Shown: one piece after another, positions 1 to 64,000 of the stretch
Layout of the letters: every line of letters starts with the position of its first letter
Numbering within the stretch: the first letter of the stretch is position 1
NCBI RefSeq assembly: GCF_006345805.1
Contig: NC_043021.1
Coordinates: 434,001-498,000, forward strand
Direction of reading: 5' to 3'
Length of the DNA: 64,000 nucleotides
Origin: Octopus sinensis
Lineage: Eukaryota
Made by a program: the position numbers and the translations under genes
The notes under the pieces: model-generated
Told to the model about the DNA's origin: nothing
The model's input: the letters and a program-made list of their open reading frames with translations, nothing else
Databases searched by the model: none

Positions 1-389
1 GATCAATTTCCACCACATTTCCGTCTTCTAGGGACGTTCTTCCGCTTTTGAAGCGCCCGTACCACTCAAAACTTTGCGTGCGACCCATTGCCTCATCGCT
101 GTAAGCTTGCCAATGCGTACTCAGTGTTTTTGTAGCAGACTTCCCAAGGTTAACGCATAATTTCACGTTGGCTCTTTGTTCCAATTTCCTGTCCATAGCA
201 AAAATCACAGACTGCAGCATACAGCTGATCACAAGAATACAAATTTCACAACTTGTGAAGTAAACACAGCAATGTTACTCGCCACACTGCCTCATAAAGT
301 TCATGGTAGCTCTCACTGCGCATGCAACCGTGTGTTGCCATCTGTTGGCGCGCTACAGAACTAGTCCGGGAACATTTTATACCCCCTTA
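1..389 (-). mobile_element. Mariner (Tc1/mariner) 5' end: TIR and transposase N-terminus, runs off the window start
   Basis: Minus strand from ATG at 196 reads MDRKLEQRANVKLCVNLGKSATKTLSTHWQAYSDEAMGRTQSFEWYGRFKSGRTSLED (mariner HTH region); TIR-like end TAAGGGGGTATAAAATGTTCCCGGACT next to TA at ~389. Confidence 0.85.
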
Positions 390-566
390 TATGTATGTCA
401 TTATTAAGTATATTTCAAGATTAACGATTTTTCGTAACGTCTGTTGCCATTGATAGCCGACGAGAGTGTATCGTAGCTGTTCGCTCCGGCATTCGAGACC
501 TCACTCTATCGCTAACTTCAGTTTTCCGAGTCATTGAATCACCTTATTTATTTATTTATTTTGCAG

Positions 567-747
567 TGTTGTCAGTAATAAAGTCTGAAGCAGTCGAAGA
601 CTGCATTCCAGTAATTAATAAGAAGGATTTCTGGGTTCCAATCAATCAGCCAATTGTGGTGAGTTGCCGACTGGGAACATGCACCTACAAATTTGAAGGT
701 ATCACTTGGAAAAGACATGGCCAAAAGATAAACGATTACACAGAATC
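567..747 (+). CDS. Ig-domain surface protein, first visible exon (end of signal peptide plus N-half of Ig domain)
   Basis: Acceptor ttttgcag|, donor |gtaagt; phase 1 to 2; encodes LSVIKSEAVEDC...VVSCRLGTCTYKFEGITWKRHG (B-strand Cys, C-strand Trp). Confidence 0.8.
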
Positions 748-1094
748 GTAAGTGACGTCATTCCATTTTGTATTTCCGTCTTACACATTCACATGTATGT
801 TGTTGCTGTCGTTGTTGTTGTTGTGTGTAGGTAGAATATCTGTGGTCATTATAAACAAAGAAAGTCCACCTATGACCATCTCATCGTTTATTCAGAAATA
901 GGGCTTCCTTGTTTAATATTGTGTTCCATTATCGGGTTGGGAGAGTGAGATCCGAAGGATATTTGACTGCTATATTTTACAGATCGAGCGACATGCAAGT
1001 TTGTCTATCTGAATATATGCGCATACGCGTTTGTGTTTGCATGTATGTACGTGCGTGTACATGTGTGTTCATGCATGTGTAAGCACGAAATTTA

Positions 1095-1450
1095 AAACAG
1101 GGAACTTCTGCCCAAATTCGTGAATCTTCTCCGTTCGTCCCCCACAAATTCTACCTTCCAGCAAACCTCATTCGCTTTGCCTGCAGAGTATTCATGATAT
1201 TTTTGGATTCATTATGGTCTTAGAGGAAAAGACTGAGAGTCAGGTTTATAACGCCTCCTTGCTCAGACCAGCCACTCGGTATGTCAGTTTGGTCCTCCAT
1301 AGTTCTTAGAAATAAATATCAATGACTCTGTAGAATGCCAACATTATGTAATGATATCCAACTACGAGTTTTCTTCCGAATTCATCTCATGATGCACTTT
1401 TGCCACAGCCTTTGTGAAAGTTTAAATGTCGGTTATGTAAATGTTATTGT
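1095..1450 (-). pseudogene. Highly decayed LINE reverse transcriptase remnant (CR1-like)
   Basis: Minus-strand traces resembling DFSKAFDKV and VPQG motifs, with stops and frameshifts. Confidence 0.35.
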
Positions 1451-2078
1451 TGATGTTGCTTCTGTTGTGTTTGCAGACCAAAATTTAGACCAAAATTATT
1501 TGAAATCTTCCTGAAAAAGGGATCTTTCTACGAAGCTCTTGTTTCGCTTCATTCTCTGATATACAGCTGATGGATTAGCAACCAGCTTGTCAATGCTTAC
1601 GTCATTGTTGTATCCCCCACGCCATCCCTGATAACGGAAATTTCTTCAACATTTTGACTTCATATCCTGCTCTCAGAATCTGTTGGGAGTGGTAGAATCT
1701 CTGAAACATTTTTTAAAGCATAGTATATAGTTAGTGAATAAGTTCTGTGAATTATTATCTATCATATGATAGTTTTAAATTCCTGGTTCTGCTGCGTGGG
1801 CTGTTTAATTATCCAGGATTACCAGCGTTCAGCTACTTTATTAACACGTACACTGCAGACGTCTCTGAAGTGTTTTTTATTCCTCTATTTATTACAATGA
1901 TAGCTGAGGTATAATATCAGGTATTGACCAATATATATATCCTTCAAGTCATCTTCTCCGTCCATAATTATTGGGTGGGTGGGATGGTGGCGGTGGAGTC
2001 GTCAGGCACCTCGTCCATAGGTTAACTCTTATTGGACTTTCCGACTGGATTCCCAGGCGTCACCAACTGAGATTATCC

Positions 2079-2468
2079 AGGCATGACTGTCTGGTAAGAA
2101 GCTTGCTTCCCAACTGCATGGTTCCGAGTTCAGTCTCACTGCGTGACACCTTGGGAAAATGTCTTCTACTATGGCCTCGAACCGACCAAAGCCCTGTGAG
2201 CGGATTTGGCAGACAGAAACTGAAAAAAGCCCTTGCCTTTATTCGCCACCACCACCACCCTCACCCAGTACCGCTTGACAACCGGTGTGTTGGTGTATTT
2301 ACGTTCCCGTGAATTAGCGGTTCGGCAAAAAAGACCGATAGAATAAGTTCTATGACTAAAAGAAAAAAATAAGTACTGGAGTCGATTCGTTCGACTAAAA
2401 ATTCTTCAAGGTGGTACCCCAGCATGGCTGCAGTCTAATGACTAAAGCAAAAGATAAAAAATAAAAGA
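2079..2468 (+). mobile_element. tRNA-derived SINE, family B (other copies ~3809-4015 -, 9135-9310 +, 10041-10410 +, 16469-16884 +, 20300-20575 -, 21683-22095 -, 24729-24880 +, 54878-55050 + 56789-56993 +)
   Basis: Repeated head TGGCTGTGTGGTAAG...GGTTCAGTCCC (A/B-box-like), internal (TG)n, tail GGCGGTGCTCCAGCATGGCCGCAGTCAAATGACTGAAACAAGTAAAAGA; at least 9 similar copies in the window. Confidence 0.85.
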
Positions 2469-4084
2469 TCTCGGTTGGCGCAGCTTAAAGAATGCATCTT
2501 GCGATTCTATCTTGTCCTATTTTAATTATATCTCCGTAGGACCGGAGTTGTAACCTCTCAATGCAGAGAAGTAGCAGCTTGATCTAATTCATGCTGTCAC
2601 CTATTTTCATACGGCTTCTAGTTATGACTTTTGTCAAGAAGTTGCTTCATAATTTTTTTAATCCTTCGTTCGTCAAAAACGATCTGTTAATTAATGATAG
2701 CTTGAAGAAATTAGAAAGATTAATTTCAAACTATGACTTAAGACTGTTTTTAAGATGAGCATATTCTATTTTCATCTGCGTCGAATCAGTAGCATTGGGT
2801 GAGTTGAGGGATGGTGGCGACTATTCGTTTACACCGACTTTGTTATAGCGCTACGTAAGATCTTCATTCAACCGCAGAGAACAGATGCAGTGGAAAGAAT
2901 ACTTACGTTGTCTTAACTCACAGGATCGTTTATCCTTTTGTTGTTGTTGTTGTTGGTACTGGTGTGATTATGAATGAAGTGCTATGATGGTGATAGTGAA
3001 ATTCCACGCAATAAGAAATATCTTTTGTCATCCGATCTGAATAATGCTAAACAGTCAAGGGGAAAGTGCTTCTCTTACTTTTAACAGACAAAAAAAAAAT
3101 AGTTTCAAATCTAGGCTGAGCAAGAAAGGTGTAATTAAATAAAAAAAAACATTCAAGCAGACATCCGAAACTGTCTTCTATGCTTAATGACAACTGTTAA
3201 TGGCGCCATCTTGTGCATTTGTATAAATTTATAAAAGCATGCATGTGTACGTGTGTGTGTGTGCATTCATACATTTACACACACACATATATATATATTT
3301 ATGCATATATATTACATATATGTGTGTGTGTGTGCGCGCGCGCACGCGTATGCATACATATACGCACCCACTATCATATATACGTGTGTGTGTTCCTGTG
3401 TATGTGAAAACACATAACCAACATGTTGGAGTGTTTGGTTCCCGACCAAAAATTCGTGGGTTCGATTTTTCGATCAGACAGAGCATTGCAGTCTAGAGCA
3501 AGGCACTCCATTTCTCGCTACTCTACTGAGTCAGCTAAAATCTATACCAACTGATTACTGGTGAAAGGCCCTCTCCTTGTGATTGTTACATCATGAATGT
3601 TCTGCTGGGTCTCAGCAATGGGTGTGTCTATTAGCAAAATCATAGCACGTACTACCGAATCCTAGCGAAGGCATCTGGCGGCCGTAGGATGTGTGTTTGT
3701 GTGGGCCCGTGTATGCATGTATATATTGAAATGCACAAAACATGCGTGTATGCATGTGTGTACGTGTGTATATGCGCATACGTGTACATGCTAGTGTGTG
3801 TGTGTGTGTTTTATCTTTTATTTTGCTTGTTTTAGTCGTTGGACTGCGGCCATGCTGGGGCACCGCCTTGATGCGTTTTAGTCGGACAAATTGACCCCAA
3901 GATTATTTTTTCAAGCCTGGTATTTATTATAACGATTTCTTTTTGCGAAATCGCTTATTTACGGGAACGTAAACACACCAACACCGGTTGTCGAACACTG
4001 GTTGAGGACAAACCCGGACACACACACACACACTCATGCACACATACACATATGTATTGTGTATATGTCTATAACTGATACTCC

Positions 4085-4399
4085 GTCGGTTACGACGACA
4101 ATGGTTCCAGTTGATCCAATCAACGGAACAGCCTGCTCGTGAAATAAACGTGCAAGTGGCTGAGCACTCCACAGACACGTGTACCCTTAATCTCGTTGTC
4201 AGAGAGGATTCATCGTGACACAGAGTGTGACAAGGTTGGCCCTTTGAAATACAGGCACAACTCATTTTTGCCAGCTGAGTGAACTGGAGCAACATGAAAT
4301 AAAGTGTCTTGCTCAGGAATACAATGTGTCGACAGGAATTGAACTTACGACCTTACGATCGTGAGCCGAACGCCCTAACCACCAAGCCACGCACCTTCA
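4085..4399 (-). mobile_element. tRNA-derived SINE, family C (other copies ~8028-8075 -, 33215-33420 +, 37450-37550 -, 57680-57770 -)
   Basis: Head GGCTTGGTGGTTAGGG...GTTCAATTCC followed by GAGCAAGACACTTTATTTCA, repeated in the window. Confidence 0.7.
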
Positions 4400-5404
4400 C
4401 ATATGCCAATAAGCTAGATTCAAGAATATTCTACGTAATTTTCACCCTTCCATTAATAACTCTTAAACTCTCTGGTTTTGTGAAACCCAGTTACACGAGA
4501 TTGATGCTCAAATAGTAAATTACATAATCAGTACCCCCACCCCACCCCCAATAAACAGGTATTAATCTATAGCAAAGGTGTAGTAATTTTTCTGGATTTC
4601 TCGTTAGTTGAACCGCTGTGTTTACGTCAGGTGAACAACTGGTTTTTACTACCCACCCGATCACTTAAATTTTCCTTCCTTTTCTTCTACTCCAGATTAT
4701 ATTTGTTGATTCTACATTTCACAAACATTTCAGTAGAAACATGCAAGTGTATAAACACGTGTGTGTGTGTGTGTGTGTGTTTATATGTATCTGTGCATAT
4801 GTATATGCGAATTTATATACATACAGAGAGAGGGGGTGGAGTAGAGAGATATTTGATATTTCTTGCCAAAATACGAGCCAGTCACTAAGAAAGCGACAAG
4901 CTTTTCTTGTTTAAGGAAAAAATGGTTTCAGTCAGTTGTATATTTTTTAATGTGAGCGTCTGTGGTGACGGTGGGAAGGTGGAGGTTTGTGTGTGTATGT
5001 ACGTATGTGAACACATGTTTGTGTGTGTGGATGGATAGGTGGATGTATGTGTGCATACGCAAATGTGAGCACATGTTCATATGGAAGTATGAGTATATGA
5101 GTGTGTTTCTGTGTGTAAACATACGTGTATTTCAGTATGAGCGCTTGTGTGTGTGCGCGCGCACGCGTGTGTGTGTACCTGCGTGTGTATGTATATACAT
5201 GCAAGTGTGCATATAGTGATTGCATAACTACCCACAAAATATATTTGTGGTATCTATGAGTGCCAACATATATGTATGCAAGAATATCATTTTGTGTATA
5301 TGAAATTCTACATGCATATATGAATGTATACAATGTTTGTATATATTTAGTCACGTAGACACATACATGTGTATATGCGTGTATATATGAGCATATATGC
5401 CACT

Positions 5405-5770
5405 ACCCTAGGTTAGAGAAATGTCTCGATGCCTTCCAGCTTCATTGCCTGAGACGTATCTTAAACACAAGATGAACTGACAGTCACGGAGTTCAAGCTT
5501 GCGTCCATTTACCAAACCACTTCATCCTTCTCCAGCAGCAACGTCTCTGCTGGCTTAACTACTTACACCACACGTCAGATGGAATGATCCAGAAAGACCT
5601 CGTGGACAGGGGAAATGGCTCCTGGCAAGAGAGGACTAGGGCGGTCTCTGCAACATGGGCTGTCACTCATGTGTTGCCTCTACGACCGTAGCAGATATTA
5701 TTCTACAAATGAGGCTGAAGCAAAAATTCTGAAATTCAGATTCGTTGTCTCATGAGATTAATGACTGCCT
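5405..5770 (+). pseudogene. RTE-clade LINE C-terminal remnant
   Basis: LEKCLDAFQLHCLRRIL...LLQQQRLCW...IQKDL...GKRG resembles the RTE C-terminus; disrupted. Confidence 0.6.
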
Positions 5771-6100
5771 GCCAGAGTCACACACACACACACACACACG
5801 CAGATAGATAGACAGATATCATTAATTAAATATATTCTGTTAGAATATTATATACTGAATTTATAATGAGTGCTCTTTGTATAAAATGTCAAAAATATTA
5901 ATACTATAAAGTATTTAGACATTAATACGAGTGATTATATATACTGTATTTTGAAATAATAGCATGAAATTCAATATCAAACAAAATTTCTCATGAAGAT
6001 ATATTTGTCTAAAATAGTATTGTATTAAAAATATATGTAACTATTTGAAACATGACAGTTTAAAAATTTGTTTAATTAATGCATCTTAGATAGAGATATA

Positions 6101-6900
6101 CGAGGAGGTACCCAGATGAAGCTGGAGTTTTTCAATGTTATTTTACTTACTTATACATGTTTACACTTTTATTGCCTTCAAATTATTTTCCATTTCAAGC
6201 GATGCATCAGTCCAGACGCATTTTCAACTATTCAATGCAGTGCTGGAACTCTTACGAAGTGTTGCTTTTTAACGCTTCCATCGTGTTTTTTTTTTTTTTT
6301 TACCTCTTCCACATCGGCAAATTCCGTAGCACCAGCTTTCCTCACCACTGATGACCTTCGAAAAAAGGTCCGGTTCAATTTCCAACTGTTCTTTCAAGTT
6401 CACGACACGCATTCAGGCGTGACTGCTTGATTTCCCGAGGGCAAGCGAGGCACAAATTTTGCTGCAACTCTTTTCATTCGGAATTCCTCACTTAAAATTG
6501 GCAGGAGCTCCAGGGCAGACCAGTCATGTCAACAAGTTCATCAATTTTTCGGTGACGGTCCTCCAAGATCAGTTCATGAATTTTCATGATGTTTTCATTC
6601 GATCAGGAGATCGACGATCACCCTGAACAAGGTTGGTCATCAAGCGACAAGTGACCATTCCTCAAGAGTGGAAACCACTCATAAACTTATGTTTTGCTTT
6701 TGGCAGCATCCTTGTAATCTGTTTGAAGCATGACAACTGCTTCGGTTTATATTTTCCCCGGCAGAAAACAGAATTTCCTTCATTTCAACTATCGCAAAAA
6801 TCGACGAACAAGGGAGAAGCCCTGCAAAACAAAGATGCACAATGTGGCAGTATGGCCATACTGGAAAACGCCAGACAGCAGACTGATGCCTGAGGGTTGC
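6101..6900 (-). mobile_element. Internally deleted mariner element in an intron of the Ig gene
   Basis: TA|CGAGGAGGTACCC TIR at 6101; minus strand encodes VYEWF...DDQP, ILSEEFRMKRVAAKFVPRL and a C-terminus like DVEEVKKKTMEAL...CIA..G..FEG, with stops. Confidence 0.8.
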
Positions 6901-7119
6901 ATAAAGTGGCTTCTAGCAGCCGAAGCCCAAATTAAAACGGGTTTGTCCCACAGAGAACGTACAGAGAATATAAATGAAGAATTTTTAAAAATTCAAATGC
7001 TTAACCAGTTTCATATTTAAATGATTTTCAAAAGGATATCTTTCGAAGTCAGAAACGATAGTTTGCCACAAATCTTCCTCAAAACGTACACTTATATATT
7101 GTTTGTGTTTATATTTTAG

Positions 7120-7250
7120 AATCAGTGCAATACGATACCAAAATAAGACTAAACTCCGTATTTTAAGAATGAACAAATCATATGAAGGCGAGTATGTTTG
7201 TTCGAGTGAGTATTCCAGAAAATCCAGAAGTATATTTATCCATGTCAGCG
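7120..7250 (+). CDS. Ig-domain surface protein, second visible exon (C-half of Ig domain)
   Basis: Acceptor atattttag|, donor |gtaagt; phase 2 to 1 matches both neighbours; KLRILRMNKSYEGEYVCSS fits the L-x-I...D/E-G-x-Y-x-C Ig motif; sequons NKT and NKS. Confidence 0.85.
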
Positions 7251-7288
7251 GTAAGTCACTCGTAATAACCATTATTACAATTGTTATT

Positions 7289-7610
7289 AAGGCGGCGAGC
7301 TGGCAGAAACGTTAGCACGCAGGGCAAAATACTTAGCGGTATTTCGTCTGCCGTTACGTTCTGAGTTCAAATTCCGCCGAGGTCGACTTTGCTTTTCATC
7401 CTTTCGGGGTCGATTAAATAAGTACCAGTTGCGCACTGGGGTCGATGAATCGACTTAATGCGTTTGTCTGTCATTGTTTGTCCTCTCTGTTTTTGGCCCC
7501 TTGTGGGTAGTAAAGAAGTAGGTATTTCGCCCGTCGCTACGTTCTGAGTTCAAATTTCGCCGAGGTCAACTTTGCCTTTCATCTTTTCGGGGTTGATAAA
7601 CTAAGTACCG
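7289..7610 (+). mobile_element. tRNA-derived SINE, family A (other copies ~9880-10040 +, 19530-19650 -, 19785-19937 -, 22745-23310 +, 27360-27650, 41090-41270 +, 50165-50370 +)
   Basis: GGCGGCGAGCTGGCAGAAACGTTAGC...GTTCTGAGTTCAAATTCCGCCGAGGTCGACTTTGCCTTTCATCC repeated many times; some copies end in (ATT)n. Confidence 0.85.
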
Positions 7611-7710
7611 TAGCTTAAACTTGTTTCTACTAAAAGATGCAACGCTCTCATGTTTGAGCGTATCATCGGAGCTTCAAAAGTAAAATGCAATTTTATTTGG
7701 GAAAGTGTTT

Positions 7711-7748
<38 letters not shown>

Positions 7749-7998
7749 GGATGGATGGATGATGGATGGATGGATGGATGGATGGATGGATGGATGGATG
7801 GATGGATGGATGGATGGATGATGATGGATGGATGGATGGATGGATGGATGATGGATGGATGGATGGATGGATGGATGGATGGATGGATGGATGGATGATG
7901 GATGGATGGATGGATGGATGGATGGATGGAGGATGGATGGATGGATGGAGGATGGATGGATGGATGGATGGATGGATGGATGGATGATGGATGGATGG
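7711..7998. repeat. Compound microsatellite (AGAT)n-(GGAT)n
   Basis: Directly visible; source of the MDGW and HPSI artefact ORFs. Confidence 0.98.
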
Positions 7999-8397
7999 AT
8001 CGATCGATCGATCGATCACAACCTTACGATCATGAGCCGAATGCCCTAACCACTAAGCCACGCGCCCTCACCACACACACATATACACACATATCTATAT
8101 ATACACTTAGAACCTACCCTAATATAAAATGTAGTTTCTAAGTATATATATATATATATATATATACATAGAAATGCATTATTAAAATGGATTAAAATGT
8201 CAAATATAAAAACAGTAGCAAAAAAAAGTAGATTTTGTTTCGTGGTTTTGCCACTGAGAAATTGCAAGTTCTCTGTATTGTCGTTCGTCGCCTGGTAGGC
8301 GATAGATACACAGTTCGAATGGGAGTCACTGAAAGTATTTCCTGAATTTATCCGAAATAGATGTTCATAAAGTCTAATATTTATTTTGTTTTTACAG

Positions 8398-8633
8398 AAT
8401 CCTCCATAACAACAGAGTATCGAACTGCACCAACGACACCATCAACTGGAACTGAAACGACAGAGACTACGTCAACCGACAAAACTTCCTCCTCAGATGA
8501 AAAACTAACTACATTCCCAACCACTTCCGGAAGCGCTCGTATCACATCACAATGTAAAACATTTTGGCCATATGTCACACTTTTGTATACTATTCTCACA
8601 CTATATTTCATAAATTGCGAACATTTCACGTAA
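8398..8633 (+). CDS. Ig-domain surface protein, last exon: Ser/Thr-rich stalk and GPI-signal-like hydrophobic tail
   Basis: Acceptor tttttacag|, phase 1; ESSITTEYRTAPTTPSTGTETTETTSTDKTSSS...TTSGSARITSQCKTFWPYVTLLYTILTLYFINCEHFT*, TAA at 8631-8633. Confidence 0.8.
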
Positions 8634-9350
8634 CATATAAAAAAAAAAAGCTAACCAACATTGTGAGCTGCATAGATTTCACATTGTATTTTTAAAGTTA
8701 CTAATTTGTCAAACTTTACATTCTCTGCAGTTATTTCACATGACGCTGCAAAGCAGAGGTATAAACTGCATTCTTTGTGCAGAATGAAATTTAAATGTCC
8801 AGTTACAATTTGTGCATATGTATATCAAATATGAGACTACGAAGCCAATGAACTACATACATTTCATAGTCTGGTTGAAGCATATAAAGTATAAACAACA
8901 AACATTTCACATCATGATGAAATATACGGAACAGAAAACATTTCGTCGAAAAAGGATAAAACGAGCAAAACATGGAATACAAGAGGTTATCATCTCTCTC
9001 CCTCTCCCTTCTCTGCCTCTCTCTCCTTCTCTTTCTCTCTATCTCCCTTTCTAGCTATGTGTGTGTGTGTGTGTATGCATCTATGTATGCATGGATGGAT
9101 GGATGAATGGATATATGTATATGTGTGTATGTGTGTTATGGTTGTCCCCCACCACCGCTTGTTTACGTACCCCTAACTTAGTTGTTCCCCAAAAGAAGCC
9201 GGTAGAATTTGTGCAATGTTTTCGAAACACCTACTGAGCTTGTCTTGTTAGATTAAACCCTTCAAGGCCGAGCCCCAGCATGGCCATAGTCAAATGACTA
9301 GAACAAGCATTGTTTAAGTATCTTTTATATTTTCTAGAAATAACTAGATA

Positions 9351-9560
9351 AATTTAGCAGTAAGGTGATTAATTTAGAGGTAACGCAATGGCTGGCGCTA
9401 TAATTTCAGGGTTAACAATACATTTTAGGGGTAAATTTATATATTTTAGGATAATGCGATAGATTTCAAGGTAATCCACTATGGTTTTAGGGGTAGCGAA
9501 ATCCATTTCAAGGTGACCCAATAAATTTAGCCTGTTAAACTAAAGGGTACCCGATAAATT
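9351..9560. repeat. Degenerate ~20-21 bp minisatellite, about 9 units
   Basis: Recurring ATTT(T/C)A(G/A)GG(G)TAA cores near 9351, 9371, 9402, 9421, 9442, 9462, 9483, 9504, 9524. Confidence 0.55.
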
Positions 9561-10913
9561 TAATGTAATTCAATTTTTAGAAATAATTGACTAATTTATA
9601 TACATATAAGACGAGAGATGTAGTGACGTGTATCATGTTTTAATGACAGCACTATTGAATGAAGAGAAATCAAATTTACAATTATAGAAATTATTTTATC
9701 GCTATTTTCTTTCTCGAATTTTATATTACATGCTTTTTAATTTTATTTTTGAATAAATATTTTTCTTTCTTCATGTTACTTTTTCAAGATGAAAAATATA
9801 ATTTAAAGCATTTTCATGTTCTTTCTCTTTTTTTTATATAAAGGAATAGAGAAAGTAATTTTTAATTCAATATACGCGTGACTATTACGTTCTGAGTTCA
9901 AATTCCACCGAGGTCGATTTTGCCTTTCATCCTTTCAGGGTCGGTAAATTAAGTACCAGTTGCGTACTGGGGTCGATCTAATCGACTGGCCCCCTCTCCC
10001 AAAACTTTCGGGTCTTGTGCCTACAGTAGAAAAGAATATTCGCGTGGCTGTATGGTAAGTTCCGGGTTCAGTTCCATTACGTGGCACCTTGGTCAAGTGT
10101 CTACTTAGGCTGTCCAAAGCCTTGTGAGTGGATCTGGTAGACGGAAACTGAAAGAAACCTGTCGTATGTGGGTGTGTATGTGTGTGTGTGTGAGTGTGTA
10201 TCTTTGTGTCTGTTTGTCCCCCACTACCGCTTGACAACCGGTGTTAGTGTGTTTACGTCCCCGTAATTATCGGTTCGGCAAAAGAAACCGATAGAATAAG
10301 TACAAGGCTTTTAAAAAATGTACTGGGGTCGTTTTGTTCGACTAAAAGACCTTTCAAGGCTGTGCACCAGCATGGCCGCAGTCAAATGACTGAAACAAGT
10401 AAAAGAAAAAGGATAGCCAAAATGGATATTGAATGGATGATCTGGCCAATGTCCTGTTTCCGTTGACCATTATGTAATAGAGCAGCTGATCATGTCAATA
10501 GCCGCACAGTGTTGAACGTGAAGGGAAGATTTAGCCGTATGTCTGGTCAATAGCCAATATATCTATGTTGGTCACTATGCAGTAGAAACTGAGCGGCAAT
10601 CTGGTCAGGAACCAATATATCGACGATGAATTGTAAAATGAGTTATGTCCGTGTTGACCATAGACTGAATTGCTTAACTGGTCAATAACCAATTTATATG
10701 GATGTATGGATGTGTAACTGGACGGGCGGCTGTGAGCAGCACTTTTAATATTATGGCAACGAATTCTTTCACACAATCTACAAATGAATAAAATTATGCG
10801 AAATTATTTCCACTGAAATTAATTTTATGATTACAATCTGAACAGAAATATCAGCTTTATCTCTGCACATCTGGATTCAATAACAAACATATAAAATGAT
10901 GTGTTTTTCTTCA

Positions 10914-10961
<48 letters not shown>

Positions 10962-11063
10962 GAGCTGTGTATGTGCTGTTCCGTCTCTGGTGAGATCAAC
11001 AAAAATAGTACTCCATCTAGTGAGCGATAAATGTTATTTAATATACGCAGGAATTAAATGTGA

Positions 11064-11220
11064 GCTACTCTAAGTTACATGCCTCTAAAAATATAATGGT
11101 CGGACAAATCTGTATGGTGTGCCGTGTATTTTGAGTTTGATTGGTTGTCTAAAAATACACGGCACGCTATACAACATTGACCGATCATTGTACTTTTAGT
11201 GACATGAAGCTAATAGTAAC
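11064..11220. mobile_element. Foldback/MITE-like imperfect inverted repeat, ~72 bp arms and 13 nt loop
   Basis: Left arm ...ATAATGGTCGGACAAATCTGTATGGTGTGCCGTGTATTTT matches the reverse complement of the right arm AAAATACACGGCACGCTATACAACATTGACCGATCATTGT... Confidence 0.75.
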
Positions 11221-11577
11221 TAACCAATGTATATTACATTATCCACTCACAATGCTTTGTCAGGCCCGGGGTTATAGTATAAGGCATCTACCCAACACAA
11301 CACGCTGTTTGCAATTCATATAGAAAGATAATAGTAATTGAAAATTGTAGCCATTCCCTAACCAGACAGGCATATGACAACATGACAGCCAAAACCCAGG
11401 ATCTTTAGAGAGGCACAATTTTACGTAAGGATGTACCTGATGAGACCCAGATTGCAAAATGATTGCAAGACATGTTGAACGGAGTCCCAACCATAAGGGA
11501 CAGTAGCAGGATGGATTGAAACAACCGTTGAACAAAATAAAGATTACTACCAGAAACATCTTCAGGTTACTTAAGAA

Positions 11578-11672
<95 letters not shown>

Positions 11673-11913
11673 CATCATTATCATTATGTGTGTGCGTGTG
11701 TGTGTGTGTAAGTACATGTGAGGATATATAAACTTCAGAGGGATAGAAATATCCAATATTACATTGGTTGAATGATATAGGAAGACACATAAATTATTAT
11801 TATAAAAACCAAGAGAGAAGATGGAGATAAGATTAAAATTTTTTATTAATCTTATCTCCGTCTTCTTTTGGGGGGTTATATATATATAATATATATATAT
11901 TATATATATATAT

Positions 11914-11958
<45 letters not shown>

Positions 11959-12209
11959 GAAAAAACAAGTCAAAAATAGAAAATGCTAAGATGATTTTAG
12001 TGAATCTTTCAGTAACGGTTCGGTCATTTTGAGACCTTTTCAACTGTAACGATTAAATAATTAAATTAGAAAAATTAGAAGAAAAGTTTTTTTAAAAGAA
12101 TATTTCTGTAGTAGTGTTCAGAATAAGTAGCATTCTGCCTTTCTCTGACTCCCTTCTTTGCACTTGTGTGTTCGAGGTCGTTTGACCAAAACGACCTCCG
12201 AACACACAA

Positions 12210-12259
12210 GTGCAAACCAGATGTATTGAAATAATAGATGTATTAGTATATAAACATAT

Positions 12260-12325
<66 letters not shown>

Positions 12326-12607
12326 AGAAGAGAAGACGAAAAAAACGAAACACGAAGGCGGGGTGTACAAAACATACAGATGTATTAGTATAACAGTTGT
12401 ATTGGAATAACAGATGTATTAGTATATGTTTATATATATATATATATATATATATAAACCAGAAGAGAAGACGACAAACGAAACACGAGACAGTTGCTGT
12501 ACAAAACAAACAGATGTATTAGTATAACAGTTGTATTGAAATAACAGATGTATTAGTTTATATATATATATATATATATAATATATATAATATATATATA
12601 TATATAT

Positions 12608-12699
<92 letters not shown>

Positions 12700-12800
12700 T
12701 AAACCAGAAGAGAAGACGAAAAAAACGAAACACGAAGGCGGTTGGTGTACAAAACATACAGATGTATTAGTATATATTATATATATATAATAATATATAT

Positions 12801-12845
<45 letters not shown>

Positions 12846-12953
12846 AGAAGAGAAGACGAAAAAAACGAACGACGAAGACAGTGGTGTACAAAACAACAGA
12901 TGTATTAGTATAACAGTTGTATTGGAATAAACAGAGTATTAGTATATATTTAT

Positions 12954-12997
<44 letters not shown>

Positions 12998-13358
12998 ATA
13001 CCAGAAAGGAAGACGAAAAAAACGAAACACGAAGACAGTTGGTGTACAAACAAACAGATGTATTAGTATAACAGCTGTATGGGAATAACAGATGTATTAG
13101 TATATATTTATATATATATATATATATTATTATAATATATATATTTATATATATATATAAACCAGAAGAGAAGACAAATGTATTAGTATAACAGTTGTAT
13201 TGGAATAACATATGTATTAGTATATATTTATATATATATATATAATATATAAAACCAGAGAGAAGACGAAACAAACGAAACACGAAGACAGTTGCTGTAC
13301 AAAACATACAGATGCATTAGTATAAGAGTTGCATTGGAATAACAGATGTATTAGTATA

Positions 13359-13403
<45 letters not shown>

Positions 13404-13504
13404 GAAGAGAAGACGATAAAAACGAAACACGAAGACAGTTGGCGTACAAAACAAACAGATGTATTAGTATTAACAGTTGTATTGGAATAACAGATGTATT
13501 GTAT

Positions 13505-13538
<34 letters not shown>

Positions 13539-13664
13539 ATATATATATAATATATAAAGAAGAGAAGACGAAACAAACGAAACACGAAGACAGTTGGTGT
13601 ACAAACCAAACAGATGTATTAGTATAACAGTTTTATTGGAACAACAGATGTATTAGTATATATT

Positions 13665-13697
<33 letters not shown>

Positions 13698-13900
13698 TAA
13701 ACCAGAAGAGAAGACGAAACAAACGAAAAACGAAGGCAGTTGGTGTACAAAACATACAGATGTATTAGTATAACAGTTGTATTGGAATAACAGAGGTATT
13801 AGTATATATTTACATATATATATATATATATAAACCAGAAGAGAAGAGGAAAAAGGCAAAACACGAAGACAGGTGGTGTACAAAACATACAGATATATTA

Positions 13901-13956
<56 letters not shown>

Positions 13957-14466
13957 GACGGGGGAGATATGATTAATAAAAATTTGTATATATACATATA
14001 TATATATATTATATATATATGGAGGGAGTTTACGAAAAAACAAAACACGAAGCCAGGTGGTGTACAAAGCAAACAAATTTATTAGTATAACCGATATATT
14101 AGTATATATATATATATATATATACTTTATTTAATGCAGCAAATTCACAAAACCTGTTACTCTGAGTTCCCCGTTGCCGTTCATCGACAGTTTTTGCTGT
14201 TTTTTCTAGCAAAAACTGTCCGATGAACGGCAACGGGAAACTCAGAGAACAGTTTTGTTGAATTTTCTGCAGCTTTAAATAAGCATATTACTCTAGCACT
14301 GGTATTTGAGTACTCTTTTTCCACCTTGTTTCACATTTATATGTTTACTCCGGATATATATATATATATAATATATATATATATATAATATATATATTAT
14401 AATATATATATATAATAAACGAAAAGAGAAGACGGAGATAAGATTAATAAAAAATTATATATATAT

Positions 14467-14533
<67 letters not shown>

Positions 14534-14690
14534 TAATATAACCAGAAGAGAAAAATCGGAACAAGCAAAAAACGAAGACATGTGTAGATATATTAGCATA
14601 ACAGATGTATTAGAATAAGAGATGTATTAGTATATATATATATATATATAAGCTAAAATAGAAGATACGATTAATAAAAATTTATATATA
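12210..14690. repeat. Tandem array of ~110 bp cores separated by variable (TA)n runs, about 13 units
   Basis: Core AAACCAGAAGAGAAGACG...GAAACACGAAGACAGTTGGTGTACAAAAC...GATGTATTAGTAT at ~12321, 12455, 12701, 12841, 13000, 13158, 13251, 13397, 13555, 13699, 13831, 14020, 14540. Confidence 0.9.
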
Positions 14691-14691
14691 T

Positions 14692-16466
14692 ATGAGGATA
14701 AGTGAAATACTAAATGTGCAATTCAAGAGTATTTTCACTCCACCCCTAGGATATTTTCAAGTCAGCAATCCAACTGACTTCTTTACCACTGCAGATATAA
14801 AATCAGAGGCAGTGATGATTGATTACATCAATATAAAGGAAGACGATGTAATAAAGGCTATAGATGAAGTGAAAACAAACTCAGCTACTGGCCCCGATGG
14901 ATTCCCGGCAATCCTTCTAAAAGTATGTAAGAGAGTCCTAGCAAGACCACTGCAGTTCCTCTTTCAGAGCTTCCTTGCAACTGGCAAACTTAGACCTATC
15001 TCTCTGACCTCACACATCAGCAAGGTCATGGAACAAATTGTCAGAAGGAAACTAATCACCTTCCTTGAAGAAAATTACTTGCTACCTGACACCCAACATG
15101 GTTTCCGACCAGGAAGAAGCTGCCTAACTCAGCTCCTACAACACTATGACTGGGTGCTGAAACGACTGCTCAACCACTCAAATGTGGAAGTCATATATCT
15201 CGACTTTGCAAAGGCCTTTGATAAAGTCGATCATGGAATGATATGTCACAAACTGCGTGATCTTAGCATAGTTGGAAAATTGGGAGAATGGCTTCATGAC
15301 TTTCTGAAGGATAGGAGTCAGGTGGTAGTAGCCAATGGGGCCACCTCCAATAACACGCAAATAGTGAGCGGTGTTCCACAAGGCACTGTTTTGGGACAAC
15401 TACTGTTCATAATGGCCCTCTCAGACATGCTCTCAGCCACGCAGAGAGCCACGATCACAAGTTATGCAGATGATACAAAAGTTTCACAGGAAATACAGAA
15501 CCCTGAAGACACTATGCCCCTGCAATGTGAGCTGGACAAAATATACAAGTGGGCTGAAAAGAATAGCATGCAGTTCAATGCTGAAAAGTTTCAAGTTTTA
15601 TGCTATCAGCATGCAAAACTAAATGCAATACCCAATAAATACACGGGACCTGGAGGGATTGCAATCCCAGAGGCACAATCAGTGCGAGACCTGGATATTT
15701 ACATGAGTGATGATGCAACTTTTCATGTGCATGTTGCTAAATTGGCAATGAAATGTAGGCGGCTGACCGGATGGATTCTTAGAACCTTTAGAACAAGAGA
15801 CCAGGAAACCATGATGGTCCTCTGGAGGACACTTATCCTAAGCCACTTTGACTATTGCTCTCAGCTATGTTCACCATCCAGTGTCAAGTTAATCACAGAA
15901 CTTGAGGCGATCCAACGAAGCTACACGAAGAAGATAGCCTCTGTGCAGCATATAAGCTACTGGAAAAGACTCAAGAGATTAAGACTCTATTCCTTAGAGC
16001 GTAGGCAAGAACGATATGCCATAATATACATCTGGAAGATCCTAGAAGGACTTGTCCCAAACTTTGGCATCGAGAGTTACACGAATGCTAGAACTGGGCT
16101 CCACTGCATAGTGCCAAGGACTTCAAATTTGCCATCAAGATGTAGGACAAGATACTGTGATAGCCTGGGCTTCAAGGGCCCACAGCTCTTCAATATCCTC
16201 CCGAAGAACCTAAGAGACCTGCATGGGGTGGATGCAGATGACTTTAAAATAAAACTGGATCTCTTCTTGTCAGGTGTCCCAGATGAACCAACTTCACGGC
16301 AGGAGGTGCAGATGCGGGCAGCTGCATCGAACTCTCTCATGCACCAAATGGCAATTGCTAAAAAGCATTCGTGAAGTAAAATCATGTAGCAACACCAAAT
16401 GGCGGTGCTCCAGCATGGCCACAGCTCGTGAGCTGAAACTAAGTAAAATAAAATAAAAAAAATAAA
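14692..16466 (+). mobile_element. 5'-truncated CR1-group non-LTR retrotransposon: RT ORF (560 aa) plus 3' tail
   Basis: ORF 14692-16374 with RPISLTS, LDFAKAFDKVDH, GVPQGTVLG, YADDT, LYSLERRQERY; no endonuclease; short internal deletion before RPISL; A-rich (TAAAA)n tail. Confidence 0.92.
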
Positions 16467-16617
16467 TATCTGTGTGGTAAGTAGCTTGTTTACCAACCAC
16501 ATGGTTCCGAGTTCAGTCCCACTGCATGGCACCTTGGGTAAGTGTCTTCTACTATAGCCTCGGGCCGACCAAAGCCTTGTGAGTGGATTTGGTAGACGGA
16601 AACTGAAAGAAGCCTGT

Positions 16618-16649
<32 letters not shown>

Positions 16650-16884
16650 CGTGTATGTTTGTGTGTCTGCGTTCGTCCCCTCTAGCATTGCTTGACAACC
16701 GATGCTGGTGTGTTTATGTCGCCGTCACCTAGCGGTTCGGCAAAAGAGACCGATAGAATAAGTACTGGGATTAGAAAAAAAGAATAAGTCCCGGGGTCGA
16801 GTTGCTCGACTAAAGGCGGTGCCCCAGCATGGCCGCAGTCAAATGACTGAAACAAGTAAAAGAGTAAAAGAGTAAAGAGTAAAG

Positions 16885-16929
<45 letters not shown>

Positions 16930-17090
16930 AATAGAGAAGAACGGAGATAAGATTAATAAAAATTTATAATCTTATTTCCATTTTTTCTCTTGTATTTTAT
17001 AATAATAATTTGTGTCTGCCTATATTATTCAACCAGTGTAATATTGGATATTTCTATCCCTCGCTCACACACACACACACACACACACAT

Positions 17091-17144
<54 letters not shown>

Positions 17145-17163
17145 AATAATAATAATAATAATA

Positions 17164-18001
17164 AACACGCACCAATGGTTACGAAGCTCAGGGCTAAAAG
17201 CAGAGTGAAGATTTCATATTAGCTGCTCAAGACCAAAGCTTATTAACCCGGAACTACCAAGCCAATGTGATAAAAAATGGAGCTGACCCAAAATGCCGAT
17301 TCTGTAACAGTGAGATTGAAACAATAGACCACCTAATCTCAGGGTGTAGAGTCTTAGCACCTGCAGAATATAAAGCAAGACATGACAGAGTCGGCCAGTA
17401 TTTACATTGGACAATATGTCGGCATTATAAAATCAAAACCGTTGACAAATGGTATAAACACCATCCTGAAACTGTGACTGAGGGAGAAAATGTATCGATT
17501 CTATGGGTCTTCCCTGTACAGACCGACAGGACTATAAAAGCTAATAAACCGGATATTATTATAAAAGATCAGACAAAAAAGATGTGCTTATTAATTGACA
17601 TGAGTATTCCTTGCGATCACAATATGGCGGCGAAAGAATTTGACAAGATTAGTAAATATATAGACTTGCTAATAGAAACTGAAAAAATGTGGTATCTCCA
17701 GGCGACTACAGTACCAGTGATTGTAGGATCTCTAGGAATGATAAAAAAAGGTACTGAAACCTATTTGAAAATGATTCCAGGCTTACCATCCCTACAAGAA
17801 GTGCAAAAAATCGTACTAACATTATCGCTGTGAAAACAACATCCATCCATGAATTTATTTATTTATTGATTTTTAAGTACATATTTTATCTGTGAATTTG
17901 CGTGTGTAATCTGGGAATGCATACAATGAGCTTCTCTGCCCTAGGTGTATGGAAAACATTCGCGCGAAACGGAAGAAAATTTGAAGAAAGAAAGAAAAAA
18001 C
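17164..18001 (+). mobile_element. 5'-truncated R4/Dong-like non-LTR retrotransposon (CCHC knuckle plus restriction-like endonuclease)
   Basis: AAQDQSL...CRFC...ETIDHLISGC...YKARHDRV...KPDIII...LIDMSIP...KISKY (ORF 17267-17833; frameshift ~17210); bounded by (TAA)n on both sides. Confidence 0.85.
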
Positions 18002-18045
<44 letters not shown>

Positions 18046-18132
18046 TTCTTAAGTAACCAGAAGATGGATTTGGTATTAATCTTTGTTTTGTACAACGGTT
18101 GTTTCAATCCATCCTGCTACAGTCCCCTATGG

Positions 18133-18134
18133 AC

Positions 18135-18173
<39 letters not shown>

Positions 18174-18188
18174 CATATATATATATAC

Positions 18189-18242
<54 letters not shown>

Positions 18243-18301
18243 CATATATATTATATATATATATATATATACATATATATACATATATATATATATATAT
18301 T

Positions 18302-18368
<67 letters not shown>

Positions 18369-18384
18369 CATATATATACATATA

Positions 18385-18464
<80 letters not shown>

Positions 18465-18487
18465 CATATATATATATATATATATAT

Positions 18488-18528
<41 letters not shown>

Positions 18529-18558
18529 ATATATATATATATATATATAATATATAAA

Positions 18559-18591
<33 letters not shown>

Positions 18592-18602
18592 AATATACGT
18601 AC

Positions 18603-18635
<33 letters not shown>

Positions 18636-18690
18636 TGTATGTATGTATGTATGTATGTATGTATGTATGTATGTGTGTATGTATGTATGT
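18133..18690. repeat. Long interrupted (TA)n followed by (TATG)n
   Basis: Directly visible. Confidence 0.98.
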
Positions 18691-19935
18691 ATATGTAAAT
18701 TTACTTTTAATATAAGGATAAAATTTTATCCATGGCCGGCATATTGAAATACCTTTTATGGTGAAAATTATAAAGAATTATAAATAATGGTAAAAGAAAA
18801 AAATTTTCTATGCCAATATGCTGAAAAACAGACTTTAGATCGTCTACACGTGTACTGAGGCTTGCTACAGAATTTCTGTTTAGATATATTTGGGGTACTT
18901 AAATGCACACATGACTTTGAGTCTGCATTTTCCGTCTGCTAATCGACTGGCTCCCTCCCCCAACATTTCGGGTCTTGTGCCTATAGTAGAAAAGAATGTC
19001 TGTGAAAGAAGTGTGGTCGACTCAGAGATAGAAGGGATCCGACATAACTGCAGTTCTGAGGAGGAAGAAATGGATTTGTCACAAACGGCTTCTTTGTTGG
19101 AAGGACTTCAACGTTGAAGAAATTAAATGTTTCCACCACCACAATCTACAACAACAACAACAACAGCACAGTTACTCTTACCACTGCCACTTCTAGTATT
19201 ACCACTATCCTCACCACTCCACCACAACAAACATTACCACCGCCGCCACCGCTACCACCGTTTACACATCCCCCGTCACGACAGCCTATAAATTTCAACT
19301 AATAACAGCAACAACATCGACAGCTTTAACAAGGTTTATCTGTCTTCTAAACAACAAACTTTAATGAATATCGCAAGAAATGCTCAGATAAATTTAATTA
19401 TTTTTATCACGAATGTCGTTTTGTATGTGAGGGACTATACTGTCGACTGTACCCCGCCACACACTTTTCTTGTCGGGGTGTGTGGATACAGCGAGGCTGT
19501 TGCAGCTATAGTGTTCTAAGTTGCCGAAACTGGTACTTATTTCATCGACTCTGAAAGGATGAAAAGCAAAGTCGACTTCGGTGGGATTTGAACCCAGAAC
19601 ATCTAAGCATTTCGCCCGGTGTGCTAACAATTCTGCCAGCTCGCCGCTTCACATTCAAGTACCAAGTCTTATAATTTGCAGAAAGAGACACTGTGAGACC
19701 TCTGGCATCAGGCTGCTATTCGCTTGCTCAGAATCAACCAAAGCAAGTAAGACGGAGAGCTCTGAGAAGTAAAATAACAATAATAATAATGATTTCAAAT
19801 ATTGGTTCAAGGCCCGCAAGTTCAAGGAAAGAGGTAAGTCGATTGCATCGACCCCAGTACTCAACTGGTACTTATTTTATTGACCCCGAAAGGATGAAAG
19901 GCAAAGTTGATCTCGGTGAAATTTGAACCCAGAAC

Positions 19936-20340
19936 ATCTTGGGCTTGGTTGAAAAAAGGTCAATTAAAAAAGAAACAGAGAACCTAATTATAGCGGCTCA
20001 AGATGAAGCAATAAAAAGAAATAGCTTGAGAAAATATGTAAATGGGGAGAAGAAATGTCTGCGAGAATCCTGTCCTGATGTCATGTGGATAGCATATCTT
20101 TTAGATATTTCCCGAGCGGCCTCTGACAGGATTTTCTTGAGTTTCATCCTTCCCCGCTCCTCCTAACTGGGGTAGATAGTATGCTTGGTGGGTAGTTGTT
20201 ATATAGTAGAGTGTTTCTTAATCTGATCGCTACATATAATAGCCTTCGCTCGACGTTGTAGACAATGAGGAGCAATCTCCTTCTTTATACTGTATGGATG
20301 GTGGGCGGCCATGCTGTAGCAAGACCTTGAAGCGTTTAAT
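19936..20340. pseudogene. Rearranged R4/Dong-like LINE fragments in opposite orientations
   Basis: + strand 19939-20060 KKETENLIIAAQDEAIKRN...KKC; - strand ~20060-20300 IYPS*EERGRMKL resembling the LYLPRKEGGRG motif. Confidence 0.5.
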
Positions 20341-23300
20341 CGAACAAATCGACCCCAGTACTTATTTTCTGTCGATCTCACCAGTCGTCAAGCGATGCTG
20401 ACCCCCCCCCCCACACACACACACACACATACACAGTTTTCGCCCACAAAATCCACTCACAAGGCTTTGGTCGGCCTGAGCTACATTAGAAGGCACTGGT
20501 TCAACGTACCACGTAGCAGAACTGACCCCAGAACCATGTTGTAGGGAAGCAAACTTATTACTTCACAGCAACACCATATCTTTATTTTCTTAAAATTGGT
20601 ATTTTCTGCTGTTATTAGAATTATCGCCCTTGTTCGTTTTTAGATTTTAAGCCCTCCACGATAGAGTTTTGTCTTCCAATTGATATCAAAGTTTTTCATC
20701 TCAGTATATTACATGTGTGAGACATTGCCATAAATGTATTTCACACTCTCGGGAGGTATTTCCCTTCAGCGATATTGTTGATGTGATAAACGTCACTACA
20801 TCACCTCTATTTCTCTATTTACGACATCATTTCTGTGTCCAATCGTGTTAGCCATATTGTTAATATAATGAACATCACTACATCCTCTCTATTTCTATAT
20901 ATATGAGATCAGCCTTGATAAATGAAATGAATATGCTTCACTGAGGAGATCTAATTAAATCGAAACATGTTTATTACATTCATTAGTTGGTTTTAAAGAC
21001 AATATCCACTTCTAACTACATTGATTTTTTTATTGATTTCTTTTAGGTTCAACTGATATTTTTAGTTATCTCATGCAATGTCATCAGACTTCAAATAACC
21101 CCTGAGGAATATTTTGTCCTCTGATTTCGAGACTAATTCTAATTATTTGAAGTTCAACTAACTATACTACATGCCTAGCAAAAGCATGGGCGACCTTCGT
21201 CGAGAAGTTAGCCTCATGAAACGTGACCCAGCATGAGGCGGGCCGCACTACAACTAAAAAAAAAAATTCGTGAAAGTAATTATTCGCTAGACTTGTTATT
21301 CAGAATTTCCATAGGGCCGCAGGTAGCCAATGACTGGTCTGGCATAATAATTATTTAGTGTGCAGAACACTCCTTCCACATAAGTTCATTCAGTCTTGTT
21401 GTTGATATTACTTAAATACACAAAAGAACGAAACCCAGCACGACATAAATAAAGATTAACAGAGAAAATAAAGCAGCAAACATAAACCAGAAACCAAGCA
21501 GTCATGCACAATATAATAAAGTAATTAATGAGGACCGCATCACATCAAACATCGCAATAACCGTTCTAAATAAACATAGACTTCAACGGCAAATGCTCAA
21601 GCGGTGAACAGGTCCTGCGGGTTGTACAGGGAAATTGCTAGGCACGAGATATAATCGGAGGTACCCCACTTACATTCTCTTTTCTTTTTTACTAGTTTCA
21701 GTCAGTGGACTGCGGTCATGCTGGAGCAGTGCCTTGAAGAGTTTTTACTCGAACCAAACAAGTCGACCCAGTGTTAATTCTCTTTTTTAAGCCTGGTATT
21801 TAATCTGTCGGTCTCTCGTTTTACCGAACTGCTAAGTTACAGAGACATACACAAACCAACACCGGTTGTCAAGTGGTGGTGGGAGACAAACACATACAAA
21901 CATATGTGTTTGAGGGTCTGTGTGTTTGTGTACGACGAGCTTCTTTGAGTTTCCGTCTACCAAATCCACTCGCAAGGCTTTGGTCGTCCTAGACTCTGGT
22001 AAAAGACACTTACCCGACGTTCTATGCAGTTGGACCGAACCCGAAACCGTGTGGCTGGGAAGCAAGCTTCCTACCATTCAACCACACCTGCGCATACTAA
22101 CACAATGCAAAAGAAAGAAATCTTTCGATTAAATATATCAGGATAATTTAATTGATTTGACCTGATTGTTTATCGAATTCGTATAAATAAAAGAAAATTT
22201 CGACTCTGGTGGGAATTGAACTGGGAATATGTAGCTGCATGAGACATTGGGGTGGGGGATAGTGTCCTTCACGGAAGAACATGTAGTGCTCTTTGGAGTG
22301 GTTCGTCAGCTTTGGTCCTCACCTGACACCCAACTCCTACATGTGGCTCTTCGAAACTGTTTGCATGTAACAGCAGCCACACCCGGGCAACAGCTTCCAC
22401 AGGTCCGCTAAATCATGGCAAGGGCAATCGACAGTTTTCAACCGTCGGTGAGCTACGGTTTATCTACATACGTATGTGAAGACTGGACCCAGCGGACTCT
22501 GCAGAGAAAACCACTGGACTGGTTTAACGGGCAGGAAGGTGGACCAGCAAGTGCTGTAGAAGGCCAACAGAGAGCACTGAGACACAAAGGACACTGTGGC
22601 CATCCACCTCCTATCTTAACCCAAAGAAGACTATTTGACGGGAACTAACTTTTATCTATCTTTATTAGAGTTACTTCCCTTATGTCATTTATTGTTGGGT
22701 TTGAGGTGTCTTTCAAAAGCTGATAAGTTGGCCATAGGATTGTGAGCTGGCAGAAACGTTAGCACGCCAGGCGAAATGCTTAGTAGTATTTCATCTGCCG
22801 TTACGTTCTGAGTTCAAATTCCGCCGAGGTCGACTTTGCCTTTCATCCTTTCGGGGTCGATTAAATAAGTACCAGTTACGCACTGGGGTCGATGTAATCG
22901 ACTGATCCATTTGTCTGTCCTTGTTTGTCCTCTCTGTGTTTAGCCCCTTGTGGGTAGTGAAGAAATAGGTATTTCGTCTGTCTTTACGTTCTGAGTTCAA
23001 ATTTCGCTGAGGTTAACTTTGCCTTTCATCCTTTCGGGACCGATAAAATAAGTACAGTTGAACACTGGGGTCGATATAATTGGCTCATCCCTTCCCACCA
23101 AATTGCTACCATTGTGGAAAAATTTGAGGCCATTATTATTATTATTATTATTATTATTAAGAAGGCGGCAAGCAGACAGAATCGTTAGCATTTTGGACGA
23201 AATGTTTAGTACCAGTGAAACACTGAGGTCGATGTGATCGACTAGTCCCCTCCCACCAAATTTCAGGCATTGTGCCTAAAGTAGAAAGGATTATTATTAT

Positions 23301-24582
23301 TATTATTATGGTTGGATTCCCACCTGGGCCGTAGCAAGAAAGTCTACCCGCCACACTTCTCGGTTCATCATCACTGCTTCGATGTCTGACACTGGCCACC
23401 TAAAGGCCGGCCATTAAGTGGCCGTAAGAGACTGTTAGGAAAAAGAGAGGAAAAAAGTATAAAGGAGAATGTTTCTGAGTGACTTCCATGGTTGTGAGGT
23501 CTTTGGAGGTCTTATGGTTGTGAGGTCTTTGGAAATCATGTTGTGCACTAAAAATTTGGAGGAGAGGAATGGGCAGAATATTCACATGGGTCAGTTTTGT
23601 TTCCTCATAACTTTCAGGAGAACGAGAAATTTTTAATGAAAATTTCGCCAAATACCTTTCAGCGTGTGTAGACTATGATAATATCGGAATTTAATGTGAA
23701 AATAAAAACGGATGTGATAGGACGCATACATACTGATATTCGTGACATTTTGAGGGGTGGAGGCAACTATTTCTCGAAAATTCCCACAGAGTCTTTGACA
23801 TATTTGGAAATTTCGAGGTCAATCTAAATAAATGCCACGAGGCTTTTTATGCAGCCCTGGAAAAATTCAGAGAAGTTAACAGCAAATAATTTCAGATGGA
23901 AAAAGTCATTTTGTATGATGTCACGTACTTCACATTTTTTGGATTCGCTTCAAAATATTCAACATAAATTCCAGGAAAGAAAAATGTAACATTTGCCCGA
24001 GTAGTCAAACTTTTCTGTGAAAAATAAATCAAAATAATTCTTGTAACTGTTAGAGCTTAGATATTTCATTTCTGTCTGACTTTTAGTCACATCAGAATGT
24101 CAATTCTTGGATATTTACACAGAATGGTAAATAACGCGGGGGGGGGGGGTTGAAAGAAATGAGAGACGTGGAACCCTAAAACGGGAAGGCTACAAGGGTT
24201 TCTAAATAATCTGGCAATGAAGTGGCCAACGAGGGAAGCCGTGACATGCCAGAAATAGCAGTTAAATCTATCTCGGAAAACACTACTGTCTTACGTATGA
24301 AACAATAAAGGCTTCAACGTGGTGGACAGACAGGACAGAAATGGTAGCCAAAACCTTCCACTAAACATCCATGACTGTCTGTCTGTCAGTCGATAAGCAT
24401 GTACTTATGTATGCATGTTTGTGTGTACGTATGTGCGTGTGTGCGTGTGTGTGTGTTTATGTAGTATGTATGTATACATGTATGTGTGTATGTATGTGTG
24501 TGTATGTATGTATGTATGTGTGTGTGTATGTATATATGTATGTGTGTGTATGTATGTATGCGTGTTTGTATGCATGCTTTAT

Positions 24583-24728
24583 GTGGAACCTTCTGTAGTT
24601 GTATATGGACAAAAGTTAGAAATTGTCACCAAATTCTTGTATCTAGGAAGTACTATGAACACTTCTGGTCTTGATAATGAAATTCCATATAGAATAAGCA
24701 AATCTAGTGATGCCTTTGATAGGCTTGA
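24583..24728 (+). pseudogene. RTE LINE fragment
   Basis: GQKLEIVTKFLYLGSTMNTSGLDNEIPYRISKSSDAFDRL, typical post-RT RTE segment. Confidence 0.7.
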
Positions 24729-25029
24729 CCAGTGTCTCTGGTTCCCGTAACTTAGCGGCTCGGCAAAAGAGACCGATAGAATAAGTACTAGGCTTACAAA
24801 GAGTAAGTTCTGAGGTCGATTTATTCGACTAAAGGCGCTGCTCCAGCATAGCCAGTCAAATGACTGAAACAAGTAAAAGAATATATCACCATTATAAATT
24901 GACAGACATATACATACATATATACATACACACATACATACGTATGCGTGTATGTATATATGTACAATAATGTAAGTATACGTATGTTTGTGTGTGTTTA
25001 GCAAACAAAATTGTTGATTTTTTACAGAT

Positions 25030-27070
25030 TTATATTTGAAAAAATTACCCCAAGGAAGAAATTACGATATAATATTTTAAACTAAATCTGTATCTTTAAT
25101 AACACGATAATCATATCAGTAATTTCGTTCATAGAAAGTATTTTTACGATATAAAAAGTCAGAAAATATATTATTGACATTTTTGTAAATCAAAAATTAG
25201 ATTTTTCAATCGTTTCTCAAGAATTTTTTCTCTTTTTCTTTTTGCTTCATCACTAAATAAATTCTTTTAAGGAAAGAACATCAAAGCAAACGTTCTAAAC
25301 TCATTTAAAATGTCAACAAACATCAAAGATCAATTAATGTAATATAGTAGAATATTTTTCGATAAATTTAATAAATTAGTTTACCTTGAAAGCCGAGTTT
25401 AGAAGAAGAATTGTGTGAGATACGACTGAAGCTGAGCGAAACTGGAGGAAGCGATTCAATGGTCGTCTGCTGCTTGCAAAAGTTATCGTCTGCTCAGAAG
25501 GAAAAGACCGGCTCATTCCGGATAGTTTCGGTTCAACCAGTGTGCGCGTGTGAGTGTGTGCGTGTGTGCGTGTGTGTGCGCGCGCGTGCGTGTATGTGTG
25601 AGCGCGTGCGTACATGCATGTGCGTGTGAGAGAGAGTAAATGTGTGCGCGCGTGCGTGTATGTGTGAGCGCGTGCGTACGTGTGAAAGAGTGTGCGCGCG
25701 TGCCTATATGTGTGAGCGCGTGCGTGCGTGTGTGACAGAGAGAGTGTGTGTGTGTGCGCGCGTGTGTGTCATGGAGCCACAGAGACGTATGAAACAAAGT
25801 AGGAGGAAATGAGATGGTAAGAAAAGAACCGAGCCAATGGCCGTCTGTCTCCTGAGAAGGATATTATTTGTTTCGAAAGGGAAAGCCGGGAAAGGTCCGG
25901 TTGTTTCTGGAAAGTTTTGATTTAACCATTGTATGTTTAATTCAGTGCGTATGTAACTGTGTCTATGTGTACGAGCGCGACGAGGCTACCTATCCGTCCA
26001 TTGTAAATAAATATAAGGCACAAAAAGAAAATGACTCTCCCCAGACACAACTAAATAAATGAAATCCTCTCAAAATTCAAAGGGTTGTGGGGTTTCAGAG
26101 AAGGGACCTCCAAATACTTACGGCTCTTCTTTTGACACTCCGGTCCCAGAACCGATGCCCATTCACCAAATACAACCTTCCCCCTTTTAGGCCCGGACAA
26201 AAAATGGTGAAAATAAAGTATCTACAAAATGACTGAAGTCAAAATATTAGACGACGACTTTTCATGTTAAACCTATGAAAGAAATCAAGAGTGAAATCAG
26301 AAAATCTGAAAACAGTGAATATATAAAAACTGTTTGTGGTCAGGTTTTCCTTTCCCACACACACTTCTTGTGTGCACAGGGACACTTTTCCATATCTGTT
26401 AGCAATGCTTCCTTATTACAGTGTCTCTCCCTTTCTATCTATCTATCTTCCATTTTGTTTCCCTTCTACGTCTCAGCGCCATCGCTCACATACATACTCA
26501 CACACACATAATACATAAATATACACACATACACACTCACTCACCCATACATACTCACACGCATACATACATATAAATACACACACATACATACTCACTC
26601 ACACATACACACAGTGGTTGAACCGAAATTATCCGGAAACAGCCGAACTTTGCCCCTTCTTTCCCAAGAGGCAGACGACCGCTGAATCTGTTCTTCCAGT
26701 TTCGTTGAATTTCTGCTGCCAATTTTTAATTCTAAACTCGGCTTTCAAGGTAAACTAATTTATTAAATTCATTGAAAAATATTCTACAATATTACATTAA
26801 TTTCTCTTTGATATTTGTTGACATTTTAAATGATTTAGCAAGTTTCGTCTTCTCTTCTTCTTTCCTTAAAAATTTACTTTAAAAAGTGACTGAAAAAATT
26901 ATTTTTCAAACAAAACTATCAAAGTTACAAAATAACTTCTTATATCGTATCATTATATGAATGAAATTACTTATATATATCGATCATAGTGTAAAAAAAC
27001 AAATTTAATTTTAAAATATTGTTTTGTAATTTCTTTAAGATTTTTACTTTCATCTCATTTCAAGATATAA
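25030..27070. mobile_element. Long-inverted-repeat (foldback-like) element, ~0.6-0.75 kb arms around ~0.6 kb core
   Basis: 25270-25545 is the reverse complement of ~26608-26860 (e.g. AATTAGTTTACCTTGAAAGCCGAGTTTAGAA and CCGGATAGTTTCGGTTCAACCA); similarity extends outward and through mirrored (GT)n/(AC)n tracts. Confidence 0.75.
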
Positions 27071-27775
27071 AAGCTCCAAAACGAACAAAGATACACATTT
27101 TAGTCTGCTCTTCTATTTGTCTGTTTGTCCATCCAGCATTTTGTGTCTATCAAGTCCTCTCTTTTCCTCTATATCTACTTCTATACATTTATTTATCGAC
27201 CTATGTATCCCTTTACTTACAAATCGATTGATTGATGGAGACAGAGAGTGAGAAAGTAGAGAGAGACAAATAGACAGGCGAACCGGTTAACAAAAGGGAA
27301 TATCAGATGTGCCGAGTGGTTCTTGTGAGAAATGTCTAATGCAACAAGTGAAAGTCTGATATGAGACGTCGTTATCGTAATTATCAAAAAGTAAAAACCA
27401 GTCAAGTGCTGAAGGTCGATATAATCGACTTGTCCCTCCCTTCAAAATACTGCTGGTCCTCTGCCAAAATCTGAGACCATTATATTTGTTATTAGAATCG
27501 TTAGCACACCAGACGAAAATGCTTCGTGGCATTTCGTCCGTCTTTATGTTCTGAGTTCAAATTCCGCCGAGATCGACTTTGCCTTTCATCCTTTTGGGAA
27601 CGATAAAATAAGTGCCCCTAAAATTTCAAACCGTGTGCCTAGTCGAAAGAATTATTTTGCAGAATCCTAATCTATGAAGCTAAAAACAGATTTGAAGAAA
27701 CAATGGGTTTTAGCGCTTAGCCGAAAATAATGGCCGCTCGAAGTGTTGTGTTTTCAAACACAATTTCATCCTAAG

Positions 27776-28170
27776 AACTAGAAGTATCGCGCGGCGTTGC
27801 TCGGGTTTGTTTTGACCCTTTAGAATTGGAAGTTTTTATAAGTAAAAACTTTGCATTATATAGCTTGTTATTCTCTTTAAGTGAACATTTTTCTGGTTGA
27901 AATACACCGAAAAATGGCGACACAGCAGTCAAAAAATCGTAAAAAATTTTGATTTTCATAGAAAAAAAAAGCACCTTTTTGATGTAAATAATTTTTGGTG
28001 TTAACATGGTCCGATTTGAATTTTTCTTCTACGGAAGGAAGAGCAAGCCTTCTTCTATCATACTCTCAATTTTGGTCAACTTGCGCCGCAGGGTCTCGGA
28101 GGAGATAGTGTTAGTTGAAGGCTACCAAACCTGCCATACACAGACAACTTCAGCTTTATATATAGAGAGA
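27776..28170 (+). mobile_element. Non-autonomous Helitron/Helentron-like element
   Basis: Starts AACTAG...CGCGGCGTTGCTCGGG and ends ACACAGACAACTTCAGCTTTATATATAGAG, the layout of Lep1-type non-autonomous rolling-circle elements. Confidence 0.5.
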
Positions 28171-28179
28171 TTTTAATTA

Positions 28180-29337
28180 TATTTTAGGTGAATTTCAACA
28201 TACTTGGTAATTGATGTATGCTCTTTAATAATTTTTTACTTATTTCAGACAGAAAATATCCCTGAAGCATAGGCACCCTTAATTGTACACATGACAAAAA
28301 AAGACCGTTTATTTTTCTTGCATGAGTTCAAGCTTGGGTCTAATGCCTCCCAAACTGCTGCCAATATCAACAGAGCATAGGGAGAGGGGTCCACAAGTGA
28401 TTGCACAGTGTGAAGGTGGTTTCAGAAATTCTGTAGTGGTGATGAGAGCCTTGAAGATGAAGAAGGTAGAGGTCGGTCATGCTGTCTTAACAATGAACAA
28501 TTAAAAGCAATTGTTGAACAAAATCCAAGTCAAAGTGTCTGAGAAATGTCTCAGGTATTTGGTATTGGTATTGCAACAGTCTCATGCAATCTGCAGAAGA
28601 TTTGTAAGGTGGAAAAGCTCAATGAAAATCAAAATGTTTGGCATTTTGAAGTATGCTCTTTCTACAAAACACCAATGATACTTTTCTTGACGAAAAGTGG
28701 ATTTTTTATGATAACCGTAAATGATCAGGTCAATGGCTTGATCATGATGAGTGCCCCCAAATATTTCCCAAAGCCAAAGTTGCCTCAGGAAAAGATTACG
28801 GTGACTGTCTGGTGGTCTAAAATTGGTGTTGTCCATTACAACGTTTCTGGAAGTCAATCAGAGCATTACAGCAGAGGTTTACTGCAATCAACCTGCTGAA
28901 ATGCATGCTCACTTGCAAATAATGAGACCTGCATTGGTGAATCGGCATGACCCAATCCTGCTCCATGCTAATGCAAAGCCACATGTTGCAAGAATGACGC
29001 TGCAGAAACTCACAGACTTGGGATACAAGATTTTACTACATCCTCCATATTCTCCTGACCGTTCACTCACTGACTACCATTTTTTAAGTATCTAAACATG
29101 TTTTTAAGTGATAAAACTTTCAGGTCCAGACCAGAAGTGGGCTCAGCTTTCAGAGTTTTCTTAGCATCAAAGCCAATAAGTTTTTATCAACGAGGCATAA
29201 ATAATCTTGTTGATGGATGGCAGGGAAGCATAGATGTTCATGGCTCATACTTTGACTAATTAAAACATTTCTACTGTTAATTTTTCCAGAATAAAATTGT
29301 TTCTAAAATTGATCCTTATTTTTGGAACAACCTAATA
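28180..29337 (+). mobile_element. Decayed near-full-length mariner
   Basis: FLHEFKLG...RWFQKF...LEDEEGRGR, FLDEKWIFYDN, LLHANAKPH, HPPYSPDRSLTDY; 3' TIR CCTTATTTTTGGAACAACCTAATA; multiple stops and frameshifts. Confidence 0.88.
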
Positions 29338-29968
29338 ATTTCTTACTTTATTCTATAGAAATTCTTTGGAGAGTTAAGGAGGAGGAAAGAAGGATAATAT
29401 CTATAGAAGCTGACAGGAAATATGTTAATAATGTAAGGAATTGGGTCTCCAACCTGAAACTAGAAGTAGATCAGGGTAGATAGAATGTGGGTCAGAGACG
29501 TTTCATTACATGCTGTGGTGGTATGATTTGAAATAAAGCTTAACTAGAAAATATTGGTGTAACCTAGAGCATGGGAAAAGCTGGTCCTTAGTAGATTTAA
29601 TTTCATTGAAGACCATATTAAGTCTTTCCTTAATAGGAAGATAGACTAGCAGAGAGGATTAGAGAGGACACACTGTAGCAAGATTACAAAATAATGACAG
29701 ATCCCTTTAGAGAGAAAACAAGATTAAAGTAATTGGAAGGGAGTATGTGAAGACCAAATTCTCTTATTGGTCTGAAACAACCAGAGATATCCCTGCACTT
29801 GGATATTGTGGCATGTGAAGAAACTTTTTGAAGAGGTTTTGATTGAGAGAGCAAATTATGGAGTTAAATGTAAAGCAAGTGGCACTCCATAAGACAGACA
29901 TTTTGGTTACATTGAAGATGATTCTGTAAAATTGGCTGACATTTAATAAAGGATCAGAGAACATGGTA

Positions 29969-30545
29969 CCAGGGTGGGCTAAAAAGTTCATAGTCTGATC
30001 AAAGTATTCTCATGGAACGTGACTGAATGAGGTTAAATTTTCAACATGGTCCCTCTTGTGGCCCACACACTTCTTCCATCGATGTTGCAGTGATTGGATC
30101 CCATTGATAAAGAAGCTTTCATCCTGTTGCTAAAAAAAAAGTCACTAACAGCAGATATGACTTGATCATCACTACAATATTGCTTCCCAACCAACAGATG
30201 ATAGTCAGATGGGGCCAAATCAGGAGAATAGGGACAGTGATGAACCAGTTCAAAGCCATAGTCATGCACAGCAGCCATTGAAACAAAGGACTTGTGTGCT
30301 GGAGCATTGTCCCAGTGAAACAAGACCCCTTTCATCAGTTTTCTTGGATGCTTGGTCTTTATAGCCTTTCGTAACTGCCTCAGCAACTTGGCATCGTCTC
30401 TCCATTGATGGTGTGTCCCTTTTGAATTGAGGCCATCACCACCCCTGCAGATGAAATGACCTTGGCCTACTTTGTAGCAAGTGACGAATCCACTACATGG
30501 ATTGTCTTTTTGTCACTGAGTCAAGGTGATGAAGCCAATCCCCAC
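29969..30545 (-). mobile_element. Mariner 3' half
   Basis: FHWDNAPAH...HCPYSPDLAPSDYHL (ORF 30033-30386); TIR-like TA|CCAGGGTGGGCTAAAAAGTTCATAG at ~29969. Confidence 0.85.
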
Positions 30546-32142
30546 CCTCAAAAGTGATTTTGCATATTACGTGATGTTGATAAGTATGAGAAAGGTAAGC
30601 AGCAGGTTAGAGATTAGATTTGTTGTTATAATAGGAGGTGGATGGTTGTCCAATATATTCAAGATGTTTACTGATTAATCTTCATTTTCAGTTGTTGTTA
30701 TTTGAGATATACTGTGCCTGAAAAAAATGTAGGAGGGATAGTTATGGTTGGAACAGCATGATTATAAGCCTGCTTGATCAGGGGATGGCCTAGGGCTAAG
30801 CAGCAACAACAACAAAGTACTAATAATTGCAATATTACTCATTGACTTATGAGGACCAAGATGTAATGTTACTCTTTGGATATTAATGGTATTGAAAAAG
30901 ATTTGAGTGTCACAACTGGTCGTTTCTTCTTCAATTAAATCTAAATTGTATTTAGTCATCAAAAGAAACTAATATTAAAATCATCAAATTCTATTAGAAA
31001 ACAACATCAACAAATTTTTATTTAAGCACATATGTGTGTGTCTGTGTGTCCTGGTTTTGGAAGAGGCTCACTGCATCCCTGCATGTTGTAAGAGGCAACT
31101 AAAATGGTTGGTGACAGGAGAGGCATCCAGCTGAAAAACACTTCCACACAGAAATTGTCCAACCCATGCCAGCATGGAAAACTGGACATAAAACGCTGAT
31201 AAATGAGTGTGTGTGTGCATGTATGTATGTATGTATATATATATATATACCTACACGTATATATTTTTTTAAGTGTGTGTGTGTGTGTGTTTATTTCGAA
31301 ATTTTATTTTTTCTTGGGTGAGCTCTTCCAGATTCCAAAATACAAAACATCTCCTGTACAAAGTCTTATGTTGCTAAAATAAAGGAACAACAAACAGTTA
31401 TACAAATATATTTGTTAGTGTTAACACCATTGTAGGATAGAAAAAGAATATGTTTTAATTGATTATAGGTCCTAGATTAGCATTTAAGATGTTTTGGAAA
31501 GAAATTTTTGTCTGTATGAAAAATAACTTGTGTTTCTTGTACAAAAAATATTGTAGAATCAATCAGCTGAGTAGAGAAATGGCAGTTTATTAGCTGATAG
31601 TTTTATTTTTTTATTTTTACATTCTACTTTTTAAAAAACAAAAAGACATCAAAGTCCAATATTTGGGTTTCTGTCGGATTCAAATTTACAAAAGTGTAGA
31701 CATTGATGACGGTGATGAAAATAGCAAAATTTCAATTAATATGTCTGTGTAAATTTGGTATTGATTTGTGTATGTATGTGTGTGTGCATGTGCTTGTGTT
31801 ATGTGTGTGTGTGTGCATACATATACTTTCCATATAAAAACATATATACACCTATATGCAGAAATATACAATCTTACATTTATAATGTTAAATAATGTCT
31901 GTGTGCGTGTGTGTGTGTGTATAATGTATGTATATACATTCAAATTCACATAAAAAAAACACCTACATATACAATATAATCTAATGAATCTAAATCTGGA
32001 TTGTTTAAAATCTTTAATAGTGTTTTGAAAATAAGTTTTAGATTCATTATCTGAATGATATGCAGATGGTTGTAACCAGAATCTTCTGAGCACATCTGTA
32101 TTATAAAGATGAATGTTAACCAGTGATTATGATGTGAATGGT

Positions 32143-32316
32143 TCAAGAAATAGTGATGACTACTTTGTTGGGCCGTTTCAGCTGGCTTTCTCGTACCAAT
32201 GCTGCTAACATGCTGTTTTCATTCATTAATAATTCAGAAGCTTTATCAAATTCCACAATTCTACCTTGATCTAATACCATAACACGGTCATAATCATTTA
32301 GATGAGTCAGATGATG
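32143..32316 (-). CDS. ABCC terminal exon: H-loop to stop
   Basis: ttccag| HHLTHLNDYDRVMVLDQGRIVEFD...VVITIS*; TGA at 32145-32143. Confidence 0.92.
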   Translation of the reverse strand, partial: HHLTHLNDYDRVMVLDQGRIVEFDKASELLMNENSMLAALVRESQLKRPNKVVITIS

Positions 32317-32599
32317 CTGGAAAGTAAAGAAAACATTGCATATAATGACAGAATTAAGAATCAAAAGACATCTCCAATACCACACCACACACACACTTAG
32401 TGTTCCCACAATGCAACACTACACATCACCTTACACAATATAACTATCCACAATGTTGCCACAACATGTGTGCGTGCACACATATCACCTTTTATAATAT
32501 ATCTTAAAGGACCAAGATGCTTGACACCTCACTGTACTCAAGAAGGCCCATACCCCACAGCAGAAGCAATAAGGCTGCTCCCTCTGGTGAAGATGATTT

Positions 32600-32800
32600 A
32601 CCTGCAAGAGTCTTGTGCAGTACCACATAAAAACACCCAGCATATTCTGTAAAGTGGTTGGTGTTAGGAAGGGCATCCAGCTGTAGAAACCATAGCAAGT
32701 CAGACTGCAGTCTGGTGCAGTTCTGCAACTTGCCAGCTCTGGTCAAACCATCCAATTCAGGCCAGCAGGGAAAACAGACGTTAAATAACAATGATGATCT
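32600..32800 (+). mobile_element. Short RTE 3'-UTR copy (also ~31080-31200 +, 41410-41600 -, 47830-48073 +)
   Basis: TTAGGAAGGGCATCCAGCTGTAGAAAC...GGAAAACAGACGTTAAA + (GAT)n shared with the 3' end of the RTE at 55063-55400. Confidence 0.75.
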
Positions 32801-33865
32801 TAACCCTACATAATACCCAGATTATTTGAAATTATCACACTGTCCCTAAACTTTGTGTCCTACCAGTAAATGATGGTCTCAGGTTAATGTTTCCATCTGT
32901 GAAACATTCCTTACCATTTTAGGAGCAACCTTCAGTTCTAAAGAGCTGCCTACACACAATTGAGTCTTTCAACTTGGAAGACAACATGGCTTCTGTTTGT
33001 TAACACTTAAGAATGAACAAGCTAATTTATCAACCAGGTACAGGAATTACTATAATTAATGGGAGTGTGGAGAAGCAAAGGATAATTTAAGAATTGAATT
33101 AGAATTTAGTAACAATTGGTTAGTAAGAGGACTTAGTCTAAAATTCATTTGAAGGAGGAGAGATATAGTAAAATGTTTTTTTTATGAAGGAATAACATTT
33201 TTTCAAATCAATAGTGGAGGCATATGACTTAGTGGTTAGGGTGTTCGACTTATGATCTTGAGATTGTGGTTTCAGTTCCTGGTTTGGGGAACGTGTTGAG
33301 TTCTTGAACAAAGCACTTCACTTCACATTGCACTATTCCACTCAGCTAGAGAACGAGTAACCCTGCAATGGATTGGCATCCCATCCAGGGAGGAATGCAT
33401 ATGCCACAGAAACTGGGGAATCTGGCCTCTTTAAAGAGTATTGTGGACTCATCAATAAGGGATTGGATTCACAAATAAGGGGTTGGACTCACCAGTAAGG
33501 GGTTAGACGCACCAGTAGGGGGTTTGACTAAAACTACAAGTCAATGGATTGGACACTTTTGCCAGCACAAATCCGTCTGCCCTGGATCAGCTGACATTCT
33601 GCATTTGAGAGCATTGTTGATTTACATTGCTGTGTTCAAATCTTACCTTTGCTGTGGTTTGAAGAAATACTTGTCAAGCTATACACAATGCCTCCAAATC
33701 TACACACACACACATACACATGCACAATGTAGGAGGCACTTACATATGCACTAAGGAAATCTGAGTTATTTCAATGAATATATGTTTAAATAATTAGTTT
33801 TAAAATAAATTTAAGTTAATTCAATCCTTTAATATATTCAGGATTTGAAAATAAAGTTCACTCAC

Positions 33866-34012
33866 CAAAGTCACAAGAACGGTGGAATCCCTGAACACAG
33901 TGCGGATGAGGTCCTGAATGGTTTCCTCCATCAAGGCATCATCGTTAGTGTGTTCCTGCTCCACAATAACTATTTTACTGTCTCTCATATAAGCTCGAGC
34001 AAAACAGAAAAG
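33866..34012 (-). CDS. ABCC exon: NBD2 Walker B/D-loop (degenerate)
   Basis: ttacag| LFCFARAYMRDSKIVIVEQEHTNDD...VFRDSTVLVTL |gtgagt; phase 0 to 0. Confidence 0.92.
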
Positions 34013-34206
34013 CTGTAAAAGAAACAAGGATTACATATATTTAAGTCACACACATAATGAGGAAACTTTCCTAGGGAATCAAACACAATGACTGTACAAG
34101 GCTGGTTTTGAACATGCGATCTTGTGGTCAATTATTTAATCCAATACCTTCATGTAATAAACATCGGCTAAAGGAAATGAACAATTAAAACATTTGAAAA
34201 TCTCAC

Positions 34207-34256
34207 CTGTCTTTGTCCAATAGTAAATTCCTTGCCTTCATGGAGGACAACAGTTT
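34207..34256 (-). CDS. ABCC exon: NBD2 signature
   Basis: ccacag| TVVLHEGKEFTIGQRQ |gtgaga; phase 1 to 0. Confidence 0.9.
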
Positions 34257-36164
34257 CTGTGGAGAGAAATATCACTGGTAAAAATAACCATATAAACGAT
34301 AATTTCAACTGTTTGGGCACAAATTACAAGCTACATCTGACAGTGTTTAGGGTAACACAGATTAGAGGCTAGAGGTAAGTGTTTGAGATAACACAGATTA
34401 TGGGTAATATAGCTTACAACATTTGGGGTAACACAGATTACAGAATTCAGACAAAATAGTGTTCAATATTAAGGGCAACTTCGACTGTGTACTTCTGAGT
34501 GTCTCTTTGAAATGTTAAGCAGTTATACAGGAAATCCTAATTAACCACATTGAAGGGGTCTCGTGGTTATAGCTGCTAAAGGAGAGTACCCAGATATAAT
34601 ATAAAGTGCTGACAGGGGCAGCCTTAACCTTGCAGAAACTGTGTGTGTCTGCATGCGCGCGCACACACACAATAAACACAGATAGGTTATTGTTTATTCT
34701 TCACCTAACTTGGAACCTTCCATGCATTTGGATCTGGAGTTTGTGCAGTGAGTGTACCCCCGTGTGACTTTGAATGCATACTGTGTATTCTGTAAGTACT
34801 TGTGTGTGTGTGCATAACTGGAAGGACAAATCCATATTTACTTTAGTAAGTATGTATATGTCAATATCCCCAACTCTACCTTGCTGCTTTTGCTATCTAA
34901 ATACTCTGATTCCACCAAATCCTGAAAATTTTAATTCTATATAAATATATATATACAGATAGATGGGTGTGTTGTGATCGTGAGATAAATATTAGTATGG
35001 AATACCAAAAAAAGAAAAAAAAAAGTCTTTCTAATGACTACAACTTGCACTTGTTTTCGACACAATGATAGGTGCACCATGTACCCCATTCCATTATCCA
35101 TTAGTGTTCTAAGTTCTTCATCAATCATAGCAGCATTGCATTTCATTAGTTTTGACCATGGTCTTGGAAGGACACTGCACAGTTCATCATGCCATGTGTC
35201 AATTTGGCTGGTGAGCAACCCTGGCTGCCTCAATCAATGCCTTTATTAAACAGCAACTATTGTCTTATTTGTCAACTGAAATAAGGTTGCTACAGAGTTA
35301 TTTACTGGTCATTTTCTGCAATTTGAGTGAGCTTCAAGAGATGCTAGGGACTTAGTGAGGGTCCAGGTTTCTCATCCATAAAAAAAAGATTGCTGCAACT
35401 ATGAAAATTCATTGGCTGTAAGTCCAGATAGGCTTCATTTCATTGGATTTACTTTCTAGCTAAGGCCTCTGTGTATTTTGCTGTCCATTTATGTTCTTGC
35501 TACTAGTGAACTGTGGTCAGTTAATTATCAGGACACAAAAACCAATTGAATGGTTTCAACAGAGAGAAAATTGACCTACATTCATAAGGCAACTATGTTC
35601 ACCAAACCCATTTCTTCTCTATAAGTTGAACCAGTTACCAATGAGTTCTGCAATGGCTTTTTAAGACCAATGAGGGAATTCTACCTGCTAGAAATAACAG
35701 CCAAATCTCCCCTCCAATTACACCCTAACATGTGAACAAAAGAAAAGTACATTAATATTATAACAGACCTCTCTATGAAGATCGTGATTTGAACAACTAA
35801 GATAAAGGTTGACCTGGGGCTAAACAACAACACCAGATGTAAGCTTCCCTGTCTACCTTTGGTTTAATGTCCAAATTAATGAAATTCCTCTGAGTAACGA
35901 ACTGCTGACTGAGAATAATAACAGGAAACCCTTCAGAATGTGTTACATTCAATCAACATATTTAAGTGTCAAAGTAGTTTAAAATGTCTTCTCAGAGATC
36001 TTAATCAGGTTAATCAGCTGTTGAAAGTATATGTAAGATCAGTTTGGAGTTTACCTATGAGGGTCAGTTTGACATTATATATAACAAAAGGAAGGTGTGT
36101 GTGTGTGATTATTGATGTGTCAAGCAATGGCAATCCTAAAAATACAACATCTCTATCAACATAC

Positions 36165-36268
36165 CCAGTTTATGGGGAAGCTCTTGAACTGTGCTTTTCA
36201 TTTGAACTGCATTCAAAGCTTCCCAAATCTCTGGATCTTTATATATGCCTTCTGGATCGAGATTGAAC
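36165..36268 (-). CDS. ABCC exon: NBD2
   Basis: tttcag| FNLDPEGIYKDPEIWEALNAVQMKSTVQELPHKL |gtatgt; phase 2 to 1. Confidence 0.92.
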
Positions 36269-36870
36269 CTGAAAAACAAAACATTTCCGATATCGGCATT
36301 AACTGACTCTCTTTATGTTTGCTTGGTTTTAGTTTAATACAGGTTTACTTGATATACAAATTCATAGATTTACACAAGTTGTTCAAACTGTTATTTTAAT
36401 AAAATTTGATAAAGCTTCATTTGAGTAGAAGCTTAACTGTGTCTTAAGTTTAAAGTGACAGGCTAGATGTATCTGGCATATTTGAGCTACGACATTTGGC
36501 CAGTTATTTCTGTATCTACTTCAACACAGTTTCAAATTCCAGAGTCTATTCATACCTCAACCCTGAACCTCAGTGGTTTTATACTCACCTCTGATAAAGT
36601 ATGTATTTCTACAGCAACAAATCAATCGGTTAGTAATCTGCCACTCTATCCAATTTAGCAGTTCGTCTCTTTAGCTAATTTACTATTTACTCCTAAAGTA
36701 TTACTCAAAGAAGATTAAAATTTTTGTGAAAAGCTGAACAACTGCAAATGTAAACACAGATTCCATTTGGTCCACATCACAGTTTTACAATGATAGATAC
36801 AATTTATAGAGACAGACAACATGTTGAGTTTGGAATAATGTAGATTTGAAATGATGAATGAGAAACTCAC

Positions 36871-37058
36871 CTGACTGTTCCGTCAAACATGATTGGGTCG
36901 TGGGGTACAATGGAAAGACGAGATCTCAGAACTTGGGACGGCACAACTGATATGTCCTGATAGTTTATCAAGATCTTTCCTTCATGTACATGGATCATCT
37001 TGAATAAGGATAAGATGAGAGATGATCGCCCACTCCCAGCATGTCCACAGAAGGCCAC
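36871..37058 (-). CDS. ABCC exon: NBD2 Walker A and Q-loop (degenerate)
   Basis: ttcaag| VAFCGHAGSGRSS...LRSRLSIVPHDPIMFDGTV |gtgagt; phase 0 to 2. Confidence 0.92.
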
Positions 37059-37866
37059 CTTGAAATATAGAAAAACAACAAACTGCTGTGTAACTGGCAG
37101 CAATAGAAGGAACACACACAACCACTGCCACCATGACTAACCACCTCTAGACTAGTCATCATCCCAGCACTAACATTACTAAATATAACCATCAACATCT
37201 TCAGCATCACTCCACCTTTGCATAACATACACAAACCAACAAAAGAGCTGATGTGTGGTCACGTGACCAGCTAGATAGGGGTAATGTCACATGACCAGCT
37301 AGATAGGGTAATGTCACATGATCATGTGATTGACCAAATTACTGAATGTTATACATCACTGGTCACAATGCACCTCGCATTGTTTTAGCTTTCGAATTAT
37401 GATCGGAAGGCTCGTCCATCATGGGGTTATTCATTTACAATTGTATAGACTAGAGCAATATGAAATGAAGTGTTCCTAATCTGGGAATTGAACCCACTAC
37501 CTAGCAATTGTAAGTGCAACACCCTAACCACTATCTCACATACCCTCACAGATATGGTAATATAATCTTCCTGAAATAACACACTACCATCAAGACATAC
37601 ATTATTTCTGAAAAAAATAAATGACAGGTGGAACGTCTTTGATCAAAAGTTTGTTTGATCAGGGTTATATATATATCGCATATCCCACAATATTACCAGA
37701 CAAATCTTTAAGCTATCCACCATCTTTACAGTAAGTCCTTCTCTACCAGTTCTCGCTAGATGTATGGAGAGGAGTCACTCCCAAAGAAATGATCAGTTAT
37801 TACCACAGCGTAAGTCTGTAATTAACCACCTCTACCATCACCATCACAAACAACAAGATTTGTTAC

Positions 37867-37997
37867 CTTTTCCGCATCTTTTATAGTAAAAGTGGCATCC
37901 ATAACAACGGGGCTCTGTTCAGGATCATAGTTTAAGGCAATATGTTGAAATTCAATGTCACCAACATCTGGCCAAGACTCAGGTACCTCAATGCAAT
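37867..37997 (-). CDS. ABCC exon: start of NBD2
   Basis: ttacag| CIEVPESWPDVGDIEFQHIALNYDPEQSPVVMDATFTIKDAEK |gtaaca; phase 1 to 0. Confidence 0.92.
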
Positions 37998-40091
37998 CTG
38001 TAATATAAAGACAAAAACGAAATAACATTTTAGAATAAAGGCAAGTTAGATGCAAAACTGTAATTTTAAAAAATACATAATTAATCTATTTGACTAAAAT
38101 AGCATGTCTACTTTGCAAACAATAATTTAGGGAAGGAGTTTTGTAGGAGTATTGCTACATTCCATTGACAATATATAATCTGCTTCACAAATCCCTACAA
38201 ATAACCGACCTTCCCTAATTATCCAATTTATATTCGATTTAAAGAAATGGACTGAAGAAAATCTATGTCCACCTGATGAAACTCTTCAAGTAGAAGAGCA
38301 TCAACAGTTGGCTCTTCTGATACTATTAAATTCTCAAACAAAATCTCTTTTTAGAAGCTATTTAATCCTACCAACTTACACAGCACATACAACTCTATTG
38401 CCTTCTGATGATAAGACAGTCAAATGTTTCAATTCAAATGTCTTAGTTTTGCTCTTACGAATAATGTTGCATGTTTCCAACATGGATAATCTTATTTATG
38501 TGATGTGAAATGTGATAAGATCAAAGAGGAACATAACAAAAATTTATATAAATTCTTAAAGCGCTCTTATAAATCTAAATGACACAGAAGGTGTAGATTT
38601 TGAATCTATCTGTATTCTAGGTTATATTCTAATTCATATATTCTATTCTAAGCCACAATGAGCTGCATCTTGATTTCCTTATGTTTACCTCCATTCAGAG
38701 ATCTATGTTTGCTAATGAACCCTTACCACATAACAACAGGTGTTTGCATATTCCTGATGGGTTACTCACTTCTCTAAAACAAAAGACATCTGGTCAATGC
38801 TGAGGAAGCAGTAATGGCCACCAATGTCTTCAAAAACAGTAATGACAGTCAGTCAAGGACTAAGTTAACAAACATGTGCTGTTTACCCTCGACGTTGATG
38901 TCTTTCAAGGTCACCATCAAGGAAAATGGCAGGCCTGTTACCTTTCTTTTCTTAATCACTAAATTAAACCATATGAAATCATTGCACAATAGAATAGGGG
39001 TTTATGTGAAAGTTGAGGCTCTCAAAAAGTGTTATCATTTGCTCTTTGGTAGACAATTTATTCTGGTAACTCATTAGGAATCAGTAGCTTACATATTCAA
39101 TATAAAACACAAAACTAAGGTTAAAGGTGTGAAAATATATCAGACAAGTGATTAGTTATCCATCAATGCTGCTGCAGTTGCACTACCAGGCAATTTTTTG
39201 TGGTGCCACTTTCCAGAGTCACCCCTTAGAACTACACAATTCTCTACGCCACCCTAACATTACAAAGTTGATGCATTTTGTCATGTACAAAATCTTCCTT
39301 ATTCGATAGATGACAATGAACAGGTTATTTCTGGATACCGTGTTTGTTAATATTACCATTCACAACTGCATCAACACATCAGATCTTTGCATAAACTTTT
39401 AAGTGTTTGTTCCCTTCACCATTAAGTAATAAATATTCCTGTGTTTTTTTCTTTACTTTCATTTGTGTCACTTCATTTCTTTAAAAGTACAACCACAGTA
39501 CTTAAGAACATCTATATAATACATAGAACCTCTTTGGCATTTGGTAATAACTATATAGTACGTAGTACTTGTATCACACATAATACATATACAGTGTAGT
39601 ATATAGGTAAATAATCAAATAAGGTATACAATCAATATTTCAGGGATTGCCATAATCAGTAGAGCATGAGAGAAAATGATCAGCACACTTTTGTATTCTG
39701 AGTTCAAATCCATCTCATGTTCACTTCCGGGGTCAATAAAATAACTGTAGATTCATATAACTCATTGTTCTCTTTTCTGAATTGTTTGTCTCTATGACTG
39801 AGTTAGAAATTACAATTTCTCACTGTCTACATACATCTTGTCTTTATTGTCGGGCATTAGATTGAACATTAAATATGTACAGACAGTTTGGAATTAGTGA
39901 AATGAGATCTGACTGTTATGTTGTGGCACTGATCAGGTTCCAGAGCTACTTAGAAACTCTGGCATTAATTCAAGCAGAGACTTGCCAAACATTTCAAGAC
40001 ATTACCAGCAGCAGTGTATAGAGTTGTAGGATGACAATCAATGGTACAAGACTTCAATAAATATTCAAAGACAATAAAAATGATGACACAC

Positions 40092-40209
40092 CTGGTGGAT
40101 CTACTGAAGGTGGTGTCTCACAAGCATATTCCACAACTCTTTCTAAAGACGTGATGTTGTTCTCTAGTTCTGTTGCATGACGTGCTATCATGTTCACATA
40201 AATTGGCAT
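40092..40209 (-). CDS. ABCC exon: end of TMD2
   Basis: tttcag| MPIYVNMIARHATELENNITSLERVVEY...DPP |gtgtgt; phase 0 to 1. Confidence 0.88.
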
Positions 40210-40881
40210 CTGAAATAGATAAAAATTCCACAGAGCAATGATGAAAAAATACATCATAGTTTCCATCAGAAATATATTACTACATAGATGTACAGTAAAA
40301 TAAAGATAAAATCATCCAAGAAATTTCTCTACTCAAGAAGAGAACCAAAGAAATATGAATTAGCATGTATATATATTATACGGGTCGTACATATAAAGGT
40401 TTTACACAAGAGTGGCTCAGCTGCCCTGAAAATTACAACATTTATCTCCAGATTAATGTTGGGCATTATAATGACATCAGTCACATTGTTTCTGATTTCC
40501 AATTTACATTCACAATAGACAGTGATGTTTTGTATTTTGGTCAGTGGAATGTTTAAGATTTCGGTAAGAACTAAAATTTCATTCACTGCATCACTATCCA
40601 GTCAGAAAAATACTGGAGGTTAGTACTGGAAATCTGATATTAAATCGCTTTTTAACTATTCAATCAGAAACTGGATGCCAGTGTTGCATATGTGAATCAG
40701 TTACACAATTCTCCAATGCAGGTATTGTTTATCAGAAATATACAAGAGCTGACCAGTCCAGCTGGAAGAGGAATTTCAGAGATGACTTGTAGGGGTCAGC
40801 AATGCTTTCAGCAAAACTAAGAAAAGAAATGTGAGCCTGTGATTCTACCAAAACATGAAGAACTCATCAAATTCTACTTAC

Positions 40882-40995
40882 CATGAGAACATTCAACATA
40901 CAGAGTCCAACTAATGTGCCATTTTCTTCGTTTTGAATGGAGAAAGCCAAGCTACCAAGTGATGCCAGTAATAAAATAAGGCATCCAAGGAAATC
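40882..40995 (-). CDS. ABCC exon: last TMD2 helices
   Basis: attgcag| DFLGCLILLLASLGSLAFSIQNEENGTLVGLCMLNVLM |gtaagt; phase 0 to 0; too short for the ORF track. Confidence 0.88.
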
Positions 40996-42536
40996 CTGCA
41001 ATAAGAAGTTCTTGTTACACAAGTTAACCATTTAAATGGACAGAAACATTATTCTGGGAAGCTTATAACTGTTGTTATTACAACTGCTGAATGTGATCAA
41101 CTGGCAGAATTGTTAGCACCATGGCAAAGATGCAATGAGACAGTTGTTCACACACTTTACATTCTTAGATTTAATAAAGTAAAGGATCAGTTAAGGCTGG
41201 GGTCAACTTCATTGACTTACACTACCAACCCACAAAAATTGCTGACCTTGTACCAAAATTAGAAACAATTACTATTTCTAAAGCAGCAGCAATAGTAGTC
41301 CAAGTTCAATTCTGCCATATTTCACTTAGCTTTTTATCATTGTGGGCCAATAGACACCAGAGAAGTAATGAAGCCAATTGTCCCATGTCTCTCTTTCTCC
41401 TCAGCAAATCTATGTTGCAGTGTCATCATCACCATCATCATTATTATTTAACATCCATTTTCTATACAGGAATGGATTGGAACGTTTGACAGGAGCTGGC
41501 GAGCCAGAGAGCTGCCCCAGGCTCCAACTGTCTGTTTTTTCATGGTTTCTATGGCTGGAGTGATCTGGCTGGGTTTTTTTTACATGGCACCAACACAAGA
41601 GTTTTATACATGGCAGTAGTGCTACAATTAGGAATTATATATTCTTACCAATATGGTCAGACAACTGAATACTGGGCCTTTGAATCCCTATGTCATATTT
41701 CTGACAATATAAAAGCCTTTGTTGTTTTTACTAAGACTTTATGATGTACAAACACAAAGGGTTTTTTTTTTAACGTTCCTGGTTTTGGGTAAAAGAAAAT
41801 ACAGGAGGATTATTTAATTATGATTTTATTCAAAATATTCCCCTCTCAGATTCACACACTTATTGCAGTGGTCCTTTAGTTTTTCTAAGCCCTGTAAAAG
41901 AACTCGGAAAGTTGGGCCTCCAGCCAGGCCTTTCACAATACTCTTAAAGCCAGGAACTTTACAGCACTCCCTTGTAAAGAAATGGGTGCATGTAAGAGAT
42001 GTCAATTGTCCCAACAGAGTAAACATCAAAATATTAAGGATCTGTCAACCTGTAAGGATTACAGTGGTTAGGGGGTGAGGTGGAGATTACAGTTTATAGG
42101 TTTTGAGTTTTTATACAGATGCTGGGGATGTGTATATCCCCTACTAAAAACCTATTTCACTTCATTATAATAGATACCATGAGGAGGTAGAAAAAGTCCT
42201 ATAACACTGTTTCATACAGGGCTTCTCAAATGGATTAAATAAAGGGTCTGGCTTTAGTAAAGTTGGAACCCCTGAACATTCACTCTATAGTTTTAACATC
42301 TTAATTAACCAAATCAGTGAGTCATTAAATGAAAACTTAATCTCCATATGGTGGGTCGACAAACTGGTTTTCTGTTGGTTTCCAATAACAACTATTTGCA
42401 ACTAAATGGATTCAAACAGTGAAACACAAAGTATAGACTTGTGGCGATCCATCCAAGTCATCTTACTTGACACAACCAACAGACAACCTCTTGAGTAAAA
42501 TGAAATAATGTTGAGATTAGAAAGAGTAACACTTAC

Positions 42537-42639
42537 CAAGCGTATGGCTAACCACCGATTCACAGCATGAATGTACAGGAAGACGACATTGAATACGTTT
42601 ATTGCATGGGTAACATAACCAGTAAACCAGTACTGTACC
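42537..42639 (-). CDS. ABCC exon: TMD2
   Basis: tttcag| VQYWF...AVNRWLAIRL |gtaagt; phase 2 to 0. Confidence 0.9.
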
Positions 42640-42990
42640 CTGAAAATAGAATTTAAAAACAGGCAACTACAAGTCATGTGTTCTATCAGCTGTATGATAC
42701 TGAGCTACTAAAAATTAGGGACTCAACTAATTTTCAGTTTTAATTACCATTGCTTAATCATTTACACCACTCTTCCTAATTTGACTTCAGTAATTTTTAG
42801 ATTTTTGAGAGGAGAGCTAACTTACCTTGTTATTCCACTTCAAGGAAAATACAGGTTATGATCATGTATTTTGATATATGAATAGTAAAGAACTGGTGAA
42901 ATAACTAATTAATTAAATCAGAAATTAGTAACAAGCTGATAAATTAAATTAGTTGTGACAAAAATTAGTAATGGAAAACATCAAATATAC

Positions 42991-43083
42991 CTGTAAGCTC
43001 GAATTGTCCGAAGTCCACTGAGAATTTCTGAGAAATGGTTAAAAAGAGGCAGTTTGGTAAGATTCTGAAGACGATTGAGCTGT
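42991..43083 (-). CDS. ABCC exon: TMD2 intracellular loop
   Basis: ctatag| QLNRLQNLTKLPLFNHFSEILSGLRTIRAY |gtatat; phase 2 to 2. Confidence 0.9.
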
Positions 43084-43651
43084 CTATAGAATAGAAGAGA
43101 AATAATTCACTGTAGAGAGTTGATTAATGAAAACTATAGAGTACATTACCAACTCCACGCACGTGTGTTTGTGTGTGTCAGCTACACTTTGCTGATAAAG
43201 TATATTCCATCTGTTTTGATTCCAACTCCTTCCAATACCTAATTAGTTGTCTTTCATTATGATCTTCTTCTCACTCACCTTCATCTTGGTCTGTATTTCT
43301 TTTCCCACTTCCTTCTACACACTACCTCCCAGACCACAACCTGGCATGTTGATGACCTTTCTACTTCTCCATATCAAAATATTTCTTTCTTAACATCTAT
43401 TACTTCTTGGAATATCAATTTTCATCATCACTTCCTTCCTTAGCATAATTCAATCAGAAACCCCTAATTATAACTGAAAATGAATAAAGACCATTTACTT
43501 TATTGTCTTTAGTTTTATAGATTTTTTTCTTTCCACATGCCTTACAAGTAAATTCTTTTATTCATGTGACTTTTCCCTACGTTGACAAAGAAATAAGTTA
43601 CTAAATATATATACATATGTATATATACATACGTAGATATAAATATATGTA

Positions 43652-43694
<43 letters not shown>

Positions 43695-43866
43695 CTGTGT
43701 CTGGGGAGATGCATTTTCTTAGGAAAATAAGAAATAAGTGGAAATTTTACGGGTGAGTGTGTTAAATTATAAGGCACAAAAAGAAAATGACTGTCCCCAG
43801 ACACAACAGAATATGCTTCAACACACGAACTCACATAAAGAATCTTGCAAACTTAATCCAAAAACG

Positions 43867-43917
<51 letters not shown>

Positions 43918-44084
43918 TATATATATATATATATACAAAATATGGGATTTAGTTCAAAGGTGATCTAAACGACCAAGTACACTAGGTAAGTGCTGTAACG
44001 GATTACAACGGTCCCAAGGTTATAGCCGAGATGGTAGTTATGGAACCATTGCAGATTTCCTATATGGCGGATATAGAATTGTTT

Positions 44085-44482
44085 AAGAGGACAACAAACG
44101 TTAAGGCAAGGCAAACATTTCAAGTCAGATACATTATTATTACTGGAAAAAAAAAAATTCAGTATGGGATATTCCATCATCGGACACAAATAGGGAAAAT
44201 GAGAAGGATTCAGATTAATGAAACGACGACATAGAGGACAGGAATAAAGGAATAAGGAGATGAAGAGAAGAAAATAGAACTTAGAAAGTTGAATTGTGAA
44301 CTTTTATGCCTCTTTCTTCATATTCCTTAATTCCTGTCCTTTAAGTCATCATTTCATTAATCTATACCCTTCTCATTTTCCCCATTTGTCTGATGACAGA
44401 ATATCCCAGAAACAGCTGTAAGACTTTGAATTTTTTTTCAATAAAAATAATGTATATGACTGGAGATGTTTGTTGTCCTCTA
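44085..44482. mobile_element. Foldback element with ~190 bp imperfect arms in an ABCC intron
   Basis: AGAGGACAACAAAC...GGGAAAATGAGAAGG...AGGACAGGAAT..AGGAATA mirrored in reverse complement around ~44290. Confidence 0.8.
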
Positions 44483-44971
44483 GATACTGAGAGGTAATAT
44501 TTATCCTTACTTAAACATGGAGGTTCTGTTACAATAAACTATACAACAATAAAACACTTCAAGAGAAACTCTCATATTGACTTTTGGTGCAAAAGGAACT
44601 CTAGCTCCTTATCCCTAGTCACGTAAACAACATTCTTTCTCTATTATTCCTAATTGTACATCTAACACTTCAGCCGTACTCCATCCTCTTTCTCTATTTC
44701 ACAACATTTCCTCTGTACTTCATGTTCCCTCTTAGCTTTATATTTACATAAAACTCGTTTTCAAAATAGTCACTCCTATTTTTAACTATTAAAGTCTGTC
44801 AAGTACATTAATTACTTAGCAAATACAGAGAGCAAAACTTATGGTAAACCACTTTTAATTTAATGTAGTCCATTCCTATACACACACACACACACACACA
44901 CAAGCATCTACCATGCATAAACAAGCCTTGTTTGACACAGGAAAGCATTAAGAAGACAGAAAAAGACTAAC

Positions 44972-45129
44972 CTGATGGAAGGTCGGTAAAATTTGAAGAG
45001 CAGATAAAAGAGTATTATTATAGGAACAGTGGCCAGTACAAAATAGGGCATAGCTATAGAACAGATGACCAGCACTATGATTGCTTGTAGTAAGAACCTC
45101 AACAATAACTCTATGGTTGTTGGTAGGAT
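44972..45129 (-). CDS. ABCC exon: TMD2
   Basis: tttcag| ILPTTIELLLRFLLQ...MPYFVLATVPIIILFYLLFKFYRPSI |gttagt; phase 0 to 2. Confidence 0.88.
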
Positions 45130-46384
45130 CTGAAATAAACAGGATAGAAATGGATATAAAATGGTATGTAAAAGTACAAAATCATGGTGGTGCTCCAGCA
45201 TGACCACAGCTACATGGCTGAAATGAATAAAAGCGTGTGTGTGCACAGTGTACTGAAAAGATGCTCTTGAGCAAGCACAAACAGGACATCTACTCCTTCA
45301 GTCCAGGGCAAAACTTTGAGTAGACTCAATTTTGATATAAGGAACATACACAAAGAGAGACTTATCAATACAGTATTCTATGGCCAGATTCCCTTCCTGA
45401 TGCCAGTTGTTACTTGTATCCCAATAAATAAGTTACTTATTCCACTGGAATCTGAATGGATGGATGAATACCAAAATCTCTCAAGTGCTTTGAGGTCAAT
45501 GCCTATAGAGAGAAGCAAATGGCATGGATGGAGGAGGAACAAGCATAGAATTATTGCAAATATGTTGAACAAGAACTTAATGCAATTAATGATACGTCAT
45601 TGGAAAAAGTTCAAAAGAATATGACAAACAAAAAAAATTGCATTTATCATTTGGAGAAATAGTATCTAGATTTATATCTCACAGCTTAGTGGTGCAACAA
45701 ACAGAAACTGATAAAATAAGTCATTAAAAATTAAGTACAAACGATGTAGGGGACTAAAACCTTTCACAGTCCCTACCACCAGCATGGTTGCCGTCTGACA
45801 ACGGAAACAGAGATCAGAATAAACATCTACAGCTAGACATATACAAATGTGTGTCGGTGTGAATACATATTTAGAGTAAACACTTGTGGGCTGAGGGTGC
45901 CCTCTCTAAATGCAAGGATCAATAGCTCGTCAGGCAGTGAAACATCTTTCCAGGTGTTTTGGCCCCTTCCACCATGATACCAGAAGTCCTCAGGGCCACT
46001 CACTGATGCAGGCAACACAACTCTTACACAACAATACAAGCTTTGTTAGTTCAGATGTTGTGACCCTAAGCCAGATGATTCTACCATCCTCAATGCAGAT
46101 GTTCATACCTATACGTGTGTGTGTATGTGCATATATATATTGTTCAACCCATGCCAACATGAAAAGCAGACATTGAACATTGATGATGATGATATATATA
46201 TATATTATATAGAGGGCACTATTACTCATAAATGCCACATGCTAGCATGTAGCATTTATGTGCAATAGTGCCCTCTATATAATATAAATAAATAAATTTA
46301 AGGGAAAAAATTGATGTTTTTTTTTTCTCTTATGAGGTTTTTCATGCTAACTACTTTATAAATTCTTATGAAGATTTTATCCTA

Positions 46385-46432
<48 letters not shown>

Positions 46433-46927
46433 GTTCATTTTCTTCATTTTGCTGTAGTGGACAGGTTGGAGAGGTAATGTCATTTTCGAAGCAGTGTTTT
46501 TTTATAACCAGATGATCTCCATGTTAGTTTACCATTTCTTGTTTTACAGATAAGAAAGGAAGTTTCCGTTCCATTATTTCAAGAGCACAGTTATTGCACC
46601 AAAATATTCACCAGGAACGTAAGTACATTCACAACATATTTTTTTACTCAGGCAGAAATGATAACTTTCTGGTATGTGCATACACACACACGCACACATA
46701 CAGATGTAAATATACGGATGCATAAACACAAACACATATTACCCAGTGCCCCTGTATATCTTGTGAGACAATGGATCTATAACTAGAATGACCCTTTCCA
46801 AGGTGCAGACCTGGATAAGGTTCAGGACGTCAACCGCTTTCCATGGCACCAATGCTGAATGAGAGAGAAGTGAGTGGAGAAATGCTCAGCTGACCAACAC
46901 CACAGACACTCAAAACACTGAACTTAC

Positions 46928-46997
46928 CTGGTCAACAATACGACTGTCTGCTGAGAATGTATTGAGAATAGTGGCAGGTGGGGTTGACTCAAAGTGA
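46928..46997 (-). CDS. ABCC exon: TMD2 intracellular loop
   Basis: tttcag| HFESTPPATILNTFSADSRIVDQ |gtaagt; matches the FFDTTP.GRILNRFS.D...VD motif; phase 2 to 0. Confidence 0.88.
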
Positions 46998-47420
46998 CTG
47001 AAACAGAAAACAGAACAGTCAAACACTCACATATTGAATGTTATAGGTAACAGGTAACATCAATCAGTTCTAGTCAAGGTACACTTAGCTACAAGCCTTA
47101 GTTTATACTTTCAAGACATGGATTGCCCCTGGCCTACTTAATATCCAAACATACATACAGTAGGCATATAGGCCCATAACATATTCCTAAATACTTGTCA
47201 AACCTTCACTCACCAACACACCACAACCACACAGATACACTATATCCTCTCACTGCCTTTTATACTTATACTACACCAGCTCCTGCTCACAGGAACTAAA
47301 AAGCTATCTATCACCTCACATACCAGCTTTTATTCTTCTTTTCCTTCTAATCATGCCTCATTCCCATAATCCCTGTAATAAGCTACAGTCAAGAGAAGAA
47401 CTCGATACTGTTTCACTTAC

Positions 47421-47587
47421 ATCACAGGTAAACTGGTCAAATAATGAAGCATCTTCTGGTGAAGTCGGTCAGCTCCTCTCACTGTGGTGAACTTTAGTAA
47501 TAGACCAGTCAACACTGTGACTGCCACACAGCTTAAACAGATGACCATATATAAACCAATATAGTAGGTGTGGTTGACAGGTGTGTG
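47421..47587 (-). CDS. ABCC exon: TMD2
   Basis: ttgcag| HTPVNHTYYIGLYMVICL...GADRLHQKMLHYLTSLPV |gtaagt; phase 0 to 2. Confidence 0.88.
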
Positions 47588-48607
47588 CTGCAAACAGAGA
47601 AGGAAAAAAAAGATCAACATTGTTACATCTTATGTGTGATTAGACTGTAGAAGATTGTCACCAGAAATAAAATTTATGTTTAGTGTGAAAGGGATAGACC
47701 CATGAAGTGGTGTGAAAGGCTCTTGAGACACTGGGCCTCACTGAGGAAATGACAAGTGACCAGGAGTTGAGGTGATTTGCTGTACTTGAGAAGATGTGTT
47801 GAGCTAAGAATAATCATGGTCATCCATACATACGTGCATGTCCTTTGCAGGTGCCGGTGCCACATGAAATGCACTCGTGCCAGTGCTGCACTGATGCACC
47901 CATGCCAGTAACACATTAAAAGCATCCACCACATTCTGTAAAGTGTTTGGCATTAGGAAGGGTATCCAGCCATAGAAACCATGCCACAACAGACAGTTGG
48001 AGTTTGGACAGCTCCTGTCAAGCCACCCAACCCATACCAGCATAGAAAGTGGACATTAAACAATGATGATGATAGATATATATATGCATATATACATATT
48101 GCATGGCCAGGCTTAAACAAGTAGTGTAGCACTCAATCAGCACTGTCTTTCATTTGAGTAAATGTATTATAATACAAATGAAAAGTTTTGTGAAATACAG
48201 CTGCCCAAGGTTTCCTGGTCAAAATATTAATTAACTTTGCCAGTTTTCAAGCTGATAAAAACAACAAGATGGTTTGTCAGCTATGTTCAATGTAGCTGAC
48301 ATATGAATAGGAACACTTATATAGAAGACAGAAAGGAACACAAAGAAAATAACCAGCATTACAACAAACATTTCACAGATCAAAAATGCATAAACCAGAT
48401 GGGAATGGTTTAAGATGTGTCCAGCAGTCTGGCTTTAATCTCCATTAAGCTGTATTTTAAAATGTGGACATAAAGAAAAAAATCTCATTCCTGGAATTTA
48501 CACAGTCTTTAGAGGTTCCTTAAAAGGTGCAGTTTTAAATGAATATATTGGACATCTTTTTGACTTGTTAATATAGGGTTCAGTCTTGGAAAGGGTTTTC
48601 CATTTAA

Positions 48608-48803
48608 CCCTTTTGATACAAAACCACCTCTGGTGCTGTGGTACAAATGTCTTGTTCTCAAAAATTCTGAATTAAAATCTTCCATCAAACCTTAGTCACA
48701 ACTTATGTTCCTAACACTAGCTTAATGATAACTACTAAGTTATTTTACTAAATTCTTTGTTATAAACACAGAGCATCTTAACTGAAATATGGTAACAAAA
48801 GGG
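48608..48803. mobile_element. piggyBac-type MITE
   Basis: TTAA|CCCTTTTGATAC ... GTAACAAAAGGG|TTAA. Confidence 0.8.
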
Positions 48804-49025
48804 TTAATATTGTAGGAGCATGTGTGTGTTTGTATATATATTTCATACATAGCCAGGAATTCCACCTGCATCCCACTTTTTAGAAGAGGTGACTAAAAAT
48901 AATGGTATCAAGGACACCCATCGATAAAAGACTACCTCAATAAGTCTCATCCAGCAAAATGGTAAAACAGATGCAAAAGTGATGATGATGTACCATGATT
49001 AAAAGGTGAAAAAAAAACAACCTAC

Positions 49026-49273
49026 CTTTGGACTGGTGATGGAATTATTCTGATGTATTTCATAATGCACAGAGTGTTTTGAGTACATCCAGTTAGCAAG
49101 CCAAAGATCAGAGGTGACTATTAAAGTGTGTTTGCACAAAAGGAGTAACACCAATAATAGAACCAGTGAAGAGGAGCAGAGTTTCAGGAATTCAAAACAC
49201 ATACCAGTGGAGATTGAACCAAGGTCACGCAGATCCAGTTTTAATGATGGACTTTCTTCTTCTTCATTGTCCT
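49026..49273 (-). CDS. ABCC exon: end of linker and first helix of TMD2
   Basis: DNEEEESPS...DLGSISTGMCFEFLKLCSSSLVLLLVLLLLCKHTLIVTSDLWLANW...SPK |gtaggt; NAGNAG acceptor. Confidence 0.8.
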
Positions 49274-49627
49274 CTATCATATAACAAACAGACATCATTA
49301 TCATCATCATACACACACACACATATTACATAAATAGTTTTTTTTTATTAATACTTTTATATTTCCATTACATGTAAACCGTGTGTGTATGTATACACAA
49401 ACAGATTATCTACACACACGTGTACACAAATTATATATGTGTTAACCTTCAATATTATATCAATATTAAAATTAATTCCAGAAAATACTTTGCCAAAATA
49501 TTTAGAGAAAGAAAGAGACAATAAAGATTACAGAGAAATCTTAGAGATATTCTGTAAAAGAATTGCAGATTGAGACAAATGAATCCACACAGATTCTCCT
49601 TTGTAATACAGCAGCAATGGTGGGTTT

Positions 49628-49993
49628 ATTATTACCTCTGCCTTAGCAAAGGCAGAGGTATTATTTATAGTCACATTTGTTTGTTTGTCCATGAACAAAA
49701 TATCTCAAGAACCACAGGATGGATTCAGATGAAACTTTCAGGGATGTTTGGCTTCATACTGGCTTGAACTGATTAGATTTTGGGATCAATCCGGTACCGG
49801 ACATGGGTTCTGGATTATTTTACCAGTTTTTTACTTAATTTTTCAGAACAGCCGCGTTCATTTTTAGTATTCCCGTTTGTGAGAGCAGTTAAGTTTATTT
49901 CAGATGTTCTCATTTTAAAAATCATCTCTGGCTAATCATTGAGAGGACATTGGTGTTGCCTTGGCAGAGGTTTGCGCTCTAAGTGCTCTTGTT
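49628..49993 (+). mobile_element. Helentron-associated non-autonomous element (HINE/DINE-like)
   Basis: 5' ACCTCTGCC..hairpin..GGCAGAGGT, (GTTT)n tract, 3' CTTGGCAGAGGT sub-terminal repeat and GCGCTCTAAGTGC hairpin in T-rich context. Confidence 0.65.
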
Positions 49994-50812
49994 AATTTTG
50001 ATTTGTAATTAATAAGTTGTCAGAACAGATCCATTACATTCTTTAAAATGAAGTCATTTAGGATTCATCTTCTTAAGTTGCTACTTTGGCATAAAAGACA
50101 ATTGATATAGAACAGGTGGAAGAGAAGACCTAAAGAAAAACAGATTTCCTAACTCTCTAACCTCAACTACAACCACATGCTGGCCAAAATGCTTAGCAGC
50201 ATTTCATCCGTCTTTACATTCCGAGTTCAAATTCTGGCAAAGCCAACTTTGCTTTTCATCCTTTCAGAGTCAATAAAGTAAGTACCAGCTGAGTCCTGGG
50301 GGCCGATGTAATCAACTTACCCACTTTTCTGAAATTACTGGCTTTTTGACAAAATTTGTAACTGTTTTCATCAGACAGTGTGTGTGTGTGTGTGTAAAAT
50401 TTACAGCTCTGAGTCATAAGCAACTAAACACATTTAAGACAAGAAAGGAAACTTGACCTGCTAGACATATCAGCCAAATATCCTTCACATCATATTGCAG
50501 TATCTTAAAATAGAGAAAGACACATTGGATAATATAATCCTAGATATACTGTGTCAGAATAAAGATGCGATGATCACAGCACATCTCTGAACCTAGCTCT
50601 GTTGAAATGTGGATAAGGTACGGGTTAAACAACTATTGAAATAAGGAAATGAGGACCAAATACTTGAAGTACCAGTATCTTTGAAAAATATGTCCCCTAA
50701 TTTAATCACTGAGTGAATATGGAATTTGACACTTATCAACATATAGCAAATATCGACAGGGCCTGAACGATAGGTTGTTATACCATTGTTATAGAGTAGA
50801 GTCTATCTACAT

Positions 50813-51280
50813 CAGGGATTCCCAACATTATTTTGCTTGTGGACCCCCTGAGAGCTATCTTATCATCTGTGGATCCCATATATGCACATGTAAATTTTTG
50901 GGATCTTTACCTTTTGACCTACAGATTTAAAAAATAATTTTTTGTAACTAAACACTTTCAAACTTCAGACACTGGTAGAATGTGTCATATAAAACATCTT
51001 TTACTCTACCAGTGTCCGAAGTTTGAAAGTATTTAGTTACAAAAAATTATTTTTTAAATCTGTAGGTCAAAAGGTAAAGATCCAATTTTTGAAATAAAAT
51101 ATGCTTGTAGGTTAATAAAAACTAACAATGACAAAAGTTTGTTATATTCATAACATAAATTCCAAATATAAATCTTGAAAATTTCAATAAATACTGGTAC
51201 CTCTATATTTATATACATATTTATATATGGACCCACAAATTACAATTTTTTTACTTGTGGACCTCTGTTGGAAACCCCTG
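50813..51280. mobile_element. hAT-type MITE containing a nested 79 bp-arm palindrome
   Basis: TIRs CAGGGATTCCCAAC / GTTGGAAACCCCTG; 8 bp TSD ATCTACAT / ATCTAGAT. Confidence 0.8.
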
Positions 51281-52206
51281 ATCTAGATTACAGGTTGCTT
51301 ATGGTATAATGGTTGGGCTGAGGTGGACAACTTTGTCCTGGAGAGGAATGCAGTGTACAAGTCCAAGGAATCAGAAAAATAAAGTTTAAAGGAGACTCCA
51401 TGAAAGCATGACTCAGTAGTCTAGACCGGAACTTATTATTTGGTCAGTTAATTTAGAGAATGGTTGACTACTTCAACTCTTCACATTATCACCAGCAACT
51501 TAGGTACCAGTAACACAATGGTGAACAATCACCTATGTCACATGATATGTTTGACCTAAAGATCATCATCATCAAAATCAACATGTATTTTTTCTATTTT
51601 TGTATCTTTTGGATTAGTCTTCTCCAACCCAGCATCTTGCTTCTTGGTCTCTTGTTTTGGCCTTCTTCTACATGAAACTTCCTCTTGGAGATCCTGATAC
51701 AACTTTACTCAACTGTCAACCAGCTCAATCTTCACTCTTGCACATTGCATCTGATTCCTCTAAGACAAGTCCTCGCCCCCCCCCCCCCTCCCCTTCAGTT
51801 CAGTTGTATTATTTAAACGCTGGGAAAAAGACATCTCTTCCGACCAGAAATGTAATGTTTCTTTCCAGACAGACAAGTCCATCAACTCTATTAGTGTCCA
51901 TAAGAGAGGGACAACTAAAGAGCATTAATACTCTGAAAGAGAATAAATAGCACTTGCATGTGTGTCTGTGTGTGATATGCATTAATGTGGCAGAAAAGAA
52001 GGTGCATTAGTTTTGCATAAGTGTTTAAGCAGAGATTTAACATGTGGTATACAATACAGGACGGTGCATCACTTGCAAATCTTCTACAGTGTACTACATG
52101 AAAAATACTACATATTTATGTTGACTACCAGTAATAGTAGTGATAGTAGCAGTGGTAACAGTAGCGAGGAGGGGAGGGTAGGAGGAGCTAGTGCAGAATA
52201 CTTTAC

Positions 52207-52254
52207 GTTCAAAACATGTCTCCGTTGTGTAGTCATCAAGGGGAAGTAAGTCAT
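52207..52254 (-). CDS. ABCC 48-nt linker exon (tentative)
   Basis: ttttttcag| (D)DLLPLDDYTTETCFE |gtaaag; phase 1 to 1, frame-neutral so could be skipped. Confidence 0.45.
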
Positions 52255-53039
52255 CTGAAAAAAGGTGACAGTTTAGAAGTGATACAGTCCAACCGTTCAG
52301 TAATACGTGCATAACTTACCTCATAACAAGATTCCATTCACAGAATTAACCGTTTCTACTAAACAACTTTGGTTCTGGTCGCCCCTCTCCCCTCTGTATA
52401 ATGCTCACTATAATTGTTTTTTTAATTACTTTTATTATTTACACACACACATATACACACGTGCGTGTATGTGTTACTATACATTTCAATATATATTCAG
52501 TTAACCAGGCTTATCACATGGAGTGTTGAGGTATTTGCCAGGATTTCTTCAATCCCTGTTTTCCTTCACTACATGTGTGTGTGTGCCTGAAAGGGTAAAT
52601 GCCAATGGTTCTCACCTGGGGTCCATATAAAATTTTGTTATTAAAATTTATAAGTAATAAAATGGTTATAATTCTACAATATACAAAATATTTAAACATT
52701 TTTTAATACAATTCCAAATAATAGTCATAAAAATATAATAGAATTTTTAGGCGTCAAATGTCTACGAGGACACCCCACCCCATCCCAAGTAAAATAGAGT
52801 TCAAAGGAGTCCAAAGGTAAGGGATGGTTGAGAACCAGCAGTAAATACCATAAAACTCTCCCTCAAAAAGTTCGTCCAATGCATGCCAGTATGAAAAAGG
52901 AAATGTAAAAATAATGATGCAAAATGAAAGGGCAGTGCCATATTCGAACTTGAGACACAAAGGATTGCCAAAGCCATGACATAAAAATGACTTCATTTGT
53001 CATCACATCAGCATCATTTTTTTTGTTTCCCATGTTGAC

Positions 53040-53995
53040 ATAAATTGCGCAAGCTACCCAAACCCTACCAATTGTCAGTGGGTGATATGTGGGGACTTTT
53101 AAGATAGTTAATTTTCTCTGGAGCAACAAAGTGGATGCACCAAATATCCATGCTTTTTATGTAGGTGGAACGGCAGAGGGAAAAACATTGGCTGATCAAA
53201 GAATGACCACAGTGAAGATTAGTTCCAGCATCTTTTAATGTGGTTGAAAAGCCTTTTTAGTTCAACTGGGAAAAATCATCCTACCTCCACTCCATATCAA
53301 ACTTGGCATTTGTTAGAATTCAGGATAAAGATGGAACTTTCACTATTTATGCAGCAGATTTCCGAATCTGAGAAGTGAAAGATAAAAGCTGACATATTTT
53401 GATGGATCTCAAATCAGAAAATTAGTGAAAGATGGGAACTTTGTAAATTCAATGAATTGCACTGAAGCATCAATATGGAATTCATTTGTAATAGCTGTAA
53501 AAGAATTTCTGGGCAACAAGTAAGCAGCCAACTGTACCGAAATAGTCAACAACAAGCTAGAGAACTTGCAAAAGTTAGGAGCAAAATATGATCATAAGGC
53601 TGCACTATCTCCACAGTGACTTCGATGAATTCCCTGAAAATCTTGGTGACACAAATAGGGAAAATATTCCTATCAGGACATAAAAATCAATGGAATAATG
53701 GTGGATGGCACTTGCATATGATGGTGGACTATTGCTGGAACTTAGTTCAAGATCTCCCTCAAGTTCAGCACTCAAGAAAATCATCCAAACTACAAATTCA
53801 TGGGTAATTAGACATAAACAATGATGTAATTTGTCTATATGGATTTAAAGACTTTTACTAGATTTTCAGCAGAATTTTAAGAAAGCATTCTGGTTTTGAT
53901 GTGATGGTAATAAGTGGAGATTCCATATCTCAAAAAACCCCTTGTTCAGGTCCAAAATTTTTGACAAGAGATAAAAATATTTTGTTGGCTTGTGT
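53040..53995 (+). pseudogene. Decayed DNA transposase, probably Chapaev3-like (CMC)
   Basis: Fragments ICGDFK...QQSGCTKYPCFLC.W, ILPPLHIKLG, EFLGN, YLHSDFDEFPENLG, MMVDYCW with many frameshifts; family name from recall. Confidence 0.6.
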
Positions 53996-54012
53996 TATGT
54001 GTGTGTATACAT

Positions 54013-54063
<51 letters not shown>

Positions 54064-54199
54064 TTAAGTAGGTGAATGAATTATCCTAGAATGGATAATT
54101 CGGTTAATCAATACCTGGGTAGCAAATTCACGTCAGAAAACACGGTTGAAACTACATGCCAAGGGCAAAACCTCATGTTCCTGTGTGGAAATTTGTGTG

Positions 54200-54226
54200 T
54201 GTGTGTATATATATATATAATATATA

Positions 54227-54258
<32 letters not shown>

Positions 54259-54395
54259 GTACATACGTACGTACGTACGTACATACATACATACATACAT
54301 ACGTACGTACGTACGTACATACATACATACATACATACATACATACATACATACATACATACATACATACATACATACATACATACATGTATGTA
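54200..54395. repeat. Compound (TA)n/(TACG)n/(TACA)n microsatellite
   Basis: Directly visible. Confidence 0.95.
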
Positions 54396-55062
54396 TGTGT
54401 GTGCATGTATGTATGCACACATATATATTTTAAAAACTTTCCAACTGATTAGTATATATTCCAGTTGTTTGCATTCTGAATTCATATCCTGTCTTGAGCC
54501 TTAACCTGTCATTCAGTTTAATGCCACCACTTTACGGGAGTCAACTCAGTTCAGGCTGGCCCGTCCCCTAATTTGGAAACCACTGCCCATGATTCTCAGA
54601 GGCCTTGTAAAAGATCATGGACACTGCTTTCCTCCTATTAAAGAAGTTGAAAAGAAACACACACACACATACTCTTTTGAATTTACAATTAAATTTTTTT
54701 TCAAAAAGTACTCAAAACAAAATTAGAGTGTGTATATTTAAATCTTCCTTTCGTTGTTGCAGATTTTTAATGCACATAACTATCATGAGACTGACAACAA
54801 TGTTGTAATTGTTACATAATAAATACTTTAAAAAAGAAATTTAATTTAGATTCGATGAAAAATATATTCTAAATGTAGGCACAGGAGTGGCTGTGTGGTA
54901 AGTATCTTGCTTACCAACCACATGGTTCCGGGTTCAGTCCCACTGCGTGGTACCTTGGGCAAGTGTCTTCTACTATAGCCTCGGGCCGACCAAAGCCTTG
55001 TGAGTGGATTTGGTAGACGGAAACTGAAAGAAGCCCATCGTATATATGTATATATATATATA

Positions 55063-56788
55063 TTCATCATCGTTTAACGTCCGTTTTCCGCGCTAGCACG
55101 GTTTGGACAGTTCAACCGGGGTCTGGGAAGCCAGGGGCTGCACCAGGCTCCAGTCTGATCTGGCAGTGTTTCTACAGCTGGATGCCCTTCCTAATGCCAA
55201 CTACTCCGCGAGTGTAGTGGGTGCTTTTAACGTGCCACCGGCACGGAAGCCAGTCAAGGCGACGCTGGCATCGGCCACGTTCGGATGGTGCTTTTTATGT
55301 GCCACCGGCACAAGTATCACAACTACTATTTCCATTGATATTTATTTCGATGTTCATGTACTTGACTCAATAGGTCTCCTCAAGCACAGCGGGATGTTCT
55401 GGTATCCAAGGTACTTTGAATGGGCCTGATGCAGGAAGCAGTCCGGGTCTTTGCAGTCACAGCATATCTCCAGAGATCTCGGTCCTTTGTCACTGCCTCT
55501 GTGAGGCCCAACGCTCTGAGGTCATGCTTGACTACCTCATTCCATGTCTTCCTGGGTCTTCCTCTCCCCCTGATACCTTCAACTGTTTGGGAGCAGCACT
55601 TCTTCACACATCTCTCCTCGTCCATCCGCAGTACATGACCATACCATCGCAAGCGTCGCTCTTGCACACCACATCTGATGCTTCTTATGTCCAGCATTTC
55701 TCTCAGGGTGCTTACGCTCTGTCGTGCGCGCACACTGACATTACACATCCAGCGGATCATGCTAGCTTCATTCCTTTCAAGTCTAAGCATGTCCTCTGCA
55801 GTCACAGCCCATGTTTCACTACTGTGAAGCATGGCAGTTCGCACACATGCATCATACAATCTACCTTTCACTCTGAGCGAGAGACCCTTTGTCGCCAGTA
55901 GGGGTAGGAGCTTTCTAAACTTTGCCCAGGCTATTCGTATTCTAGTGGTGACACTCTCTGAGCATCCACCTCCACTACTAACTTGGTCACCCAGGTAGCG
56001 GAAACTATCAACTACTTCTAGTTTCTCCTCCTGGAGTGTGATGGAATCTGTTTTCTGAGTATCTGTGGTGTCTATTGTCCCTGTGCATCTGCCACACATG
56101 AAAGCTATCTTAGTTAATTTCCCTTTGATGTTGCTGCACCTCTTATGCGTCCATAGCTTACACTGGGTACATCTTATGGAGTTTCTACCTACGCCTTTCC
56201 TACATATCGAGCAGGGCCACCTGCCCGAGGGTGTGTGTGCTGAGTTCGCCTTTCTGCTCACTATAACTTTGGTCTTTGCTACATTTACTCTAAGGCCCTT
56301 TGATTCTAACCCTTGCTTCCACACCCGAAATTTCTTTTCTAGTTCCGGTAGTGATTCTGCTATGAGAGCTAGGTCATCAGCATAGAGGAGCTCCCAGGGG
56401 CAACCTGTTTTGAATTCCTCTGTTATTGCCTGGAGGACTATGATGAATAAAAGGGGACTGAGGGCTTGGTGTACCTTGGTGTACACCTACTTCTACCCGG
56501 AATTCTTCACTATATTCATTGCCAATTCTAACCTTGCTGACAGCCTCTCTATATAGGGCCTGTACAGCCCTTATTAACCATTCATCAATCTCCAGTTTCC
56601 ACATCGACCACCAGATAAGGGATCGGAGGACCCTGTCAAGGCTTTCTCCAAGTCCACAAAAGCTATGTAGAGGGGTTTATCTTTAGCTAGGTACTTTTCC
56701 TGCAGTTGTCGGACCAGGAATATAGCATCAGTGGTGCTTCTACCTGGCACAAAACCGAACTGCATCTCATCTAAGCAAATTCTCTCCC
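55063..56788 (-). mobile_element. 5'-truncated RTE-clade LINE (RT, C-terminus, 3' UTR, (GAT)n tail)
   Basis: QFGFVPGRSTTDAIF...FVDLEKA, GVHQG, LLYADDL, FRYLG, RRLRWYGHV, RGRPRKTW; frameshifts ~56600 and ~56490. Confidence 0.92.
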
Positions 56789-58442
56789 GTGTATGTGTGC
56801 CTGTGTTTGTCCCCCTAGCATTGCTTGACAACTGATGCTGGTGTGTTTATGTCCCCGTCACTTAGCGGTTCGGCAAAAGAGACCGATAGAATAGGTACTG
56901 GGCTTACAAAGAATGAGTCCCGGGGTCAAGTTACTTGATTAAAGGCAGTGCTCCAGCATGGCCGCAGTCAAATGACTGAAACAAGTAAAAGAGTATCATA
57001 TTGTAGTTTTCTCGTCACTGTAGCAAAGAATGAATTGCTGACAGGTGGAAGGTCATTTCACATTTTTACTAAATCACAGAAATTGGTTTATTATATAAAA
57101 GAGTCGACAAAGACATGGGTGCATGCATAAAGGCATTCGTTATGCTTGCACAAAATACATGCAAACACAAGGAAACATTCACAGGTGATTGTGTTCATGC
57201 AAATACCGAAACTGGAATAAACATGCATGTAGTCCCATACACACAGACACAGAACACATGTATATACAAACCTACATACAGCCATACAAACAAACATACA
57301 TCTGAAATTGTTAAAAAAACACTTAGCGTTTCTACATCAGACTTAAAACATTAAACTGTTTTCTACAGAAAATACACAAAAATCAAATAAAATCATATTC
57401 TAAAAATATATAGTCCTTTGTCTCCATGAAGTGTGTGTGGGGTGTATGGTAGTACCATATTTCTTCAAATAAGTAATTTCCTTTGGTCATGAATGACCAT
57501 GGGATGACACCTAGTAAGTTCTCCTCCGAGGCACAAGTCCAGGCAAGGTTGTTTATGGAAAACCAGCAGTCACCCATGCAAACCAGTCTCTCTAATCTCC
57601 ACGCCACCGATATTATCCAAGGGAACGACAAAGGCCGATACAGCTTGGCACCAGTGACATTGCAACACATATCTACAGCTGAGTGAACTGGAGCAACGTG
57701 AAATAAAGTGTCTTGCTCAAGAGCACAACATACAGCCCGGTCTAGGAATTGAACTCACTACCTCATAATATAGAACTAACATTACAATTTTATTCACGTT
57801 AATGACAAAACTAAACCCACAGTAAGGGATTTGTAAACTACGCATATTTAGTCCAAACAGCACTAACCAGGCAATGAGTCTATGATGTAATGTCAAATGA
57901 TACAGTGGGGAGGGGGTTTCTCCTAAGGGATTTAGTGTTGGTAGGGGTTGTGTGGGCGATGGAGCATTTTTTGGTCAATAGTAGGGCGATATTGCAATTT
58001 GGCATGAAAGGTTTAGGAAACACTGCTTTAGGGTCCGGAACTGTAAAATAATTAAAATCACATCTAGCACACACACACATTATATATTCAAGATGTTGTT
58101 AGTGTAGCTTGTTCCAGACAGAATTACTGGCTCTCTATACAGATGTGCTCCACAAAGAAACATCTGTGGCCACTCAACTACCTGGAAGCAGGAGCCAAAT
58201 CTTCAGATCACAGCCAACTATCTTGAAACACATTAGATGTTGTAGTGCCAAGGTACATTGTGGCTGAATAAAACCAAAATGGTGACAGCTAGATCACATT
58301 TTTGTATCGTTTGTTGGATTAAGAGGTGGGATTAGTGGGGGCTAAACAGCACTTACATTATACTACATCCTACCATCATAACATCACAACCAGATATACA
58401 CATGCATATAATTGCAACTTTAATGTTAGACAAGATACTTAC

Positions 58443-58530
58443 CTTCTTCCAATCCATCATCCTCAAGACTATTTTCTGTCATTACAGACATCTGTGATAC
58501 CTGACGACTAATTGGTATCCCAAGGTTTGA
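58443..58530 (-). CDS. ABCC exon: NBD1-TMD2 linker
   Basis: gtgtttcag| SNLGIPISRQVSQMSVMTENSLEDDGLEE |gtaagt; phase 0 to 1. Confidence 0.7.
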
Positions 58531-58957
58531 CTGAAACACAAATATATACCAGTAATATACAGGGGTTTAATCACACAACAAATACGTGTGCATGTGTATA
58601 TGCATGTAGACATATATTGTAGACGCAGCTATGTTGAGGTATGTGTATATGTTTTTTTTCTTTTGCATGTATATGTGTGTGTAGAGTTAGGTGTATGTGT
58701 GTGTCAACAGTTCCAATTTCATTTCAGATATGGGGTTGTGCCTTTGACTAAGATACAGGAGTAAATTTTTCTAGACAGGCAAACTGAGCAAAACAAGAAA
58801 ATCCACGTTTCCCATAGGTGCTTCTACACAGTTGCTCATTCTGTCGGAAAAAGCAGCAAAATCTGCCTCATATCACACTCTACTGTCTCACAGAATGATG
58901 TATTGGATAGAGTAATACTTTGCTTAGTCAAACAGAGCCAACATGAACACACATACT

Positions 58958-61900
58958 CACACCGACACATGGGGCTAACACCAACACATTGAGATAACAC
59001 CAAAACATGGACTAACACCAAGACATGGGGCTAACACCAACACATGGGGACACAACCAAAACAGGAACAAACACCAACACATGGGGCCAACACCAAAAGA
59101 GGTACTAACACCAATACATGGGGCTAACACTAAAACAGGGACTAACACAAATACATGGGACTAATATCAAAACATGGGGCTAACACCAACACATGGGACT
59201 AACAACAAAACATGGGGATAACACCAACACATGGGACTAACACCAATACATGGCGATAACACCAACACATGGGACTAACACCAATACATGGGGATAACAC
59301 CAACACATGGGACTAACACCAATACATGGGGATAACACCAATACATAGGGATAACACCAACACATAGGAGTAACACCAACACATGGGGCTAACACCAAAA
59401 CAGGGACTAACACCAACACATGGGGCTAACACCAACACATGGGGCTAACACCAACACATGGGACTAACACCAACACATGGGGCTAACACCAACACATGGG
59501 AGTAACACCAACACAGGGACTAACACCAACACAGGGACTAACACCAACACATGGGGCCAACACCAACACATGGGGCTAACACCAACTCATGGGGCTAACA
59601 CAAAAACAGGGACTAACACCAACACATGGGTTTAACACCAAAATAGGGACTAACACCAAAACAGGCACTAACACAAACACATGGGACTAACACCAAAACT
59701 GGGTCTAACACAAACACATGGGGTTAACACCAAAACAGGGACTAACACCAAAACTGGGACTAACACCAACACATGGGGCTAACATGAACACATGGGGCTA
59801 ACACCAACACATGGGGCTAACACCAAAAAAAGGGACTAACACCAACACATGGGCCTAACACCAAAACAGGGACTAACACCAACACATGGGGCTAACACCA
59901 ACACATGGGGCTAACACCAACTCATGGGGCTAACACCAACACATGGGGCTAACACCAACTCATGGGGCTAACACCAACTCATGGGGCTAACACCAATTCA
60001 TGGGGCTAACACCAACACCTGGGACTAACACTAAAACACGGACTAACACCAACACATGGGTTTAACACCAAAACAGGGACTAACACCAAAACAGGGTTTA
60101 ACACAAACACATGGGGCTACCACCAAAGCAGGGACTAACACATGGGGCTAACACCAAAACAGGGTCTAACACAAACACATGGGGCTAACACCAAAACAGG
60201 GACTAACACCAAAACTGGGACTAACACCAACACATGGGGCTAACACCAATACATGGGGCTAACACCAAAACAGGGACTAACACCAACACATGGGGCTAAC
60301 ACCAACACAGGGACTAACACCAACACAGGGACTAACACCAACACATGGGAGTAACACCAACACATGGGGCTAACACCAAAACAGGGACTAACACCAACAC
60401 ATGGGGCTAACACCAAAACAGGGTCTAACACAAACACATGGGGCTAACACCAAAACTGGGACTAACACCAACACATGGGGCTAACACCAAAACACGATCT
60501 AACACAAACATGGTGCTAACACCAAAACAGAGACTAACACCAAAACTGGGACTAATATCAAAACAGGCACTAATACAAACACATGGGGCTAACACCAACA
60601 CATGGTGCTAACACGAACACATGGGACTAACACCAAAACAGGGACTAAAACTAACACATGGGGCTAACACCAAAACAGGGTCTAACACAAACACATGGGG
60701 GCTAACACCAAAACAGGGACTAACACCAAAACTGTGACTAGCACCAAAACAGGGTCTAACACCAACACATGGGGTTAACAGCAAAACAGGGTCTAACACA
60801 AACACATGGGCTAACACCAAAACACAGTCTAACACAAACACATGGGGCTAACACCAACACATGGGGCTAACACCGACACAGGGACTAACACAAACACATG
60901 GGGCTAACACCAAAACAGGGACTAACACAAAAACTGGGACTAACACAAACACATGGGGCTAACACCAAAACAGGGGCTAACACCAAAACAGGGACTAACA
61001 CCAAAACAGGGACTAACAACAAAATGGACTAACACCAACACATGGAGCTAACACCAAAACAGAGACTAACACCAAAACAGGGACTAACACCAAAACTGGG
61101 ACTAACACCAAAACAGGGACTAACACCAAAACATGGACTAACACCAAAACAGGCACTAATACAAACACATGGGGCTAGCACCAAAACAGGGTCTAACACA
61201 AACACATGGGGCTAACACCAAAACTGGGACTAACACCAACACATGGGACTAACACCAAAACAGGGACTAACACCAACACATGGGGCTAACACCAAAACAG
61301 GGACTAACACCAAAACTGGGACTAACACCAACACATGGTCTAACACAAACACATGTGGCTAACACCAAAATCGGGACTAACACCAACACATGGGGCTAAC
61401 ACCAAAACTGGGACTAACACCAACACATGGGGCTAACACAAAAACAGGGACTAACACCATCACATGGGGCTAACACCAAAACAGGGGCTAACACCCAAAC
61501 TGGGACTAACACCAACACATGGGGCTAACACCAAAACAGGGACTAACACCAACATATGGGGCTAACACCAACGCATGGGGCTATCACCAAAACAGGGACT
61601 AACACCAACACATGGGGCTAACACCAACACAGGGACTAACACCAACACAGGGACTAACACCAACACATGGGAGTAACACCAACACGTGGGGCTAACACCA
61701 AAACAGGGACTAACACCAACACATGGGGCTAACACCAAAACATGGACTAACACCAAAACAGGCACTAATACAACACATGGGGCTAGTACCAAAACAGGGT
61801 CTAACACAAACACATGGAGCTAACACCAAAACAGACTAACACCAAAACTGGGACTAACACCAACACATGGGGCTAACACGAACACATGGGACTAACACCA

Positions 61901-64000
61901 AAACAGGGACTAACACCAACACATGGGGCTAACACCAAAACAGGGTCTAACACAAACACATGGGGCTAACACCAAAACAGGGACTAACACCAAAACAGGC
62001 ACTAACACTAACAAATGGGACTGACACCAACACATGGGGCTAACACGAACACATGGGACTAACACCAACTCATGGAGCTAACAGCAAAACAGGGTCTAAA
62101 ACAAACACATGGGGCTAACACCAAAACAGGGACTAACACCAAAACTGGGACTAACACCAACACATGGTCTAACACAAACACATACGGCTAACACCAAAAT
62201 CGGGACTAACACCAACACATGAGGCTAACACCAAAACAGGGACTAACACCAAATCTGGGACTAACACAAACACATGGGGCTAACACCAAAACAGGGTCTA
62301 ACACAAACACATGGGGCTAACACCAAAACAGGGACTAACACCAAAACTGGGACTAACACAAACACATGGGGCTAACACCAAAACAGGGACTAACACCAAA
62401 ACAGGGGCTAACACCAAAACAGAGACTAACACCAAAACAGGGACTAACACCAAAACAGGGACTAACACCAACACATGGGGCTAACACCAAAACAGGGACT
62501 AACACCAACACATGGGGCTAACACCAAAACAGGGGCTAACACCAAAACTGGGACTTACACCAACACATGGGGCTAACACCAAAACAGGGACTAACACCAA
62601 CACATGGGGCTAATACCAAAACAGGGACTAACACCAACACATGGGGCTAACACCAACACAGGGGGCTAACACCAACACAGGGACTAACACTAACACAGGG
62701 ACTAACACCAACACATGGGAGTAACACCAACATGTGGGGCTAACACCAAAACAGGGACTAACACCAACACATGGGGCTAACACCAAAACAGGGGCTAACA
62801 CCAACACAGGGGGCTAACACCGACACAGGGGGCTAACACCGACACAGGGACTAACACCAAAACTGGGACTAACACCAACACATGGGGCTAACACGAACAC
62901 ATGGGACTAACACCAACACATGGGGCTAACACCAAAACAGGGTCTAACACAAACCATGGGGCTAACACCAAAACAGGCACTAACACAAACACATGGGGCT
63001 AACACCAAAACAGGGTCTAACACAAACACATGGGGCTAACACCAAAACGGACTAACACCAACACGTGGGGCTAACAGCAAAACAGGGTCTAAAACAAACA
63101 TGGGGCTAACACCAAAACAGGGACTAACACCAACACATGGTCTAACACAAACACATGCGGCTAACACCAAAACAGGGACTAACACCAAATCTGGGACTAA
63201 CACAAACACATGGGGCTAACACCAAAACAGGGCCTAACACAAACACATGGGGCTAACACCAAAACAGGGACTAACACCAATACAGGGGCTAACACCAAAA
63301 CAGGAACTAACACCAAAACTGGGACTAACACCAAAACAGGGACTAACACCAAAACAGGGACTAACACCAACACATGGGGCTAACACCAAAACAGGGACTA
63401 ACACCAACACATGGGGCTAACACCAAAAACAGGGGCTAACACCAAAACTGGTACTTAAACACCAACACATGGGCTAACACCAAAACAGGACTAACACCAA
63501 CACATGGGGCTAACACCAAAACAGGGACTAACACCAACACATGGGGCTAACACCAACACAGGGGGCTAACACCAACACAGCGACTAACACCAACACAGGG
63601 ACTAACACCAACACATGGAGTAAACACCACACGTGGGGCTAACACCAAAACAGGGACTAACACAAATACATGGGGCTACACAACCAAACAGGGACTAACA
63701 CACCAAAACTGGGACTAACACCAACACATGGGGCTAACACCAAAACAGGGTCTAACATAAACATGGGGCTAACACCAAAACAGGGACAAACACAAACATG
63801 GGGCTAACACCAAAACAGGGACTAACACCAACACATGGGGCTAACACCAACACATGGAGCTAACACCAACACAGGGACTAACACCAACACATGGGGCTAA
63901 CACCAAAACAGGGTCTAACACCAAAACAGGGACTAACACCAAAACTGGGACTAACACCAACACATGGGGCTAACACCAAAACAGGGTCTAACACAAACAT
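58958..64000. repeat. Minisatellite/satellite of 18-19 bp variant units (roughly 270), running off the window end, intronic to the ABCC gene
   Basis: Units CTAACACCAACACATGGGG, CTAACACCAAAACAGGGA, CTAACACCAAAACTGGGA, CTAACACAAACACATGGGG. Confidence 0.97.

What the first reader, a model, noticed from the sequence alone, without database searches (positions are those of the whole stretch)
32143..37997. SUR-like ABCC with an intact but predicted catalytically dead NBD2 (Walker A K>R, Q-loop Q>H, Walker B DE>EQ)
Seen: spliced NBD2 reads GHAGSGRSS (consensus GRTGSGKSS), IVPHDP (IIPQDP), FTIGQ (FSVGQ) and IVIVEQEHTNDD (ILVLDEATASVD, gap-free). The H-loop His and D-loop Asp are retained, with no stops, frameshifts or broken splice sites over 16 exons. 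The Arg codon is CGA, two changes from a Lys codon, which suggests an old substitution. Established: in ABCC proteins the NBD1 Walker site is the degenerate one and the NBD2 Walker site is the hydrolytic one; Walker A K>R and Walker B E>Q are standard hydrolysis-disabling mutations, and SUR uses NBD2 Mg-nucleotide binding to gate Kir6 channels. Inference: this is a maintained pseudo-ATPase ABCC that probably cannot pump, and may act as a nucleotide-insensitive channel subunit, receptor or scaffold in a cephalopod lineage.
Basis: partly seen in the sequence, partly recalled or inferred. Interest (0 to 1): 0.82.

Follow-up and report, generated by a model that had tools for sequence, protein, structure and literature searches.

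The report
Cephalopod SUR with rebuilt, non-catalytic ATP site
Octopus, argonaut, cuttlefish and a second decapodiform carry one intact, expressed and strongly conserved sulfonylurea-receptor (SUR, ABCC8/9) gene in which the catalytic residues of the normally hydrolytic ATP site are replaced on both sides, offering a natural test of whether SUR-type regulators need ATP hydrolysis.

Summary
On the minus strand of window 32143-37997, six GT-AG exons encode an NBD2 reading GHAGSGRSS / IVPHDP / FTIGQRQ / IVIVEQEHTNDD / TLHHL. The 16 exons in the window match 100% of Octopus sinensis XP_036369028.1 ("ABCC9-like").

It is not a pseudogene:
- The gene has about 36 exons over 86 kb and is intact.
- It is the only SUR-type locus found in the genome.
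- Intron-less transcripts exist in decapodiforms.
- dN/dS is 0.05-0.08 overall, and NBD2 is the slowest-evolving domain.

It is the mollusc orthologue of SUR. Its PDB score is 925 bits against SUR2 and 558 against MRP1, and it sits in the mollusc SUR clade with support 99.

All 16 cephalopod sequences checked share the substitutions. None of about 146 nearest non-cephalopod ABCC representatives has any of them.

New here:
- The NBD1 signature that completes the same site is also changed (LSGGQ to LTEGQ).
- NBD1 gained no catalytic Glu and lost its H-loop His.
- So both ATP sites look non-hydrolytic.

The changes arose in a burst on the cephalopod stem and then froze.

The most likely reading is a non-enzymatic, probably still nucleotide-binding, regulatory subunit. 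Nucleotide insensitivity and a Kir partner are untested. I rate it a new variant of a known kind.

The parts
37867..37997 (-). NBD2 exon 1: end of the TMD2-NBD2 connector and the A-loop region (...CIEVPESWPDVGDIEFQHIALNYDPEQSPVV...DAEK). The A-loop Tyr is kept.
   Evidence: Boundaries are AG/GT. 100% match to XP_036369028.1.
36871..37058 (-). NBD2 exon 2: Walker A GHAGSGRSS (Arg codon CGA at 37028-37026) and Q-loop IVPHDP (His codon CAC at 36902-36900).
   Evidence: Every aligned non-cephalopod relative has Lys (146) and Gln (147).
36165..36268 (-). NBD2 exon 3: helical subdomain (FNLDPEGIYKDPEIWEALNAVQMKSTVQELPHKL).
34207..34256 (-). NBD2 exon 4: ABC signature FTIGQRQ, which belongs to ATP site 1. 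FSVGQRQ in decapodiforms.
33866..34012 (-). NBD2 exon 5: Walker B and D-loop IVIVEQEHTNDD. Glu GAG at 33961-33959 replaces Asp. Gln CAG at 33958-33956 replaces the catalytic Glu. The D-loop Asp at 33940-33938 is kept.
   Evidence: All 146 aligned relatives have D and E.
32143..32316 (-). NBD2 exon 6: H-loop HHLTHL (His CAT at 32316-32314 kept), C-terminus and stop codon.
40092..49273 (-). Eight TMD2 exons: 49273-49026, 47587-47421, 46997-46928, 45129-44972, 43083-42991, 42639-42537, 40995-40882, 40209-40092.
   Evidence: All AG/GT. 100% match to XP_036369028.1.
58443..58530 (-). Linker exon (SNLGIPISRQVSQMSVMTENSLEDDGLEE) carrying a motif shared with gastropod SURs.
52207..52254 (-). Small 48-nt linker exon (DDLLPLDDYTTETCFE). 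It is present in O. sinensis isoform X4 and absent from the Argonauta and decapodiform sequences.
58955..63999 (.). Intronic minisatellite (18/37-bp unit, about 274 copies). It is not part of the coding gene, but it lies inside it.

Best explanation
This is the 3' half of the single sulfonylurea-receptor (SUR, ABCC8/9) orthologue of coleoid cephalopods. The gene here is Octopus sinensis LOC 'ABCC9-like', at C25:466143-552534 on the minus strand.

Shown:
- The protein keeps the full SUR architecture: TMD0-L0-TMD1-NBD1-TMD2-NBD2.
- On the stem lineage of cephalopods the normally hydrolytic 'consensus' ATP site (site 2) was rebuilt on both of its faces.
- NBD2 face: Walker A Lys>Arg, Q-loop Gln>His, Walker B Asp-Glu>Glu-Gln, and the neighbouring Ala-Thr>Glu-His.
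- NBD1 face: ABC signature LSGGQ>LTEGQ.
- Site 1 stays degenerate as in every ABCC (Walker B Asp-Asp) and has also lost its H-loop His.
- After this burst of change the domain froze. It is now the slowest-evolving part of the protein.

Inferred:
- Neither site hydrolyses ATP at a meaningful rate.
- NBD2 is kept for a non-enzymatic job. Most likely it binds nucleotide at equilibrium, and/or dimerises with NBD1, and passes this on to a partner channel docked on the conserved TMD0-L0 module, as SUR does for Kir6.
- In short, it is a SUR that works as a pure binding switch rather than a slow ATPase.
For: Identity as SUR:
- Full-length phmmer against the PDB gives SUR2 925 bits and SUR1 913 bits, against MRP1 558 bits. 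TMD0-L0 residues 29-357 align to SUR2B residues 3-332.
- The ML tree has a SUR clade with support 100. Inside it is a mollusc clade with support 99, made of the cephalopods plus (mussel,(snail,limpet)), with Lingula next.

Real, intact, single copy:
- All exons are mapped and match RefSeq.
- The snail SUR TMD0 query hits only this locus in the 2.7-Gb genome.
- There are no alternative NBD exons in 164 kb.

Expression:
- Intron-less 5.2-kb ORFs sit on 5.5-7.5-kb Logan contigs from several sequencing runs.
- One run number falls inside a Sepia esculenta larval RNA-seq series.

Conservation of the odd residues:
- They are identical in 16 cephalopod sequences from O. sinensis, O. vulgaris, O. bimaculoides, Argonauta, a Sepia-like lineage and a second decapodiform.
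- Synonymous codon turnover occurs at these sites: CGA/AGA/AGG, GAG/GAA, CAG/CAA.

Selection:
- O. sinensis versus O. bimaculoides gives omega 0.082 overall (dS 0.116) and 0.079 for NBD2.
- The decapodiform pair gives omega 0.046 overall and 0.018 for NBD2.

Uniqueness:
- All aligned nearest ABCC representatives keep K, Q, D and E (146-147 each). 147-148 of 149 keep the S and G of the NBD1 signature.

Burst then freeze:
- NBD2 stem branch is 0.985 substitutions per site, against 0.267 summed over the six branches inside cephalopods. The ratio is 3.7, against about 1.5 for the other domains.
- TMD0-L0 is not accelerated.

Background:
- All ABCCs have a degenerate site 1 and hydrolyse at site 2. 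Walker A K>R together with signature changes marks the degenerate site of ABCG5/G8 (PMC7756269).
- In SUR1, NBS2 Walker A Lys, Walker B Asp and E1506 mutations alter Mg-nucleotide activation. Whether hydrolysis is needed for activation is an open question (PMC4699857; PMC3114383).
Against: - No biochemical data exist. Loss of hydrolysis is inferred from motifs only.
- Walker A K>R and Walker B D>E are conservative. An invariant Glu sits two residues after the Walker B position (IVIVEQEH) and could in principle act as a relocated base.
- Nucleotide binding at site 2 is not demonstrated. The signature Gly>Glu could instead repel the gamma-phosphate.
- No Kir6-type partner was identified. The best PDB matches of the octopus Kir ORFs are Kir2/Kir3, and all have GYG filters.
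- Octopus transcripts were not examined directly. Expression in Octopus rests on the RefSeq models and on decapodiform transcripts.
- dS is saturated in the deeper comparisons.
Confidence: 0.7

Rival explanations
1. Nucleotide-blind scaffold. Site 2 no longer binds any nucleotide. The Glu in the NBD1 signature and the Arg/Glu/His set occlude or replace the phosphate pocket, perhaps forming a direct salt-bridged NBD1-NBD2 latch. NBD2 is conserved only as a structural or protein-interaction module, so the subunit is insensitive to cellular ATP/ADP at that site. This is essentially the first reader's reading.
For: - Both faces of site 2 changed together.
- 18-19 of 56 near-universal NBD2 positions are replaced.
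- A negative charge is introduced into the signature loop that normally contacts the gamma-phosphate.
Against: - The P-loop glycine scaffold GxxGxG, the two serines after the Arg, the A-loop Tyr, the D-loop Asp and the H-loop His are all kept and invariant. That is unexpected if the pocket were unused.
- The replacements are chemically conservative rather than random.
- NBD2 is the most constrained domain.
Confidence: 0.2
2. Still an ATPase, with a rewired catalytic centre. Arg substitutes for Lys, the Glu at the Walker B Asp position coordinates Mg2+, and the invariant Glu two residues downstream (IVIVEQE) or the new Q-loop His acts as general base. The protein then cycles like an ordinary SUR or ABCC.
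For: - Invariant E and H follow the Walker B residues (IVIVEQEH).
- The H-loop His is retained.
- Strong purifying selection on the whole site.
Against: - No known ABC ATPase uses such an arrangement (my own knowledge).
- E>Q at the catalytic base and K>R in Walker A are the standard hydrolysis-blocking mutations (PMC7756269).
- The partner signature motif is also degenerate.
- The combination K>R plus signature change is the hallmark of a known inactive site in ABCG5/G8.
Confidence: 0.09
3. Decaying pseudogene, or an assembly or annotation artefact.
For: Only the unusual motifs themselves. A second, 99%-identical copy of the 3' end exists on contig C8321.
Against: - Intact ORF over about 36 exons.
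- Omega is 0.02-0.08.
- Identical residues in independent genomes and transcript assemblies of at least six cephalopod taxa.
- The C8321 copy carries the same exons with the same scores, so it is probably a haplotig.
Confidence: 0.01

Closest known systems
Vertebrate sulfonylurea receptors SUR1/SUR2 (ABCC8/ABCC9), regulatory subunits of KATP channels
   Same: - Same architecture, TMD0-L0-TMD1-NBD1-TMD2-NBD2.
- Best full-length PDB matches: 925 and 913 bits.
- Same clade in the tree.
- Degenerate site 1 with Walker B Asp-Asp.
- Conserved TMD0-L0, with 36-37% identity to turtle SUR1.
   Different: - Site 2 is non-canonical on both faces (R, H, EQ in NBD2; LTEGQ in NBD1).
- The NBD1 H-loop His is lost.
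- The protein is about 200 residues longer, with inserts after L0 and before NBD1.
- No Kir6-type partner has been identified.
- Turtle SUR1 has GRTGSGKSS, IILQDP, FSQGQRQ, IFIMDEATASID.
Other mollusc and lophotrochozoan SUR orthologues (Bradybaena similaris, Lottia gigantea, Sinanodonta woodiana, Lingula anatina ABCC9)
   Same: - Sister sequences in the tree.
- Shared linker motif ...SQMSVMTE..ED.G.
- TMD0-L0 is 47% identical to snail.
   Different: All of them have canonical K/Q/DE in NBD2. Those with NBD1 sequence have LSGGQ plus an H-loop His. The degeneration is therefore cephalopod-specific.
ABCG5/ABCG8 degenerate nucleotide-binding site
   Same: A natural inactive site marked by Walker A Lys>Arg together with a changed signature motif (PMC7756269).
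   Different: - It belongs to a different ABC subfamily and fold (type II exporter).
- There the other site remains catalytic and the protein is a sterol pump. Here the remaining site is the ABCC-type degenerate one.
CFTR (ABCC7)
   Same: An ABCC that is not a pump. It has one non-hydrolytic site, with an H-loop deviation in NBD1. NBD dimerisation drives a gating output rather than transport.
   Different: - CFTR keeps a catalytic site 2.
- Its own TMDs form the pore.
- It scores far lower against this protein (about 370 bits).
Engineered Walker B E>Q and Walker A K>R/M mutants of MRP1, CFTR and SUR
   Same: The same residue changes are used experimentally to block hydrolysis while allowing ATP-bound NBD dimers. 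SUR1 E1506 variants change Mg-nucleotide regulation.
   Different: Those are laboratory or disease alleles. Here the changes are the fixed wild type, combined, and conserved across coleoids.

Membership tests
SUR subfamily (ABCC8/9) | Long ABCC architecture with TMD0-L0 preceding TMD1-NBD1-TMD2-NBD2 | tested here: met
   PDB alignment blocks: residues 29-357 to SUR2B 3-332, 419-693 to 339-613, 848-1087 to 660-912, and 1176-1783 to 952-1543. Pfam ABC_membrane and ABC_tran each occur twice.
SUR subfamily (ABCC8/9) | Phylogenetic placement with ABCC8/9 rather than the MRP, ABCC4/5 or CFTR groups | tested here: met
   The SUR clade has support 100 and contains turtle SUR1, amphioxus, sea-star, spider, Lingula and mollusc sequences. 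The cephalopods sit inside the mollusc subclade, support 99. SUR scores about 920 bits against about 558 for MRP1.
SUR subfamily (ABCC8/9) | Consensus (hydrolytic) NBS2: Walker A Lys, Q-loop Gln and Walker B Asp-Glu in NBD2, plus LSGGQ in NBD1 | tested here: not met
   The sequence has R, H, E-Q and LTEGQ. This is a functional hallmark of characterised SURs, not a criterion of descent. Orthology stands; the biochemical equivalence is in doubt.
SUR subfamily (ABCC8/9) | Assembly with Kir6-type pore subunits into an octameric KATP channel | not testable with these tools
   Kir genes exist in the genome. Their best matches are Kir2/Kir3, and all have GYG filters. No interaction data exist.
SUR subfamily (ABCC8/9) | Binding of sulfonylureas and K-channel openers | not tested
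   Drug-site residues were not examined.
Catalytically competent ABCC exporter | At least one ATP site with Walker A Lys, a Walker B catalytic Glu, an H-loop His and an intact partner signature | tested here: not met
   Site 2 has R/EQ with LTEGQ. Site 1 has K and DD but no catalytic Glu, and its H-loop is Pro/Ser/Thr.
Processed or unitary pseudogene | Disabling lesions, neutral evolution (omega near 1), no transcripts | tested here: not met
   The ORF is intact. Omega is 0.018-0.082. Spliced transcripts exist in decapodiforms.

The most novel reading that the evidence does not exclude
Coleoid cephalopods turned their only SUR into a fully non-enzymatic ABC protein. Site 2 would be either a high-affinity, non-hydrolysing ATP (or ADP) sensor, or a nucleotide-independent Arg-Glu latch between NBD2 and the NBD1 signature. 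Channel regulation would then run purely on binding equilibria. That would make it the first natural ABCC, and a rare full-length ABC exporter-fold protein, with no hydrolytic site at all. It would also be a ready-made natural experiment on the long-debated question of whether ATP hydrolysis at NBS2 is needed for SUR/KATP function.
Probability: 0.3. Interest if true: 0.8.

Novelty: new variant of a known kind. Interest (0 to 1): 0.62.

Why it matters
Whether MgATP must be hydrolysed at NBS2 for SUR to activate its channel is still discussed (PMC4699857). Point mutations at exactly these residues cause human insulin-secretion disorders (PMC3114383).

A whole animal lineage has carried R/H/EQ plus LTEGQ as its only SUR, under strong constraint. 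By my own estimate from published clocks, this has lasted since the octopod-decapodiform split a few hundred million years ago. That shows a SUR scaffold can be useful without a canonical catalytic site.

It also supplies a set of co-adapted substitutions that can be moved into vertebrate SUR or reverted in the cephalopod protein. This bears on three questions:
- how degenerate ABC sites evolve, since here both faces changed together in one burst and then froze;
- what invertebrate SURs do at all;
- possibly, how cephalopod excitable tissues couple metabolism to excitability.

The gene itself is already annotated as 'ABCC9-like'. What appears to be new is the state of its ATP sites.

Tried and rejected
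I used a contiguous 1200-residue stretch of a decapodiform transcript instead.
- The first homologous-protein run failed on a region bound. To get round the length filter I doubled the half-protein and scored only the second copy.
- A search with NBD2 alone, looking for fragmentary or intermediate (for example Nautilus-grade) sequences, found nothing between 45% and 100% identity. The changes cannot be dated relative to the nautiloid split.
- I looked for a second, canonical SUR. The snail NBD2 query hits many other ABCC genes at 45-59% and is uninformative. The SUR-specific TMD0-L0 query hits only this locus.
- I looked for mutually exclusive or alternative NBD exons in 164 kb and found none.
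- I looked for a Kir6-type partner. Kir genes are present, but none is Kir6-like by PDB ranking or by selectivity filter.
- Literature searches for cephalopod or mollusc SUR, Octopus ABCC families, and ABC proteins with two degenerate sites gave nothing relevant to this gene.
- Rfam and tRNA scans of the window found nothing.
- I considered RNA editing as a rescue and rejected it by reasoning. A-to-I changes of CGA, CAC, GAG or CAG cannot give Lys, Gln, Asp or Glu, and transcript assemblies carry the same residues.
- I did not run structure prediction. The tool returns no coordinates and no ligand, so it could not test the ATP site.
Full report
**Where the window is and what the gene is**

The window is Octopus sinensis chromosome-scale contig C25:434001-498000. 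The finding lies on the minus strand.

I read the DNA and defined six exons with canonical AG/GT borders: 37997-37867, 37058-36871, 36268-36165, 34256-34207, 34012-33866 and 32316-32143. Their translation is a 263-residue ABC nucleotide-binding domain (Pfam ABC_tran, E = 4.5e-17).
- Walker A: GHAGSGRSS
- Q-loop: IVPHDP
- signature: FTIGQRQ
- Walker B and D-loop: IVIVEQEHTNDD
- H-loop: TLHHL

Ten further exons upstream in the window encode TMD2 and part of the NBD1-TMD2 linker. My TMD2+NBD2 model (the 14 exons from 49273 to 32143) is 100% identical over its whole length to RefSeq XP_036369028.1, 'ATP-binding cassette sub-family C member 9-like isoform X4', and the two linker exons reproduce its sequence exactly.

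I fetched 100 kb upstream and mapped that protein onto it. The gene runs from C25:466143 to C25:552534. It has about 36 exons over 86 kb, and all are intact. Its coordinates cover only NBD2.

**Is it a SUR?**

Yes, and it is more than SUR-like.
- Against all PDB chains, the full-length protein scores 925 bits with SUR2 and 913 with SUR1. It scores 558 with MRP1, about 535 with ABCC4 and about 370 with CFTR.
- The match includes the SUR-type N-terminal TMD0-L0 module (residues 29-357 aligned to SUR2B 3-332).
- A HMMER scan of 1.84 billion representative proteins, using the decapodiform orthologue as query, returned as nearest non-cephalopod relatives the ABCC8/9-named proteins of Lingula, a land snail, a freshwater mussel, a limpet, amphioxus, a sea star, a spider and a turtle.
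- In a maximum-likelihood tree of 46 ABCCs, a SUR clade (support 100) is separate from the MRPs. Within it the five cephalopod sequences are sister to (mussel,(snail,limpet)) with support 99, and Lingula comes next. This follows the species tree.
- The snail SUR TMD0-L0 hits only this locus in the 2.7-Gb assembly.
- A 99%-identical copy of the 3' end on small contig C8321 looks like a haplotig.

So this is the single SUR orthologue of the octopus.

**Are the odd residues real, old and maintained?**

The same residues occur in all 16 cephalopod sequences I could collect: O. sinensis, O. vulgaris, O. bimaculoides, Argonauta hians, a Sepia-like lineage and a second decapodiform lineage.

The decapodiform sequences come from Logan assemblies of sequencing runs, where a 5.2-kb ORF is uninterrupted on 5.5-7.5-kb contigs. 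The octopus gene has about 36 exons over 86 kb, so these contigs must be spliced mRNA. One run number falls inside a published Sepia esculenta larval RNA-seq series (the species assignment is my inference).

Codon usage at the critical sites differs between lineages while the amino acid stays the same:
- Arg is CGA, AGA or AGG.
- Glu is GAG or GAA.
- Gln is CAG or CAA.

This is direct evidence of purifying selection on the substituted residues.

Pairwise dN/dS values:
- O. sinensis versus O. bimaculoides (unsaturated pair, dS 0.116): omega 0.082 for the whole protein and 0.079 for NBD2.
- The two decapodiform lineages: omega 0.046 overall and 0.018 for NBD2.
- NBD2 has the lowest dN of all domains in the deeper comparisons whose dS could be computed.

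The pseudogene alternative is excluded.

**How unusual is it?**

Among the 148 nearest non-cephalopod ABCC representatives, each standing for a 50%-identity cluster, every aligned sequence has the Walker A Lys (146), Q-loop Gln (147), Walker B Asp (146), catalytic Glu (146) and H-loop His (146).

Cephalopod NBD2 departs from 18-19 of the 56 positions that are at least 90% conserved in those relatives. The relatives themselves depart from a median of 1 and a maximum of 10. The departures cluster in and around Walker A, the Q-loop, Walker B and the H-loop.

**What NBD1 shows**

NBD1 keeps its Walker A Lys, its Q-loop Gln and the ABCC-typical Walker B Asp-Asp. No catalytic Glu has been gained, so there is no compensation.

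Three other things changed in NBD1:
- The ABC signature is LTEGQ in all cephalopods. In the 149 relatives, 148 have the Ser and 147 have the Gly of LSGGQ.
- The D-loop Asp is Glu.
- The H-loop His is Pro, Ser or Thr.

In the head-to-tail NBD dimer of ABC proteins, the NBD1 signature completes the ATP site built on the NBD2 Walker motifs (established family knowledge; PMC7756269). The 'consensus' site 2 has therefore been altered on both of its faces, and site 1 is even more degenerate than usual. By sequence, neither site has a catalytic base. The pairing of Walker A Lys>Arg with a changed signature is also how the known inactive site of ABCG5/G8 looks.

**Tempo**

On a fixed topology, the NBD2 branch leading to cephalopods is 0.985 substitutions per site. 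That is about twice the whole snail branch. All six branches inside cephalopods sum to only 0.267, a ratio of 3.7. For TMD0-L0, TMD1, NBD1 and TMD2 the ratio is about 1.5.

Identity to outgroups tells the same story:
- NBD2: cephalopods 40-46%, snail 50-58%.
- TMD0-L0: essentially no difference between the two.

So the nucleotide-binding machinery was remodelled in a burst before the octopod-decapodiform split and has been frozen since. The module that in vertebrates docks on Kir6 evolved at the ordinary rate.

**Mechanism**

*Shown:* orthology to SUR, intactness, a single copy, expression in decapodiforms, strong constraint, and non-canonical residues on both faces of site 2 and in the H-loop of site 1.

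*Established background:*
- ABCCs hydrolyse at site 2 only. Walker B E>Q and Walker A K>R/M are standard hydrolysis-blocking changes.
- E1506 substitutions reduce MgADP activation but largely spare MgATP activation.
- Whether hydrolysis is needed at all is debated.

*Inference:* the cephalopod protein does not hydrolyse ATP at a useful rate. I think it more likely than not that site 2 still binds nucleotide, or at least still mediates NBD1-NBD2 closure, for three reasons:
- Five of the six key replacements are chemically conservative (K>R, D>E, E>Q, Q>H, S>T).
- The glycine and serine scaffold of the P-loop, the A-loop Tyr, the D-loop Asp and the H-loop His are all invariant.
- NBD2 is the most constrained domain.

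The output would go through the conserved TMD0-L0 to a partner channel. That step rests on homology alone. The octopus has Kir genes, but the ones I examined rank Kir2/Kir3 above Kir6 and have GYG filters.

Rivals:
- A nucleotide-blind scaffold or latch. The signature Gly>Glu could repel or replace the gamma-phosphate.
- A rewired but active ATPase. An invariant Glu-His follows the Walker B pair.
- An artefact or pseudogene, which is excluded.

'Maintained, SUR-like, predicted hydrolysis-dead' holds up and is strengthened. 'Nucleotide-insensitive' and the Kir link are untested. 'Cannot pump' adds little, because SURs are not pumps.

**Novelty**

The gene is already annotated, but only by an automated name. 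I found no paper in the searchable library on cephalopod or mollusc SUR or on these substitutions. I file it as a new variant of a known kind: a true SUR orthologue whose consensus ATP site has become non-canonical and is conserved as such.

**Limits**
- There is no biochemistry.
- Octopus RNA reads were not inspected.
- dS is saturated in the deep comparisons.
- No nautiloid sequence was found.
- The tree used a quick search with LG+G4.

Noticed in passing
window 58955-63999 (runs to the window end): A 5-kb minisatellite of about 274 copies of an 18-bp unit (ACTAACACCAACACATGGG, also read as a 37-bp unit). Its base composition is very strand-asymmetric. It lies inside the SUR intron upstream of the linker exon 58530-58443.
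   Followed up: partly
window 55383-56486 (-) and 14662-16374 (+), with 17198-17833 (+): Reverse-transcriptase ORFs of retroelements: RVT_1 with a weak PHD-finger match, RVT_1, and a weak zf-RVT match. One lies inside a SUR intron and the others lie downstream of the gene.
   Followed up: partly
window 30033-30512 (-) and 28543-28899 (+): Remnants of mariner/Tc1-type DDE transposases, just downstream of the SUR stop codon.
   Followed up: partly
G000:C8321:10491-16345: A second, roughly 99% identical copy of the 3' end of the gene sits on a small unplaced contig, with the same exon matches. It is probably an uncollapsed haplotype rather than a paralogue.
   Followed up: partly
G000 contigs C9888, C9076, C12467, C8702, C8150: Small contigs carry long intron-less ABC-ATPase ORFs (170-264 aa) that match NBD2 at 30-42% identity. 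They look unlike the intron-rich octopus ABCC genes and may be bacterial or other contamination in the assembly.
   Followed up: no
window 58443-58530 (-); P0153, P0161: The linker exon encodes ISRQVSQMSVMTENSLEDDG. This Ser-rich and acidic motif is nearly identical in limpet SUR and recognisable in land-snail SUR. It may be a conserved regulatory (phosphorylation?) element after NBD1.
   Followed up: no
window 52207-52254 (-): A 48-nt exon (DDLLPLDDYTTETCFE) is present in O. sinensis isoform X4 but absent from the Argonauta protein and the decapodiform transcripts. RefSeq lists at least ten isoforms that differ mainly in linker regions.
   Followed up: partly
G000:C25:519338 region (NBD1 exons, outside the window; L009-L011): The NBD1 H-loop position is the only 'catalytic' position that varies among cephalopods (Pro in octopods, Ser or Thr in decapodiforms). 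That suggests this one residue is truly relaxed, while the site-2 replacements are fixed.
   Followed up: yes
G000:C21:7539010, C2:49093963, C6:23506826 and other loci (L021-L032): The octopus genome holds several intron-less Kir (IRK) ORFs, all with GYG selectivity filters. The two I ran against the PDB rank Kir2/Kir3 above Kir6.
   Followed up: partly
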